From Salinispira sp. (GTDB lineage: Bacteria; Spirochaetota; Spirochaetia; DSM-27196; Salinispiraceae), in contig CBDDDG010000022.1 in NCBI GenBank assembly GCA_965226555.1, positions 160,001-224,000 on the forward strand: a DNA stretch of 64,000 bases. Direction: 5' to 3'. Made by a program: the position numbers and the translations under genes. This document shows positions 1 to 64,000 of the stretch, piece by piece; within the stretch, counting starts at the first letter, position 1, and every line of letters starts with the position of its first letter. The notes below the pieces were generated by a model. That model did no database searches. It was given only the letters and a program-made list of their open reading frames with translations, and was not told where the DNA came from.

Positions 1-490
1 GTTTTTTCCCGGTCGATAATCCCAGATCACATTAACAAGCCACTTTTTTCCGTTGTCATCGTGGAAAAGAGAGGGATCAAAGCCGGATGAGTTGAGGTAG
101 ATTGGTTCAGACCAGGGGCCGCGGACATCCGCTGCTGTTATCAGATAATTATGGGTATCTTTAAAACCGCCTCCGACATTGTCCGGTGTTCCTTCCCATT
201 CTTTTACATCGGTATAGATGAGATAAAACAATCCGTCGCAGGAGCTCAGGCAGGGTGCCCATATCCCCCCCCGATTTCGGATTCCCCCGCATATTGAGCT
301 GCGATTCACGGGTAATGGCATAGGATACAAGTTCCCAGTTCTGCAGATTCCGGCTGTGGTGTATCGGAACACCCGGCCAATATTCAAAACTGCTTGTCGC
401 AATGTAAAAATCGTCTCCAACCCGGCAGATCGAGGGATCGGGATGAAAGCCCTGCAGAACAGGGTTTTTCACGGCACACGATGTATCCAC
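1..490 (-). CDS. GH43 beta-xylosidase/arabinofuranosidase; runs off the window and has an apparent frameshift at the C8 tract (265-272)
   Basis: N-terminus [35 protein letters not shown] is typical GH43. Removing one base from the homopolymer restores GGIWAPCLS...FYLIYT...[28 protein letters not shown]. Confidence 0.85.
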
Positions 491-496
491 GAAAAA

Positions 497-1327
497 TTAT
501 CCCTTTATTGCGCCAATAGTGAGTCCGCGAATTATCGATTTTGAAAATGTAATAACGACGATGAGAATAGGAATAATGGAGATAGTTATTCCAAGATAAA
601 TAGCGCCGAAGTTTGTCTCGTACAGTCCCTTAATGTTCGACACGACCACCGGCATGGGAAATTTATTTGCTGATGTCAGAAGTACCAGAGGTGTGAGGAG
701 ATCATTCCATTTTCCAATGAAGGTGAAAATTGACATGGTTGCAATTGAGGGCATTGCAAGGGGAAGAATAATCCGCATAAAGATAAATCGTTCGCCGGCG
801 CCGTCAATAATGGCAGCCTCAATAAGGGAGTCAGAAATTGATGCCTCAATGTACGAGCGGATGAAGAATACCATGGCGGCGTTCGCTGCAGTCGGGAGGA
901 TGAGCGGGAGATAATTATCAATGAGCCTCAGTTTTGTTATGAGGTCATAGTATCCGATCAGCCCGAGCTGCTGGGGAATCATCATGGTGGAGAGTATCAG
1001 CCAGAAGAGTACTTCCTTTCCCCTGAAATGAAATTTTGCAAAGCCGTAGGCTGTCAGCGCTGAAAAAAATGCCGAGAGGAGTACCGAGGGGGCGGCGATA
1101 ATAAAGCTTGCGATAAAGCCCTGCCATATATTTACCCTGCTTTGGATAATTTCATAGTTTTCACGGAGGGCGCTGCCGGGGGTGAGCCAGAGACGCTGTG
1201 AAATTTCAACGTTGGTGTGTGTGGAATTTATAACCATCATATAAAAGGGCACAATGGAAAGTATTGCAAGCGTTATGAGAAAAATTCCGAGCAGAATGTT
1301 TTCTATGGGAGTTCGACGTTCGATCAT
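497..1327 (-). CDS. carbohydrate ABC transporter permease (MalG-type)
   Basis: Hydrophobic helices; EAA loop SLIEAAIIDGAGE. Confidence 0.93.
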   Translation of the reverse strand: MIERRTPIENILLGIFLITLAILSIVPFYMMVINSTHTNVEISQRLWLTPGSALRENYEIIQSRVNIWQGFIASFIIAAPSVLLSAFFSALTAYGFAKFHFRGKEVLFWLILSTMMIPQQLGLIGYYDLITKLRLIDNYLPLILPTAANAAMVFFIRSYIEASISDSLIEAAIIDGAGERFIFMRIILPLAMPSIATMSIFTFIGKWNDLLTPLVLLTSANKFPMPVVVSNIKGLYETNFGAIYLGITISIIPILIVVITFSKSIIRGLTIGAIKG

Positions 1328-2265
1328 GATATTTTACCTTTCCGGTTATCTCCAAGATATTTGAACAGAAGAATGGAGAAAAGGAGGATCATGAAAAAGA
1401 GGGTATAGGCAACCGATGCGGCATAACCGATGTTAAAATTTTTGAATGCCTGATTATAGAGATACAGCACCATGGTTGTAATGGCATTATCCGGCCCGCC
1501 GCGTGTGTCGGTGAGTACACGGGGAATGTCAAAAATCTGCATGCCGCCGATCAGAGAAGTAACAAGAACGTAGAGCATAATCGGCCTCAGAAGGGGAAGG
1601 GTAATTCCGAAGAAAACCTGAAGGCGTGTTGCCCCGTCAATAAAGGCAGCCTCGTAGAGATCTTCGCTTATTGAACTCAGCCCTGCCATAAAAATAATGG
1701 CTGTGTATCCAAACCATTGCCACCACTGAATAAAGGAAACCGTTCCCTGAGTAATAAGGCGGTTCTGAAGCCAGTTTATCGGTTCCTGAATGATCCCCAG
1801 ATCCTGAAGCACATGATTCACTGTTCCTGTCTGCCAGTCGAGAAGTACGGAGAAAAGCACCCCAATTGAGGCTGCCGTTACAAGGTTCGGCAGAAAGTAG
1901 ATGGTACGCAGGGTTTCTTTTCCCCGTATATTCCATTCATAGAGGATGACGGCGAGGATGAGGGCAAATACAAGCTGCGGAATGAAATTCATGAGCCAGA
2001 TAAACCAGGTATTGAAAATTGATTTGAGAAAGATTTCGTTTGTTAAAAGCCGCTGATAGTTAGCGAAACCAACGAATTCATTCTCAAATAAATTTATGGG
2101 GGAAGTCAGACTTAACCCGAAGGTATAAACAATGGGATATAGCTGAAATACAAGGGCAACAATGAAGAAGGGCATAATAAAGAGATAGCCCTTATTGTTT
2201 CTATTTGAAAAAAATGACCGTGCAGAAGATGATCGTGCAGAAGATAACGTAACAGAATGTTTCAT
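1324..2265 (-). CDS. carbohydrate ABC transporter permease (MalF-type)
   Basis: FVGFANY motif, EAA loop DLYEAAFIDGA, ITLPLLRP; overlaps the next gene by 4 nt. Confidence 0.93.
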   Translation of the reverse strand: MKHSVTLSSARSSSARSFFSNRNNKGYLFIMPFFIVALVFQLYPIVYTFGLSLTSPINLFENEFVGFANYQRLLTNEIFLKSIFNTWFIWLMNFIPQLVFALILAVILYEWNIRGKETLRTIYFLPNLVTAASIGVLFSVLLDWQTGTVNHVLQDLGIIQEPINWLQNRLITQGTVSFIQWWQWFGYTAIIFMAGLSSISEDLYEAAFIDGATRLQVFFGITLPLLRPIMLYVLVTSLIGGMQIFDIPRVLTDTRGGPDNAITTMVLYLYNQAFKNFNIGYAASVAYTLFFMILLFSILLFKYLGDNRKGKIS

Positions 2266-2304
2266 GGCGCCTTCTTATCTGAGTTTCTATGTACTCAGAG
2301 ATAG

Positions 2305-2336
2305 TAATCCTTCTTCCCCGTAGGGAAGAAGGATTA
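2305..2336 (-). terminator. intergenic stem-loop after the substrate-binding gene (attenuating terminator or mRNA stabiliser)
   Basis: Perfect 14 bp inverted repeat TAATCCTTCTTCCC-cgta-GGGAAGAAGGATTA. Confidence 0.7.
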
Positions 2337-2350
2337 GTGTTTATGAAAAA

Positions 2351-3679
2351 TTATTGCATTATGACAACATTTACATTGGGAAGTATATCGGCAATAGCAA
2401 GAGTGAAATCATCGAATGCTTCCTGCAATGTTTTTTGTCCGTTTGCATAGGGTTCAACCTGATCGCCCCAAGCATTTTGAATCTGGAAGTCCCAGGGTCC
2501 AACACGGGAAACATCAATTTTCTGAGCCTCGTTAAAGAAGTACTCATAATGATTTTGCCTGCCGAGGAAGGGATCGGAAAAGCCCGGTTTTATTTCTTCA
2601 ACAACCGAAATGTTGCCGACAAAGTCGCCGGTTTCTTCTGCCCAGAATCTGGCAAAATCGGGGTCGCTTCCAACATGCTGCACAAAGGCCCATGCAAGGT
2701 CTTTGTTGTTGCTGAAACGGTTTATGCCGATCCAGGTTCCGCCCCAGTTATAGGGAGCGGGAGGAACAGCCAGCCCCCAGTCGCCGGTAAATTCGGCGTC
2801 GCCTGCGGCAGCTTCGGGTTCAGCATTGGGTTTGAGCACATAATGGAGCCCCCAAGTTGGGAGAATGTACGAAAATACCGAGGCATCTGCCATGGAAGAG
2901 AACCATGCCGGAGTCCAAGTACCAATTCCGCCTTCAATGTCGTTGCTCCGCATTTCGCGGGCAAGTTTCATGAATCCGACAAGCGATTCGGGAATGGTAA
3001 GAGTTTCGTCCTGCACATAGGGTTCAGTTCGTTGATTATATACGAATTCTGCCATATCCGGATAACCTGCAACGAGAAAGCGCTCTCCGCCATAGTAATC
3101 GCGGATTTTTTCACCCAGTTCATAGTATTTGTTGATGTCGCTTGTCCATTTGGAAACTTCAGCGGGATCATCAGTACCGAGAACATCCCGGGCAATGCTT
3201 CTCCTATAGAAAAGAGCGCCGGGAGTTGCCTGCCATGAAAGAGCGGTAATTTTGTCATTTTCATCGCGTGAAAGGTCAACAACATAGGGAACCAGATCAT
3301 CAACCAGATTTTCAGCATTGTAGGGCGCATCGGAAATGGGCTCCCAAAAGCCTGCTTCAATAAACTGCTTGAAGAATGCCGCCTCACCGGTGAAAACATC
3401 GGGTATATCGCTGCGGGAACGAAGTGTGGTTACTACCTTATTAAGGTATACTTCATCCTGATTCGGTATAACAACAAATTCAACCTCAATACCGGGGTAT
3501 TTTGCGTTAAAATTATCAATCATCCCACCGACCTCATCGGTGAATGACCATACAACAATTTTCCCTGTAAAGTCCTCAGGGTTTACATCGGCTACCGACT
3601 CCCCTGAACCACCGCCGAAGAGTGGAAGGGACATTAGTATGAATATGGCAGATATTACTGCCGCTATTCTCAATTTCAT
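2351..3679 (-). CDS. sugar ABC transporter substrate-binding protein
   Basis: Signal peptide MKLRIAAVISAIFILMSLPLFGGG preceded by AGGAGG; IVVWSF, PDVF, LFYRRS and WGGTWIGI motifs. Confidence 0.9.
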   Translation of the reverse strand: MKLRIAAVISAIFILMSLPLFGGGSGESVADVNPEDFTGKIVVWSFTDEVGGMIDNFNAKYPGIEVEFVVIPNQDEVYLNKVVTTLRSRSDIPDVFTGEAAFFKQFIEAGFWEPISDAPYNAENLVDDLVPYVVDLSRDENDKITALSWQATPGALFYRRSIARDVLGTDDPAEVSKWTSDINKYYELGEKIRDYYGGERFLVAGYPDMAEFVYNQRTEPYVQDETLTIPESLVGFMKLAREMRSNDIEGGIGTWTPAWFSSMADASVFSYILPTWGLHYVLKPNAEPEAAAGDAEFTGDWGLAVPPAPYNWGGTWIGINRFSNNKDLAWAFVQHVGSDPDFARFWAEETGDFVGNISVVEEIKPGFSDPFLGRQNHYEYFFNEAQKIDVSRVGPWDFQIQNAWGDQVEPYANGQKTLQEAFDDFTLAIADILPNVNVVIMQ

Positions 3680-3782
3680 AGAAATCCTCCTGTTTGACTG
3701 CCCGGAATTATTCCCCGAGCAGTACTTAACGTGTATCCTAGCATAATTAATAATGCCTGTAAAGTACAATTTGATATTTATT

Positions 3783-3812
3783 TACATACAAATACAATTT
3801 TATTTGTATGTA
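3783..3812. promoter_or_regulatory. operator-like inverted repeat in the divergent promoter region
   Basis: TACATACAAATA-caattt-TATTTGTATGTA; the arms resemble the AraR-type ATTTGTACGTACAAAT box, and the site lies next to an AraR-like regulator. Confidence 0.65.
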
Positions 3813-3843
3813 TTGTTGATATTTGACTCAATACCATAGTAGA

Positions 3844-4962
3844 ATGGACAATGTGAACCCTCAGACGCTCCCTTCATATATGCAGGTTGAACAGCAAATT
3901 ATTGCCTTGCTCAGTAAAGGCAATTTTAATTTTGGAGATCGCCTGCCGACAGAGCATAAGCTTATGCAGATGTTTTCCGTGAGCCGGACAACAGTCCGTA
4001 GAGCTCTGCAGCTCATCGAAGCACAAGGAATTGTATCGCGTAATCAGGGAAGCGGTACATTTTACGCGGTGAAAGATACCCTGCGGAAAGATACTCCGTC
4101 TACCCGCACCCTCGGTCTGATAAATTTTTTCTTTATGGATTACATTTATGTGGAGATAATTCGGGGTATTGAAGATGAAATAGAACGCGCCGGTTATTCC
4201 CTGCTCATTGCCAACAGTAACCGCAGTGAGGAAAGGCAGTTTGAGGCAATCCGTCATCTTATTGATCAGAAGGTCAGCGGACTCATTATTGAACCGAAGC
4301 GGAACCTTACAATGACAGAGAGCGACCCTCTTGTGCGCCTTTTCAGTAATACGGATATTCCTGTTGTTACTACGCACTGGGGTATTGGCGTCAAACGGTT
4401 TTCCACCGTGACTCTGGACGATCTGTACGCAGGAAAGATGGCAGGCGATTATCTTATCGGGATGGGACACGAGAGAATTGCTTATATCTACAAAAAAAAT
4501 GTTCAGGCAAGTTATGACCGCATGGAAGGATTAAAGAATGCTCTGGAGGCGGCAGGTCTCACGCTTGATCAGCGCTATGTGTTTTCATACACAGACGAAG
4601 AAGAGGTAGAAGATGTACATCAGGGATATGTGCAGACCCTCAGGTTATATGCGTCCTGCGATCCTGCGCCGACCGCTATTTTTTATTTTAATGATAACAT
4701 TGCAATTCAGGGCTATCGGGCACTTGCGCAATTGAAGCTGCGGGTTCCCGAGGATGTATCGGTAATTGGATTTGACGATTATCATATATCTTCTCTGGTG
4801 GTTCCTCCCCTGACAACCTTTGAACATCCGAAATATGACCTCGGCCGATGGACGGCAAAAATACTTATTGATGAGATTGAATATAAAGCGACCGCTCTCC
4901 CCATGAAGCTGCTTTTTGAACCGCGCCTTATTGAGCGGGGTTCTGTGAGGACTCTGAAATGA
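3844..4962 (+). CDS. AraR-like repressor (GntR HTH + LacI-type sugar-binding domain)
   Basis: GDRLPTEHKLMQMFSVSRTTVRRAL...QGSGTF HTH, then a periplasmic-binding fold ending VPEDVSVIGFDD...PPLTT. Confidence 0.9.
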   Translation: MDNVNPQTLPSYMQVEQQIIALLSKGNFNFGDRLPTEHKLMQMFSVSRTTVRRALQLIEAQGIVSRNQGSGTFYAVKDTLRKDTPSTRTLGLINFFFMDYIYVEIIRGIEDEIERAGYSLLIANSNRSEERQFEAIRHLIDQKVSGLIIEPKRNLTMTESDPLVRLFSNTDIPVVTTHWGIGVKRFSTVTLDDLYAGKMAGDYLIGMGHERIAYIYKKNVQASYDRMEGLKNALEAAGLTLDQRYVFSYTDEEEVEDVHQGYVQTLRLYASCDPAPTAIFYFNDNIAIQGYRALAQLKLRVPEDVSVIGFDDYHISSLVVPPLTTFEHPKYDLGRWTAKILIDEIEYKATALPMKLLFEPRLIERGSVRTLK

Positions 4963-5245
4963 AGACAGTTATCGGTATAGACCTCGGTACCCAGAGTTCG
5001 AAAATCCTCATGTATGACTATGATAAACGGCGTATCGCGGCGCGTGCATCGGCTTCCCATGATCTCATAAGCGGCGATGCGGGCAGGAGTGAGCAGGAAT
5101 CATCATGGTGGATTGATGCGCGCTTGAGGATCTCTGCAACATTGCAGCGGCGCAGGGCGAAATACCGCTGACAAGCGGTCATCAGGAACTCATTGAGAAC
5201 ATTGTTAACCAGCATTCAGATCAAGAATGCTCTCTATGTGCTTAG
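4959..5245 (+). pseudogene. deletion scar joining a xylulokinase (xylB) N-terminus to a xylose isomerase (xylA) C-terminus
   Basis: MKTVIGIDLGTQSSK...GRSEQESSWWIDA is an FGGY kinase start. From about 5120 another frame reads ALEDLCNIAAAQGEIPLTSGHQELIENIVNQH, which resembles the class II XylA C-terminus (SGRQE.LEN.VN.Y). Confidence 0.72.
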
Positions 5246-5326
5246 CATTCTCCTATTTGATGTGAGAAATTAGTACGCGCTTCCGTCTGCCCGAGCCTTC
5301 GGGTCGGACTCATGCGCTCCGCGTGC

Positions 5327-6775
5327 TTATTCTGCTGCCGTGGGCGGGCGGGCTCCGGTCGCTAAGTCGTAGGCAAGGATTTTTCCAGAACCGCCCACCC
5401 ACATTGTTGTTCCATCCGACCAGATGCCAGCGGGGGTAGTAATCCCGGCAGTAGAAAGTATGGAAGCAGCAAAGTCTTTTGAATCATCGTAGGTTACCGT
5501 AATAGCGCCTGCGGCGTTTATTGAGTAGTCATAGGCATAGATTTTTTTATCCTTTTCATCCGTTATCCACATCGTTGCTCCGTTTGACCATATACTAAAA
5601 GGGCTATCAGTCTCAGTAGCAGAAAAATTCTTTGATGCCTTGTAAGTCATATCAATATTGCCTTCGGTGTTTATCGCGTAGTCATAGGCATAGATTGTTT
5701 CATCTGTATCTGCCACCCACATAGTTGTCCCATTCGACCATATACCACGGACATTTGAACCCCCGTTACTAGTGACAAATTCTTTTGACTCATCGCGTGC
5801 CTTACTCGTTATGTTGTAGGCATAGATTTTCCTAGACACTACATCCGCCACCCACATAGTTGTTCCATCCGACCAGATGCCAGTGGGGTAATTATTCCCG
5901 GCAGTAGTAAGTGTGTTAGTACTGAATTCTTTTGTTGTATCCTGTTCTTTGGTAATCATGTTGTAGGCATAAATGTGTTTATCATCATAATCCAGTACCC
6001 ACATTGTTGTGCCATCCGAAAAGATATCTGTAATTTTCTCATTCGCGGCGGCAAGAACAAGGAAATCGTCTCTGTGATTATCTTGGGAATTATATCCGTG
6101 CGCGTTATATCCGTACAGGTCATATTGACCTCCGGTTACCCGGTGATTACCGTCAGCATTGAAGCCGTTTATGTCATACCCGTTTATGTCGTAACCCTCG
6201 GCGTTAAAACCGTCTTTGTCATAACCCTGTTCGTCATAACCATCATCGTTGTATTTCTTTCCGTTACGATGATTGCCGTCTGCATTGAAACCGGCAGCAT
6301 TGTAACCGTCTGCTTTATAACCATTTCTATTGTAGCCATTTGCATTGTAGCCGTCTTTGTTGTAGCCCTCCGCATCGTAACCATCTGCGTTATAGCCATC
6401 AATATCGTAACCGGCAGCATTGTAACCGTCTTTGTCGTAACCGTAGAGGTTGTATTCCGTGCCGGTGTCGCGGTGTTTGCCCGCAGCATTAAAGCCTTCT
6501 GCGTTATAACCTGTTTTGTCATAGCCATCATCGTTGTATTTCGTGCCGTTACGATGATTACCGTCAGCATTAAAACCGGCTGCATTGTAGCCGTCTTTGT
6601 CGTAACCGTAGAGGTCGTATTCCGTGCCGGTGATATAGTGAATACCATCGTCATAGAACCCCCACATGTCGCAGGCGGTGAGCAGTATTCCCGCAATAAA
6701 AAATGCCGTGAGCGCGTACAATCCGAAACATTTCTGCGCGGAATGCTTCCGGTGTTTAATGTTCAAATTCTTCAT
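5327..6775 (-). CDS. repeat-rich surface lipoprotein (G-Y-D/N-x-x pentapeptide-like repeats plus GIWSDGTTMWV propeller-like repeats)
   Basis: GGAGG before ATG 6775; lipobox LLTA-C; dozens of GYD/GYN repeats; five (G)IWS(D/N)G(T/A)TMW(V/I)...IYAY-type blades. Confidence 0.8.
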   Translation of the reverse strand: MKNLNIKHRKHSAQKCFGLYALTAFFIAGILLTACDMWGFYDDGIHYITGTEYDLYGYDKDGYNAAGFNADGNHRNGTKYNDDGYDKTGYNAEGFNAAGKHRDTGTEYNLYGYDKDGYNAAGYDIDGYNADGYDAEGYNKDGYNANGYNRNGYKADGYNAAGFNADGNHRNGKKYNDDGYDEQGYDKDGFNAEGYDINGYDINGFNADGNHRVTGGQYDLYGYNAHGYNSQDNHRDDFLVLAAANEKITDIFSDGTTMWVLDYDDKHIYAYNMITKEQDTTKEFSTNTLTTAGNNYPTGIWSDGTTMWVADVVSRKIYAYNITSKARDESKEFVTSNGGSNVRGIWSNGTTMWVADTDETIYAYDYAINTEGNIDMTYKASKNFSATETDSPFSIWSNGATMWITDEKDKKIYAYDYSINAAGAITVTYDDSKDFAASILSTAGITTPAGIWSDGTTMWVGGSGKILAYDLATGARPPTAAE

Positions 6776-6828
6776 GAATTTCCTCCATATAGGGTAAAGT
6801 ATAATGCAGGCATAAGCCAAGGTCAAGC

Positions 6829-7777
6829 AGAAATTTTTCAAAGAATGGGATAGAAACTTTTGCTACTGAAAGTTTTGACTCAGGAAAACCTTTATCAATG
6901 CCAGAACTTCCCCAACAAATTTTTTCAGACCATTGGTGGAACTCTCATACACATTCATGATCTACTAATCATCAACACATCACAGAATTCCTGAGTATTT
7001 TACTCATTGAAACTTTTGCATTGGAAAATTGTGCAAGCACAATTTCAATTTTACTGAAATTATACCTGAACATAGTCTTCTTTGCACGCAAAATGAGCAT
7101 ACCCCTTCGAAAATACACTTATGCGCGGTATAATTCCCATTATTACGGGAGGGGAATTATGTGAAACTTTTGCTCTGCAAAATTTTCCAATGAGGATTCT
7201 CCCATCACAGAAAATTGTGCAGAGCACAATTTTCCAATAAGGATTCTCTCATCCATATTCTTGATTCCCTCAAGGTATAGAAAGTTTTGCCACAGGCAAA
7301 ACTTTGTTATATTCTTGATTCTCTCATTGTGTAGAAAGTTTTGCCTTGGAAAATTGCGCAAGCACAATTTCCAGTAGCAAAACTTTATATGTGTTCTCAG
7401 AAAAAGTGTTGCCCGAACCTTTATTCAAAGGCTCGGACAGATGCTGAAAACAACCAATTTAACCGACCCTCGGAAACGACCGGTTGTTCAGCTATCACAA
7501 ATAATGGCTCTCATTATATCGATGCCGTTATTTTCATGCAAGAGTCTGTTTGATCTCGATTATCTGGCTCGGAATAAAACTGTGCGTCAAGCAAAATTTC
7601 AATCTTACTGAAAATTATACCTGATCATAGTCTCCTTTGCACGCAAAATGAGCATACCCTATTCGAAAATCCACTTATGCGCGGTACAATTCTCATTATT
7701 ACGGTAGGGGACTATAAGAAACTTTTGCTACTGAAAGTTTTGCATCAGGCAAACCTTTATCAATGCAAAAATTTCAA
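6829..7777. repeat. AT-rich mosaic of degenerate palindromes and direct repeats
   Basis: About 140 bp duplicated (about 7035-7175 vs 7588-7730); 6852-6901 repeated at about 7717-7766; many GAAA(C/G)TTTTGC...GCAAAA(C/A)TTT units. Confidence 0.8.
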
Positions 7778-7920
7778 TTATTCATTCACGTTTAATGTGC
7801 TGATTTCATCTTTGTAGTAGTTGTTTTCTTTTTCTACATACACTTTATAAGCTCGCAGAACAGTGTTCAGATCAGTGCCCTGCAAATGGATGATCTTGCT
7901 TCGAAAATTCGGACAATCCG

Positions 7921-8805
7921 CTAAGCAACACAACAGGATTCTCCTGCTGTTTTCAAAGCATAATTCATCGGACTCATATAGTCAAGAGAAGAATGAAGCC
8001 TCTCTCGGTTATACCAGTTGATGTATTCAAAAACTATCTTCCGCGCCTCCTGAAGGTTCTGAAACCTCGGCTTACCAAGCTCATTCTTCAGCGTGTGGAA
8101 AAAACTTTCCACAAAGGCATTATCGTAGCAATTCCCCCTTCTCGACATCGACTGGGTAATATGTAACATTTCCAGTTTGTCTCGAATGCTCTGCGCGCAA
8201 TACTGCGTTCCCTGATCTGAATGAAAGACCAAGCTATTCAACTCCCCGGGAGTTCTCCGTACGGCCTGTAACAGAGCCTTTTCCGTCTGTGTGCTCTCCA
8301 TGGAATCACTGACATTCCAGCCCGTAATTTCCCGGGTATAGATGTCCAGAACCACAACAAGGTACGCAAATCCTGCGCCGGCGGGCAGGTACGTGAGGTC
8401 CGATGCCCAGACCTCATTCGCTTTCGTAACCGTGGAGCTTTCAATGCGAAACACCCGCGGAGACTTCTTCTGGGATGGATTGCTCATTGTTGTTCGCGGG
8501 CGATATGCCTTCGTTCTCCCCGCATTGAGCCCCGATTCCCTCATAAGCCGGGCGACTCGGTTCCTCCCGATTGCTTCACCATGAAGATGCAGCAGCCGGT
8601 GAATTCGGGGCGAACCGTAGCATCCCTTATTTTCAGTATACACACGCAGGATTTTACCCGTAAGCTCATCATCCCTGCGGGTGTTTTTGGACGGTTCTCT
8701 CTTAAGCCAGTCATAGAATCCCGAGCTGGACACCTTCAGAAGTTTGCAGCATGGTGCAACAGCATGTCCGGTCTGCTTCAGCTGCTCAATTCCTCGATAC
8801 TTCAT
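7921..8805 (-). CDS. IS3 transposase OrfB (DDE integrase core)
   Basis: YGSPRI, WASDLTY, FHSDQGTQY, SRRGNCYDNAFVESFFHTLKNE, YNRERLHSSL. Confidence 0.95.
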   Translation of the reverse strand: MKYRGIEQLKQTGHAVAPCCKLLKVSSSGFYDWLKREPSKNTRRDDELTGKILRVYTENKGCYGSPRIHRLLHLHGEAIGRNRVARLMRESGLNAGRTKAYRPRTTMSNPSQKKSPRVFRIESSTVTKANEVWASDLTYLPAGAGFAYLVVVLDIYTREITGWNVSDSMESTQTEKALLQAVRRTPGELNSLVFHSDQGTQYCAQSIRDKLEMLHITQSMSRRGNCYDNAFVESFFHTLKNELGKPRFQNLQEARKIVFEYINWYNRERLHSSLDYMSPMNYALKTAGESCCVA

Positions 8806-9092
8806 TTCAGGCTCTCCTTTCTGCAAAAAAAAACCATTGCATCATTGAGTATTGCCACCGCCTTTTTCTCGGCGCGCAGTTCCTTTCTCAATCGTTTGTT
8901 CTCGGCCAGGGCTTCCTGAAGTTCCCGAAACTCGGGACCTTTCTGGTCGTTCCGAACCCATTTCGCGAGGGTATGATAACTTGCTATACCCAGCTTTTCC
9001 GTCGCCTGCTTCGTGCCAATTTCTTTGGCAAGCTCCACAGCCTGTTCCTTAAAATCCTCAGCATAGAATTTTCTGACTTTCCGTGTTTCCAT
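8802..9092 (-). CDS. IS3 transposase OrfA (HTH)
   Basis: RKFYAEDFKEQAVEL HTH and leucine-zipper tail; ATGA overlap with OrfB; a T9 tract positioned for a -1 frameshift into OrfB. Confidence 0.9.
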   Translation of the reverse strand: METRKVRKFYAEDFKEQAVELAKEIGTKQATEKLGIASYHTLAKWVRNDQKGPEFRELQEALAENKRLRKELRAEKKAVAILNDAMVFFCRKESLK

Positions 9093-9348
9093 AACACTCT
9101 CCTCTCCCTATAGTATCGTGCTTAGAAGAGTGTCCGTTAAATCGAAGCAAGATCATGGATAATACTTCCATCGTCATAACACACATTAATCTCATAATTT
9201 GTACCCATTACAATACTTTTGACACCTTCAATACGAAAACTGCCAACCTCAGGAATTTCTACCATAGGCTTGTACATATTTATCTTCCTCACACAATGAC
9301 ATTATATAATATTTTTTAAATTAAACCAAGATAAAGAAAAATACTACT

Positions 9349-9377
9349 AGAAACTTTTGCATTTTGTAAAACTTTCT
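9349..9377. repeat. copy of the dispersed 29 bp palindrome (IS5-end-like)
   Basis: AGAAACTTTTGCATTTTGTAAAACTTTCT. Confidence 0.75.
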
Positions 9378-9477
9378 CATTGTAATATACGACAATTCAC
9401 CCATACACGCGCCATATTCCGCAAAAATTTCTGGTAATTTTTATTTAAATGTAGTATGGTTCCGATTGGAGGGCATT

Positions 9478-9651
9478 ATGAATATTAAGCAGATTGAAGA
9501 TATTTACAGAGAAATGGGTATTGGTTCTCGGGAAGAACGTGAACGCTTCCTACAGTGGCAATATACAGATTCACAGAAATCACAATCGAAATTTATTATA
9601 ATTATTGACACGGACAATACAACTGATCCCCTAGTATTAGAGGATTATTGA
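9478..9651 (+). CDS. small hypothetical protein coupled to the downstream protease
   Basis: GGAGGG RBS; stop overlaps the next ATG (TGATG). Confidence 0.55.
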   Translation: MNIKQIEDIYREMGIGSREERERFLQWQYTDSQKSQSKFIIIIDTDNTTDPLVLEDY

Positions 9652-10550
9652 TGACCAGTACGTATGATATTCTAAAAGAGCACCATGGAAAAACGTATGA
9701 TGAACTCAGGCAAAAATACTTGCGTGCGTTCGCAAAACATACAAAGAGAAATGTCATTGTTTATTATTCCGGCTGGCTCCAGAAACCTAATGCGCCTGAT
9801 AGTGAAGTGAATGATAGTGATAAAAACAGATTCATGGCAGTTATTCATGGGCTGGAGAGAGACAAAGGACTTGATCTTTTTCTTCATACACCGGGCGGGG
9901 ACATAGCGGCTACTGAATCACTCATTGATTATCTCAGAGCAATGTTTGATGATGATATTCGTGTGTTCATTCCTCAACTTGCCATGTCAGCCGGTACCAT
10001 GATCGCGTGCGCCGCAAAGGTTATTTTTATGGGGAAGCACTCAAGCCTTGGTCCGATAGATCCGCAACTAAAAGGCGGCATGCCAGCTCATGGAATTATT
10101 GAAGAATTTAACACCGCTTATGAAGAAATTAAAAAAGATCAAGCAAAAATTCCCGTTTGGCAACCCATACTTGCAAAGTATCCGCCTACCCTCATTGGTG
10201 AATGCGAAAAAGCGATTACGTGGTCAAATACTATAGTGGGAGATTGCTTAAAAACCGGTATGTTCCGAAATATGAAGGACAAAGAATCCAGAGATGAAAA
10301 AATAGACGAAATTTTAAATAAACTTGGAGATCATGCATTAACATTGTCTCACAGCAGACATCTTTCTGCGTCTACATGCAAAGCAATGGGCTTGGAAATA
10401 GAAATGCTGGAAGATGATCATAGCCTTCAAGAAAAAGTTCTTTCTGTGCATCATGTTTGTATGCATAATTTATCATCCACAACTGTATGCAAATTAATTG
10501 CAAACCATAAAGGAAAAGCAGTTATCCAGCGGCTGCTAATGCCCTCATGA
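9651..10550 (+). CDS. SDH_sah/S49 (ClpP-like) serine protease
   Basis: LDLFLHTPGGD, QLAMSAGTMIAC, SSLGPIDPQ and SHSRH motifs. Confidence 0.85.
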   Translation: MTSTYDILKEHHGKTYDELRQKYLRAFAKHTKRNVIVYYSGWLQKPNAPDSEVNDSDKNRFMAVIHGLERDKGLDLFLHTPGGDIAATESLIDYLRAMFDDDIRVFIPQLAMSAGTMIACAAKVIFMGKHSSLGPIDPQLKGGMPAHGIIEEFNTAYEEIKKDQAKIPVWQPILAKYPPTLIGECEKAITWSNTIVGDCLKTGMFRNMKDKESRDEKIDEILNKLGDHALTLSHSRHLSASTCKAMGLEIEMLEDDHSLQEKVLSVHHVCMHNLSSTTVCKLIANHKGKAVIQRLLMPS

Positions 10551-11446
10551 ATAAGCACATGAAAAACCCTGTTCTCCGAATAGTCCTCCGAATAATCGGG
10601 CTGCTCACGCTGGCGCTGCTGCTGTTTGTGGCAGCCGTCATTGTAACAGGACTAATCGATGCCTTCGCGGGCGTCGGGTCGCGTGAGTTTTATTCCCCCG
10701 ATGTCACCTTTGCTCGTTTTTACCCGCCCGGCGTTTCGGCGCAGGGCGCTGCGACAGAACAGGGCGCGCCGACACAGCAGCGCGCCGCGCCGACACAGCA
10801 GCGCGCCGCCCCGGCAGAGCGGTATCCGGCAGTACTGCTCATTCATGAATGGTGGGGGCTGAATGCCGAACATCTGGAGAAGGCGCGGGCGCTGGCGCAG
10901 GAGGGCTATGTTGTCTATGCGCCCGATGCTCACGGCGGACGTTTGGCGGAAACTGTTCCGGGCGGCATCATGCTTATGATGACCCGTCGGGACGCCGAGA
11001 TATTTGCTGACATTGATGCGGCGTATCAGGCAATGCTCAATGATCCAGCGGTTGACAGTACTCGTACCGCAGTGGCGGGTTTCTGCTTTGGCGGGAGGCA
11101 GGCAATGTACTTCGGGGTGCGCAACAGCATGCCCGCGGCAACAGCCGCCTTTTACGGCAGCGGTCTCATTACTGACCCGGCAGACATGGGCTTCCTTGGA
11201 GAGGGCGGGCCGGTGCTCGGCATTTTTGGAGAGGAGGATAGTTCCATTCCTCTGGAAGAGGTTGAGCTGTTCAGGGCAGCGCTTGAGAGCCGGGGAGCCG
11301 ATTATCGGCAATATATTTATGGAGATGTCGGCCATGCCTTTGTAAAGGCCGACAATCTGTATACACCGGGGCCATGGTCGGAGGCATGGCAGGAGTTTCT
11401 GCGCTTTCTTTCAGAGACCCTCGCCCCGCCGCCATCCACACCCTGA
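10547..11446 (+). CDS. membrane-anchored dienelactone hydrolase family protein
   Basis: IHEWWGLN, GFCFGG nucleophile, FGEED, GHAF; N-terminal transmembrane helix. Confidence 0.9.
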   Translation: MNKHMKNPVLRIVLRIIGLLTLALLLFVAAVIVTGLIDAFAGVGSREFYSPDVTFARFYPPGVSAQGAATEQGAPTQQRAAPTQQRAAPAERYPAVLLIHEWWGLNAEHLEKARALAQEGYVVYAPDAHGGRLAETVPGGIMLMMTRRDAEIFADIDAAYQAMLNDPAVDSTRTAVAGFCFGGRQAMYFGVRNSMPAATAAFYGSGLITDPADMGFLGEGGPVLGIFGEEDSSIPLEEVELFRAALESRGADYRQYIYGDVGHAFVKADNLYTPGPWSEAWQEFLRFLSETLAPPPSTP

Positions 11447-11545
11447 CTATCCGGCAGGGTTTCATCGCCATCATCATTCTCATTGCATCGCCATCATCAT
11501 TCTGATCGGCTTGACTTTCGGGCATGGTTGCGGTATTTTCGGAGC

Positions 11546-13846
11546 ATGAAAAAGCGTTTAATTACCAGTGCCCTTCCTTATGTCAACAATATACCGCATC
11601 TTGGTAATCTGATTCAGGTTCTGTCGGCGGATGTTTTTGCCCGATTTTGCCGGCTCCGATCCTATGAAACCCTGTATGTCTGCGGTTCCGATGAATACGG
11701 TACTGCGACAGAAACGCGGGCGCGGGAAGAGGGGCTAAGCCCCCGGGAGCTTTGCGACCGTAATCATCAAATTCATAAAGATATTTACAGCTGGTTCAAT
11801 ATCAATTTCGATTATTACGGCCGCACCGCAACAGAATTTCAAACCCGCATAGTTCAGGATATTTTCCTCAGGGTCAAAGAAGCCGGTTACATTACGCAAC
11901 GCACAATAAAACAGCTATACTCCGAAAAAAGCGGCATGTTCCTTGCCGACCGTTATGTGAAGGGCGAGTGTCCGCATTGTCATTATGATGATGCCCGAGG
12001 CGATCAGTGTGAGAACTGCGGCAAACTCCTCGATCCTGAGCAGCTCATTAATCCTCTGAGTATTGTCGATAATTCAACTCCCATCCTCAGGGAAACAACA
12101 CATTTTTATATCAATCTGCCGAAAATTCTCCCCCTTCTGGAGAAATGGCTCTCTCAGACTGCCGAAAAGGGACGCTGGGCGAGAAATGCCGTCAATATGA
12201 CGCGCGCCTGGATCCGCGACGGCCTGAAGGAGCGGGCAATTACCCGTGACCTGAAATGGGGCATTCCGCTTCCCCTTGAGGGTTTTGAAGATAAGGTCTT
12301 CTATGTGTGGTTCGATGCTCCCATCGGCTACATCTCCATAAGCGCCGATTATGCAGCGCAGCGCGGAGAACCTGAATTGTGGAAAAAATGGTGGCAGAAT
12401 CCTGATGAAGTGGAACTTTTTCAGTTTATCGGCAAGGATAACATTCCCTTTCATACCGTTATTTTTCCATCCACACTGCTGACCGATGGCCGTTCATGGA
12501 CCATGCTCCACCATATGAGCAGCACAGAATATATGAATTACGAAGAGGGCAAATTTTCCAAGAGTAAGGGAGTGGGGGTGTTCGGCAACGATGCCCGAGA
12601 AACCGGTATTCCTGCCGATGTCTGGCGTTTCTCCATATTTTATAACAGGCCTGAAACCGGCGATTATATGTTCACCTGGAAGGATTTTCAGGAAGCAACA
12701 AACAAGGAGCTCATTGGGAATCTTGCGAATCTGGTAAACAGAACACTGCGCTTCAGTCTTCGTTTTTTTGAAGGCAGGGTAGCGCTGCCCACTATGAATG
12801 ACCCGAATACCGAGGTGTTCTGGAAGGAAGTTCGGCGCCGGGAGGCTGAAATTACCGCCTGTTTGGAGTGGGCGGAGCTCAAGGATGCCCTCCGTAAAAT
12901 TCTTGCCCTGGCCGATTACGGCAACAAGGTTTTTCAGGAATCGGAGCCATGGAAATTGCGCAACAGCGATCCTGAAGAAGCCCAGCACCTGCTTTCGAAC
13001 CTCATCTACCTCATACGCGATATTGCCATTCTCGTACAGCCCTACATTCCAGAAACGGCTGCCCGAATCGCCTCCTTTCTGGGGGCTGACATTGGACGCT
13101 GGGACTATCTCGCCTCCTTCAATGATGATCTGGGCATCAGGAATCCGGAAATTCTCTTTCAGAATTTGGATGATGATCTCATTGACGCGATGCGCGCCCG
13201 CTTTTCCGGCAATCAGTCCGAGCGGAGCGATCAGGGAGCGCAGGCAGGGCGCGCTCAGGCAGGGCAGGCTGCCGCTGAAAAACCGGTGAAGAAAACATTA
13301 TCGAAGCGGGAGCGCATTCGGGAGGAAGATGCTGATATGAGCCTTCCCGAACGTTTCGCGAAGCGTGTTGAACTGCGGGTTGCGAAAATTACTGCCGTTG
13401 AGCGGCATCCTAATGCAGAAAAACTCTATGTTGCGACCCTCAATGATGGACGGGATGAACCCCGTACAATCGTATCGGGTCTTGTTCCGAATTATCGGGA
13501 AAGTGAACTGCTGAACCGCAATATCGTGCTTGTCGCGAATCTCAAGGCCGCAAAGTTCAGGGGACTGCGATCCAATGGCATGCTTCTTGCTGTCAGCAAA
13601 GATGAAACTATTGATGTTATTTTCGCAGATCATGCGCAGCCCGGCGATCGGGTTCTGCCGTCCAATGATGAATCGTCCAAAGAAGCAGCAGATGAAATGG
13701 CAGAAAGAGATACCATTGATATTGATACCTTTTTCGACATGCCCCTGCGCGCGGAGAACTACCGAATTATGGTCGGCAATGTGCCCTTGAAGGCTGCAGG
13801 GAAGCTCCTGTGTTCAGAAAAGATCGCCGATGGACAGGTCGGATAA
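11546..13846 (+). CDS. metG: methionine--tRNA ligase with C-terminal tRNA-binding domain
   Basis: ITSALPYVNNIPHLGN (HIGH), Zn knuckle, YVWFDAPIGY, KFSKS, and C-terminal OB domain ERHPNAEKL. Confidence 0.97.
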   Translation: MKKRLITSALPYVNNIPHLGNLIQVLSADVFARFCRLRSYETLYVCGSDEYGTATETRAREEGLSPRELCDRNHQIHKDIYSWFNINFDYYGRTATEFQTRIVQDIFLRVKEAGYITQRTIKQLYSEKSGMFLADRYVKGECPHCHYDDARGDQCENCGKLLDPEQLINPLSIVDNSTPILRETTHFYINLPKILPLLEKWLSQTAEKGRWARNAVNMTRAWIRDGLKERAITRDLKWGIPLPLEGFEDKVFYVWFDAPIGYISISADYAAQRGEPELWKKWWQNPDEVELFQFIGKDNIPFHTVIFPSTLLTDGRSWTMLHHMSSTEYMNYEEGKFSKSKGVGVFGNDARETGIPADVWRFSIFYNRPETGDYMFTWKDFQEATNKELIGNLANLVNRTLRFSLRFFEGRVALPTMNDPNTEVFWKEVRRREAEITACLEWAELKDALRKILALADYGNKVFQESEPWKLRNSDPEEAQHLLSNLIYLIRDIAILVQPYIPETAARIASFLGADIGRWDYLASFNDDLGIRNPEILFQNLDDDLIDAMRARFSGNQSERSDQGAQAGRAQAGQAAAEKPVKKTLSKRERIREEDADMSLPERFAKRVELRVAKITAVERHPNAEKLYVATLNDGRDEPRTIVSGLVPNYRESELLNRNIVLVANLKAAKFRGLRSNGMLLAVSKDETIDVIFADHAQPGDRVLPSNDESSKEAADEMAERDTIDIDTFFDMPLRAENYRIMVGNVPLKAAGKLLCSEKIADGQVG

Positions 13847-14960
13847 TATCGGAAGGTCAGATAGGATCGTGGATGCCTGCGATTTTGAGGTTTCTGAAAG
13901 CGATCTTGAGGCTCTGGAAGATGCCGATGCCTTTCTTCAAAGCGCGGACTGGGCACGGCAGAAAGCCCGCTTTGGCTGGACTCCCCGCGTCTTCGTTGTC
14001 GGACTGCCTGCGCAGGGCGCGCTGCCGAAGTTCCCGATTCTGGTGTTGCTGCGCAGGATCGGTATATTCCACATTGCCTACATACCTCATGCGCCCTCTC
14101 TTGAGCATACTATTCAGAGCCGGTTAGGCCCTCCGCATTTTCTGGAATGCCTTGGAAAAAAACTCAGTTTCAGTGTGCCCGAACTCACCTTTATCCGCTT
14201 CGATTTAAACTGGGATATCAGAAAATGCGCCGGTTCGGAACTGAAGCAATCGCATCTGAAAAAATCTCCGGTATCCATTCAGCCGCCCGATACCGTTATT
14301 CTTCCCATTTCGGCGGCGCGCTTCAGCGAAGATGACCTGCTCGGGCGCATGAAATCCAAGACCCGCTACAACATCCGCTTAGCGGCGCGGAAGGGCGTCA
14401 TTGTCCGGCGGACAGAACGCCGTCATTATGAAGTTCCGCCCGAATTAGAGGCATGGTACGCTCTCTACAAAATTACCGAAAAGCGAAACCGCATTTCACT
14501 CCATTCCTTTGCGTACTATGCGCATCTCTTCTCGCTCATGAAAGATGAGGAATGCCGATTGTATCTGGCGCGGCACGATAACGATCTTCTGGCCGGTATT
14601 ATCGTTATCCGCTACAGGAAGCAGGGATACTATCTGTACGGCGCAAGTTCAGATAGTAAACGGAATTTCATGCCTGCCTACGCCCTTCAGTGGCAGGCCA
14701 TCTGCGATCTGCGGAGCGAGGGTGTGGAGTGTTACGATTTTTTCGGCATTCCCGCGCAGGCCGAAGTCGGGCATCCCATGTTCGGGCTCCATCAGTTCAA
14801 AACAGGCTTTGGCGGCGACATTGTCCATTATCCCGGAACCTGGGATATCCCCTGTAAGCATATCCTGTATTTTCTGTATACAGTAATGGAAAGAGCCCGC
14901 GCAGCTGTGAACGGGCTTATCAAAAAACGGTCGGTTCTTAATCTTTCCAAGGGAAAATGA
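13830..14960 (+). CDS. FemAB/FemX-family lipid II aminoacyltransferase
   Basis: FLQSADWA, MKSKTRYNIRLAARKGV, YLYGASS, YDFFGI, GLHQFKTGFGG. Confidence 0.9.
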   Translation: MDRSDNIGRSDRIVDACDFEVSESDLEALEDADAFLQSADWARQKARFGWTPRVFVVGLPAQGALPKFPILVLLRRIGIFHIAYIPHAPSLEHTIQSRLGPPHFLECLGKKLSFSVPELTFIRFDLNWDIRKCAGSELKQSHLKKSPVSIQPPDTVILPISAARFSEDDLLGRMKSKTRYNIRLAARKGVIVRRTERRHYEVPPELEAWYALYKITEKRNRISLHSFAYYAHLFSLMKDEECRLYLARHDNDLLAGIIVIRYRKQGYYLYGASSDSKRNFMPAYALQWQAICDLRSEGVECYDFFGIPAQAEVGHPMFGLHQFKTGFGGDIVHYPGTWDIPCKHILYFLYTVMERARAAVNGLIKKRSVLNLSKGK

Positions 14961-15714
14961 TCCCCTTCAGGCTGCGGGAACCAACGCGCTGGCTGTCTTC
15001 GTATATGAGCGACTGCCACGGGATGCGGCGGCGTGAAGCTCCGGGGTTTTCTTCCAGATAATCATATTTATATAGCCGGAGTTTACAGGCGACCTGTCCA
15101 AAGAGGATTACCCCTGCCGGACCGAAGAGCAGAAAGGCAGTAAATCCTGAAAGAATAAGCATAATGACTGAGCACAGAAATGTGGAGATGGTAAAGAGGG
15201 GGTTATCAAGAAAAATAATAAACATTTTGCGCAGAATTTTCCCCGGCCGCTTATCTAATTGCGCCGCTATGGGAAAGTAGTACTGCATTGCGAGGGTAAG
15301 TAGTATGAGTGTCCAGAACATACATATAAAGGCGATTATCCCGAAGATATTGTCCACAGCTCCGTAAAAGGGCAGCACAACCAATGCAAGGAAGAATATG
15401 AGCGCCCACAGGCCTGCGTAAAGCAGTCCATACGGCAGACCCGCCCGAAGAAAGGTAAAAAACTGCCGCGGTTCAGGTGTTCGGTATTGGACAATTTCGT
15501 TGATGTATAATGATGCTGCCGATGTAAGGATTCCCAGCCAGAGAATTCCCGCAATGAGTATGATGAGTGAAACAGGAATGCTGGCCGATATTGTCCATGC
15601 GGGAATGCCGATGGGAATGAGAAGTGAAAAAATAAAGACAATATTGATAATGGTACAATGGAAAAAATGATCCCAGTAATCGAAAAACCATTTTTTGATC
15701 ATAAATGCGAACAT
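14938..15714 (-). CDS. multi-pass membrane protein of unknown function
   Basis: About six hydrophobic helices; clean 258 aa ORF. Confidence 0.75.
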   Translation of the reverse strand: MFAFMIKKWFFDYWDHFFHCTIINIVFIFSLLIPIGIPAWTISASIPVSLIILIAGILWLGILTSAASLYINEIVQYRTPEPRQFFTFLRAGLPYGLLYAGLWALIFFLALVVLPFYGAVDNIFGIIAFICMFWTLILLTLAMQYYFPIAAQLDKRPGKILRKMFIIFLDNPLFTISTFLCSVIMLILSGFTAFLLFGPAGVILFGQVACKLRLYKYDYLEENPGASRRRIPWQSLIYEDSQRVGSRSLKGIIFPWKD

Positions 15715-15786
15715 GCTGGTATGATACCAGAACGTTTTACGTTATGCAAAAGGTTCTCCTATCAGCATTGGCAGGCTGCGCGAGGG

Positions 15787-16148
15787 TCAGGGACGCGGGC
15801 GCGCCTGAGTGGCTAAGTCGTAAGCAAGGATTTTTCCAGAACCGCCCACCCACATTGTTGTTCCATCCGAAAAGATATCGGTAATTTTCTCATTCGCGGC
15901 GGCAAGAACAAGGAAATCGTCTCTGTAATTATCTTGGGAATTATATCCGCGCGCGTTATATCCGTACAGGTCATATTGACCTCCGGTATCCCGATGAATG
16001 CCGGCGTCATTAAATCCTCTTGCATCATACATTTCGCAGGCGGTGAGTATGAGTATGAGGGAAAAAATGAAAAGGAGGCCCCGCAGCTTCGGGCTTCGAA
16101 AATGGTTCCTGCGGTTTAGGCTATGTTCGGGGGGGGGGGGATCATCAT
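15787..16148 (-). pseudogene. short, internally deleted paralogue of the 5327-6775 lipoprotein, out of frame at a C12 tract after the start codon
   Basis: ATG ATG AT C12 GAA... then LRGLLFIFSLILILTA-C EMYDARG...; near-identical DNA to 6000-6130 joined directly to 5360-5420. Confidence 0.75.
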
Positions 16149-16164
16149 ATAATTACATCCTTAT

Positions 16165-16193
16165 AGAAAACTTTGCATTTTGCAAAACTTTCT
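16165..16193. repeat. copy of the dispersed 29 bp palindrome, flanked by TAT direct repeats
   Basis: tat-AGAAAACTTTGCATTTTGCAAAACTTTCT-tat. Confidence 0.75.
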
Positions 16194-16391
16194 TATAGAA
16201 AACTTTCTTATATCTATACTAATGCAAAGAATTGATAATTGCAAACATATTTCCGCAATATCGGCAAATTCTCCTGAATTCCATAAAAATTCGCTCATAT
16301 CAGCGCCCTGAGCAACCATCACCATCACCATCAGCATCCATCAGCGCCAGCATCCATCAGCGATCCGAGCAAGCATCTCTCAGCGCCAGCG

Positions 16392-17750
16392 CTACTGCCC
16401 TTCATGCGTCCAGAGTCCGAGGGCGGGGTCTTGTATGAAAAAGAACTCTTTGCCGTCCCTGTCATAATGCCGACCCTGCTCCCGATGTTCGGGGTCAAAG
16501 CGGGTCATTGCCTCCGCCGGATCGAGGAAGGTGTAGGATGCCGATTCAATTTCGGTTCTGCTGAGATGTCCCGGGGCGTAGGTTATGGAGAAGCGCCCTT
16601 CGCTTGAGCCGTGAATGAGATGCGCTGCCGCGCTCAGGTTGTTGCGCAATTCCTCATGCTGATGCAGCGCTTCGAGAATGCCGTCTTGTCCCCGGTATCC
16701 GAAGCGCCGGATGAGGGCGTCAATGTCTCTGTCTTCTCCGAAGTTCCGCAGGCCCGGCGCTATGATGATGAGCTCGCCCCCGGCGCGCATTGCCATTCGT
16801 GTGCGGTAGATCGCCTTGTTGCCGATCCATGTGCTGCGGTATTTTCGGGGGTCAAGGTAGACAACGGCGCGTTCGAGGGGTTCCGGCAGGGTGCTGATAT
16901 TCACCTGTCGGCTGAGCTCGGCTGCGCGCTCAAAGCATTCGTATCCATCGCCAATAAACAAGCCGCGCAGACAGACAGGATCGCTCCGTCCATGAAGATC
17001 GCTCCCAATATCAGGATCGCTCCGTCCATGAAGATTGCTCCCTGCGTCAGGATTTTTCCGCTCGGCGGGGCCCAGCACGGTGAGCACGTAGATAATTGGC
17101 GGCAGCTTGTCTGCGAAGTGATCGCTTGCGTAGTTCAGCGCCCGCCGCACAGGGGTGTCAATGCGTCCCATAATGCTTTCCATGCCGCAGACGGCGCCGA
17201 GAAAATGCGAGCGGTGAATGATATCCGCTCCGCCGGTGCCGATGAATATGTTTTTGTTATGATTGGCGAATCCAACGATTTCATGGGGAACAACCTGTCC
17301 GATGGAGAAGATGAGATCGAAGCCGCCGTCAACAAGCATGCTGTTAATGTGAACCGGCCAGTCATAATTGAGCCGGTTTCCTGAAATTTCCCGGATGTAG
17401 TTTGCCGGAATTTTGCCGAGCTCATGCAGATCGTGTTTCCAGTGATGTTCCCTGAATAAATTGTGATCAAGCCCGGGGTACATTGTGTGTATTTCATGCG
17501 GCGTCATGGGGGTGTGGGTGCCGAGGGCAGGGAGAATGGCGGTTAGTTTGTCGGCAAGCAGCGAGCGCAGGGCACGGGTGATGTCGCCGGCGCGGCTGTG
17601 CAGGCGGGTAATGTCGGGGGGGATGGCGAGCGCCCGCCGCGCCGATGCGCGCAGCCCGGTTTTGTTCAGGCAGGCGCTGAGTCCCTCAAAAATATCTTCT
17701 GTGCCGAGCGGCCGAGCGGGCGGCTGGCTGACGGCAGCGTAGTAGAGCAT
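16392..17750 (-). CDS. LarA-superfamily (lactate racemase domain, DUF2088) isomerase
   Basis: IPPDITR, ALGTH, HHWK, GQVVPHEIVGFANHNKN, STWIGNKAIYRTR, AAHLIHGSSEGRF; contains a 12 aa tandem duplication. Confidence 0.8.
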   Translation of the reverse strand: MLYYAAVSQPPARPLGTEDIFEGLSACLNKTGLRASARRALAIPPDITRLHSRAGDITRALRSLLADKLTAILPALGTHTPMTPHEIHTMYPGLDHNLFREHHWKHDLHELGKIPANYIREISGNRLNYDWPVHINSMLVDGGFDLIFSIGQVVPHEIVGFANHNKNIFIGTGGADIIHRSHFLGAVCGMESIMGRIDTPVRRALNYASDHFADKLPPIIYVLTVLGPAERKNPDAGSNLHGRSDPDIGSDLHGRSDPVCLRGLFIGDGYECFERAAELSRQVNISTLPEPLERAVVYLDPRKYRSTWIGNKAIYRTRMAMRAGGELIIIAPGLRNFGEDRDIDALIRRFGYRGQDGILEALHQHEELRNNLSAAAHLIHGSSEGRFSITYAPGHLSRTEIESASYTFLDPAEAMTRFDPEHREQGRHYDRDGKEFFFIQDPALGLWTHEGQ

Positions 17751-17823
17751 TGGTCATAGTATAGCCGGGCGGGGGCTGCGGCGCAATGGCAGCTGGAAGA
17801 CCGATACTTCAAGTATCGCATGG

Positions 17824-17852
17824 AGAAAGTTTTGCATTTTGCAAAACTTTCT
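17824..17852. repeat. perfect copy of the dispersed palindrome (13-3-13)
   Basis: AGAAAGTTTTGCA-TTT-TGCAAAACTTTCT. Confidence 0.85.
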
Positions 17853-17895
17853 AATAGGTTTACTAGAACATTGCAACCAGTTGCGGCAACCAGGC

Positions 17896-19173
17896 CTATA
17901 AAATGCCTTTAAGCATGTCTATTGTTCGTTTGGGGTTCAGGCAATCAAATGGCAGCAGGTGCAATTTTTCACCTTCATGCGTATAGCTGATTTCGCGCTG
18001 TTCTGAAAATTCGTCTGTGAGCGGATAAAATAGAATGCCTCTGTGTATGTCGGGAGAAAAGTAGCGGATGTATGCAAAAAGTTGATACAGATCATTCCGC
18101 TTTACACCGTAATATTTGGCGTTTGGCTTCATGATTTTCCATTTCGCGTCCGCTACAATTTCTCCGTCTGACCCATTAGTCAGCAGAAAGTCGGGACGGA
18201 ACTCAAAAGATTTTCCAAATTCTCCTGAAACAAAATAGACTCCGCGCTTCTGCGGTTTAACGGAAATGCCGTTTTCTTTCAGTTCAGATTCTATGAGCAG
18301 TTCAAACAATGTATCCATTGAATACAAAAAGGCCAGCGGAAAGGATTTTACACCCTTTCCTGTTCCAATAGCGGTTATATGCTGAGCTTTGATGATCATT
18401 GACACGATGGGAAACACCCTTCGGTAATGATGCAGTTCTCTCCCGCCATCACCCCCGCCCCTTCTGCGCCAGGTGTCAAAGTCGGTCCGGGGATTCTCGG
18501 AAGCGGAGATATTGTCAAAATGAAACAGCAGGTTTTCTGCCCGATTCCTCAACTCCTCTGCAAAGGCAAAGCGCGCTATTTGCCTCAGGCAATACCGCAG
18601 GAGCCGGTTTTCGGCCCTGTTGTATTCATATTCCTGAAATTGACAGTGAATCGGAACGGCGAGCGCCTGCGTGGCCTGCCGGGTAAAATTAATTTTTCCA
18701 CGGACGCGCAAAAGCGGTTCCGCGTATTCATGGTATTCCCGCGCCAACCCCTTCTTCACCAGCGCGCCGCACTCATCAAGAAAAAGCGCGTACAGGGCAT
18801 CGTGCGGATTTTTCCAATTCCGAACAGACAGCGCTGCGCCCTGCGTTTTCAGTACCCGTATTTTTGCCCTGAAATACAGATTCAGCATATCCCTGAGAAG
18901 GTGTTGCGCCTGTTCACGCGAACCAATTTTCGGAAGAATTTGAATTGAGAGTCCGGTGGGCAGAACAATATTTCCCACCTGATTTTTGACAATGCGAAAC
19001 GTTTTTTTATGTGGGTTATATTTACAAATTTCTTGAATTTCATCGCTCGCAGATATCCATTCGCAGAGCGCGTCAAAATCTTTTTGTCCCTCAGCATCAC
19101 TCCCGCGACAGGCACTGAAATCCTCAAGCGAAAAATCATTCCACTCACGAACGAACAAAATGCAATTTTTCAT
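17896..19173 (-). CDS. mcrC: McrC-family PD-(D/E)xK nuclease subunit
   Basis: IQILPKI, RVRGKI, ENRLL, MDTLFE, RPDFL...VADAKWK, DLYQLFAY, LFYP. Confidence 0.9.
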   Translation of the reverse strand: MKNCILFVREWNDFSLEDFSACRGSDAEGQKDFDALCEWISASDEIQEICKYNPHKKTFRIVKNQVGNIVLPTGLSIQILPKIGSREQAQHLLRDMLNLYFRAKIRVLKTQGAALSVRNWKNPHDALYALFLDECGALVKKGLAREYHEYAEPLLRVRGKINFTRQATQALAVPIHCQFQEYEYNRAENRLLRYCLRQIARFAFAEELRNRAENLLFHFDNISASENPRTDFDTWRRRGGGDGGRELHHYRRVFPIVSMIIKAQHITAIGTGKGVKSFPLAFLYSMDTLFELLIESELKENGISVKPQKRGVYFVSGEFGKSFEFRPDFLLTNGSDGEIVADAKWKIMKPNAKYYGVKRNDLYQLFAYIRYFSPDIHRGILFYPLTDEFSEQREISYTHEGEKLHLLPFDCLNPKRTIDMLKGIL

Positions 19174-21254
19174 GCGCCATCAGATTCGGATTCGGACTCA
19201 GATTCGGAGCGATTCCCATTTCCATAATACTCGCTGGCGAATCTCTCACCAATAATTTTCCGCAGATCCCCATTCGGAATACCAGATGCATTGAGTATTT
19301 CCGTTATCGCATCTGCATTATCATAAAAATATTCCTGCAGTTGGGGAATAATTCTGTTTCTGAAAATTCTGTCCAGAGTATCCACGCTGTCCTGCCTGAA
19401 CAATGGCCAGAAATAGGCATGACCTATTTCATGGTCCATGTCCAGATGTTTCCGCATTTTGGCATTCATCTTGCGCAAAACATCGGCAATACCAATACCG
19501 TCAATTTTCAGCTCTTTGAGTTTGTCAGGGTTGGAGGGTATCCACGCAAAATCGAAGCGCCGTCTCAGAGCAGTGTCGAGCGCGACCAGCGATTTATCTG
19601 CCGTGTTCATGGTTCCGATAATGTACAAATTCGATGGGACACTGAAACGCTCGCCCGAATAGGGAAGGCGCACAGTGAGCGGATTATCGCCTCCTGCGCG
19701 CTTATCCTCCTCAATGAGGGTAATGAGCTCGCCAAAAATCCGCGATACATTCCCGCGGTTTATTTCATCGATAATGAGAACATAATTTTCCGCAGGCTCA
19801 TCGCCGCCCGCCCCCGAAGCGGATTTTCCAGCCCGTTCGCACATTTCCTTGAATATACCGGTGTGAATGGAATACCGAAGGTCGCCCCCCTCAGGCCCAT
19901 TGAGCGCAGGCCGTATGCCCTCCACAAATTCCTCGTATCCGTAACTCTGGTGAAAGGTGACCATAGCAATTTTCTGCTGATCAACAAGTTCCTTATACCG
20001 CACTTTTTGTTCTTCGTTTTCTTCGTTAGACGAATTCGCAGACCATCTCCTACCCCCGTCAATAATTCGCAGGGCTCCCAGCCTCGTCAGCCAGGTCTTT
20101 CCCGTTCCCGGCGGTCCGTAGAGAATCAGGTTCTTTGAATGATGCGTATGCGATGCTTCAGATTGATTATTCATGTCCGGTTCTTCAGAGGGAGAGTCAG
20201 TTTGATTTCCCCCTGCTTCCTCAATAAACTTCCAAAACTTGGGATATGCCTCATTAATCTGAGTATAGACCAAATCATTCTGGATTTGACAAATAGCGTT
20301 TCGGGAAAATCCTGTTATATGCCGTTGTTTATCCTTGACGAGCCAGATGACCTCCCGCTGAGTGGGCCATTCATCGGGTTGCGAAAGGAAGTTGTCATCT
20401 AAGGTAATACCAATGCCGTGCATGGTAGACATTCCAAATCGCGCTACAATTATACTCCCCCGGGGAACGTTCTTTAATCTCTCAAAGAACGTTTTTTCAA
20501 TATATCCTAACTCTATGTAGCTATTCTCGAACCATTCATCAATGTAATCGTTTCCATCGCCATCTCTTTGAGAGCTGATTTGGTACCATTGAGCATCAAA
20601 ATCTACCTTCAGGTTTTCAGCGTTCATGGCGTAGGCAAAACGGCTCAGTTCATAATACTCGGCTCCGGGAAAGGTGCTTTGTATGCCCTTCATAATTTCC
20701 CTGTAGGCCATGTACGTGCCTGTTGTTATTTTTTTTGCGAGAGATGTGTCAGTCTCCTGCCTGACGAGGTTTGCGGTGTGCTGGTCTATGGGAAGAAACT
20801 CGCGGGGGTTTATGAGAAAGAGAACTTGAGTAAGTTTCGCTACTCCAACATTCCCTATTTTCAGAACCTTACCAAACAAGTCGCCGAATTCGGAACTTTT
20901 GGGGGCACGCAGGGCCAAGTCCATGAAGGTCCACAAGTCACTCGCATCGACAGGAGAAAAATCTCCCTTATTATGAAAATACAGAAGTGCCATAGCCGAA
21001 GGGGTGGGAAAAATTCTATCCTGCGGAACATGTGCTTCTATCTTCAACACTTCTTTGAATTTTGCCAGTTTATTAAGACTATACTGAGATGCAATTTTAT
21101 ACATGACCGATAGCGGATCTACAGTCCAATAGAGGATAGAATCCCCTTTTCCAAAAAGCCGTGATGCAGTTTCCTGCAAATCAGGATCAGATGAATTATG
21201 AATCTGCTCAAGGCGCTCTGCTATTTCTCCAAAAAATGGAATCCAATCGTACAT
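19170..21254 (-). CDS. mcrB: McrB-family AAA+ GTPase
   Basis: [51 protein letters not shown]. Confidence 0.93.
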   Translation of the reverse strand: MYDWIPFFGEIAERLEQIHNSSDPDLQETASRLFGKGDSILYWTVDPLSVMYKIASQYSLNKLAKFKEVLKIEAHVPQDRIFPTPSAMALLYFHNKGDFSPVDASDLWTFMDLALRAPKSSEFGDLFGKVLKIGNVGVAKLTQVLFLINPREFLPIDQHTANLVRQETDTSLAKKITTGTYMAYREIMKGIQSTFPGAEYYELSRFAYAMNAENLKVDFDAQWYQISSQRDGDGNDYIDEWFENSYIELGYIEKTFFERLKNVPRGSIIVARFGMSTMHGIGITLDDNFLSQPDEWPTQREVIWLVKDKQRHITGFSRNAICQIQNDLVYTQINEAYPKFWKFIEEAGGNQTDSPSEEPDMNNQSEASHTHHSKNLILYGPPGTGKTWLTRLGALRIIDGGRRWSANSSNEENEEQKVRYKELVDQQKIAMVTFHQSYGYEEFVEGIRPALNGPEGGDLRYSIHTGIFKEMCERAGKSASGAGGDEPAENYVLIIDEINRGNVSRIFGELITLIEEDKRAGGDNPLTVRLPYSGERFSVPSNLYIIGTMNTADKSLVALDTALRRRFDFAWIPSNPDKLKELKIDGIGIADVLRKMNAKMRKHLDMDHEIGHAYFWPLFRQDSVDTLDRIFRNRIIPQLQEYFYDNADAITEILNASGIPNGDLRKIIGERFASEYYGNGNRSESESESESDGA

Positions 21255-21380
21255 TTCTTACCTCCTGAAAAAGTACTGTCTGCCAACACATTATGTTCGG
21301 AATTTTGGGAAAATGTCCATATCCATTTCCATTTGATATTTCATCCGCTCTGAAGTATACTGAGCATTCTCAATGGAAGC

Positions 21381-21782
21381 ATGAGCGAGCAGGAGGAAAA
21401 TATGTTCAGGGTCTATGTAACCCGAAGAATACCTGAAGCAGGTCTGAAACTGCTGAGAACGGAGTGCGAGGTTGAAGTGAATCCTCACGATCGCCCTCTG
21501 AGTGCCCGGGAATTGTCGCAGAAAATAAAGGGGCGGGATGGTCTGCTCTTTGCCACCGCCCGTCGGGTGGTGGAGGCCGATACCTGCATACGCAGCGGTT
21601 CCTGGGAGGGCTGGGGTCCCCTGCAGTTTCTCGGGGGCGACATTACCGGCGCAACCCTTGGCGTTATCGGCAGCGGGCGCATTGGCACAGCCGTTGCATT
21701 GAAGTCGCGGGGCTTTGCCATGCATGATGCGCGGAGAGCATCCCCCCAGTGTCTGAATCCTGAGGTCTACGAAAAAAACTGA
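21381..21782 (+). pseudogene. D-glycerate dehydrogenase/glyoxylate reductase remnant with two internal deletions
   Basis: RVYVTRRIPEAG...DGLL | FATARRVVEAD...GATLGVIGSGRIG...GFAM | ...CLNPEVY: three non-contiguous parts of a D-2-hydroxyacid dehydrogenase in 133 codons. Confidence 0.8.
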
Positions 21783-21913
21783 TTGCTCCGCCTGAATAGA
21801 CCCCATATCAGGCCCGTCCTTCCGCATGTGTTTATTTCCCAGCCTTTCTGCAAAAATTTCTTGATATTTCTGTTACTATCTTGTATCATTATAAATCTGT
21901 AAAAGGAGGCGAT

Positions 21914-22624
21914 ATGCAAGATAAAAGCACGCCGAGCGATTACCGTGATTACACAGATCGCATTATAACAAGTAAGGAACCGATTCGTTTATTCCAATCA
22001 GATTTTCTGGAATTTTTCAGCCACATTACCCCTCAGGTAGTTCTTCTGATTTGGTTGCCGATATCTGGTTTCTTTCTGATACATGGGATATACCTTAACG
22101 TGCAGGCAAACGCAGCGCTATGGCCGATTCCCCTTGTCATATTCTGCGGATGGTTTGTATGGACATTGGTTGAATATTTTGTGCACCGATTTATATTTCA
22201 TTATCATCCAAAGACTGAGCGGTTAAAACGTTTCTTCTTTACATTTCATGGAATGCATCATGCGCAGCCAATGTGCAAGACTCGTCTTGTCATGCCCCCG
22301 GTAATTAGCATTCCTCTGTCAATCCTGTTTTTTGGACTGTTTTATCTGATAACAGTTTCTCTTCTCGAACAGCCTCTTTGGTTAGAACCGGCCTTTTCGG
22401 GCTTTGCCATTGGTTATCTGGTCTATGACATGATCCACTATAGCCTGCATCACATGAAGTCAAAAAAGGGATATTTGGCAATGTGTCGGCGCCAGCACAT
22501 GCGGCACCATGTAAAATGCCCAAATATGCGTTTTGGTGTTAGTTTTCCGTTATGGGACTATGTATTCGGCACAATGCCTGTGGAAGGATTCCTCCGAAAA
22601 CATAAGAACACACGTACTGACTGA
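21914..22624 (+). CDS. fatty acid hydroxylase/sterol desaturase family protein (FA2H-like)
   Basis: His boxes EYFVHRFIFH, HGMHH, YDMIHYSLHH, HMRHH; RLVMPP; FGVSFPLWDYVFGT. Confidence 0.9.
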   Translation: MQDKSTPSDYRDYTDRIITSKEPIRLFQSDFLEFFSHITPQVVLLIWLPISGFFLIHGIYLNVQANAALWPIPLVIFCGWFVWTLVEYFVHRFIFHYHPKTERLKRFFFTFHGMHHAQPMCKTRLVMPPVISIPLSILFFGLFYLITVSLLEQPLWLEPAFSGFAIGYLVYDMIHYSLHHMKSKKGYLAMCRRQHMRHHVKCPNMRFGVSFPLWDYVFGTMPVEGFLRKHKNTRTD

Positions 22625-22629
22625 ACTGG

Positions 22630-23607
22630 CTAAAGCAGGTTGCGGTGTAAATAATCCCTATACGTAATTTCGAGGGTTTTTTTGATGTCCCACTCATAGT
22701 TCAATCCGAAATCTTTGGAAAGTTTTCCACCATTGAATATCCACAGGGATGGGTAAAAATCATGTAATTTGTCTCTGGTCAGGCGTAGATCACTGGGAAA
22801 AAACCGTATCAAAACTGAAATAAACACAAGAAACGCAAAGGGTATGGGAATTTTAACTGCCCGCAGGCGCATAATTTTCTCCAATGTGCGGATCAGGGTT
22901 ACACTCGTACAGGCATCAGGATGCGCAATAAAATATACTTCTTTACGATTTCCTCCACGAAAAAGTGCCTTTTCCGTTGCGTTAATGAGGTCAAAAATAC
23001 TTACAAAACTATATGCCTTTTTTCTGAAATTCAGTCCAAACCCAATAAAGAGACGGTTATAAACCATTCTGAAGATGTCGACCATGGCAGGATCGCCCGG
23101 ACCAATAACAATTGCAGGAGTAAGAATTGTCAGTGTCCATTGAGAAGGACTGTATTTGTCCAGAATCTCTTCAGCCAATTTTTTTGAAAGTCCGTAGCAG
23201 GAAACTGGCATGCGCGGATCCGTTTCCACGAGAGGTGTTTCTGTGGATGGACCCATTGCCGCAACTGACGAAATAAACAGAAAATGAAGTTTCTCATAAC
23301 GTTTTCTGAGTTCTTGTACCAAATTTCTGGTTCCCTGCGTATTTGTCTGAAAAAACTCCTTTATCCGGTGCGCATGAACCTGTCCCGCATTATGAATAAT
23401 AGCATCAATTTTGGGCGGGAGCTCCTGCATCCATCCGGCAACTGATTCCGGTGAAAGATCTCCGACAACTGTTTTAATACAGAGTCCGGTTTTTTCAAAT
23501 TTTTTATAATTTCTCACCAATGCAATAACTTCATGATTATGTTCCTGAAGCTGGCGGCAAAGATGACTCCCGACAAAACCTGTAGCATTTGTAACAAAAA
23601 TAACCAT
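22630..23607 (-). CDS. NAD-dependent epimerase/dehydratase (extended SDR)
   Basis: VTNATGFVGSHL, IIHNAG, ISSVAA, YGLSK. Confidence 0.88.
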   Translation of the reverse strand: MVIFVTNATGFVGSHLCRQLQEHNHEVIALVRNYKKFEKTGLCIKTVVGDLSPESVAGWMQELPPKIDAIIHNAGQVHAHRIKEFFQTNTQGTRNLVQELRKRYEKLHFLFISSVAAMGPSTETPLVETDPRMPVSCYGLSKKLAEEILDKYSPSQWTLTILTPAIVIGPGDPAMVDIFRMVYNRLFIGFGLNFRKKAYSFVSIFDLINATEKALFRGGNRKEVYFIAHPDACTSVTLIRTLEKIMRLRAVKIPIPFAFLVFISVLIRFFPSDLRLTRDKLHDFYPSLWIFNGGKLSKDFGLNYEWDIKKTLEITYRDYLHRNLL

Positions 23608-23690
23608 ACCTATACAAAAGGTATCATGAAGTTAACAGCTATGTCAAACTCGCATCTGAAGAAATGGTGAATCCAGCAATAAGGAGCGCC

Positions 23691-25493
23691 CTATTCCTTC
23701 AACATCTGTACGAGTTCTCCGAAAACCGTCATCGCGTTACAGATTGGTTCGGGATGCGACATATCAACCCCTGCGGCAGCGAGGCTTTCAACGGGGAAGC
23801 GGCTCCCTCCGCTTTTGAGAAAGGTAAAATAATTATCCAGTTCATGTTTTCCGCCCTTCAGTACTCCCTGGCTCAGGGCAATGGCCGCGCTCAGTCCGGT
23901 AGCGTATTTATACACATAAAAGGCCCGGTAAAAATGGGGAATGCGCAGACCTTCCATGGATGCTTCCTCCGGTATTTCAACATCCTTGCCGAAGTAGTTT
24001 GCGAGAAGCTTTGCATATTCCTCCCGGAGAGATTGAACCGTGAGTACATCGGCGTTCTCAACAATTTCATGACATCGCAGTTCAAACTCCGCAAACATCG
24101 TCTGCCGAAAAATTGTCGCGATCATGTCATCAATCTGTTTGTTTATCAGAAAGGTTCTGATTTTTTGATCATCCTGATGGGAAAGCATGTACGAGAACAG
24201 CAGCTGCTCATTAAAGGTTGATGCCACCTCGGCTTCAAAAATTGTGTAGTTATAATGGGGGAAGGGGTTGTTCCGAGAAGAATACCATGAATGCATGGAA
24301 TGTCCGGCCTCATGAGCAAGGGTGAAGAGTTCACGGATAACATTGTCCTTGTAATTCATGAGAATGTACGGTTCTCCGGTGAAACTGCCGGCGCTGAAGG
24401 CGCCGCTTCTCTTTCCCTTGTTTTCATATTTGTCGACCCAGGCGCCTCGCAACGAAGTACGGAGACCCTTTGTGAGTGTATCAACATACTCAGAACCAAG
24501 AGGGCTGAGAGCCTCAGCGAGAACTCCAGCAGCCTCGTCATAGCTGTGTTTCATAACAACATTCTCAACAACCGGAACCCGAGTATCTATAAGATTATAA
24601 TCAGATATCTTCTGCCGTTCCCTGCGGATACGGTAGTACTCGTGCAGAAGAGGGAGATGTTCATTAACTGTTTGTATCAGATTATGATAGACCTCAGGAT
24701 TCACCTTATCCGGAAAAAGAGCGGCTTCAAGAGAATTTCGATAATTCCGGATACGCGCGCGGTATACATCCTGATTCACACTGCCTGCGTACAGGCTTGC
24801 CAGAGTATTCTGATGCCCTGTGAGTTGGGTGTAGAATTTTTTGAAGGCTTCACGGCGTATGTCCCTGTCAGGATTCTGCATGAATATAATGAATGTTCCC
24901 TGCGTCAGGGGCTGATCTCCTTCAGGGGTTTTGATCATGCCGAATTCCATGTCGACATCAGTGAGAGCGTTAAATGTTCTCTGAGGGGTTTGATTCGATT
25001 CTTTCTGCATCGCAAGAAGGCGTTCTTCCTGTGATGAGAGAATGTGGGGTTTAAAGCGCAGGAGCTTTTTCAGAAATATACGGTACTCAGAAAATTCTTT
25101 CTGTTTCATCCATGAATTGATTTTTTCCTCAGAAATACCCTGTATTTCAGGATTGACAAAACCGCTTATCGCCGACATGGCAGCGGAGGCCTGTATATAA
25201 CGTCCGTTTCTGGACTGGCTGTCACTATTTCCCTGATCCTCACTCAGCCGAAGAAAGGCATAGTATCCAATTTGCTCATCCATAAGAGCAAGTTCAAAGT
25301 AAAAATCTAGAAATTCCTTAAGTACGTCGGCAGATTCAGCCAAACGGCCTTCAAAATCGGCAAGGCGGGGGTACATATCTATAAATTTTCTGAGTTTCTC
25401 TTCCCATGCCCTGTCGTCCTTACAGAGCATGGAAAGGTCCCATGTTTCATTGGCGGAAACCTCGCTCCTGCTGCGGGTCGGATTAATAGTCAT
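23691..25493 (-). CDS. pepF: oligoendopeptidase F (M3B)
   Basis: TWDLS, GKRSGAFS, TLAHEAGHSMHS, IFEAEVAS, RIPHFY...YVYKYATG. Confidence 0.93.
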   Translation of the reverse strand: MTINPTRSRSEVSANETWDLSMLCKDDRAWEEKLRKFIDMYPRLADFEGRLAESADVLKEFLDFYFELALMDEQIGYYAFLRLSEDQGNSDSQSRNGRYIQASAAMSAISGFVNPEIQGISEEKINSWMKQKEFSEYRIFLKKLLRFKPHILSSQEERLLAMQKESNQTPQRTFNALTDVDMEFGMIKTPEGDQPLTQGTFIIFMQNPDRDIRREAFKKFYTQLTGHQNTLASLYAGSVNQDVYRARIRNYRNSLEAALFPDKVNPEVYHNLIQTVNEHLPLLHEYYRIRRERQKISDYNLIDTRVPVVENVVMKHSYDEAAGVLAEALSPLGSEYVDTLTKGLRTSLRGAWVDKYENKGKRSGAFSAGSFTGEPYILMNYKDNVIRELFTLAHEAGHSMHSWYSSRNNPFPHYNYTIFEAEVASTFNEQLLFSYMLSHQDDQKIRTFLINKQIDDMIATIFRQTMFAEFELRCHEIVENADVLTVQSLREEYAKLLANYFGKDVEIPEEASMEGLRIPHFYRAFYVYKYATGLSAAIALSQGVLKGGKHELDNYFTFLKSGGSRFPVESLAAAGVDMSHPEPICNAMTVFGELVQMLKE

Positions 25494-25542
25494 GGATATC
25501 TCCTTCCTTCACATGATAACGTTCCCGGAATGTCAGGTCAAG

Positions 25543-25692
25543 ATAGCCCGAGCCGCCTTGCCTCGGTGACTCAATTAAGAAGGCAGGGCAGCGCAGCCGC
25601 AATAGCCCGAGCCGCCTTGCCTCGGTGACTCAATTAAGAAGGTAGGGCAGAACAGCCGCAATGGCCCGAGCCGCCTTGCCTCGGTGACTCAA
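25543..25692. repeat. 59 bp tandem repeat (about 2.5 units) derived from the 3' end of rdgB
   Basis: Units start at 25543, 25602 and 25661 (AT(A/G)GCCCGAGCCGCCTTGCCTCGGTGACTCAA...). Confidence 0.9.
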
Positions 25693-26280
25693 ACGGTTTT
25701 TTTCCTCATCCGATATATCGGCAGCCGTACATGACAGGTCGGGGAGAAAGAAAATTGGATCGTAACCAAAGCCGCCTGTTCCCGAGGATGCCTCAAGAGC
25801 AATTTTACCCTCCCATGTTTCCTGAACGGTGTATATACGGTTCTCATCTGCGAGAATGGTCATACAGCAGATATACCGGGCGCTCCGCTGCGCTCCGGCG
25901 GGTATTCCTTCGAGCCGTGATAAAAGTAAACTGTTCTGTTCCGCCGAGTTGAGCGGTCCATGTTCCTGACCGAACCGAGCCGAGTAGATGCCCGGCTCTC
26001 CGTTAAGAGCATCTACAGAAATACCGGAGTCATCCGCAATGATCAGCGGTAACTTCCTCTCTGAAATGCTCACCCCATGGAATTTTTCCGTATCTTTCCG
26101 ATTATTCAGACAGGAATAAAGATACTGCGCCTTGATAAGGCTGTTTTCCAGAAAACTTACGCCGGTTTCCTCGGGATCAAAATCGGGAATAAGTGTCTGC
26201 GCGCTCATGATCTCCTGATCTTTGAATATGGCACTCAGTTCACGAATCTTGTGAGTATTATTACTTGCCAGTAGTATCAT
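25630..26280 (-). CDS. rdgB: non-canonical purine NTP pyrophosphatase (Ham1/RdgB)
   Basis: LASNNTHKIREL, EETGVSFLENSLIKA, ADDSG, GFGYDPIF, KNRLSHRGKA. Confidence 0.95.
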   Translation of the reverse strand: MILLASNNTHKIRELSAIFKDQEIMSAQTLIPDFDPEETGVSFLENSLIKAQYLYSCLNNRKDTEKFHGVSISERKLPLIIADDSGISVDALNGEPGIYSARFGQEHGPLNSAEQNSLLLSRLEGIPAGAQRSARYICCMTILADENRIYTVQETWEGKIALEASSGTGGFGYDPIFFLPDLSCTAADISDEEKNRLSHRGKAARAIAAVLPYLLN

Positions 26281-27202
26281 GTGTACTATCTCCTTCTTTC
26301 ATAGAGGTGTTTCGTTTTTTTATATAAAAATAACTGCCGACGGTTCCTTTTGGGATGCCGGTCATGTGCGCGAGATTCCGATGGCTTGGATTGACGTTCA
26401 TCCGCCGGACAATCTGCAGACTCTTTGCAAGATAATTTTCAAGATTTTTCCGCGCATCTTCATCCTCGGTATTGAATCGCAGCCGTACATATTTACGCGT
26501 CCGCCGGTCCCGCCTGATATCTCTGAGTGTCAGTTTATGTTCAATGTCGGAAAATGCCTGCTGCCGCAGGGCCAGTATGTATACAGTCGGTATGCCGATG
26601 TGTTTGCTCAATTTGCTGATGAGGTCATCATGTAAGCTTTCCGGTTTGCGGAGGATATGAAGCAAAATCCGTTTATGTCTGACAGGCAGATTCTGTATGT
26701 GATCCTCAAGATATTCCTCATCAAACGGAGCATTTTCTTCCTGTTTCAGAATGAGTTTTGGTGGAGATTCCCGGCAGAAGGCAGCATCATCGGGCTGCTC
26801 CGTGGGGAAACTCACATTTTCAGATTCAGGCCATGCCCCATATTGTACGCCGATGAGACGTCTGTGTCCATCATACGAGACATGATAATTGTCCTGAAAG
26901 AGAGACGAAATTCTTCCCTGTATGTCCTGATCTAATTTCTGCTCATTTATATATGACTTAATTTGAAAATGCATCATTCTCCGCAGATAGCGCAGATAGC
27001 TTTTACCGCTAAATGTGTAGGTGCGGAGTGTTCTGATAATTTTCGGCTGCAGATAACTGAAAAAATCAGAGGCATCTTCATAATTCCAGCCCCACTGTGT
27101 AATAAGCCAGTTGATACAGTACTGTTGAATATCCTGAACAACACTCCCAAGCGACCAATATCCCCGCTGACAGCAGAGAACCTTCTGTGTGATATTCATC
27201 AT
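26261..27202 (-). CDS. hypothetical protein, sigma-factor-like (region-2-like N-terminus, C-terminal HTH)
   Basis: EDASDFF...YTFSGKSYLRYL and PSHRNLAHMTGIPKGTVGS. Confidence 0.5.
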   Translation of the reverse strand: MMNITQKVLCCQRGYWSLGSVVQDIQQYCINWLITQWGWNYEDASDFFSYLQPKIIRTLRTYTFSGKSYLRYLRRMMHFQIKSYINEQKLDQDIQGRISSLFQDNYHVSYDGHRRLIGVQYGAWPESENVSFPTEQPDDAAFCRESPPKLILKQEENAPFDEEYLEDHIQNLPVRHKRILLHILRKPESLHDDLISKLSKHIGIPTVYILALRQQAFSDIEHKLTLRDIRRDRRTRKYVRLRFNTEDEDARKNLENYLAKSLQIVRRMNVNPSHRNLAHMTGIPKGTVGSYFYIKKRNTSMKEGDSTHDTTGK

Positions 27203-27283
27203 ACCTCCTGTTTGTAGTACCCCTATGTATAGTACTCCGGTACATAAACTGTTTATCGGTAAAGGATGAATATAAAAAGCAGA

Positions 27284-27342
27284 AGAATTTTACAAAATTC
27301 GAAACTTTCTCAGAAAAAGTTTTGCAAAATGCAAAAGTTTCT
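27284..27342. repeat. two tandem degenerate copies of the dispersed palindrome
   Basis: AGAATTTTACAAAATTCGAAACTTTCT c AGAAAAAGTTTTGCAAAATGCAAAAGTTTCT. Confidence 0.65.
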
Positions 27343-28307
27343 CAGAAAAATTTCGCAATATTCTTTTGTATGCTCTCGAAAAGCTTCTGCATTGTCGTGT
27401 TCATTGTAAAACCCGCAGCGCGGACATGCCCGCCGCCGCCGTACAGCGCTGCCAGTTTTCCGGCATCGATGCTTCCCGATGTCCGGATGTTGACGGATAT
27501 CCGCTCCGGCATATCCTCCCACATCACAAGGAGTATTTCTACGGTATGTACATTCATAAGCTGCTGATACAGCTCTGAAGAATCTCTGTCGTTTCTGTCA
27601 ACATTCTTTAGTTCTTCAAATGATGACCAAGTGAAAATAAAGCGTCCGTCATAATAGGTTTCTGCTCTCTCCAGAAGTTTCCCAAGTAATTTTCTGCTTG
27701 TGAGGCTCTGCTTTACCCGGATCATATCGTAAATCTTCCTAGGTGAAACACCGGCTTCAGCCAGTTCCGCCAGCAAATAGAAGGTCTGCCGATTATCTTC
27801 TTCAAGAAAATGAAAAAAATCGGTATCTGTCGCAAAACCATAAAAAATGAGTTCGGCTTCTTCTTTCTGCAGAGTCATTCCGAGAGCTGCAATTATCTGC
27901 TGAACAAGAAGGGTTGTGGAGGGCGCAGTATGATTAATGAATTGGATAGTGCCATAGGTTCCGCCGCTGCTGTGATGATCAATAACAGCGATAGGCAGAG
28001 AATCGATGTTTTCCGCAAACTGGGCAATTCGATCCGGCATTGAGCAGTCCAGCATAATAACAGCTCTTTCATCCAGATTCTCAGGGAGATGGAGGGTAAA
28101 CTGCTCCTCAAGATGCCTCAGTTCCTTGTTGCCGAAGGGTCCCGGATTACAAAAAGCAACCTGCTTACCCATTCTCTGTAAGCACTTTCCAAGGGCGAGA
28201 CTGGAGGCAAGGCAGTCGCCATCGGGGGAAATGTGGGAAAGGAGCAGAAATTTTTTGTGCTTTCTGATGAATGTAATGAGATTTTCAGGAACAGCCTTGT
28301 TGATCAT
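27342..28307 (-). CDS. nrnA: DHH-family oligoribonuclease/PAP phosphatase (NrnA-like)
   Basis: HISPDGDCLAS, LDC, IDHH, ATDT, GGGGHVRAAG. Confidence 0.88.
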   Translation of the reverse strand: MINKAVPENLITFIRKHKKFLLLSHISPDGDCLASSLALGKCLQRMGKQVAFCNPGPFGNKELRHLEEQFTLHLPENLDERAVIMLDCSMPDRIAQFAENIDSLPIAVIDHHSSGGTYGTIQFINHTAPSTTLLVQQIIAALGMTLQKEEAELIFYGFATDTDFFHFLEEDNRQTFYLLAELAEAGVSPRKIYDMIRVKQSLTSRKLLGKLLERAETYYDGRFIFTWSSFEELKNVDRNDRDSSELYQQLMNVHTVEILLVMWEDMPERISVNIRTSGSIDAGKLAALYGGGGHVRAAGFTMNTTMQKLFESIQKNIAKFF

Positions 28308-30754
28308 GCGGTCTCCTTAAATAAGTAGGTAATAACTTCACTGATATCTTCCACGAAAATAAGCTTCAGAGATTTCGTAACTTCAGGAGGAAGTTTCTCA
28401 CAGTCCTTTTCATTGCCGGCAGGCAGCAGTACCTGAGTAAATTCATTCCGATGCGCCGCGAGAACCTTCTCTTTTATGCCTCCAACGGGTAAAATGCGGC
28501 CGGTAAGTGTTATTTCACCGGTCATGGCAGTAAATGTCTGAATGGCCTTTCCCGAGAATACCGAGAGAAGGGCAGCGGAGATGGTTATTCCTGCGCTTGG
28601 TCCGTCCTTGGGAATAGCGCCCTCCGGAACATGGACATGAATATCGGACTTTTGGATGGTGCTGAAATCCGATGCAATTTTTTTCTGCTCAATAATTTTA
28701 CGAACTACCGAAAGGCCAATGCGCGCGCTTTCCTTCATTACATCGCCAAGGCTTCCGGTGAGCGTCATTTTTCCTGTTCCGTCTTTGTTGAGAATAATTG
28801 CCTCTATGGGAAGAAGTTTACCCCCGAGTTCAGTCCATGCCATGCCGTACACCAGCCCGGGGGGATTCTCCTTGAAGAGGAGGTCAATATCGAATTTTCT
28901 TGTTCCGAGAAATTTCTTAATATCCCGCGGCCCGATCTGGTATTTAAATTCCGGTAATGCCGTCTCCGGTTTTTCAGCGGGGATCTTATCGGATACTGTA
29001 TCATTCTGGCGAAGCTGATGTTCATTCTGCGGACGGGGAGGAATTTTTCCTTCCTCTACTGCCTTTCGGGCAATTTTACGCACTGCTTTTGCTATTTCGC
29101 GTTCAAGGTTTCTCACTCCGCTTTCACGGGTATACTTGTCTATAATCGTTCCTATCGCATTTTTGCTGAATGAGATGTCTGCCCATTCAAGGCCGTGTTC
29201 ATTGAGTTGCTTGGGAATAATGAAGCCCTCGGCGATTTTCAGTTTTTCTATGCGGGTATAGCCGGGTATCTGAATAATTTCCATTCTATCGAGAAGGGGG
29301 TAGGGAATGCCGTGGAGGCTATTTGCAGTTGTAATAAAAAATACCCGTGAAAGATCTACCGGAATTTCCATGTAATGATCATGAAATTGCCTGTTCTGCT
29401 CCGGATCAAGCACTTCCAGAAGCGCTGAGGCGGGATCGCCCCGGTGATCCGTTCCCAGTTTGTCAATTTCATCGAGCAGGAACACAGGGTTGGAAGTTTC
29501 AGCGCGCTTCAGTCCCTGAACAATTTTTCCCGGAAGGGCGCCGACGTAGGTTCGCCGATGTCCCCGAATTTCCGCCTCATCGCGTATTCCGCCCAAGCTG
29601 ACACGGACAAATTTTCGCCCCATTGCCCTGGCCAGACTTTTGCCGAGGCTCGTTTTTCCGGTTCCCGGCGGTCCGACAAAGCAGAGAATAGGTCCCTTAA
29701 GGTTTTTATTCATCTGAAGAACTGCGAGGAAATCGAGTATTCTGTCCTTTGGTTCTTCCATATCGTAGTGATCTTCATTGAGAATTCTGTCTGCTTCTTC
29801 AATGCTGATAATATCCTCACTGTGCTTCATCCATGGGAGAGATGTAATCCATTCAAGATAACCGCGGAGAATTCCTGCTTCAGGGCTGATCGGCTGCAGC
29901 CGTTTAAGCCGTTTCAGCTCAGTATTTGCCTTGTCGTGTACCTCGGGTGGAAATTCTCTTTCACTGAGCAGGTGCTCAAACTCTTTTATACCGTCTGAAT
30001 CCTCATCCTTGCCAAGTTCCTTATTGAGTTCCTTTATCTGTTCATTAATAACAAATTCTCTGTGACTTTCATGCATGCGTTTTTTTACCCGCCGGCTGAT
30101 ATCTTCTTTCAGATTAAGGACATTCTTTTCAGATTCCAGTTCCAGCGCGAGATTATCCATACGATCCATAGTATTAAGATTGTTAAAAAATGACAGTTTT
30201 TTCTGGTAGGGCATATTGATATGAGCAAGAATTTGATCCATGAGATTATGCGGTTCATGTGAGTTGTCAACAGCCTGAAGCATTTCACGGGGAATACGCT
30301 TATTCTTGCCAGCAAAGGTTCTGAAATTTTCCTGCAGAGCCTTCATGCGTATTTTGACTTCGTCATTCAGATAATTATTGACAACGGCAATTTCACCAAA
30401 AGCTCTGAAATTCCCCTGCTCTTCTTCTATATGGCTCAGGTGGATTCTCTGCATGCCTTCCAGCAATACGCGGGAATTATTGTTCGGCAGCCGCAGCACC
30501 TGAACAATTCTTGCAAGTGTGGCATATTCATTGAGATTTTCAAGAACAAGACGAGTATCGCTGCCATTATAGTAGGCCAGTACAACAATACGCTTACTGC
30601 CCATTGCCTCTTCAATAGATTGAAGAGCGGCATTCCGCTGCACATACACGGGAGATGATGATTGCGGGAAGAGTACCATATCTTTTGTGGCAACCAGAGG
30701 AAATATTTTTTCCGGAGCCGGAGTTTTTTTTATTTTTGAAAATATCTTCATCAT
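28304..30754 (-). CDS. lon: Lon protease
   Basis: [48 protein letters not shown]. Confidence 0.97.
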
Positions 30755-30806
30755 CTGCCCCGCAGCTCTCAGTGCCTATTGCCTACATTCACATTAGAAT
30801 ACCTGT

Positions 30807-32063
30807 TCAGGCAGTTTTCTTCTGTCCGGTAATAATCTGCGCTTCCGTCGATGTATTAATTACCTCTTCGGAAACAATTACTTCTGTTACGTCTTTGAGA
30901 GAAGGAATTTCAAACATGGTTTCCAGCATTGCACCTTCAACAATTGCCCGGAGTCCACGGGCGCCGGTTTTGAGTTTAACCGCCATGGCGGCAATTGCCC
31001 GAATTGCATCATCGGTAAAGGTGAGCTTTATATTATCGAGACTGAGGCCTGCGGTGTACTGCCGGATAACAGAATTCTTCGGTTCCGTCAGAATGTTTAT
31101 CAGATCCTTTTCGTTCAGTTCATGTAATGCGACATGGATGGGCAGTCTGCCGATAAACTCGGGAATAAGGCCGAATTTAACCAGATCAGTGGGATGAAGT
31201 AAGCTGAAAAGAGAATCTGTTGTTTTATTGCGCGGGCGCGCATCTGTCTTAAAGCCAAGGGGATGTTCAAGCACCCTGTGTTCAATTATTTTGTCTAAGC
31301 CGACAAAGGAACCTCCGCATATGAATAAAATGTTGGTCGTATCAATCCGTATCAATTCCTGATTAGGATGCTTACGTCCCCCATTCGGAGGAACAGAGGC
31401 AACCGTACCCTCAATAATCTTGAGCAGGGACTGCTGCACCCCCTCGCCGCTGACATCGCGGGTAATGGAGACATTTTCGCTCTTTCTGCCAACCTTATCT
31501 ATTTCATCAATATAAATGATACCTCGTTCGGTGGCGGCAATGTTTTGTCCGGAGGCATGATACAATTTGAGAAGAATGTTCTCCACATCTTCCCCAACAT
31601 AACCGGCTTCCGTGAGTGTTGTGGCATCGGCAATTGCAAAGGGAATTTTGAGTTTCCGCGCCAGTGTTTTTGCCAGCAGGGTTTTACCGGTACCGGTCGG
31701 GCCGAGCAGGAGAACGTTGGACTTTTCTATTTCAACATCTTCCATCTCTCTCGATTCCTGACTAATTCTCTTATAATGGTTGTACACGGCGACCGAGAGA
31801 ACCTTTTTTGCCTGATCCTGGCCAATAAGATAGGTATCTAAGTAGGTCTTTATTTCCCGCGGGCTCGGTATATTCATGGAAAAGTCGGCAGTATTCTGAA
31901 TTTCTTCATTCAGAATGTTGCGGCATTCCTGTACGCAGTCATCGCAGATATATATTCCCGGCCGCAGCCCTGCAATGAGACGGTGAGCCAAATTTCCCGG
32001 TTTGCGGCAAAATGCGCAGGCGGCCTGGCTGCTTCCTTTTCGGTTACTTGTCTTTTTGTTCAT
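30807..32063 (-). CDS. clpX: ClpX ATPase
   Basis: C4 Zn finger, [35 protein letters not shown]. Confidence 0.97.
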
Positions 32064-32661
32064 CCCCACTCCGGCTCAATATGTTATCGACAATTCCGTA
32101 GTTCTGTCCCTCTTCGGCGCTCATGAAAAAATCTCTCTCCAGATCATTAACTATGGTATTTTGATTCTTACCTGTATGTTTAACAAATATGTCAATGATA
32201 AGGCTTTTCAATCGGATAATTTCACGGGCCTGAATTTCAATATCGCTCGCCTGTCCCTGCACTCCGCCCCAGGGCTGATGCAGGAGTATCCGTGAAGACG
32301 GGAGCGCCAAACGCTTCCCCGAGGTGCCGGAGGCAAGGAGGACGGCAGCCATGCTTGCTGCCTGACCCATGCATATGGTCTGAACATCGGAATGTATATA
32401 CTGTATGGTATCGTATATCGCAAGTCCGGCAGTAACCGAACCCCCGGGTGAATTAATGTATAGTGAGATATCTCTCTCCTGATCTTGGCTTTCAAGAAAG
32501 AGGAGCTGAGCCACCACAATATCAGCATTAATATCGTGTATTTCACCATCAATAAAAATTATCCGATCCTTGAGAAGTCGGCTGTAAATATCATAGCTGC
32601 GTTCACCAATACCTGTTTGTTCAATAACAACGGGAACAAGGTTATTATTTTGTACGTTCAT
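32044..32661 (-). CDS. clpP: ClpP protease
   Basis: [38 protein letters not shown]. Confidence 0.97.
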
Positions 32662-32673
32662 ATGCCTCCCCAT

Positions 32674-34107
32674 TTATGCAAAAGTTTCTACAAACTCAAT
32701 GTATTTTATTTTTTTTCCTTTTTTAACGGTATTTTCTTCAAGAAGTTGATTAATCAGCCTGTCTTCCGCAATAGCATGCCTGAGATATTCAAATAAGTTG
32801 CTTTTTTTATAATACTCATACATGTTTTCTTCCGATGTATTATTGTCGGCCGCAAGTTTCTGTATTTTTTCATTCATATCATCCTCGCCCACATGTATGT
32901 TACGGTCTTCAATGAGTTTCTGAACAACAAGCTGAAACTTGAGAGTCTGCTCGGCCTTCGGCCGCCATTCGGAAAGCAGATCATCCCTTTTCGTATTCTG
33001 CGCGCTGAGAAGCAGTTCCACCGTCTTTTCATGTCCACCGCTTTCCTGCACAAGGCTCTGCCATCTGCTTTGCAGTTCGGCAGCTACCATACTTTCGGGA
33101 AGTATAATGGGGTTTTCCGCAATAATTTTTTCAAGCAGAAGATTCTTTTTCACCTGCTTCAGGCGCTTATTCTTTGTTTTATTCAGCTGTTTGGCAATAC
33201 CCTTTTTGAGATCGCGAAGGGTTTTGTACTGCTCATCAATATCCTGAGCGAATTCATTGTCGAGGTTGGGAAGATCCCGTATCTTGCGTTTGGCAACCTT
33301 CACCCATAGTGTCTTTTTCTGTTCCGCAGGTTCCTCGGTTTCTGCAGGTTCCTCGGTATTACTTTCCTTATCGTTCTCCCCTGAGGGGGTTGTTGATGGG
33401 GCGGCGGTAGGGGCGGAGGGGCTCGCGGGGGCGGGGATAATTTTTTCGCATATTTTTTCCTGGTTCACTTCCATGCCGATCAGATCATCATCGAGGTTGA
33501 AAGGGGTCTGCCCCGAAGTAGTGCTAAGGGTATAGTCTTCACGCCGAGAATTGGGGATCTCATTTCCCGCATCATCAAGTTCGCAGTAATGTATGGTAAC
33601 AACATTTCCCGCTTCAACCTTTCCGTCTGTTTTTTCAACAACAAGGGCATTCTGCTGCCGGAGGTGCTCAAGTTCTTTTTTTACCGCATCTCTGCCAACA
33701 TTCACCCGAGGTACTTCAATTTTGAAACCGGTGAGTGTTTCAATCGTAAATTCGGGAAAAATGTCATAACTTACCGTGTAGGAAAGGGGTTTTCCCGGCT
33801 GAAAATTGGGGGTGCCTTCGAGCCGGGGAGGGGCAAAGGAAAGAGGTTTTTCGTCAATTTCTTCATAAATTGTTTTGAGGCTTTCCTCAATAAGTTTTCG
33901 GGCAGTATCCATACGTATGGCCTCGCCAAATTTCTGTTCCAATACCTGAGGAGGAACCTTACCGGGTCGGAAGCCTTTTATGCGCGCTTTTTTCGCATAT
34001 TCCCGCAGTACGCTGTCGTACTCTTTTTCGGCTTCTTTCCGATCAAGAGTTACCAAAAGACGCACACGGCTTTTATCAAGTTTTTCAATTTTTCTTGATG
34101 TAATCAT
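32674..34107 (-). CDS. tig: trigger factor
   Basis: IKGFRPGKVP ribosome-binding motif; upstream of clpP-clpX-lon. Confidence 0.95.
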   Translation of the reverse strand: MITSRKIEKLDKSRVRLLVTLDRKEAEKEYDSVLREYAKKARIKGFRPGKVPPQVLEQKFGEAIRMDTARKLIEESLKTIYEEIDEKPLSFAPPRLEGTPNFQPGKPLSYTVSYDIFPEFTIETLTGFKIEVPRVNVGRDAVKKELEHLRQQNALVVEKTDGKVEAGNVVTIHYCELDDAGNEIPNSRREDYTLSTTSGQTPFNLDDDLIGMEVNQEKICEKIIPAPASPSAPTAAPSTTPSGENDKESNTEEPAETEEPAEQKKTLWVKVAKRKIRDLPNLDNEFAQDIDEQYKTLRDLKKGIAKQLNKTKNKRLKQVKKNLLLEKIIAENPIILPESMVAAELQSRWQSLVQESGGHEKTVELLLSAQNTKRDDLLSEWRPKAEQTLKFQLVVQKLIEDRNIHVGEDDMNEKIQKLAADNNTSEENMYEYYKKSNLFEYLRHAIAEDRLINQLLEENTVKKGKKIKYIEFVETFA

Positions 34108-34237
34108 ATATAAATCTCCGATACCATATCCATCAATCCTGACATCAGCGGTAAACTTTCAGAAAAAAAGCGATCCGGAAAAACCAGATCGCCTGAACCC
34201 GGAGAGCACTCCAAGCTACCCCTCAATTCTGTTAGAA

Positions 34238-34309
34238 AGCGGGAGACGAGATTCGAACTCGCGACAGCTACCTTGGCAAGGTAGAGCTCTACCACTGAGC
34301 TACTCCCGC
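34238..34309 (-). tRNA. tRNA-Gly(GCC)
   Basis: GCGGGAGTAGCTCAGTGGTAGAGC-CTACCTTGCCAAGGTAG-...GTTCGAATC cloverleaf; CCA not encoded. Confidence 0.96.
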
Positions 34310-34336
34310 ATAATTACCGGCAGAAATATTGGCGGA

Positions 34337-34418
<82 letters not shown>

Positions 34419-34691
34419 AGGAACTGCGATATACAAACCATTCTACAGAGATAGAATATATTGTCAAGTCTGTATCCCTATTTTTCACATGAGAATTGAT
34501 ATTCTTCCCAAAATGTATTATGTTGCAGCAAAACTTTGTTCAGGCAAAATTTTATGTATGCACAATTTTTCCCTTGGACATGTTTTCTAAAACTGATATT
34601 ATGTAGCAACCCCAGAAATAATGGCGGACGCCGTCAGAATTTTTCTGAGAAAAATAATCGATATTAGCCATTTTAGGAGGCAAAATATATG

Positions 34692-36033
34692 AGAAACTTT
34701 TGAATAACTCCATTATATCTGCCGGTAGTCTTTTTTCCACGCAGAAAAAATTATTCATCGTTTTTCACGTTATTCTCTTCAGCATCCTCCGTCTTTTTTC
34801 GGCGCGATACGCGCTATATTCGTTCTTTTTTTCATCTTTTTTCATTATTTCCCTCATTTCCGGCAGCAGTACCGCCATAAGGGCACAGCTATCCTGTTGT
34901 TATGCCGCAACCGCAGAGTTTTCCGGCGCCATGTTCCCCATTCGCCGTTTCATGCCGATCATCTGTTTCAGATTATACATAATCGCCATACACATAAACC
35001 GACTCTGATTCCTCTGAACTCCCATATACCGCGCCTTTCTTGCGCCGCAATGGAGTTTGCTCAGCCCAAAAAACCGCTCCACCGTATTCCTTACGCGCGA
35101 CCGCCCGTAATTCGCCTGCTTCTGTTCATCGGTTAACGGTATGTTCCGATACGCCCGCTCATGTATTTGATTCTCTATGCCCATCTCCTCAAGCATCGCA
35201 GCAATCGCTTTACTCCGGTACGCGGCATCCGCGTACACCACCGTCTCATTTCCCATAATCAATTCGCCAAATAGTTTGCTGTCATGAATATTGGCCGCAG
35301 TCACCAGCAGTTTCTTCGCCCGTCCCTTCTCATTTACCGTCACGTGTATCTTGAAACCGTAGGTTGTTCGTACCGTTCCATCGCCTCCCCTCTTACTCGC
35401 GTAGGCCGCTTCAGGATCCTGTGTCGATTCTCCTGCGTCATTTTTTTTCTTCCGATGCCGCGAAGCCTGTATGACACTCGCATCAATTATGCTGACTGTG
35501 CCCCGGTGCACTTCACAATCCTGCGTGTCCAACTGCGCATTCACCGTGTCCAAGAGCGCACTAAGAATATTCTTACGGGTCAGTTGTTCCCGAAACCGCC
35601 ATATCGTGGAATGATCGGGAGTATCATCGAGAACATTGAGCCCCACAAAACGCTTGTATGCCAAGTCGCAGGCAAGAGCATTTTCCATGCCTTCATCGCT
35701 GAGATTCTGCCACGATTGCAGCAACAGCACTTTGAACATCATAACCGGATGATATCCTTTCGCTCCCATCGATTTGTTGTTGATAGCACAGAGCATCTCC
35801 CCAATTTCCTTCCAATTGATCAGTTCATACAGGCTATCGAAGCGTTTCAGCGCTTTACTTTCCTGAATACCCTGATTGATCAGCGATCCATGATGTTCTT
35901 TCCAATTATTTCCCATTGTGTTCTCCTGTTTCAGCGCCGGACAGCGCGCAATACAACCCGATTGCTCATTCCCAGCTCTCTGTGTGAATTTTCCTCAGAA
36001 TACCATTATTCCCGATGATGTGCAAAGGTTTCT
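34692..36033 (-). mobile_element. IS5-family insertion sequence (about 1342 bp)
   Basis: Imperfect IRs AGAAACTTTTGAATA / AGAAACCTTTGCACA (reverse complement); flanked by a duplicated (T)ATG. Exact ends are uncertain by about 1 nt. Confidence 0.8.
34900..35916 (-). CDS. IS5-family transposase
   Basis: MFKVLLLQSWQNLSD, PDHSTIWRFR, IIDASVI, DPEA, YGFKIH, TAANIHDS, YADAAY, RNTVERFFG. Confidence 0.95.
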   Translation of the reverse strand: MGNNWKEHHGSLINQGIQESKALKRFDSLYELINWKEIGEMLCAINNKSMGAKGYHPVMMFKVLLLQSWQNLSDEGMENALACDLAYKRFVGLNVLDDTPDHSTIWRFREQLTRKNILSALLDTVNAQLDTQDCEVHRGTVSIIDASVIQASRHRKKKNDAGESTQDPEAAYASKRGGDGTVRTTYGFKIHVTVNEKGRAKKLLVTAANIHDSKLFGELIMGNETVVYADAAYRSKAIAAMLEEMGIENQIHERAYRNIPLTDEQKQANYGRSRVRNTVERFFGLSKLHCGARKARYMGVQRNQSRFMCMAIMYNLKQMIGMKRRMGNMAPENSAVAA

Positions 36034-38292
36034 ATGAGAATCTCATTATACAAAGGAACAATCTTTTTCATTTTCTGCGCAATGTGTATTGTATTGATTT
36101 CTACATGCCCACTGCCGGAACCAACCCCGGAACCCAAGCCGGCTGCGGAACCAACCGCGGAACTAACCGCGCCGTCTGCCATGTCGGCGCCGGAGCTTGC
36201 CGCAAGGAATAATTCGCTTGCTGTTACGTGGAGCCCGCCGACCAATAACGGCGGCAGCGACATTATTGGCTACAACCTGCGCCACCGCGCGGAGGGAAGT
36301 CCAGCAGAAAACGCGGAAGAAAATGCGGAGCGGACAGAGCTCAGCTACGGTATTATCGGCGCTGGCTACACCATTGGCGAACTGACAAACGGAATTGTCT
36401 ACGAAGTGCAGATGCGCGCAGTCAACGCTCAGAGAACTGGGCCATGGTCGGAATCGGCGGCATTGGCGCCCGCGCATGTTCCCGGAGCGCCTGCCCCTCC
36501 CGCGCTTGAAGCGAACAACACAGCGCTTACTGTTACATGGAAGGCCCCGCCGGACATTGGCGGCAGCGACATTACCGCCTACGACCTGCGCTACCGCGAG
36601 TCCCGCGATGCGGGCAATGCCGAATGGACGGAAATTGAATGGGCGAAAATTATCGAAGGCATTACCCCCGCCCCCGGTATTACTGACACACACTACACCA
36701 TTGGCAGCGGACTGACAAACGGGCTCATGTACGAAGTGCAGGCGCGCGCCATAAACGGTGAGGGAACTGGGCCGTGGTCGGAATCGGCAGTATTGGCGCC
36801 TGCCACTGTTCCCGGCGCGCCAGATGTAACCCTCGAAGCGAACGATAGGGAACTTGTTGCGACATGGACGGTTACTGATGACGGCGGCAACGCCATTAGC
36901 GCCTACAACCTGCGCTACCGCGAAACAGTGGGAGAAGGAGAAGAACCCGTGGAATGGACGGAGCTCAGCATTATTGGTACAAGCTACACCTTCACAGGCC
37001 TCACAAACGGCGCCGAGTACGAGGCGGGCATACAAGCCATTAACGCTCAGGGAACCGGCAGCTGGTCTGCGGCAGTAGCCGGCACCCCATGGTACTTCCC
37101 CCTACAGGAAGAAATTACGGCTTCCGATGCGGCTGAGCGCGACCAATTTGGAGCCAGTGTCGCTATTGATGGGAATACCGCAATTGTCGGCGCGCCATTT
37201 ACTGATGATGCTGGGAGCAAGTCCGGCAGCGCCTACGTTTTTACCCGAGGAAGCGATGAACTGTGGCGCCAGCATGATAAGATGCTTGCTCCCGACGCGG
37301 CTTCGGGCGATCAATTTGGAATCAGTGTCGCTATTTATGAGAATACCGCAATTGTCGGCGCGCTGTTTGATGATACTACTGCTACTGACGGAGATAATAT
37401 GGAAATTACCCTCGCAGATTCCGGCAGCGCGTACATATTCACCAAGGGGAGTACTGGCAACTGGAGCCAGCAGGCGAAACTCACTGCAACTGACGCTGCT
37501 ACGGGTGATTACTTTGGAACCAGTGTCGCTATTTATGAGAATACGGTAATTGTCGGAGCGTATGGCTACGATGATACGATGGGTACTATAACAAATGCCG
37601 GCGCCGCATACATTTTTATCCGAGACAGCAATGGCAACTGGAGCCAGCAGGCAAAACTTGTCGCAGATGATGTTGCTGCGGGTGATAACTTTGGATACAG
37701 TGTCGCTATTTATGGGAATACGGTAATTGTCGGAGCGCCGTATGCAAATAATGAGGGGAATTCAAATTCTGGAAGCGCATACACTTTTACCCGAAACAGC
37801 AATGGCCAATGGAACCAGCCGACAAAACTCGCAATTACCGCGGTTTCCGGAGATAATTTTGGAACCAGTGTCGCTATTTATGGGAATACGATAATGGTTG
37901 GCATTCCTGGCGCAGATAGTGATAGAGGCGCTATACGGATATATCGCCGGAACGGGACGACTTGGGAGGATATTCATGGCAGCATATCCGCACATGACCA
38001 GAGTAATAACTTTGGAAACAGTGTCGCTATTCATGGAAACACCGCAATTGTCGGCGCATATAGGAATGATGCTGCCGGAGTCGACTCCGTCAGCGCCTAC
38101 GTTTATACCCGAGGAAGCGATGGTGTGTGGCGCCAGCATGATAAGATGCTTGCTCCCGATGCGGCTGCAGGTGATAACTTTGGATACAGTGTTGCCTTCG
38201 ATGGAGAGACGGCAATTGTCGGAGCGTCATTTACTGATGATGCTGGGAGCAAGTCCGGCAGCGCCTATCTCTTTTCCCAGCGCGAGCAGTAG
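36034..38292 (+). CDS. exported/lipoprotein with 3 fibronectin type III domains and 7 FG-GAP-like repeats
   Basis: Signal ending LISTC; three VTW..P...GGSDI..Y.LR...LTNG..YEVQ.RA.N..G.GPWS units; seven D.FG.SVAI.GNT.IVGA repeats. Confidence 0.88.
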   Translation: MRISLYKGTIFFIFCAMCIVLISTCPLPEPTPEPKPAAEPTAELTAPSAMSAPELAARNNSLAVTWSPPTNNGGSDIIGYNLRHRAEGSPAENAEENAERTELSYGIIGAGYTIGELTNGIVYEVQMRAVNAQRTGPWSESAALAPAHVPGAPAPPALEANNTALTVTWKAPPDIGGSDITAYDLRYRESRDAGNAEWTEIEWAKIIEGITPAPGITDTHYTIGSGLTNGLMYEVQARAINGEGTGPWSESAVLAPATVPGAPDVTLEANDRELVATWTVTDDGGNAISAYNLRYRETVGEGEEPVEWTELSIIGTSYTFTGLTNGAEYEAGIQAINAQGTGSWSAAVAGTPWYFPLQEEITASDAAERDQFGASVAIDGNTAIVGAPFTDDAGSKSGSAYVFTRGSDELWRQHDKMLAPDAASGDQFGISVAIYENTAIVGALFDDTTATDGDNMEITLADSGSAYIFTKGSTGNWSQQAKLTATDAATGDYFGTSVAIYENTVIVGAYGYDDTMGTITNAGAAYIFIRDSNGNWSQQAKLVADDVAAGDNFGYSVAIYGNTVIVGAPYANNEGNSNSGSAYTFTRNSNGQWNQPTKLAITAVSGDNFGTSVAIYGNTIMVGIPGADSDRGAIRIYRRNGTTWEDIHGSISAHDQSNNFGNSVAIHGNTAIVGAYRNDAAGVDSVSAYVYTRGSDGVWRQHDKMLAPDAAAGDNFGYSVAFDGETAIVGASFTDDAGSKSGSAYLFSQREQ

Positions 38293-38379
38293 GATCAGTA
38301 GGCGGATTCAATGGCGATCTTGAGGAGTGGAAGGATCATTGGACGCTTGCTGCCGGGACGCTCAATTCCGCCGGCAAAT

Positions 38380-38536
38380 ATACCGGAAACAAAACAAATA
38401 TGCTTTTGAAAATCCCCGGATATTCCGGGACTTCATCCGTTCATATTTCAATACGGATCTCGCGCTGAGCATTGTTCCCGGGAGTATAGAGAGCATCAAA
38501 ACAGAGCATACCAGCCCCCCATTCCTGTCTCCCTGA
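38380..38536 (+). pseudogene. short remnant resembling an Rpn (Transposase_31) N-terminus
   Basis: KYAFENPRIFRDFIRSYF...SIESIKTEH parallels RSLLFQPAIMLQFLQRFV...DITIENGTF of the adjacent gene. Confidence 0.4.
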
Positions 38537-38683
38537 AAAAAACACACATTTTGCAAAATTCTTTCCACATACACAGTCAAAAATGACCGTTTACCCGTCA
38601 CAGATATAGAGGAGAGAATTCACCATGGGACCATGTCGCCATGGGAGCTCCCCTATTCAGAAAAAAACGTTCAGGAGGATTAT

Positions 38684-39760
38684 ATGATCGATTTCAAAGA
38701 AAAACCCGCCCCCGTTCCCTACGACCAAGGATACCGCTCCCTGCTGTTCCAACCCGCAATAATGCTCCAATTTCTTCAACGCTTTGTCGGAGGCGCATGG
38801 ACGAAAAAACTCCGCCGTGAAGACATAACCATCGAAAACGGCACATTTTTCATTGACCATGCGAAAACACGAATGGCCGACATTGTCTGCAAAATCAGGA
38901 GTCGGGATCACACGGGAAATGTTGCTATCTATGTGCTCCTTGAGCATCAGTCTGGAGTGGACAAAGACATGCCCCTCCGCATGTCGGAGTATACGAATCT
39001 GCTCTATCGGAACATTCACCGCTCCGGCGCAATTCCCGATGACTGCGAGGTGGTATTTCTGCCCATTGTGTTCTATAATGGAACGCGAAAATGGAAGGTA
39101 CCCGGGAATGTCAGAGAGCAGAACACGCGGGAATTCCCGCAGTATCTTGCCCCCTTTCCCTACGATCTGATAAGTGAGAGCGATTATTCTGCGGAGCAGC
39201 TGCAGCAGCGGGGAAGAATGTTTGCGGCTGTTATGTACCTTGATCTGTACTCGAAAAATCTGCTGAATACGGATTGGGACATTCGGAAGGTGGAGAAAGC
39301 GATAGCAGAAATGCTGAATGAGGAATCGCTGGAGCTGATAAAGGAATTTATCGGCGTGGTAGATTCGATGTTCGGAATTGTTATAGACTTTGACACGCTA
39401 ATGAACAGATTAGAAAGAACAAAAGAACCGAGAGGTAAGGAGGTAGCGAAAATGTTCAGAATGAATGCGGAAACATTCAAAGCGCGCATTGCGGAAATGG
39501 GTCGGCAGGAAGGACTTCAGACAGGATTGCGAACAGGTCGTGAAGAAGGACTTCAGACAGGACTGCGAACAGGTCGTGAAGAAGGACTTCAGAAGGGGCT
39601 ACAGAAGGGGCTACAGGCAGGTCGCGCGGAGGGGCATATTGAGGAGCGGAGAAAAAACGCCCGCAGTATGTTTTTGGAAGGGTTGTCGACAGAGGCTGTT
39701 CAGAGGATTACCGGGCTGAGCGATGAGGAAATGCGGGCATTGCGGAACGGATCGCATTAA
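38684..39760 (+). CDS. Rpn/YhgA-like PD-(D/E)xK recombination-promoting nuclease
   Basis: YDQGYR, RMADIV, YVLLEHQS..DKDMPLRM.EY, PIVFYNG..KW; C-terminal GREEGLQ repeats and ITGLS HTH. Confidence 0.92.
   Translation: MIDFKEKPAPVPYDQGYRSLLFQPAIMLQFLQRFVGGAWTKKLRREDITIENGTFFIDHAKTRMADIVCKIRSRDHTGNVAIYVLLEHQSGVDKDMPLRMSEYTNLLYRNIHRSGAIPDDCEVVFLPIVFYNGTRKWKVPGNVREQNTREFPQYLAPFPYDLISESDYSAEQLQQRGRMFAAVMYLDLYSKNLLNTDWDIRKVEKAIAEMLNEESLELIKEFIGVVDSMFGIVIDFDTLMNRLERTKEPRGKEVAKMFRMNAETFKARIAEMGRQEGLQTGLRTGREEGLQTGLRTGREEGLQKGLQKGLQAGRAEGHIEERRKNARSMFLEGLSTEAVQRITGLSDEEMRALRNGSH
39452..39760 (+). CDS. putative internally initiated small C-terminal protein (RpnS-like antitoxin), 102 aa
   Basis: AAGGAGGT 7 nt upstream of the in-frame ATG at 39452, just before the repeat/HTH tail. 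Confidence 0.65.
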   Translation: MFRMNAETFKARIAEMGRQEGLQTGLRTGREEGLQTGLRTGREEGLQKGLQKGLQAGRAEGHIEERRKNARSMFLEGLSTEAVQRITGLSDEEMRALRNGSH

Positions 39761-39768
39761 TTGGCCGT

Positions 39769-39862
39769 GCTCGCCAAGCATCCGGGCTGGTCGGCGTTGT
39801 ACGCCTGCTCGCCATGTCTCCGGGCTGGTCGGCGTTGCACGCCTGCTCGCCATGCCTCCGGG
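39769..39862. repeat. GC-rich tandem repeat of about 37-38 bp (about 2.5 units)
   Basis: TGCTCGCCA..(C)TCCGGGCTGGTCGGCGTTG(T/C)ACGCC repeated. Confidence 0.8.
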
Positions 39863-40002
39863 GCGATTAGTGGGGAAGTTCTGTTTTGCAAAATCTTCAT
39901 GTAGTGGATTAATGGATACATGTGTAGTAGAATGTAACAAAGTACAGACATTCCGAATTTCTGATTATACACTTCCGGCGGCGCCGGAAGAGAGGAGCTG
40001 TT

Positions 40003-41010
40003 ATGGAACAACGACAATTAGGTTCGCGGGGGCTACGCGTCAGCGAATTCTGCTTTGGAGCCATGACCTTTGGCAGGGAGGCGGATGCTTCCGAGAGCTA
40101 TGCCATGCTCAATGCCTTTGTTGATGCCGGAGGAACCTTCATTGATAATGCCGATGTCTACAACAACGGCCGCAGTGAAGAAATTTTAGGCGGCTGGCTG
40201 AAACATAAGCGGCGGCAGGATTTTGTCATAGCAACAAAGGTCCGCTTTCCCATGGGATCAGGCCCAAACGATGTCGGACTCAGCCGTCAGCACATTCTAA
40301 CCGAGGTTGAGAACAGCCTGAGACGAGTGAAAACCGATTACATCGATCTGTATCAGGTACATTGCTGGGATTCTGCGACTCCGCTGGAGGAAACACTCTC
40401 AACCCTCAACGATCTGGTACGGCAGGGAAAGGTCCGTTATATCGGGGCAAGTAATTATCTCCCATATCAGCTTCAGAAGGCAGTCGATATTTCACGGCGG
40501 GAGAGCTGGGAGCCATTCTGTTCCCTGCAGCCCCTGTATAATCTTCTTGACCGATTCATTGAATGGGAGCTTGTGGAACTCTGCCGGAGTGAGGGACTTG
40601 CGCTATTGCCCTGGTCTCCGCTGCGCGGCGGCTGGCTCACAGGAAAATTCCGTCGGGACGATACGGGACCTGCCGAGAATACCCGAGTAAAAACAGCCGA
40701 AAAAGAAGACTGGTACGAAACCTGGGCGCATTACGGTAATGACCGCACATGGAATGTGCTTGATGCGCTTGAAGATATTGGAAAGGCGCGGGGAAAGAGT
40801 ATTGCGCAGGTTGCCCTCAACTGGGTAAAGGATCAGCCCGGGGTAACAGCGCCCATTCTCGGCGCGCGGAACATGAAACAGTTCAGCGATAATCTCGGCG
40901 CAGCCGGTTGGACGCTGAGCACTGAAGAGCGGGAGCGCCTAAACCAGGTAAGTGAGCTTGAGTTACCCTATTACCCCTACGGCTTTATCCGCTGGGCAAC
41001 TTCACGCTAA
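40003..41010 (+). CDS. aldo/keto reductase
   Basis: [43 protein letters not shown]. Confidence 0.95.
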
Positions 41011-41654
41011 ACTTTGTACTGAAGCGCAGCCAGCACCGAACTGTCGCTGGCTGTTCGCTGGAATGTTTCTCCCTGGCCATGCTGCAGCACAAAGCGCACC
41101 TCGCCGTTCATGTGTTTTTTGTCTCGTTTCATTGCTGCGAGGAGCGCCTCGTCTGCTATGGAATCGACATTCAGCCGGTATCCGTAGAGCTGTAAGAGGC
41201 GGGTAATCTCAAAAAGACAATCTTTGTCACGATGTATGATATCGGCATGTCTCTCCTCAAGAAACTCAAGGAGAACAGCATCACCAAGCATGGCAGCTTT
41301 TATGACTTCGGCAAGCCCGCTGAGGTATTCCCGTTGGGGAAGGCTTTCAATGAGAGCGGGACAAATTCTCAGTTCACTGGCAGGGTAAATAGTTCCCACC
41401 ATGTTCTTGAATCCGATGTAGTTGATACCGGTCTTTGCGCTTTTTGCTGAGTCGGATTTTTGCGCCGATTCCCCAGAGTCTTGGGTTTTCCTGCTGTCAT
41501 TCACATAGAAACCGCTTCCTCGGAAAATTATCCCTGCGCCGCCGCTCACCAGCCTGCGAAGCGCAGGTTTCTTACATTCCGGGCAATCGGTAAGGGCATC
41601 ATCCGACATGTTCTGAAACACTTCAAAAACATGCCCGCATTCAGACGCATTCAT
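41007..41654 (-). pseudogene. chimeric remnant: FmdB-type zinc ribbon fused to two fragments of 3-dehydroquinate synthase (aroB)
   Basis: CGHVFEVFQNMSD...CPEC...IIFRGSGFYVND, then KTGIN..FKNMVG...SGLAEVIK, then MKRDKK...VRFVL. Confidence 0.8.
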
Positions 41655-41728
41655 AACTTACAAATCCTTGTGAAATACTTACTTGAATTGAATGCGGGGG
41701 TAGGATATGGTAGGAGCAGGTGTACAGT

Positions 41729-42394
41729 ATGTCTTCAATAAAGGCGGTTGCTTTTGACATTGACGGAACTCTTTATCCGAACTCCCGCATGTATGCGGTG
41801 AGCGCAAGTCTTCTTGCGCGGAACCTGAAGCTCTTCCGCGCCTTTTACGCAGTCCGAACAGAATTACGAAATATACGCCCCATCAACAATTTCTACGACA
41901 CCCAAACGATGATGGTTGCAGAAAAAATGGGCAGGAGCGTTGAGGAAACTCAAGCTCTTATTACCGAAGAATTCTATACAAAGTGGGAAAAGGTGTTTCA
42001 TCATGTGAATCTTCATTCCGGTGTTATTGAGACATTTTCATGGTTGGAAAAAAGAGGCATCATCTTGGCTGTGCTTTCCGATTTTCCTGTTGAAACGAAG
42101 CTTAAAATACTTAACATTGAAAATTACTTTCGTGTGGCACTGTGTTCGGAAACAGTCGGCTATCTCAAACCGGCTCCTGAACCCTTCAATGCCCTCCTCG
42201 AAAAACTGAATGTCCCCCCCAAAAACCTCCTGTATGTCGGAAACAGCTATGAGTACGATGTTCAGGGCGCAGCCCGCCTCGGAATACGGACAGCGCACAT
42301 TGCCCGCCGCGCTCCCCCCTGCAGCCCCGCCGATATCACCTTTTCCCGCTATGCTGTTCTGCGTGAATGGCTCAAAAGGCATCTGGAGAAATAA
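41729..42394 (+). CDS. HAD-family hydrolase
   Basis: FDIDGTLY, LSDFP, LKPAPEPF, LYVGNSYEYDV. Confidence 0.9.
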   Translation: MSSIKAVAFDIDGTLYPNSRMYAVSASLLARNLKLFRAFYAVRTELRNIRPINNFYDTQTMMVAEKMGRSVEETQALITEEFYTKWEKVFHHVNLHSGVIETFSWLEKRGIILAVLSDFPVETKLKILNIENYFRVALCSETVGYLKPAPEPFNALLEKLNVPPKNLLYVGNSYEYDVQGAARLGIRTAHIARRAPPCSPADITFSRYAVLREWLKRHLEK

Positions 42395-42401
42395 CAGAGT
42401 T

Positions 42402-42429
42402 GAAAATTTTGCAAAATACAAAACTTTCT
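42402..42429. repeat. copy of the dispersed palindrome at the left edge of the defence island
   Basis: GAAAATTTTGCAAAATACAAAACTTTCT. Confidence 0.7.
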
Positions 42430-42481
42430 ATAAAATGGGAAAATACCAATTTCGCAGAAAAGAAAATGATGAGAAAGATAA

Positions 42482-43456
42482 TTGAGTGGAAGAAACGTGC
42501 CTGATCAAGAGATGCCACAGAGCAGAAACAACGTATTATTGCAGAATTCTCTCTTTTTTGAATTTCCTGAACAGGAGCAGGGCAGGCGCGCGACAAGGCC
42601 TCAGGCGAAGAGGAAACTTCAGGTAGCTAATGGATACCTTCTTAATTTCGATAACATAACACGTATTTTGAGCGCGGTTTGGGAGAATCGCTCATTGAAT
42701 AGAATTGGTCGAGCGGTTCTCGTGGAGTCAACCGGACTACCGAATAATCACGCACAGTGTCTTGTAAGTATGGCCTCCGCCATGGGATTAATTCAGCCAA
42801 TTGATGCAAGGCCTACCGCGTTTGGTTCTCTGGTAGCAAGCAACGATATGTTCTTTGAACGGCAGGGCACCCTCGAATGGTGTCACTACCGCGGAGCAGG
42901 ATCAATGCGGAACCTCGTATGGTTCGATACATTTAACCGGATAGTTCACGAGAATGAGCCGCAAACACACCGGCAGTGGAGCGCATGGTTCCGGTCGGAA
43001 TTGGCGGGGCAATATAGCGATCGGACGCTCCAGAAAGTTGAACGCGAGGTTCGCTTTGTCATCAATGCCTATCTGGAACAGAAACTCAAAACGCTTGAAA
43101 TTCTGGAATTGGGCGAAGGTGATGTAATAGTGCAGCGGAGACACCGGCAGATCGAGCATTTGATATTTGCGGCAATGCTCTACGACTTCATTGAGGCGCA
43201 GGGATGCAGGACCTTTGAAATTGCGAAATTGACGCGACTGCCGGGCAGTCCTGCCCTTGTGTTTGGATTAGATGCGGATTCAATGCGGTCGCTGGTCGAA
43301 GCTCTTCATGCGGAAGGGCTGGCACGTTACGAAACAACCCACAATTTGGATCAGATCCGGCTGATTCCGGGTTTCAGATCGGAAGAATTTCTCAGCGCGT
43401 ACTATGAAAAACGCCAACCCACAAGGGACAATGACCCCGGAGTTAGTCGTGGCTGA
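42482..43456 (+). CDS. DUF4007-like winged-helix protein (SspB / BREX type 4-associated); start may be 42497 or 42512
   Basis: AMGLI...PTAFG...D.FFE..GTL.WCHY, WF..FN, SPALVFGL, ETTHNLDQI pattern; first gene of the operon. Confidence 0.6.
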   Translation: MSGRNVPDQEMPQSRNNVLLQNSLFFEFPEQEQGRRATRPQAKRKLQVANGYLLNFDNITRILSAVWENRSLNRIGRAVLVESTGLPNNHAQCLVSMASAMGLIQPIDARPTAFGSLVASNDMFFERQGTLEWCHYRGAGSMRNLVWFDTFNRIVHENEPQTHRQWSAWFRSELAGQYSDRTLQKVEREVRFVINAYLEQKLKTLEILELGEGDVIVQRRHRQIEHLIFAAMLYDFIEAQGCRTFEIAKLTRLPGSPALVFGLDADSMRSLVEALHAEGLARYETTHNLDQIRLIPGFRSEEFLSAYYEKRQPTRDNDPGVSRG

Positions 43457-43916
43457 CAGTATTGATGTTATTACATTCGCGCGGGGCATATCGGCGAGGA
43501 AGCGCGGACGAGCTTGCGCAATTATGACTTATGAATATACCGAACAGCGTGACTGGGCAGCGAAGTTGGCGAGGTTGACTGACTTGGAGCACGTTGATGT
43601 TCTTGAGCTGTTCTATGAGGATGAGCAACTGGGGAATAATTTGTATTTTTACTCGCCGGAAGGCTTGTTTTCCCTGCTTCAGGATCGTCTGAAACAGGGG
43701 AACACTGCTATTGTATCGGGCATTGAATTTCTCAAGGCAAGTTGGAGCGGTCAAAAGAACAGCGCGGAGGAATTCGCGGCGTGTCTGGAGATGTGGCAGG
43801 GAAACCCCGCGTTGCTGTTCGTCATGCAATACGACAAGGCTATTGCCGAACATCCCTTCCGCCGATTCCGACAGCATACCTTCATCATCGATCAGAGGGA
43901 GACAATTGCTCTATGA
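43449..43916 (+). CDS. small alpha/beta protein, possible BrxB/BrxF-like degenerate P-loop subunit
   Basis: GGAG + GTG overlapping the upstream stop; ATGA overlap downstream; TAIVSGIEFL resembles a Walker-B strand. Confidence 0.5.
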   Translation: MADSIDVITFARGISARKRGRACAIMTYEYTEQRDWAAKLARLTDLEHVDVLELFYEDEQLGNNLYFYSPEGLFSLLQDRLKQGNTAIVSGIEFLKASWSGQKNSAEEFAACLEMWQGNPALLFVMQYDKAIAEHPFRRFRQHTFIIDQRETIAL

Positions 43917-46900
43917 AGAATGCCGGAATGTTCAGCGCGCTGTTTATTAATTCACTCAGGAAAAAGGTGTCGATGGATGATGCTGCATCCGGCCGTATGA
44001 CGGTACTTGCCCATTCCTTGCAGATGTATGAAATAAGCGATTCCGATGATGTGTGGAATGCGTTCCTGAAGCAGGCAGTGAGCTACTTGGAGTTCGTGCC
44101 TCCCCCGCGAAGGAGAGAGCGCCGGCTATTTCCGCTCTATGAAGACTGGAAGTGCAACAATTGTGTTAGCGTACTTATTGCGGCGCCCGGGAACAGCGAT
44201 CTCGATTCTTATGATGTGGGACAATTTTATCCGGGTAAGCTCATCCGCGAGCTTCGCAAACGTTCGCTGAGTTGGGGCATACTTACAAACGGAAAACTGT
44301 GGCGCCTGTACTCCGCCAGAAGCTCCCGTCCCTTTGAAGATTATGTTGAGCTCGATCTATCATCAACATTGAAAGAAAACGATGAGACAGAATACGCCTT
44401 GTTTGAACATTTCTTCCACCGGGACTCATTTGTCTCTGACGAAGAAAAAAACACGGAGCTGCCCTCATGCCGTTTACATGCGGACCGGCGCGCATCGGAA
44501 GGTATGCTTGACGAGCTGGTCAAAAAACCCTTTCTTGCTCAAGTGGATGAAGTACTTCGGTGTATCTGCAATGGATTCATCAGCGACACGCGAAAGCCCG
44601 GAGAGGAGTACACGGAGGAGAATTGCAGAGAAATTTTCGAGAGCGCGGTCACGCTGATCTACCGAACGCTTTTTCTGTTCTACGCCGAATCTCGCAGGCT
44701 CCTTCCTTCCGATCCTGAGAAGGCCGATCTTTATTGGCGGCATTCAATTAGAGCCCTCTGCGAAGAGTCCCTGAAGTTTCGTTGGGGTGAACGGCGCGAC
44801 AACAATGAATATGACCTGTGGCAGCATTTGAAGGAATTGACCGTTGCCGTGAACAACGGAGATCCCGAGTACGGAATTATGGGATACAACGGCGGGCTAT
44901 TTGATGATGAAGAAGAACGGTTTCTGCGCGATCATCGCTTACGGAACGACTTTCTGTCCCGAGCGCTGTACCTGTTGGCCTATGTGGATCCCCGCGATAA
45001 CAACAAAAATCGTGAGTACGCTATTCCCTACGAGGATCTGGAGATCAGGCATTTGGGTGGGCTCTATGAGAATATTCTGGAGTACACAGTGCTAGTGGCC
45101 GATGCGGATCGAATTCGGCGTCAGACCGGCAAAGGCATAGAGATTATGCTTGCTGAGGGACAGACAAAACGGCGCGGTGACAGCATTATAAAAAAAGGAG
45201 AAGTGTATTTTGGAGAGTCCTCGCTGGAACGGAAGCAGACCGGATCGTACTATACGCCGGAATCGCTGATTCGCTTTCTGAATGAGAAATCAATTGTCGT
45301 ACCGCTTATGGAACGTTTTGAAGCTGCGTATCGGGAGCGTTTCAATGCCTTCAAACAGGAGGCTCTTGAAAGTATTGACCCGGGAACACGGCGAGGCGCG
45401 GCGCAGGCGGGAGCGGAGTTAGTTAGCCGTTTTGCCGAGGAGGAACTTCTCTCCTATACCGTATGCGATCCGGCAATGGGCAGCGGGCATTTTCTGGTCG
45501 ACGCGACCAATCAGATGGCAGGAATCGTTATAACACTCCTTGCGGAGTTGCCGCATGTCGCTGGCATGTCGAGCGCAATTTCCAACAACCCAAATTTCTG
45601 GCGGCGGCGTGTTACTCGGCGCTGCATTTATGGGGTCGATTTAAATCTGCTGGCGGTAAACCTCGCAAAACTGTCGCTCTGGCTCAATTGCTTTGCGAGC
45701 GATCACAAACTCACCTTCCTCGACCACCATGTGCGATGCGGAAACAGCTTAATTGGCATTCGCAATGTGAAGAATCTGAGGCAGATTCCAAAGCGCGGGA
45801 ACGACAGGAAAAACAAGAAGAATGATGAAGGCGACAGTCTCTTCAATGTCGATGATCTTTCTGCCGCGCTGACCGAGGCAGCCGGAGGAATCGCTGGCAT
45901 TGCCCGAATTAATGAGGATGACACCGACCGTCAACGGGAGTCCCTGCGCGAAGCGGAAAAAACGTTGGCGCGAGTCCGCCCCCTTGCGGATATATACACG
46001 GCATATGTAATGAATCCCACTATTCTCCTTGACGAATACCGCCAGTTGTTCACGAAACTTGCCTCGGGTGAGGATGCATCGTCATCGCTCAATTTGGAAT
46101 TGTCGGAGATTTACCGGCAGGCGCGGGAGCTCAGCGCGCGGCACAACTACTTCCACTGGCCTCTGGTCTTTCCCAATGTCTTCGGTTCAGAGGGAAGTGG
46201 AGGTTTTAATGCGACAGTGGGCAACCCGCCATGGGACGTTTTGCAGGCGAATACCCAAGAGTTCTACGTTAACTACGATCCGCAATTCCGGAAATACAAA
46301 AAGCAGGATGCTCTACAGTCCATAAGGGATCTCCATCTGCAGTACCCATCACTCTCCGAACATTGGATAGCGTACCAGAAGGGATTCCAGGAATCTGCAA
46401 CCTTCTGCAAGGAACCAGCTGTATATAGGAGTCTCATAAACGGAAAAATCAACCTTTATAAGGCATTTCTTGAGCGTTTTTTCCAGCTCCTCAGTGCGGG
46501 CGGACGCATGGGGCTCATAGTACCCAGTGGTATTTACACCGACAAAGGCTGCCAACCCCTGCGGGAGTTGTTCTTTGAGAGGAGTTCCGTAGAATTTCTG
46601 TATGGGTTTGAAAATCGGTATCCAATGGTGTTCAATTCTGTTGACAGTCGCCTCAAGTTCGTGCTTTTCGGCGCGCGCAGGGGCGGGACAACCGAGCGTT
46701 TTCGCTGCGCGTTTATGGAACATGATCCTGAGCGGCTCCCTTTCATTGACCGCAATGCGCTCCATACGAACATCGAACAGGTACGAAGGTTCTCGCCAAA
46801 TACCCTGAGCATTATGGAGTTCAAAAACCAGCGTGATATTGACGTCACAACGAAAATATACGGAAACTGGCCGCTTCTTGGAGAAAAAATTGAGGGAACA

Positions 46901-47854
46901 TGGAACGCGCGGTTTCGACAGGAACTGAACATGACAAGTGACAGTCATTTGTTCAAAACCACCCCAACGGAGCACCCGCTCTACGAGGGCAAAATGATCT
47001 GGCACTTCGACAGTGAATTCGCTCCGCCGCAGTACTGGCTGGACAGGAAAGAAGTGACCGCGTCCCTTGGCGAGACGGCCTATGAGGGCGAGCATTACCG
47101 GGTGGGTTTTCGGAATATTGCGATGGGTACGAATGAGAGAACGCTCATCGCAACGCTTATTCCTCCGAGATGTTGGAGCGGTAACTCTCTCTCAATGATC
47201 AGTCCTCGCGAGAGCCATCAATTATCGGACAGGCCAAATGAGTTCGTGTCAATGTACCTTGCTGCTGTTCTTTCTTCGCTTGTTGTCGATTTCATCATCC
47301 GTCAGAAAGTGACAAGCAATATGAGTTTTTTTTATATGAAGACTCTCCCCGTTCCGCGAAAATTTACGACAGTTAGCGGGGACATTGCCCGCGCCATTGT
47401 TGCGCGATCCGCTCGTCTCATTGCGACATCGGCAAAGTATGCGAATATCTGGCGCGCGCTCTTCCGAGAGGAATGGAGCAGGCCGGAATTCTGGTATTCC
47501 GCTGAATTACCGCAGAATACATACGGACCTGCCCACGAACAGGAGATTCGCGAGCGCATTCAGCGTAATGCCATTAAGCTCACGAATACATGGGAGCCTC
47601 ACTGCGGCGTTCATGAAAGGCGCCATGACCGCCGCGATACTGGCGACCGAGCGCAGCTCCGCGCGGAGATTGATGCCTACGCTGCCCATCTATACGAACT
47701 CTCACGGGAAGACTTTACCCATATTTTAGACACCTTTTCCGTACTTAAGAACAAGGAAATAAAGGCCTTCGGCGAGTACATAACCAGACGAAAATGCTTA
47801 GAAGAATATGAAAGAATGTCGGAAAGAATACGACCAAATAGAGATGGGGTATAA
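43913..47854 (+). CDS. large N6-adenine DNA methyltransferase (Eco57I/PglX-like)
   Basis: YNGGLF, LGGLYE, RKQTGSYYTP, CDPAMGSGHFL (motif I), IYGVDLN, GNPPW (motif IV), LYEGKMI TRD region; N-terminal WGILTNG..WRLY. Confidence 0.92.
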   Translation: MKNAGMFSALFINSLRKKVSMDDAASGRMTVLAHSLQMYEISDSDDVWNAFLKQAVSYLEFVPPPRRRERRLFPLYEDWKCNNCVSVLIAAPGNSDLDSYDVGQFYPGKLIRELRKRSLSWGILTNGKLWRLYSARSSRPFEDYVELDLSSTLKENDETEYALFEHFFHRDSFVSDEEKNTELPSCRLHADRRASEGMLDELVKKPFLAQVDEVLRCICNGFISDTRKPGEEYTEENCREIFESAVTLIYRTLFLFYAESRRLLPSDPEKADLYWRHSIRALCEESLKFRWGERRDNNEYDLWQHLKELTVAVNNGDPEYGIMGYNGGLFDDEEERFLRDHRLRNDFLSRALYLLAYVDPRDNNKNREYAIPYEDLEIRHLGGLYENILEYTVLVADADRIRRQTGKGIEIMLAEGQTKRRGDSIIKKGEVYFGESSLERKQTGSYYTPESLIRFLNEKSIVVPLMERFEAAYRERFNAFKQEALESIDPGTRRGAAQAGAELVSRFAEEELLSYTVCDPAMGSGHFLVDATNQMAGIVITLLAELPHVAGMSSAISNNPNFWRRRVTRRCIYGVDLNLLAVNLAKLSLWLNCFASDHKLTFLDHHVRCGNSLIGIRNVKNLRQIPKRGNDRKNKKNDEGDSLFNVDDLSAALTEAAGGIAGIARINEDDTDRQRESLREAEKTLARVRPLADIYTAYVMNPTILLDEYRQLFTKLASGEDASSSLNLELSEIYRQARELSARHNYFHWPLVFPNVFGSEGSGGFNATVGNPPWDVLQANTQEFYVNYDPQFRKYKKQDALQSIRDLHLQYPSLSEHWIAYQKGFQESATFCKEPAVYRSLINGKINLYKAFLERFFQLLSAGGRMGLIVPSGIYTDKGCQPLRELFFERSSVEFLYGFENRYPMVFNSVDSRLKFVLFGARRGGTTERFRCAFMEHDPERLPFIDRNALHTNIEQVRRFSPNTLSIMEFKNQRDIDVTTKIYGNWPLLGEKIEGTWNARFRQELNMTSDSHLFKTTPTEHPLYEGKMIWHFDSEFAPPQYWLDRKEVTASLGETAYEGEHYRVGFRNIAMGTNERTLIATLIPPRCWSGNSLSMISPRESHQLSDRPNEFVSMYLAAVLSSLVVDFIIRQKVTSNMSFFYMKTLPVPRKFTTVSGDIARAIVARSARLIATSAKYANIWRALFREEWSRPEFWYSAELPQNTYGPAHEQEIRERIQRNAIKLTNTWEPHCGVHERRHDRRDTGDRAQLRAEIDAYAAHLYELSREDFTHILDTFSVLKNKEIKAFGEYITRRKCLEEYERMSERIRPNRDGV

Positions 47855-47856
47855 TT

Positions 47857-48456
47857 ATGACTCAAACCGCAAACTCAATTTTTACCATAGGATACGCGGC
47901 TCTTGCAATAGAACGATTCATTGAGTTACTGCGCTTGTATTGCATAACTATTTTGGCCGATGTCAGATCTCAACCCTACAGTCGTTACAGTCCGGAATAC
48001 TCCCGTGATCCGCTTAAGGTTTTGTTGGAAAAATCCGGTATTCGGTACGTCTTCATGGGAAAAGAACTTGGCGCGCGGCGCGATGAACCGGAATGTTACG
48101 AGGATAGCAAAGCGCGGTACGACCTCATCGTCAAAACTCCGGCTTTTCGGGAAGGAATCGCGCGTCTCAAAAGGGGGGCGCTAAAGTATCGCATTGCGCT
48201 TTTATGCGCCGAAAAAGACCCTATAACCTGCCATCGTTCAATACTGGTTTCCCGGGAATTGTCTCGCGAAGGTGTCAATGTCCAACATATTCGCCATGAT
48301 TGCTCTCTCGAATCACAGCAACAATTAGAGCAACGTTTACTCAAATTACATGAAAGGGATCAGGTAGATCTTTTCGATAACAAGTCAACGCGCCTCAATT
48401 ATGTATATACACAGCAGGCGGACTATATTGCATTTGTCCGTGAAGGAGAAGAATGA
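47857..48456 (+). CDS. DUF488-family protein
   Basis: IFTIGY, DVRSQPYSRY, ELGAR, ALLCAEKDP..CHR. Confidence 0.88.
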   Translation: MTQTANSIFTIGYAALAIERFIELLRLYCITILADVRSQPYSRYSPEYSRDPLKVLLEKSGIRYVFMGKELGARRDEPECYEDSKARYDLIVKTPAFREGIARLKRGALKYRIALLCAEKDPITCHRSILVSRELSREGVNVQHIRHDCSLESQQQLEQRLLKLHERDQVDLFDNKSTRLNYVYTQQADYIAFVREGEE

Positions 48457-48457
48457 T

Positions 48458-48892
48458 ATGATGCTATTTACCATTGGTTTCACAAAGACAACTGCCGAAT
48501 GTTTCTTTAATCGTCTCAAGAAGGCTGGTGTGCAAAGACTTATTGATGTTCGACTAAACAATCGTTCGCAATTAGCCGGATTTGCGAAACAGCAGGATTT
48601 GGAGTATTTCCTGAAGGAAATTGTGGGCATTGACTACATATACAGACCTGAATGGACGCCGACTCAGGATATTCTCGATGCATATAAAAAGCACAAAGGA
48701 AACTGGAATGTTTATGAAGTTACATTCAATGAGCTGATAGGCGACCGACACATTGAGCAATATACAGACGTAGGAATGCTCAATAATGCCTGCCTGCTGT
48801 GCAGTGAAAATACAGCAGAACATTGTCATCGTCGGCTTGTAGCTGAATATCTGCAAAAAAAATTTGAGGAGCTCGAAATATGTCATTTGTAG
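48458..48892 (+). CDS. second DUF488-family protein
   Basis: LFTIGFTK, IDVRLNN.SQLAGFAK, CLLCSE....CHRRLVAEYL. Confidence 0.88.
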   Translation: MMLFTIGFTKTTAECFFNRLKKAGVQRLIDVRLNNRSQLAGFAKQQDLEYFLKEIVGIDYIYRPEWTPTQDILDAYKKHKGNWNVYEVTFNELIGDRHIEQYTDVGMLNNACLLCSENTAEHCHRRLVAEYLQKKFEELEICHL

Positions 48893-49528
48893 TCGAACTG
48901 GTTGTGCTGGCCAACTCCCGCAGACCCAACGGACGGTGCATTGCGGGTATCAATCGGAAAACGAGTCAATGGATACGTCCAGTTGGAGCAGATGGCCTCG
49001 GCGAGGTTCCCGATAATCTGCGGAAAATTAATGGAAAAGAACCGAATATACTGGATATTGTACGAATGGAACTCGAAGAATCGGCAGAAACATACCGGTT
49101 TCAGATGGAAAACCGTAACATTGTAAACAAACCCTGGTCTTTTGTTGGAAAGGCCGCTATTGCTGATGTCCTGCCGTATTGCTGTCAGGATCGACACGTT
49201 TTTTTTAACCATCATATTCGTATCCCCCATTCCGATCTTTGCGGCAATTCTTCATGGAATTCTTCTCTCCAGTTATGGGAAGTGGAGGATTTTAGGTGCG
49301 AATACAATGAATATAAAAAATGGAAAGGCACGTTCTCTATTCCGAGTGGGGATGAGCTGTCTCTCAGCATCACGGATATTGACTACCTAACGCGTCTTAA
49401 CTCGGGCTATAAACCCGGTGAACGCGCCCTACTACTCATAAGTCTGGGGGGGTCCTCATCAACCTGAATATGAAGGGTGGACAAAGATGTATTGCTGGAA
49501 ACTCATTGCGGGGGTAATTGAGCTATGA
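48880..49528 (+). CDS. dual OB-fold domain protein; apparent frameshift at G7 (49446-49452)
   Basis: VLANSRRPNGRCIAG...WIRPV, LSITD; deleting one G gives SLGGPHQ...CWKLIAGVIEL*. Confidence 0.7.
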
Positions 49529-49544
49529 CGATAGGGAGAATGAC

Positions 49545-52500
49545 ATGGCAAAAATAAAAGATGTTGTGCGCATTAAGGGCGGATACGTAAATTTCGTAGA
49601 GCTCAAGAGCGCATTCGAAGAATCTCAGCAAAATGCCGACAGAATGGCAATGTACCGCCCCACCAAAGCGCACCGCAGAGCCTTTGAGCAAATATCACGA
49701 GGACTCTTTCACCCCAACAACAAGAAATTCTACCTCCTGAGCGGCTCCTATGGAACCGGTAAGTCGCACCTCTGCCTCATGCTCGCCAATATCCTGAGCC
49801 GAGCGAGCGGAGACCCGACAATTGCCGGTTTCTACGAGAACTACAGCAAACTAAATTCTGAATCCGCAAAGCATTTGAAAAACATTCGCAAGGACGGACA
49901 GTACCTTGTCGCTATATGCGACTACCATTCCGGCAAACGCTTTGAGGACATTGTGCTGAAGGCGGTGTTGAATGCCTGTAAGTCTATGGGGCTCAATGCC
50001 CAGGTGGAAACGGAGTTCAATGAAGCGGAACGTCAGCTTGCGGCATGGGAGGAGCTGGGAAACTCGGGAGGCATTCGGAATTTCTACCAGGATTTTAGCG
50101 CTGCGCTTACTTCGGTATCTCCGGCTTCCACGGTGGAGCAACTTCGCCGTTCCCTGAAGGACTATGACTCGCAGGCTCTGGAACAATTCCGGCTCGCCTT
50201 CAGGGAAATGATGGGAGGGATCGAATTTCAGGCTACGTCAGGAAATCTCATTCCTATTATTCAAAAGCTTGTCAACAGTCAGGAGTTCAGGAATCGATTC
50301 AAAGGTCTCGCGGTGTTCTTCGATGAGTTTGGCTTCACATTGGAGAAAGCCAACTACTCCAAAGACATTCTGCAAGGCTTTATGGAGACCATCTGCAAAA
50401 ATGAACCGAACGTTATGTTCATTGGGTGCATTCACAAAGACTTCAAATCCTATGCCGACCGCTTCAGCCAGGCCGATGCCAATGTTATGAGCGCCCGTAT
50501 TACTCAGGTGAGTCTGCTGAACGAAGGTATTGAGGAAATCATTGAGGCCATTGTGGAGACCGATAAACAGAGTCCCGTTTGGAAAGAGAACATTGAAGCA
50601 AAAATACACATATTTGATCGGCTTAGTCCTCAGTGTAAATCGCTCAATCTTTTCCCATGGATCGATAATGCTGCGCCTGTTCTGGAGAATATTTACGGCG
50701 TGCATCCCATGGCTCTTTCATGTCTGCTTAAACTATCGTCCGAAATTGGCTCGGACGCGCGCAGCGCTTTTACCTTCTTCACTGGTGCCGAAGATGACCG
50801 GGGAGCGTCATATTCGGACTATATTGAACATACCAATATTGTTGTCAATGGCGGTAAGCTTAATCTCTATACCGTCGATAAGCTCGCCATTTTTTTCAGA
50901 GCGATTTGCTGGTTCGAAATTCGGATCTTCGCGAAGGGCAACGGAATGTTGTCAATGGTTACATTGCGAGTATCGATGTGCTTCGCAAGGCAAAACCAAA
51001 TGAACTGGAAGGTTTAGAAGATGATGATCGCCAACAAATTCTGAATCTCCTCCTTATCTATCGCATCTGCCAAATTTCAGCGAATATGGAGAACATTCAG
51101 TTCGGCCTGTACTGTCTGACTTCGCACGAAAAAAAGCGCGTTGTGACTTTACTCAAGGAACTGGAGAAGTACGGAGCGGTGTTTTTCCGGCGACAATCTA
51201 AAACCTATGAGTTGCTTGAAGGTTCAGGCGAAGATCCCTACGATCTCATTGATCGTTTCATTGCCGATAGCTCATTGCATCCGCATGATTCGGTTAAAGC
51301 CTTCCTCGATGATGCCGGATTAAAGAGTTCGGAAGAGTTTGTGGAAGCAAAAGGATTCAACCTGCCCTACACCGATGACAAGCGATTCCGCAGGGAATTT
51401 GTCCGAGCGAAGGATCTTGGCAAGGAACTGTGGGATTCCTTTCAGAAAAAATATGATGATGCCCGCGCGAATCCGAGCAAAAGCTATGAAGGTGTCCTAG
51501 TGTACGCACTCTGTGAAGATGAAGCGGATGTTAACGTTGCCCGCGATGCCGCGAGAATAATTTCATGGGAGCGGCTTGCGGTTTCTGTTCCTCACAATCC
51601 CAAACCCTTCGGCGAGACATTACTCAAAGTTCGGGCCTGTCGTCACTATCTTTCCAGAGATGCGAAGATTAGCGCTCAGACTGAATCGAGAATGCGCGAT
51701 ATTCTAGATAATAAGGACGATGGGGCGCGCGCCACACTGAAAAATACTCTTGACCAAATTTCCGAAGGCAGCGATTCGAGCTGGCACACCGTGAGAGGTT
51801 CAATTCTTGTAGATAAGCCCCAACAGGCGCATCGGCCTGCGGACATGCTCTGCGAGAAACTCTTCAACAAACGCTCGCTCATTAAGCACCCCGATCTCAA
51901 TTTGTGTCACGATGATCGGTGGAAAACCGGTAAAAATAACGCGCTCAAAGATGCGGTCAGGGTCTTGCTGACCGCCGAGCGGGTCATGATCGATAACGGA
52001 AACCCGGACAGCCACGGCGAGAAACGCTACCTTGAAAAGGTGCTGCTGAAAGGTTCCGGCGCGCTCAAAAAGACTGGCGATGATGGGCGAGTAACTTATT
52101 TTACGTGTGAGTCAGATTCCTCAAAACTGAATGATAGTTTTCCGGCGCTGAAGGAGCTCTGCGCAGGGTTGGAGAATAGTAGTTCCGGGCAAAACTTCAA
52201 TGCGGGGGCATTTCTCGCCAAAGTTCGCAACGCCCCTTATGGCGCGGGGGGAACCGCCCTCATTCTGGCTTTTGCCCATGTTATTCGGGCCTACGGAGAG
52301 CGCCTGAGTTTCTTCAAAGATTCAATGAAAATGCTGGAATTGCCCATACAGTCATATACGGATATTGAATCAATTGTGGATAATTCCGCATCTCAGGTCG
52401 TCATTTCCATTCGAAACATTAGCGCTGAACAATTCGATCTTGTCAATCGTATTGCAATATCTGCGGGCGAGTCGGAGCTCAGGCATGGCGAAAAACGATC

Positions 52501-53566
52501 TCTCAAGAATGCGTATGGGGCGGTCATGGGCTGGTACTTGCAATTACCGAATGTTTCGCGAATTGTGAAATTATATGGTTTGAATGATCGGAAGCGTCTG
52601 GCAGCGCTCATGGAGCTGTTGGACAGCGAGATCGGTCAGTCAGATTATTTCGGACTCCTCCTTGAGCGCCTGCCCGGTCTGTACCAAACAGGAAGCGATG
52701 TCGCCACATTGACCGATTCCGAGGTAACGCTGGTTGCCAGAGAATTCAAACGTGACATAGCAGAGCTTGAATCGGCCGAGCAGATTATTATGGGTATGGT
52801 CGCGACTTCTCTCTGTGAGGTATTCGGTGTTGAGGGAGACATAATTGAGTGCGAGAAGGTTATGACCGACTGGTACAAGAATCTCAATTATTCCCAGCGC
52901 GATGCCGGACACTACAATGACAGCGATACTGCCTCCCTCATCTCCTGTCTTGGGCAGGATAAGTCCTTTGCAAAAATTATTGGGACAGAACTTCCAACAG
53001 ATTTTGGATTTGACGCGGTCCGTAATTGGAACTCTCTCCACATTCGCGATTATGCGGAAAAGGTTGCGAAGGCGAAGGAGGAAATTGACCGCGCGAGAAT
53101 TCAGGTGCCAAAACCTGCGATAGAGCAGCCCTCGCTTGAAATTGGGGAGAAACAGAGCGCTACCCTCAATATTCCATCGGGCGCGGCAATGCTTGTTTAC
53201 ACGGTCGATGGCTCTGATCCGAAGACATCGAAGACAGCGCAACGGGCAGAGGCAAATATGGATCTTGCGGAGCTTCTTGCGGGTGCGCCGAATGTGCAAG
53301 CGAAGATTCGCGCGCTGGACAATAAAGGGAATTATAGCGATTCTGTTGATGTCGAGCTCATCGACAAGCAACGCAAATATGAATTGAAAATCAATAATGA
53401 CATGTACGCGCCGGAGGCGACCTTCAAATGTCCGAATGATCTGGATGGGTTCGTTACCGTACTTAAATCTCTTCTGCAATTCGCAATCGATAAATCGTTG
53501 CTCAGCGCGGAAGCAGCCAGCGAAGTCGAAGCCTCGCTGAACAAGCACCCCTCGAAGGAATCGTGA
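49545..53566 (+). CDS. large BrxC/SspC-like P-loop ATPase; apparent frameshift at T7 (50890-50896)
   Basis: Walker A GSYGTGKSH, Walker B VFFDEFG, YGVHP, RSAFTF; adding one T fuses the two ORFs into about 1340 aa; C-terminal VYTVDGSDP Ig/FN3-associated domain. Confidence 0.8.
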
Positions 53567-55962
53567 AAATGCAGCCTTTTCGAATACATTCCATAGGCGA
53601 TCTCGACCTGCCGATTCCCGAAACCGCGCTTGTGGTAGACAATGACGGCTCCTATGTGCAGGCATGCCATGCAACGCGGACGGCAATTCAGAATAAAGAT
53701 GAATTGAATCTGTGGGTTCGCGCGCCTCACCATGCCGAGTGGCTCAAAAATTACTTCGCCCAACTGCGAGTAGACGTGGAGGGACTTGAGGAAACCGCCC
53801 GTACCGTACTCGTCAAAAAATGGTCAGTGACCATTCCCAACTGGGTGTCCAATGAAGACATTATTAAACAGAAATTGCTCAATCTCGACATTAAGGCTGG
53901 CGCGGGCAAGACCTTTGAGGCAGCGCTGATCAATACACTCATTAGTGTGGATATATCGCCTGCTATTCCCGATAATTCTGCGGTGAGGGAACTCATTGCC
54001 GCTCTCACCGATAATCGCTATGCCGTCGCTAGGAAGGAATTCCCGATTCTGGAGGAGACTCTCAAACGGTTGGCAACAACGTGGCGGGCGCGGGCCCGCG
54101 CTGGCTGGCTCGCAGATCTGTGTGAATACATTCCAGAGAATGGTAAAATAGCATGGCGCCTGCTCTCCGCAGTTGCGATTCTCCAGTCGTATCCGAAGGA
54201 ATTACTTGATCGGGTATTGCCCAACGGACAGGCATCGCTCGCTCGTAAAATACCGCGCGATGTAACTGAATACCTGCCTCTGGAACCCGAAGCCAGGGAG
54301 GAATCTCTGACTCAAATTAAACTTATCTTCTCTGAATGTGAGCCAAAAATAAATTCTCAAAGTGAGTTTCGAAAGGTAGTCTCATGGGTGTCGGGAAGGA
54401 CGGCTGAGGAATATCGTTTTATTGAAAACATACTCCGAAGCGGTCGCTTCGAACCGACCGCAGATGACATTCGGCTTACGCGCGAAACGTTTAAAAGCTC
54501 CTCTGAAGTGCGGCCCAGCCGCCTCGAAGCGCTCAAGTACCTCGCGCGCCCGGCCTATCCGTTACTGGAGAACAATGAAAAACTCCCGAACTCCACAGAC
54601 TGGATTCGTTGGACAACCGAAAAATACGCTCAGTACCGCAACTGGCAAGTGAAAAATAACCGTTACGATGCGGAATTGGAAAAAACCGTCTGCCAATTCT
54701 CGGACTGGTACATTGATCACTATGCCGCTGTTCAATCCGATTCCAACGCAGCTCTTGCGCAGGCGCTGAATTTATTGAATGCGAACGAGCTTGAGAATCG
54801 ACTGACAATTCTCTTAATGGTGGATTGCCTGCCTGTTACCTTCTTCGGACTTATTGACCATGCCCTTAAAACCTCCGGTTTCAAGCGGCATGACCTAAGC
54901 TATCGCTACGCCGCGCTTCCCACAGTGACGGACTTCAACAAAGCGGCAGTGATCTCTGGAAACCCCGGTCGAAATAAAAATACCTATTCCAAGATCCTCA
55001 CTGAACGATCTGAGGCCGACTGGGGAGGAGCAAAAGTTCATTACGTCTCAACGCTACGGAATCTGTCAAAACTTACTATTGGCGCGGAAGCATCGGTAAT
55101 TCTGTTTAATCATATTGAGGGCGATGAAATATTACATTCCGATGTCGAAGCGAAAAACCGCGCCTACGAGGAAGATCTCGCTCGTTCCTATACGCAACTT
55201 TCTGAAGCTCTCTTCGATATCTGCGATCGATGGGACGGGGCGAAGGATCGTGTTTCAATTATCCTTCTGACCGATCATGGCGCGTGCCGTGCTCTTAAGG
55301 AAGAGATGAGAAATTTCGCCTCAAGGGTTGTGAGTAAGCTTTTTAATGACGAAAAATATCGTTTTGCCTCCATGACGAGCGAGCAGGCTAATGAGATTCC
55401 AGAAAACCTTTGGGATACAGGTTATCGCTTCACGGAGCCGTTCTCCCGCGACACTACTACGCATTTTTTGCCTCGCGGACATAATACGGTACGCAAGACC
55501 GGAGCTGTTGGGGGGTATGCGCATGGCGGAGTTGCTCCTGAGGAAGTTATTGTGCCTATGGCGCGCTATGCTCTGCTCTCTACTGAGTGGAAGAGACCAT
55601 TCGTCCGATGCTTGAATCTCAAAATGTCTGCGAATGGGCAGAAGGCGCAGTTCTATATACAGCGAGTTGTCAATGTCGAAGTGGAAATACAGAATCCGAA
55701 TTCTGTCCCGCTTCAACCGACAGCTCTTGAGTTACTTTCGCCCGATGCAAGGGTTAAGGGAGCGCGGTTGTGTAATATAGCCCCTGAATCAACGGGTATA
55801 CTGTCCATTGATCTCTACTTCCAGAAAACCGCGCAGAATGCTGAAAATCTTGAATTACAGATTCGCTATACCATAAGCGGGGAAGAATACGAAAAAAATC
55901 TTGTTTTTTCGGCCGAATTCATGTCGGCGATGTCTGACGGATTCTCATTAAAAAATCTCTAA
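53563..55962 (+). CDS. pglZ: PglZ-domain alkaline-phosphatase-superfamily protein
   Basis: LLMVDCLP, ALPTVT..NK, ILLTDHG, YAHGGVAPEEVIVP. Confidence 0.85.
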   Translation: MKMQPFRIHSIGDLDLPIPETALVVDNDGSYVQACHATRTAIQNKDELNLWVRAPHHAEWLKNYFAQLRVDVEGLEETARTVLVKKWSVTIPNWVSNEDIIKQKLLNLDIKAGAGKTFEAALINTLISVDISPAIPDNSAVRELIAALTDNRYAVARKEFPILEETLKRLATTWRARARAGWLADLCEYIPENGKIAWRLLSAVAILQSYPKELLDRVLPNGQASLARKIPRDVTEYLPLEPEAREESLTQIKLIFSECEPKINSQSEFRKVVSWVSGRTAEEYRFIENILRSGRFEPTADDIRLTRETFKSSSEVRPSRLEALKYLARPAYPLLENNEKLPNSTDWIRWTTEKYAQYRNWQVKNNRYDAELEKTVCQFSDWYIDHYAAVQSDSNAALAQALNLLNANELENRLTILLMVDCLPVTFFGLIDHALKTSGFKRHDLSYRYAALPTVTDFNKAAVISGNPGRNKNTYSKILTERSEADWGGAKVHYVSTLRNLSKLTIGAEASVILFNHIEGDEILHSDVEAKNRAYEEDLARSYTQLSEALFDICDRWDGAKDRVSIILLTDHGACRALKEEMRNFASRVVSKLFNDEKYRFASMTSEQANEIPENLWDTGYRFTEPFSRDTTTHFLPRGHNTVRKTGAVGGYAHGGVAPEEVIVPMARYALLSTEWKRPFVRCLNLKMSANGQKAQFYIQRVVNVEVEIQNPNSVPLQPTALELLSPDARVKGARLCNIAPESTGILSIDLYFQKTAQNAENLELQIRYTISGEEYEKNLVFSAEFMSAMSDGFSLKNL

Positions 55963-57947
55963 TGGAGGAACCATATATGCAATCCTTTGAACGTAAAGCG
56001 CAGGACTACTACGGTGAGGTAATAATTAACAAAGGGCTTATGAGAAAAGCCGGATTTGGCGCCCGGGCGATTCCCGTTTATGTGGGCGAGTGGATCATCA
56101 GTCAGTTCATGGATGGCGGAGAGCTGACCGAAGATGGACGCGCGGAAATTGTTACTACCATTTCCAAATTCCTCCCGCAGAAGGCTGACAAGAATACGAT
56201 TCTAAATCGACTCATGGATCAGGAAGAAGTTCGTATTCTCGATGACTTCAGGGTTAATGTTAATCTTGCGAAGAACACCCACGAGCTCAGTATCCCATTA
56301 CTCGATATCAGCAATGGTATGGTACAGAAAGATATTATCAATCAAAACCCAATGCTCTTAAAAACCGGGATGTGGGGACTCGGGACGCTCAGATATGTAC
56401 CGCCTGACGATGAAATCAAAGAAGGGCAGATCTGGATGATGGACTTCAAACCTTTTCAGTCTCCCGGCGTAGATATTGACTACTATCGTGACTCACGGAG
56501 GCACTTCGAGACAGAAGAATGGATTGATCTGCTTGTGTCGAGCTGCCAGTTTAATCCGGAAATACTCAGACTTCCCCAGAAGCTTTTGTTGCTCAGCCGA
56601 ATCATCCCGCTCGTGGAACCGAGAACTAACATAACCGAACTTGCGCCAAAAGGAACAGGGAAATCATTTGTTTTCGACAACATCAGTCGCTACGCGACCG
56701 TCATTCCAGGCGGGAAACTTTCTGCGCCGTCTCTGTTCTTCAACAGCAATACTAGGCAATTGGGACTCATTCCGCGTTACGATGTTGTTGTTGTCGATGA
56801 GATTCAGAAAATTCATACCGATGCTACCGGTGAAGCAATGGCTGCGCTGAAAATGTATTTAGAGAGCGGACGGTACCGAAGAGCCACTGGAGATCTCGGT
56901 ACGTCAGAATCTGGATTTGTCATGTTGGGAAATATTACCCTCGGAATGAATCGCCTTCCGTTGTACGAGAGCGATGGAATTTTCAAAGAGTTGCCGAAGG
57001 CTCTTCAGGAGTCAGCGTTCATTGACCGCATTCACGGATTAATCGAAGGCTGGTACATGCCCCGTGTGTCTCGGCACACACCATCGAAAACCTGCGGCTT
57101 CAAGGGCGATTTCTTCAGTGAAGTCTTACACGAACTTCGGGTTGATCTGAAATACGCCGATTTTGTGACACAACATCTTGCGCGCCTCGAATGCGACGAT
57201 ATGCGCGATAACAAAGCGATTGCGCGATTGGCTGAAGGTTTTCTGAAACTTCTCTTTCCAGATTTGAACGTAACAGATGAGAATTTTAACATATTCTGCC
57301 TCAACCCTGCAATCCGGATGCGTCAGCAGATTCGAGATGAGCTCTCGAAGATCGACCATGAATTCAAATGGGTTACCATTAAGAGCAATTTACCGGACGA
57401 GTTCCAGCTCTCTCACCCATCTGAACGTCCCGATCTGGAGGGCGAGAAAGCAAAAACCGATCCTCTTAATCCGAGTCGTAAGCCCGATGAGCGGACTGTG
57501 GAAATTACCGAAGGTCAACAAGGCATCTCATTCGAAAAACTCTTCCTGCCGTATCTCAAAGGCGCCAGAGAAATTCGCATTTACGATCCGTATATCCGGT
57601 ACCAATACCAAGTATTCAATCTTATGAACCTTTGCGAGATTCTTGAACCCCGTAATGCGTCCATCAAAGTTTCGCTTATTACTACCGCCGATCAGTTCAG
57701 CGAAGACGAAATTACCGCAAAACTTGGCGAAGTAAAAAAAGGATTGAGCCGCGATGACATTGAATTCAATTTTACTTTCGATCCGAACCTCCATGATCGA
57801 TGGATCAAAACCGACACCGGCTGGCGAATCACATTGGGCAGGGGGCTGGATATCTTTCAGAAGCCCGCTGACAAGTTCACACTGGGGTTCATGAATCAGA
57901 CGAAGAGAAAATGCAAGGAAACAAGTGTGGTTTATACGCGAGGATAA
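55962..57947 (+). CDS. brxL: BrxL-like ATPase with a C-terminal MIT_C/PLD-like domain instead of a Lon protease domain
   Basis: IPVYVGEW, LKTGMWG, FKPFQ, EEWIDLL, ELAPKGTGKSF, VVDEIQ, AFIDRIHG..GW..P; tail DPYIR...LHDRWI.TD.GW.I.LGRGLDIFQ. Confidence 0.88.
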   Translation: MEEPYMQSFERKAQDYYGEVIINKGLMRKAGFGARAIPVYVGEWIISQFMDGGELTEDGRAEIVTTISKFLPQKADKNTILNRLMDQEEVRILDDFRVNVNLAKNTHELSIPLLDISNGMVQKDIINQNPMLLKTGMWGLGTLRYVPPDDEIKEGQIWMMDFKPFQSPGVDIDYYRDSRRHFETEEWIDLLVSSCQFNPEILRLPQKLLLLSRIIPLVEPRTNITELAPKGTGKSFVFDNISRYATVIPGGKLSAPSLFFNSNTRQLGLIPRYDVVVVDEIQKIHTDATGEAMAALKMYLESGRYRRATGDLGTSESGFVMLGNITLGMNRLPLYESDGIFKELPKALQESAFIDRIHGLIEGWYMPRVSRHTPSKTCGFKGDFFSEVLHELRVDLKYADFVTQHLARLECDDMRDNKAIARLAEGFLKLLFPDLNVTDENFNIFCLNPAIRMRQQIRDELSKIDHEFKWVTIKSNLPDEFQLSHPSERPDLEGEKAKTDPLNPSRKPDERTVEITEGQQGISFEKLFLPYLKGAREIRIYDPYIRYQYQVFNLMNLCEILEPRNASIKVSLITTADQFSEDEITAKLGEVKKGLSRDDIEFNFTFDPNLHDRWIKTDTGWRITLGRGLDIFQKPADKFTLGFMNQTKRKCKETSVVYTRG

Positions 57948-58239
57948 CAGAAAGCCTGATCTGCGTTCACGCATTTCTGCTTTCCACTTGCAAAAAGTCC
58001 AAAAAAATGCCAGCAAAACGTCCTCGCTTATCATAAATAACTGCATCATCGCAGATCAATGCAAGCATCCGCTCATCTATAAGTCCATGAGCAGGTCAAA
58101 TATTATTATCCCAGACTGAATCCGCTGGAATCGCGGAATGCGGAATATATTGACAAGTTTTGAACAATAGCGCAAAGTAAAAGTTTTGCAAAACCTTATA
58201 TAATAGAGCAGACCTATTGCGGTCATTGGGAGAGGAACT

Positions 58240-61200
58240 ATGGTATTCGCGCTTGGCGACCTTCTCGTTCTGGGTGTGGTCCTAATTGTCATATGTATTT
58301 TCCGTTATATCGACCGCGGCAACAGATCCCTGGAAAAGGTAAGGAACTTTGTTGACCGCGCAGGAGAGAACTTAGCTCGTATCGCTGAAGATAAGGCACA
58401 GCAGTTGAAGGATCTTGCCATCAATGTCGAAATCCATCAGCAATCGGCAATGAAAGCTATTGAGCAAATTGAAATTTCTGCGGAAGAGCTCGGTAAACGC
58501 ACATCCTATATTGAAGAAATACAGTCACGAATAAATCAATACGATCTTGCCCTCAGGCAGCTGGTCGATATGACGAATCAGGCTGAACGGAACATTAAGG
58601 GAATACAGGACGAATCCGCCTATGTGGATACTGTCGGCCGGAGAATCAAAGAATCGCGCAAGCATATTGAATCGCTTGAAAAATCTGTTTCAGAGATCAT
58701 TAACGATTTTTCTGCGAGAAACAATCAGCAGCTTGAAAAGATCCGTGAGTCTGTGTTCAAAACGGGGAAGGAAACTGCCCTTGAACTTGAACAGAAAGTA
58801 GAAAGCGCCGGAAATCGGGCGCAGAAACTTCTTGCGGCATTTCAGACAGATGCCGAAAACACTCAGCAGAGAATTACGGGCAGTGTTGAAACAGCGCAGA
58901 CAAAAATTCAGGAAATAACGGAAACCATGCAGACTGATGCGGCAGACATTCAAGATACTATCCAGAACCTTGCCGACACCACCATCAAATCAGTGGACAA
59001 TTCCTTCAGCGAATATAAGCGGGATTTCGAAAACGTAGAAATATCCTTTCGCGAAGGCCTGAATCGGGTTGCTGAAAAGGCCCGGAAATTTGAGTTCGAA
59101 TCATTTGAGATACTTCAGGCGGAACTGGAAACGAAACGCGCGAACGTTTCAGAACAGTTCAAAAACAAAATGGATGAACAGGAGCAGGATTTTCAGGAAC
59201 AGTTCATTGATTATACGCGAAAATCGAAGGAACAGTATGAGCAAATTTCCGACAGTCTGAAAGAACATACCGAAGTACACCGCAGGAACCTCAATGAACT
59301 TGAAACCGAGATGCAGAATTCCATTGAGGTATTAAAGGCCAATTACACTACGAAACATGAAGAAATACAGGTATCCATTTCCGAGAAGGCCTCCGGGATG
59401 GAGAAAAGAATACTTGGAGACCTTGAGCAGAACCTCATCGATTACGAGGGCAGTATTACTCACCGTCTTTCCCGTCTGGATGAGGTCGGAAAGCAGCTGG
59501 ATGGGCTTGAGCAGGTACTTCAGAAAAATATGGAACATGTCAGCGCAAAACTTGAATCGGAGGCGCAGTCCGTCGGTGAGCGTGTGCGGAAAAAATACGA
59601 TGAAGACATTACCCGCCTCCGCGGCGATCTGGATGAGATCAGCGGACATGTAACAGCGCAGAGAAATGAAATAGATACGCTCAGGGAAGAAAGCCGTTCA
59701 AACATTATTGAACAATTGGAGGCCTTCGAGCGGGAATTTTTCACCGACCTTCAGGAGCGCAGGAAGAATCTTGATGCCCGGCTGGAAAAATGGACGGAAA
59801 GTTTTGACGGTGCACTTGAGGAACTGCGCTCCGATACCGAAGGTGAACGCAGCCTGCTCGAAAAGAAATATCTGGAAGATATTGGAACGGGAATGGATGC
59901 CTTGCGCAGCGGGATGACAGATCGCTTCAGTGAACTTCAGACCGATTTTCAGGAACGGGAGTCAGTTATTCATGAAAATCTGAATATCCTTACCGAGCGA
60001 ATCAACAATGGCCAGTCGGCAGTCGATGAACATCTTGAGCGAGCCCGGCAGCAGTCCATGAATACTCTCAACAGCCGCTGTCAGGAAATTCAGAATACAA
60101 TTGCCGACAGAATGAAGAATATGCAGGATGATATGGAGGGTAATCTCAGAAATATGGATGAGCTCATCCTGAAGCAGGAGAATGAAATTACGGTTCTTCA
60201 GGATGGCATACGTTCCGATGTATCAGCATGGCAAAATACAATTCATCAACAACTCAAAACAGATAAGGATGATATTGAAAGCGAAATGGCGGCCTTCCGA
60301 ATACGTATAAATGACGTTCTCCTGGCCATAAAGGAAGAATATAACGAGGAAAAAACCGGAATACTTGCCGAAGAGCGGACACTCAAGGACAAACTTTTCA
60401 CCCAACTGGCTGATAACAAAAGCAGCATGGAAAAGGAAGTTGATGTATTCCGCGCTAAATTCAGCGACACCCTGAACTCACTGCAGGCAGAATACAATAA
60501 TGAGAAGAATGACATTATTGCCGGGGCTGTTGAAGCAAGAAAACAACTGCAGTCCGATATTCGGAATGCTTCCGAGAAGCTGACAGCGCTGCGCTCCGAA
60601 CTGGAGGAAAAAAAGGAAACTGCCCTTGAACGCTTCAACCTCGACTATACGTCTTTCATGCAGGATTTTCTGAAGCAGAAAGATGATGCCAGCCGTGAGT
60701 TCAGTGCCTCCATCCGCGATTTCCGTGAGTTTGTCGGAGCAACTCGTAAGGAATTTGAAGGAACACAGAAACGGCTCATCGGTGGACTCACCGAAGAAAT
60801 TAAAACTGTTGAACTGAATATCAGAGAGATAGAGAAAAAACAGAAATCTTTTCTTCAGCAGACGAAGCTCTTTGACCGGGCAGATACATTGAAGCAGGGG
60901 CTCATTGAGGATATTAACGCGCTCCGAAATGAGGTCAATAAGTTCCAGAGTGAGCGGAAACAGATCGGCGAATACGAGAATGAATTTCTGCGCATCCAGA
61001 AACTTGGAAAGGAAGCGCATGAGAAGATGCTCCATTTTTCAGTGGAACAGCGTAAGCTTGAAAATGTTGAAGAGAGCTATAAACGTATTATGGCCCTTTC
61101 AGGAAAGCTGGACAAGCGCTTGGAAAGTGTCAACCTCAAGCACGACAATGTTCAGCAGATGCAGCTGGCGATCCGGAATTTGAGTGATCTTCAGAAGGAA

Positions 61201-61737
61201 CTCGATCAGCGTTATGATCGTCTGTCAAAACGCAGGGAAGTAATTGATGCGACACTGGAAGGAGTAGACAGGAATTTTCAGCAGCTTACTGATCTCGATA
61301 CTCGGATCGGCGGCATACATAAATCTATGGGCACAGTTTCCAATGAAATTGCAGTGTTGAAGGGAAGGTTAGATAGCTTATCGGTGAACAAGAAAGAGTC
61401 GGATATGGCTATGCGGAATCTTCAAAATCTTAACCAGCTCATGGAATCTGTTGAAACACGCGCCGGTGAAATGAATAAGGCTCGGGAATGGCTCGCGCGG
61501 ATAGAGACCCGTATGGAAGATATTACGCGGCAGGCCGACAAGCAGATGGAAATTCTCGGGGCGCTGACAAAGAAATCCCGATCCGATGGTAATGATGAAG
61601 GTCCTGCGCTGTCGGTCTCTGAGCGCGACATGGTGATAAAACTGAAGCATCAGGGGTGGAATGTCGAGGATATCGCAAAAACCTGCAAAATTTCCCGGGG
61701 GGAAGTTGAACTTATTCTGGAAATGACCCACGGCTGA
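58240..61737 (+). CDS. membrane-anchored giant coiled-coil protein with C-terminal HTH (spirochaete SpiroCoCo-like)
   Basis: TM helix then DRGNRSLEKVR; about 1050 aa of heptad-rich sequence; QTKLFDRAD, REWLARIETRME, GWNVEDIAK...SRGEVELILE. Confidence 0.8.
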   Translation: MVFALGDLLVLGVVLIVICIFRYIDRGNRSLEKVRNFVDRAGENLARIAEDKAQQLKDLAINVEIHQQSAMKAIEQIEISAEELGKRTSYIEEIQSRINQYDLALRQLVDMTNQAERNIKGIQDESAYVDTVGRRIKESRKHIESLEKSVSEIINDFSARNNQQLEKIRESVFKTGKETALELEQKVESAGNRAQKLLAAFQTDAENTQQRITGSVETAQTKIQEITETMQTDAADIQDTIQNLADTTIKSVDNSFSEYKRDFENVEISFREGLNRVAEKARKFEFESFEILQAELETKRANVSEQFKNKMDEQEQDFQEQFIDYTRKSKEQYEQISDSLKEHTEVHRRNLNELETEMQNSIEVLKANYTTKHEEIQVSISEKASGMEKRILGDLEQNLIDYEGSITHRLSRLDEVGKQLDGLEQVLQKNMEHVSAKLESEAQSVGERVRKKYDEDITRLRGDLDEISGHVTAQRNEIDTLREESRSNIIEQLEAFEREFFTDLQERRKNLDARLEKWTESFDGALEELRSDTEGERSLLEKKYLEDIGTGMDALRSGMTDRFSELQTDFQERESVIHENLNILTERINNGQSAVDEHLERARQQSMNTLNSRCQEIQNTIADRMKNMQDDMEGNLRNMDELILKQENEITVLQDGIRSDVSAWQNTIHQQLKTDKDDIESEMAAFRIRINDVLLAIKEEYNEEKTGILAEERTLKDKLFTQLADNKSSMEKEVDVFRAKFSDTLNSLQAEYNNEKNDIIAGAVEARKQLQSDIRNASEKLTALRSELEEKKETALERFNLDYTSFMQDFLKQKDDASREFSASIRDFREFVGATRKEFEGTQKRLIGGLTEEIKTVELNIREIEKKQKSFLQQTKLFDRADTLKQGLIEDINALRNEVNKFQSERKQIGEYENEFLRIQKLGKEAHEKMLHFSVEQRKLENVEESYKRIMALSGKLDKRLESVNLKHDNVQQMQLAIRNLSDLQKELDQRYDRLSKRREVIDATLEGVDRNFQQLTDLDTRIGGIHKSMGTVSNEIAVLKGRLDSLSVNKKESDMAMRNLQNLNQLMESVETRAGEMNKAREWLARIETRMEDITRQADKQMEILGALTKKSRSDGNDEGPALSVSERDMVIKLKHQGWNVEDIAKTCKISRGEVELILEMTHG

Positions 61738-61763
61738 TCAATGATACAAACACCTGCCATAAT

Positions 61764-62768
61764 TTATTCAGAGATAATGTGCTCCAATCCCTTAATTCCT
61801 TCTACTGTCTCTTGTATTAATTCTCCGTCATCATCAAGAAGCGGGAGATCAATAATCATTTTAAGCACCTGCGCAAATTTTACAGAAGTGAATACCCTCT
61901 GCTTTTCATCTTCGCTATATGTGCTATAATCATATCCTGATTCTTTAATCAGATTAGCAAGACTTTTGTTTGCCCGCCTCATTTTACCTGAAAATTTATC
62001 AAGAACAGAGTAGCAAAGATTCACAGCCTTATACATCTGTTTTAGTTTTTCTGCAATAACAGAACATTCTGCCTCAATTTTCTTTGCTTTTTCAAGGTTT
62101 GAATAGGCATCATAAAGTTTCTCTTGTGCCTTTGCTCCCAGAATAGTTCCGAATATCAGCAGGGCTGGTCCTGCTACAAGAATCCCAAGAACCATTGCGC
62201 CGCCTGCAATGCCAAATCCGCCAGCGGCAAGTGTTCCTCCGCCAAGCCAAGCAAGTGTTGCATTGCTTGCAGCAATTCCACCAAGCGCACTAATTGCAGT
62301 ACCTGTTCCCGCTGATGCAAGAAGCATTGTTCCGCTATATGCGCCAAAGGCAGCTAGCGCACCACCGCCCAAGCCAGCAATACCGCCGGAAACACCGAAA
62401 ATTATTTCCCCAACACCTGAAACTGTATTTGATATTTCTTTCAACTTACCTTCGGTAATGGTAATCAGGGATGGATCATCGTTTTTGCCGGAAGCAAACT
62501 CTACATTTTTGATTCGTCCGAAAGTATCAATAAATGTTCTCAGATGTGTATCAATTACAGTAAGTTTTTTCTCACCATACGATTTCAGAGAGTCATAGAG
62601 ATTTTGTTTTGTTTTTTCAAGATTCTCGTGAGCCTCATGTGCTATGCCTTGTGCATTTGAACTGATATTTTTTGCTTTCTTGGTATCGTTTGCTGCTTTT
62701 ACACCTTTTCCAGCTCCAATGGCCCCAAGACCTGCAATAATAATTGGTACTAATAATGGTAATGGCAT
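61764..62768 (-). CDS. glycine-zipper membrane/coiled-coil protein
   Basis: AGTGTAISALGGIAASNATLAWLGGGTLAAGGFGIAGG hydrophobic hairpin flanked by coiled coils. Confidence 0.75.
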   Translation of the reverse strand: MPLPLLVPIIIAGLGAIGAGKGVKAANDTKKAKNISSNAQGIAHEAHENLEKTKQNLYDSLKSYGEKKLTVIDTHLRTFIDTFGRIKNVEFASGKNDDPSLITITEGKLKEISNTVSGVGEIIFGVSGGIAGLGGGALAAFGAYSGTMLLASAGTGTAISALGGIAASNATLAWLGGGTLAAGGFGIAGGAMVLGILVAGPALLIFGTILGAKAQEKLYDAYSNLEKAKKIEAECSVIAEKLKQMYKAVNLCYSVLDKFSGKMRRANKSLANLIKESGYDYSTYSEDEKQRVFTSVKFAQVLKMIIDLPLLDDDGELIQETVEGIKGLEHIISE

Positions 62769-62776
62769 GAAAACTC

Positions 62777-63394
62777 CTAATTATTTACAATTTCAAGACC
62801 TGAGTTGTAGACTCCTTTCAGAGAATTTACAAAATCTTCCATTTCTTCAAGTTCATCCGAGTCAATATTGAATTTCTTTGCAATTGATTCGATCACAATT
62901 TTTTCAAGTGGTGCGTACTCATCATCTATGAGAGCAACGCTCAGCAATTCAATCATCATTGCTCTCGCCGATTGCGGTGTGATATCTTCAATGCTATTCC
63001 AGTCAATACCTTCTTCAATAAGTTTTTCAAGGACTTCAAGTCTGCGTTCTTCCTCCGAAAGACGTGAGAGTTTTGAAAGAACTGGATCAAGTTCATTGAT
63101 CAATTCCTTAAACTGATCAACTGAAACACGATGTGATGACCACTCAAGTTCTGTCATAAATCCGTTAATTATGGCTGTTTCTAACGCACTTAGTTTCCAG
63201 TTCTCATTGTCGAAAAATTTGATTTTATTCTGTGACCGGTTAAATAAACCGAAAACACCTGCTTTATCATCGTCACTGTCACTATCCTCATCACTGTCAC
63301 TATCCTCATCCTCAGTATTTGCGATAGCCACAATAACTGCCAGTTGAACAAACGCTTCTTTTTCTTCGTCTGTCGTTAAAAAATTTAAGAACAT
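62777..63394 (-). CDS. TerB-like acidic protein
   Basis: MFLNFLTTDEEKEAFVQLA...; ELLSVALIDDEYAPLEK.VI..IAKKF repeat half. Confidence 0.6.
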   Translation of the reverse strand: MFLNFLTTDEEKEAFVQLAVIVAIANTEDEDSDSDEDSDSDDDKAGVFGLFNRSQNKIKFFDNENWKLSALETAIINGFMTELEWSSHRVSVDQFKELINELDPVLSKLSRLSEEERRLEVLEKLIEEGIDWNSIEDITPQSARAMMIELLSVALIDDEYAPLEKIVIESIAKKFNIDSDELEEMEDFVNSLKGVYNSGLEIVNN

Positions 63395-63663
63395 AATCAC
63401 TCCCCTTAAATTAAAATTGTCTTGTCTGAATTCATTGCTTCGTCAAATTTGGAAAAGGTTTCGTAGTGAAGTTCTTTTCCAAGTCTGTCTGAAAACAGTT
63501 TAATTGATTCTTCAAGCAGAATGATATTACCATTTATAATTGCTGTTGTCAACTGTGCAAATGCATTCGATGGTATCTTATTCAACGGTTTCTACTTGAC
63601 ACTATTTGTGATTTCCATTACCGTTTATTCATCTTTTCTATTCATTCATGGAGGTAATATAGT

Positions 63664-64000
63664 ATGAAAAAAGATCAATTATTGTTTGACAAGTTCACGA
63701 AGAATGCAAAGCAGGAAGATATTTCCCGCATTGAGGAAAATCTTCCCGGTATGAACCGCGGTCCCATTAAGAAAATATGGGATCAGGTAAAGGCACTGTG
63801 GAATCTGCTTCAGGATCCGAATACCCCATGGGGCAAGAAGGCCATAATTATTGGGGCTCTTGTGTATCTCATTAGTCCCATTGATGCTGTCCCTGATCCT
63901 ATTCCTTTTTTTGGGCTACTGGATGATGTCGCAGTTATCGGGCTGGCTATTAAGTCGCTAAAAGACCTCATCGAAGGGGCCAAGCAAGCGGCCATTGAAA
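63664..64000 (+). CDS. YkvA/DUF1232-family protein, runs off the window
   Basis: GGAGGT RBS; translated by hand: PWGKKAIIIGALVYLISPIDAVPDPIPFFGLLDD. Confidence 0.85.
   Translation, partial: MKKDQLLFDKFTKNAKQEDISRIEENLPGMNRGPIKKIWDQVKALWNLLQDPNTPWGKKAIIIGALVYLISPIDAVPDPIPFFGLLDDVAVIGLAIKSLKDLIEGAKQAAIE

Follow-up and report, generated by a model that had tools for sequence, protein, structure and literature searches.

To which kind of BREX system, if to any of the classical types, does a locus of Salinispira sp. belong that combines DUF4007, SspC/BrxC-like ATPase, PglZ and BrxL proteins with an adenine methyltransferase? The preliminary description of the window (the whole stretch of 64,000 nucleotides analysed here) read it as a hybrid in which a type-4/Ssp scaffold had exchanged its marking module. 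All nine co-oriented genes of that description were found as open reading frames on the forward strand (Table 1); their family names, apart from that of g2, were borne out by searches of Pfam, PADLOC and NCBIfam, and their close packing was measured as overlaps of 53 nt (g1/g2), 4 nt (ATGA at g2/g3; GTGA at g7/g8) and 1 nt (TAATG at g8/g9) and a gap of 2 nt (g3/g4). Likewise, Pfam and PADLOC detect no PAPS reductase, cysteine desulfurase or helicase among the nine operon proteins. A promoter and terminator scan gave counts not above those of shuffled sequence, hence no evidence on transcription units, and no flanking direct repeats of at least 11 nt were found.

Table 1. Genes of the operon and the homopolymer run within g7 (positions in the window).
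Feature	Position	Strand	Remarks
g1, DUF4007/SspB-like protein	42482..43456	+	324 aa from TTG 42482; ATG 42512 perhaps the true start
g2, small degenerate P-loop protein, BrxB/BrxF-like	43404..43916	+	170 aa; database form 161 aa
g3, N6-adenine DNA methyltransferase (Eco57I/type IIG/DrmMI-like)	43913..47854	+	1313 aa
g4, DUF488 protein, cargo, PDC-M45B	47857..48456	+	Pfam, PADLOC
g5, DUF488 protein, cargo, PDC-M45C	48401..48892	+	likely start ATG 48458
g6, dual-OB (DuOB) protein, cargo, PDC-M45A	48880..49467	+	Pfam, PADLOC
g7, SspC/BrxC-like large ATPase	49518..53566	+	two frames: 49518-51017, 50906-53566
T7 run splitting the g7 ATPase	50890..50896	+	sequence
g8, PglZ, divergent lineage	53563..55962	+	799 aa
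g9, BrxL with C-terminal PLD/HKD-like domain	55962..57947	+	661 aa

The locus is not the one-off hybrid first supposed; it is one member of a widespread family. Because a scan with the single PglZ protein found only one locus, a PglZ alignment was used, which yielded an own clade of 25 loci; about 100 related loci were compared overall. The comparison sets apart a core of six genes, encoding a DUF4007 protein (A), a small P-loop protein (B), an adenine methyltransferase (X), an SspC/BrxC-like ATPase (C), PglZ (Z) and an HKD-tailed BrxL (L). The own clade, from Thermodesulfobacteriota, Acidobacteriota, Planctomycetota, Pseudomonadota, Spirochaetota and others, conserves the order A-B-X-(slot)-C-Z-L; a sister clade, mostly from Chloroflexota (113 relatives found, 80 kept), has the same six roles in the orders X-A-B-C-Z-L and A-B-C-X-Z-L. 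Own-clade homologues are 46-68% identical for the methyltransferase, 63-77% for the N-terminal part of the ATPase and 69-87% for BrxL (tblastn). Related loci from many phyla contain these parts again, and the gene arrangement is thus not due to chance. A search of 25 related genomes found the system in none of them; it is a rare, horizontally spread relative of BREX.

The two DUF488 proteins and the DuOB protein had been counted among the parts of the system; instead, they fill a variable slot between the methyltransferase and ATPase genes, and their family matches make them a separate candidate defence cassette, cargo rather than core: g4 (Pfam DUF488 E 5.2e-27; PADLOC PDC-M45B E 1.9e-71), g5 (26% identical to g4; Pfam DUF488 E 5.1e-21; DUF488-N3a 32.6 bits against a cut-off of 27; PDC-M45C E 7.2e-65) and g6 (Pfam DuOB E 1.5e-34; PDC-M45A E 5.4e-23). 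The three adjacent genes thus match all three models of the PADLOC candidate PDC-M45 (DuOB plus two DUF488; E 5e-23 to 2e-71), in the order B-C-A and inside a BREX-like system, the same way in which the PDC models were collected. Among the loci the slot measures 92 to 3941 bp: it is empty in L019 and holds an AlbA_2-HATPase_c_4 protein in L008, L010, L018, L099, L101 and L002, YhcG with HEC-01 in L014, GmrSD with HEC-01 in L022, an NsnA-like protein in L024, a C5 methylase with an HhH-GPD nickase in L025, and SIR2-HerA, HEPN and DUF488 in L017/L001. An earlier formulation, a nine-gene hybrid system, was dropped for six core and three cargo genes, the content of the slot varying among relatives. 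PDC-M45 is probably an autonomous add-on. Even so, the DUF488/DuOB cassette adjoins the family elsewhere: L071 has the full trio immediately behind BrxL, L072 has the cassette as well, and L001 has a single DUF488 gene, which makes a functional link with the core possible. The literature searched describes no function of DUF488 or DuOB and contains no paper linking either to BREX, and sequence searches of solved structures gave no match for DUF488 and only chance-level rows for DuOB.

The likely self-marking enzyme of the system is predicted to be g3, a member of the Eco57I/MmeI_Mtase/N6_Mtase families (Pfam Eco57I E 2.2e-21) with the motifs DPAMGSGHF and NPPW in its translation; a sequence search of solved structures with this protein gave no match. 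Its best PADLOC match is REase_MTase_IIG (277 bits), ahead of DrmMI (262 bits), which could mean that g3 is a type IIG restriction-modification enzyme acting on its own next to a type 4/Ssp-like C-Z-L remnant and is not the system's writer. A caution in the same direction comes from a report that describes an island of Fischerella in which a methyltransferase accompanies brxL, brxZ and sspB, and according to which such methyltransferases may act independently (Nat Commun 2026, PMC12914056). We nevertheless consider this explanation very improbable: the type IIG models align to g3 only from about residue 210 onward, and the N-terminal domain, where a type IIG enzyme would carry its PD-(D/E)xK nuclease, shows no conserved E-x-K when 14 members of the family are aligned and read by eye; the methyltransferase accompanies the other five genes in both clades and in three gene orders; and no PAPS reductase was found as its substitute in related loci. 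The preliminary description had allowed that the methyltransferase might be a one-off insertion, but it is conserved across the family and occurs in 13 distinct own-clade loci; the sole locus without it among those with at least 4 kb upstream of the ATPase, L097, is 5'-truncated. Two type-4 BrxP proteins matched 0 of 99 locus rows at E 1e-5 (tblastn, which a divergent PAPS reductase could escape), and the two PAPS_reduct genes of the genome both lie on other contigs than the operon. Upstream of one distant member of the family, L100, there is a cysteine-desulfurase-like gene.

The first protein of the operon was correctly recognized by eye as DUF4007: g1 scores 48.4 bits against a Pfam gathering score of 27 (E 9.3e-13), and in PADLOC it matches SspB (E 4.4e-9) and the C-terminal part of BrxP (E 6e-7). 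A DUF4007 homologue lies just upstream in all five own-clade loci that were extended, and we infer that g1 occupies the BrxA role, although Pfam identifies it as DUF4007 and not as type-1 BrxA. The call of g2 as BrxB/BrxF-like fared less evenly. It has zero family matches in Pfam, PADLOC and NCBIfam and 45 homologues of about 154 aa; its AlphaFold model (pLDDT 91.5) has an AAA+/ASCE fold (Foldseek probability 0.9-0.98, E at least 2e-3), and the call is plausible. The likeness to BrxB is unspecific, with chain 9zll_G (Z 6.5; best Z 7.7 in a VIA structure search) tied with many P-loop folds, and the BrxF model NF033453 (cut-off 50) matches 0 of 8 own-clade proteins of this kind and 3 of 10 sister-clade proteins at 12-16 bits. 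The small proteins of the two clades align with each other by hhalign (99.3%, E 4.6e-20), some of those in the sister clade having the Walker A motif GPPxSGKT. An Atlas likeness to BrxF of 0.83 is noted as a lead only.

Read through its T run, g7 is a P-loop ATPase of about 1340 aa, the large BrxC/PglY-type protein that stands beside PglZ in BREX, with Walker A GSYGTGKS at residue 76 and a better PADLOC match to SspC (68 bits) than to BrxC (30 bits). In the window T7 splits the gene into two frames after about residue 458; T8 would restore a single frame, and the ATPase of relatives is a single open reading frame of 1344-1348 aa. The run was compared in Logan contigs of runs X3 and X4, the cave-metagenome contigs of X1 and X2 falling short of it: the X3 contig (depth 4.3) has T7, as in the window, and the X4 contig of the same sample (depth 7.7) has one extra T after 50889. 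The frameshift thus rests on one homopolymer base, which the two assemblies made from one sample read differently. Since the window and one of these assemblies both break the ATPase frame, the system may be inactive here. It is, however, unlikely that the frameshift is real and the locus dead or phase-variable, off in some or all of the population: the X4 contig reads T8, the other eight genes are all intact, and miscounted homopolymers are a frequent error, while contigs do not reveal how much of each form is present.

The PglZ of the operon is weakly recognized by sequence (35.8 bits against a cut-off of 140 for NCBIfam BREX_PglZ_4, NF033445; E 3.5e-9) and better by structure. The AlphaFold model of g8 (pLDDT 89.1) matches PorX (E 5.9e-14) and the BREX PglZ proteins of Acinetobacter (9zn5_B, E 2.2e-13) and Salmonella (9nv3_C, E 2.5e-10) in Foldseek, and on that model g8 qualifies as the alkaline-phosphatase-fold PglZ that defines BREX. 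The catalytic-type residues D419, T454, D519, H523, D569, H570 and H652 are invariant in 40 sequences. None of the 50 nearest full-length PglZ representatives reaches an NCBIfam BREX PglZ cut-off, and a sequence search of solved structures with the PglZ profile gave no match. BrxL, by comparison with its curated model, is unambiguous: g9 scores 434.8 bits against a cut-off of 329.3 for TIGR02688 and contains BrxL_N, BrxL_ATPase and MIT_C (E 1e-43) in Pfam. With 661 aa and MIT_C it differs from the short type-4 form that has no C-terminal domain; BrxL proteins of 470-486 aa occur in part of the sister clade.

Compared with BREX type 4 (brxP-brxC-pglZ-brxL), the operon shares the DUF4007 module, an SspC-like ATPase of about 1340-1385 aa and the succession of PglZ and BrxL, and for both the ATPase and the BrxL motor two type-4 loci are closer than type 1. 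Type 4, however, writes phosphorothioate and has DUF4007 fused to the PAPS reductase BrxP, whereas here DUF4007 stands alone, a separate small P-loop protein is present, and there is an adenine methyltransferase instead of the PAPS reductase; PMC12839542 includes type-4 taxa without PAPS reductase. The proposed type-4 scaffold holds for the ATPase, DUF4007 and the BrxL motor, which are nearest to Ssp/type 4, and not for PglZ, which falls below the type-4 cut-off and is equally distant from types 4 and 1, nor for the HKD-like tail of BrxL, since type-4 BrxL is said to have none (PMC12839542, section 19). A type-4 scaffold with a swapped marking module is one reading among others, and any swap may have run in either direction. 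Matches to SspABCD, the single-strand phosphorothioation system, are weak (g1 to SspB at 34 bits, g7 to SspC as given above); neither an SspA cysteine desulfurase nor an SspD PAPS-reductase-like protein is among the nine, and PglZ and BrxL are present here. The HerA/FtsK-centred BREX-related capture system (Rakesh & Krishnan, NAR 2026) likewise brings together PglZ, DUF4007, a small NTPase of the STAND type and an ATPase resembling BrxC; unlike that system and the DUF499-centred BR systems, as described there, the core has a methyltransferase and BrxL and has no HerA, GNAT, TGT or DUF499.

Type 1 (brxA-brxB-brxC-pglX-pglZ-brxL) offers a different reading, in which the operon would be a deep-branching type 1 BREX with the same six roles and proteins diverged beyond the type-1 models. 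Both have a gamma-class NPPW adenine methyltransferase of about 1200-1300 aa, the type-1 order A-B-C-X-Z-L occurs exactly in part of the sister clade, and sister-clade methyltransferases reach up to 66 bits against type-1 PglX. In addition, g9 carries HDRWIKTD at residue 611 along with MIT_C, and the BrxL-HKD fusion with an HRD motif is given as type-1-specific, about a third of type-1 BrxL proteins having such an HxR..D PLD-like tail (PMC12839542, section 19). We rate this reading as rather improbable. DUF4007 stands in place of BrxA (DUF1819), and tblastn at E 1e-5 matched none of three BrxA and three BrxB (DUF1788) proteins of type 1 to any of 99 locus rows; g3 scores 35.3 bits against a cut-off of 500 for NCBIfam PglX (NF033452) and is nearer the type IIG and DrmMI models; g8 scores 14.5 bits against 400 for type-1 PglZ type B (NF033450), TIGR02687 not being listed; and the ATPase, which like PglZ falls short of the type-1 models, has 56 bits with type-4 BrxC and 31 with that of type 1, as BrxL has 242 and 188, respectively. 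In gene order the own clade differs from type 1, its methyltransferase gene lying ahead of that for the ATPase.

Phylogenetic trees likewise keep type 1 apart, its three sequences forming a long branch of their own. In the FastTree analyses of PglZ and the ATPase, the own clade (support 100) and the sister clade (98) group together (83 for PglZ, 97 for the ATPase), and the three type-1 and two type-4 sequences are set apart on branches of 2.2-2.5. A quick-search tree of BrxL gives a similar picture, its type-1 row T1a_L being a wrong open reading frame (no BLAST match; branch of about 10). All three proteins thus separate from the samples of types 1 and 4, the small reference set consisting of three and two loci of these two types. 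Consistent with the original placement of the locus as a BREX relative outside the classical types, it falls outside the defining models of every type tested, and it is a variant undefined in the literature searched; the supplementary locus lists of PMC12839542 may already include these loci.

On balance, this is probably a six-gene BREX-family operon with embedded DUF488/DuOB cargo, predicted to mark its own DNA at adenine, that would exclude unmarked phage DNA. Host DNA would be marked by adenine methylation, with the methyltransferase probably working with the A, B, C and Z proteins as PglX does in type 1 BREX and g2 perhaps acting as an adaptor like BrxB. Foreign DNA would be acted upon by PglZ, which retains its metal and nucleophile residues, together with BrxL through its HxR..D domain.

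Because no NCBIfam PglZ cut-off is reached and PADLOC matches to PglZ are weak, type-specific models miss this family and censuses probably undercount it. The fixed slot between methyltransferase and ATPase is a place to seek new defence genes, of which PDC-M45 is one candidate. With the mechanism of BREX still unsettled, a lineage in which a methylase is joined to sensing and motor parts of the Ssp/type-4-like kind constitutes a natural experiment for telling the readers of the mark from its writers. More tentatively, the family may represent a third major BREX chassis, an A-B-C-Z-L machine driven by either an adenine methylase or a phosphorothioate writer (type 4, perhaps L100) and provided with a docking slot. 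If so, exclusion would depend on marked versus unmarked DNA whatever the chemistry of the mark, and the slot would dock swappable second-line defences, with DUF488/DuOB a recurrent and possibly cooperating guest.

ORF reading and family scans bear out the preliminary description's array of nine plus-strand genes with overlapping or abutting ends. Family matches for these genes (g1 to g9) are listed in the table, together with features of the window and of related loci from other genomes (L numbers). The g3 translation contains the motifs DPAMGSGHF and NPPW and scores 35 bits against NCBIfam PglX (cut-off, 500); its N-terminal domain is conserved within the BREX-variant family, by-eye reading of that domain reveals no E-x-K, and a nuclease built into the methyltransferase is not evident from the sequence. 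Walker A of the g7 ATPase is intact, the PglZ D/T/H columns are invariant across 40 sequences, and g9 carries HDRWIKTD, the H-R-D variant described for BrxL-HKD in PMC12839542.

Features of the operon, its surroundings and related loci (locations in the window unless a locus is named)
Feature	Location	Strand	Assignment or remark
Nine-gene operon	42482-57947	+	
g1		+	DUF4007/SspB-like; 48.4 bits, gathering score 27
g2		+	no family match in family scans
g3		+	1313-aa N6-adenine methyltransferase; Eco57I E 2.2e-21; PADLOC type IIG 277 bits, DrmMI 262 bits
g4, g5		+	DUF488; PDC-M45B, PDC-M45C
g6		+	DuOB; PDC-M45A
g7		+	SspC-like ATPase, split over two frames; SspC 68 bits, BrxC 30 bits
Seven-T run in g7	50890-50896		site of frame change
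g8		+	weak PglZ; BREX_PglZ_4 35.8 bits, cut-off 140
g9		+	BrxL + MIT_C; TIGR02688 434.8 bits, cut-off 329.3
rve integrase	7921-8826	-	
McrBC-type restriction pair	17896-21254	-	McrC-like (Pfam McrBC, E 2e-59) + 694-aa AAA_5 protein
IS5-like DDE transposase	34900-35916	-	DUF772 + DDE_Tnp_1
YhgA/Transposase_31 protein	38633-39760	+	
215-aa ORF	41007-41654	-	Zn_ribbon_8 joined to short fragments from the end and the start of 3-dehydroquinate synthase domains
AlbA_2-HATPase_c_4 guest	L008 4350-5807; L010 4498-5856; also L018, L099, L101, L002, L040		not in window
Second PglZ and BrxL fragments	L017 10178-11620		Spirochaetales MAG; PglZ 62% identity, residues 301-797 only
Long DUF4007 proteins (456-495 aa)	L027 895-2382; also L028, L029, L030		own clade
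IS66-family transposase	L102 6430-9635		own clade; splits locus between ATPase and truncated PglZ
PDC-M45 genes	L071 8078-9823		sister clade; all three directly after BrxL
Class-V aminotransferase (cysteine-desulfurase-like) and 908-aa protein	L100 15-3632		distant member, Anaerolineaceae MAG; upstream of DUF4007, small-protein, ATPase, PglZ and BrxL genes

Of the three mobile-element genes, the IS5-like transposase and YhgA/Transposase_31 genes lie less than 8 kb upstream of the operon. About 21 kb upstream the McrBC-type pair forms a second defence system, and at the island's left edge the 215-aa ORF resembles what is left of a gene. The genome is that of a spirochaete: a SpiroCoCo protein is encoded downstream, and a Spirochaetales MAG is the nearest relative.

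With eight T instead of seven at 50890, the g7 reading continues through ...AIFFQSDLLVR... to give an ATPase of about 1340 aa; that of relatives is one ORF of 1344-1348 aa. Two public sequencing runs of one sample differ at this run, the X3 contig having seven T (depth 4.3) and the X4 contig an extra T (depth 7.7); both runs are possible sources of the window, and the contigs give no proportions of the two lengths. The difference may be a homopolymer error or true heterogeneity; the one-base frameshift in this genome is thus uncertain.

The PglZ is rare: a word search found only nine clusters, and when 1.84 billion representatives were searched with a profile, 520 matched at E <= 1e-3, 119 of them at E <= 1e-30; scores fell clearly beyond the protein's own clade. 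Scanning species-representative genomes with the PglZ alignment yielded 25 loci, spread over Thermodesulfobacteriota, Acidobacteriota, Planctomycetota, Pseudomonadota, Ignavibacteriota, Omnitrophota and Spirochaetota. Where own-clade loci include enough DNA, tblastn recovers one order: DUF4007, small protein, methyltransferase, a gap, ATPase, PglZ, BrxL. DUF4007 is directly upstream in all five extended loci. The methyltransferase is no one-off insertion, as it might have been: it is present in 13 own-clade loci (each contig counted once) and kept in the sister clade, the only exception among own-clade loci covering at least 4 kb upstream of the ATPase being L097, where the ATPase is 5'-truncated and preceded by unrelated genes. 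The system was found in none of the 25 related genomes examined (same family or order). Branches between copies from Acidobacteriota, Planctomycetota, Ignavibacteriota and Thermodesulfobacteriota are tiny, indicating horizontal movement. The L017 fragments, directly upstream of the full system's DUF4007 gene, are a decayed tandem copy. The long DUF4007 proteins of L027 to L030 have an extra N-terminal UPF0758_N (RadC N-terminus-like) that g1 lacks.

The sister clade is the PglZ cluster that follows in the profile search (100-300 bits; proteins of about 785 aa), comprising 113 relatives, of which 80 were retained, mostly in Chloroflexota but also in Bacillota, Bacteroidota, Thermotogota, Armatimonadota and on one plasmid. 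Its loci encode the same parts, 20-57% identical, arranged in two ways: methyltransferase-DUF4007-small protein-ATPase-PglZ-BrxL, with a short BrxL (470-486 aa); and DUF4007-small protein-ATPase-methyltransferase-PglZ-BrxL, where BrxL is about 690 aa long and has MIT_C. DUF4007 is always followed by a small ORF (153-178 aa), and in some of these both Walker motifs are retained, A as GPPxSGKT and B as D-x-x-D-F-L; the profile of the small ORFs against the g2 family gives 99.3% (E 4.6e-20). At L100, the 908-aa protein, whose domains are RNA-polymerase alpha-CTD, Sigma70_r4 and HARE-HTH, is also encoded upstream, and no methyltransferase was detected at the locus, which may be a sulphur-marking cousin.

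The AlphaFold model of g2 is a minimal P-loop alpha/beta domain (pLDDT 91.5). Foldseek relates it to AAA+ proteins (probability 0.9-0.98, but E at least 2e-3), and the top VIA match has Z 7.7; the match to the BrxB chain in the BrxC-BrxB-PglZ complex from Acinetobacter (9zll_G; Z 6.5, rmsd 4.0, 139 residues aligned) ties with many other folds. NCBIfam BrxF matches weakly in three of ten sister-clade small proteins and in none of eight from the own clade, and the Atlas offers no more than leads. We read g2 as a member of a small P-loop family, its Walker A degenerate, occupying the place of type 1 BrxB, where it may act as an adaptor.

Comparison was made with small reference sets, two type-4 loci (BrxP 786 aa, BrxC 1383, PglZ 721, BrxL 485) and three type-1 loci, without types 2, 3, 5 and 6. 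By BLASTP, BrxL is nearer type 4 (32%, 242 bits) than type 1 (27%, 188 bits), as is the ATPase (56 versus 31 bits), whereas PglZ is equidistant from type 4 (39 bits) and type 1 (38 bits), which score 38 bits against each other; the methyltransferase reaches 33 bits against type 1 (up to 66 in the sister clade) and has no type-4 counterpart. In FastTree trees, a fast method, own and sister clades group together (support 83 for PglZ, 97 for the ATPase), and the type-1 and type-4 references stand apart, their branches 2.2-2.5 long; this grouping is compatible with a quick IQ-TREE for the BrxL motor, in which row T1a_L is a wrong ORF. None of the 50 nearest PglZ representatives reaches an NCBIfam BREX PglZ cut-off. 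Type 4 has the PAPS reductase BrxP; the family of this operon has a methyltransferase instead, and the possibility that its loci usually carry a PAPS reductase is countered by the lack of BrxP matches in 99 locus rows. Two PAPS_reduct genes lie on other contigs of the genome; the models also match in 13-14 control genomes, so these genes are likely housekeeping.

The slot separating the methyltransferase and ATPase genes measures 92 bp in L019 but 1.3-3.9 kb in the other loci, and its occupants differ by locus: YhcG with HEC-01; GmrSD with HEC-01; an NsnA-like protein; a C5 methylase with an HhH-GPD nickase; SIR2-HerA with HEPN and one DUF488 gene; and most commonly an AlbA_2 (Schlafen)-HATPase_c_4-wHTH/Fic-like_C protein, which might regulate the system instead of being cargo. 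In the window the slot is taken by two DUF488 genes and DuOB, the PADLOC candidate PDC-M45. Because slot content varies, these three genes are cargo; thus, of the nine genes proposed as one system, six stand as its core. At L071 the cassette order is DuOB, DUF488, DUF488, unlike the window, and the last DUF488 is 59% identical to g5; DUF488 genes also occur near L072 and within L001. This recurrence makes it possible that the cassette prefers this BREX variant as its host system.

No BREX type defined by DUF4007 plus a methyltransferase was found in the literature searched. PMC12839542 covers 457 type-4 taxa, 89% of them with PAPS reductase and 97% with DUF4007, which leaves room for such loci. 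PMC12914056 describes 'brxCZL' islands adjoining dnd or ssp genes and an island in Fischerella that combines brxL, brxZ and sspB with a methyltransferase not treated there as part of a system. DUF4007 has been modelled as a BrxA-like triple HTH (PMC12839542), and by analogy the DUF4007 protein would scan DNA.

The locus is a real, conserved and horizontally mobile BREX variant with a predicted methylase writer and a cargo slot. Its predicted function follows type 1 BREX, as reportedly described by Goldfarb in 2015: the methyltransferase, with the DUF4007, small P-loop, ATPase and PglZ proteins, would put an m6A mark on host DNA, and unmarked incoming DNA would be the target of PglZ and BrxL.
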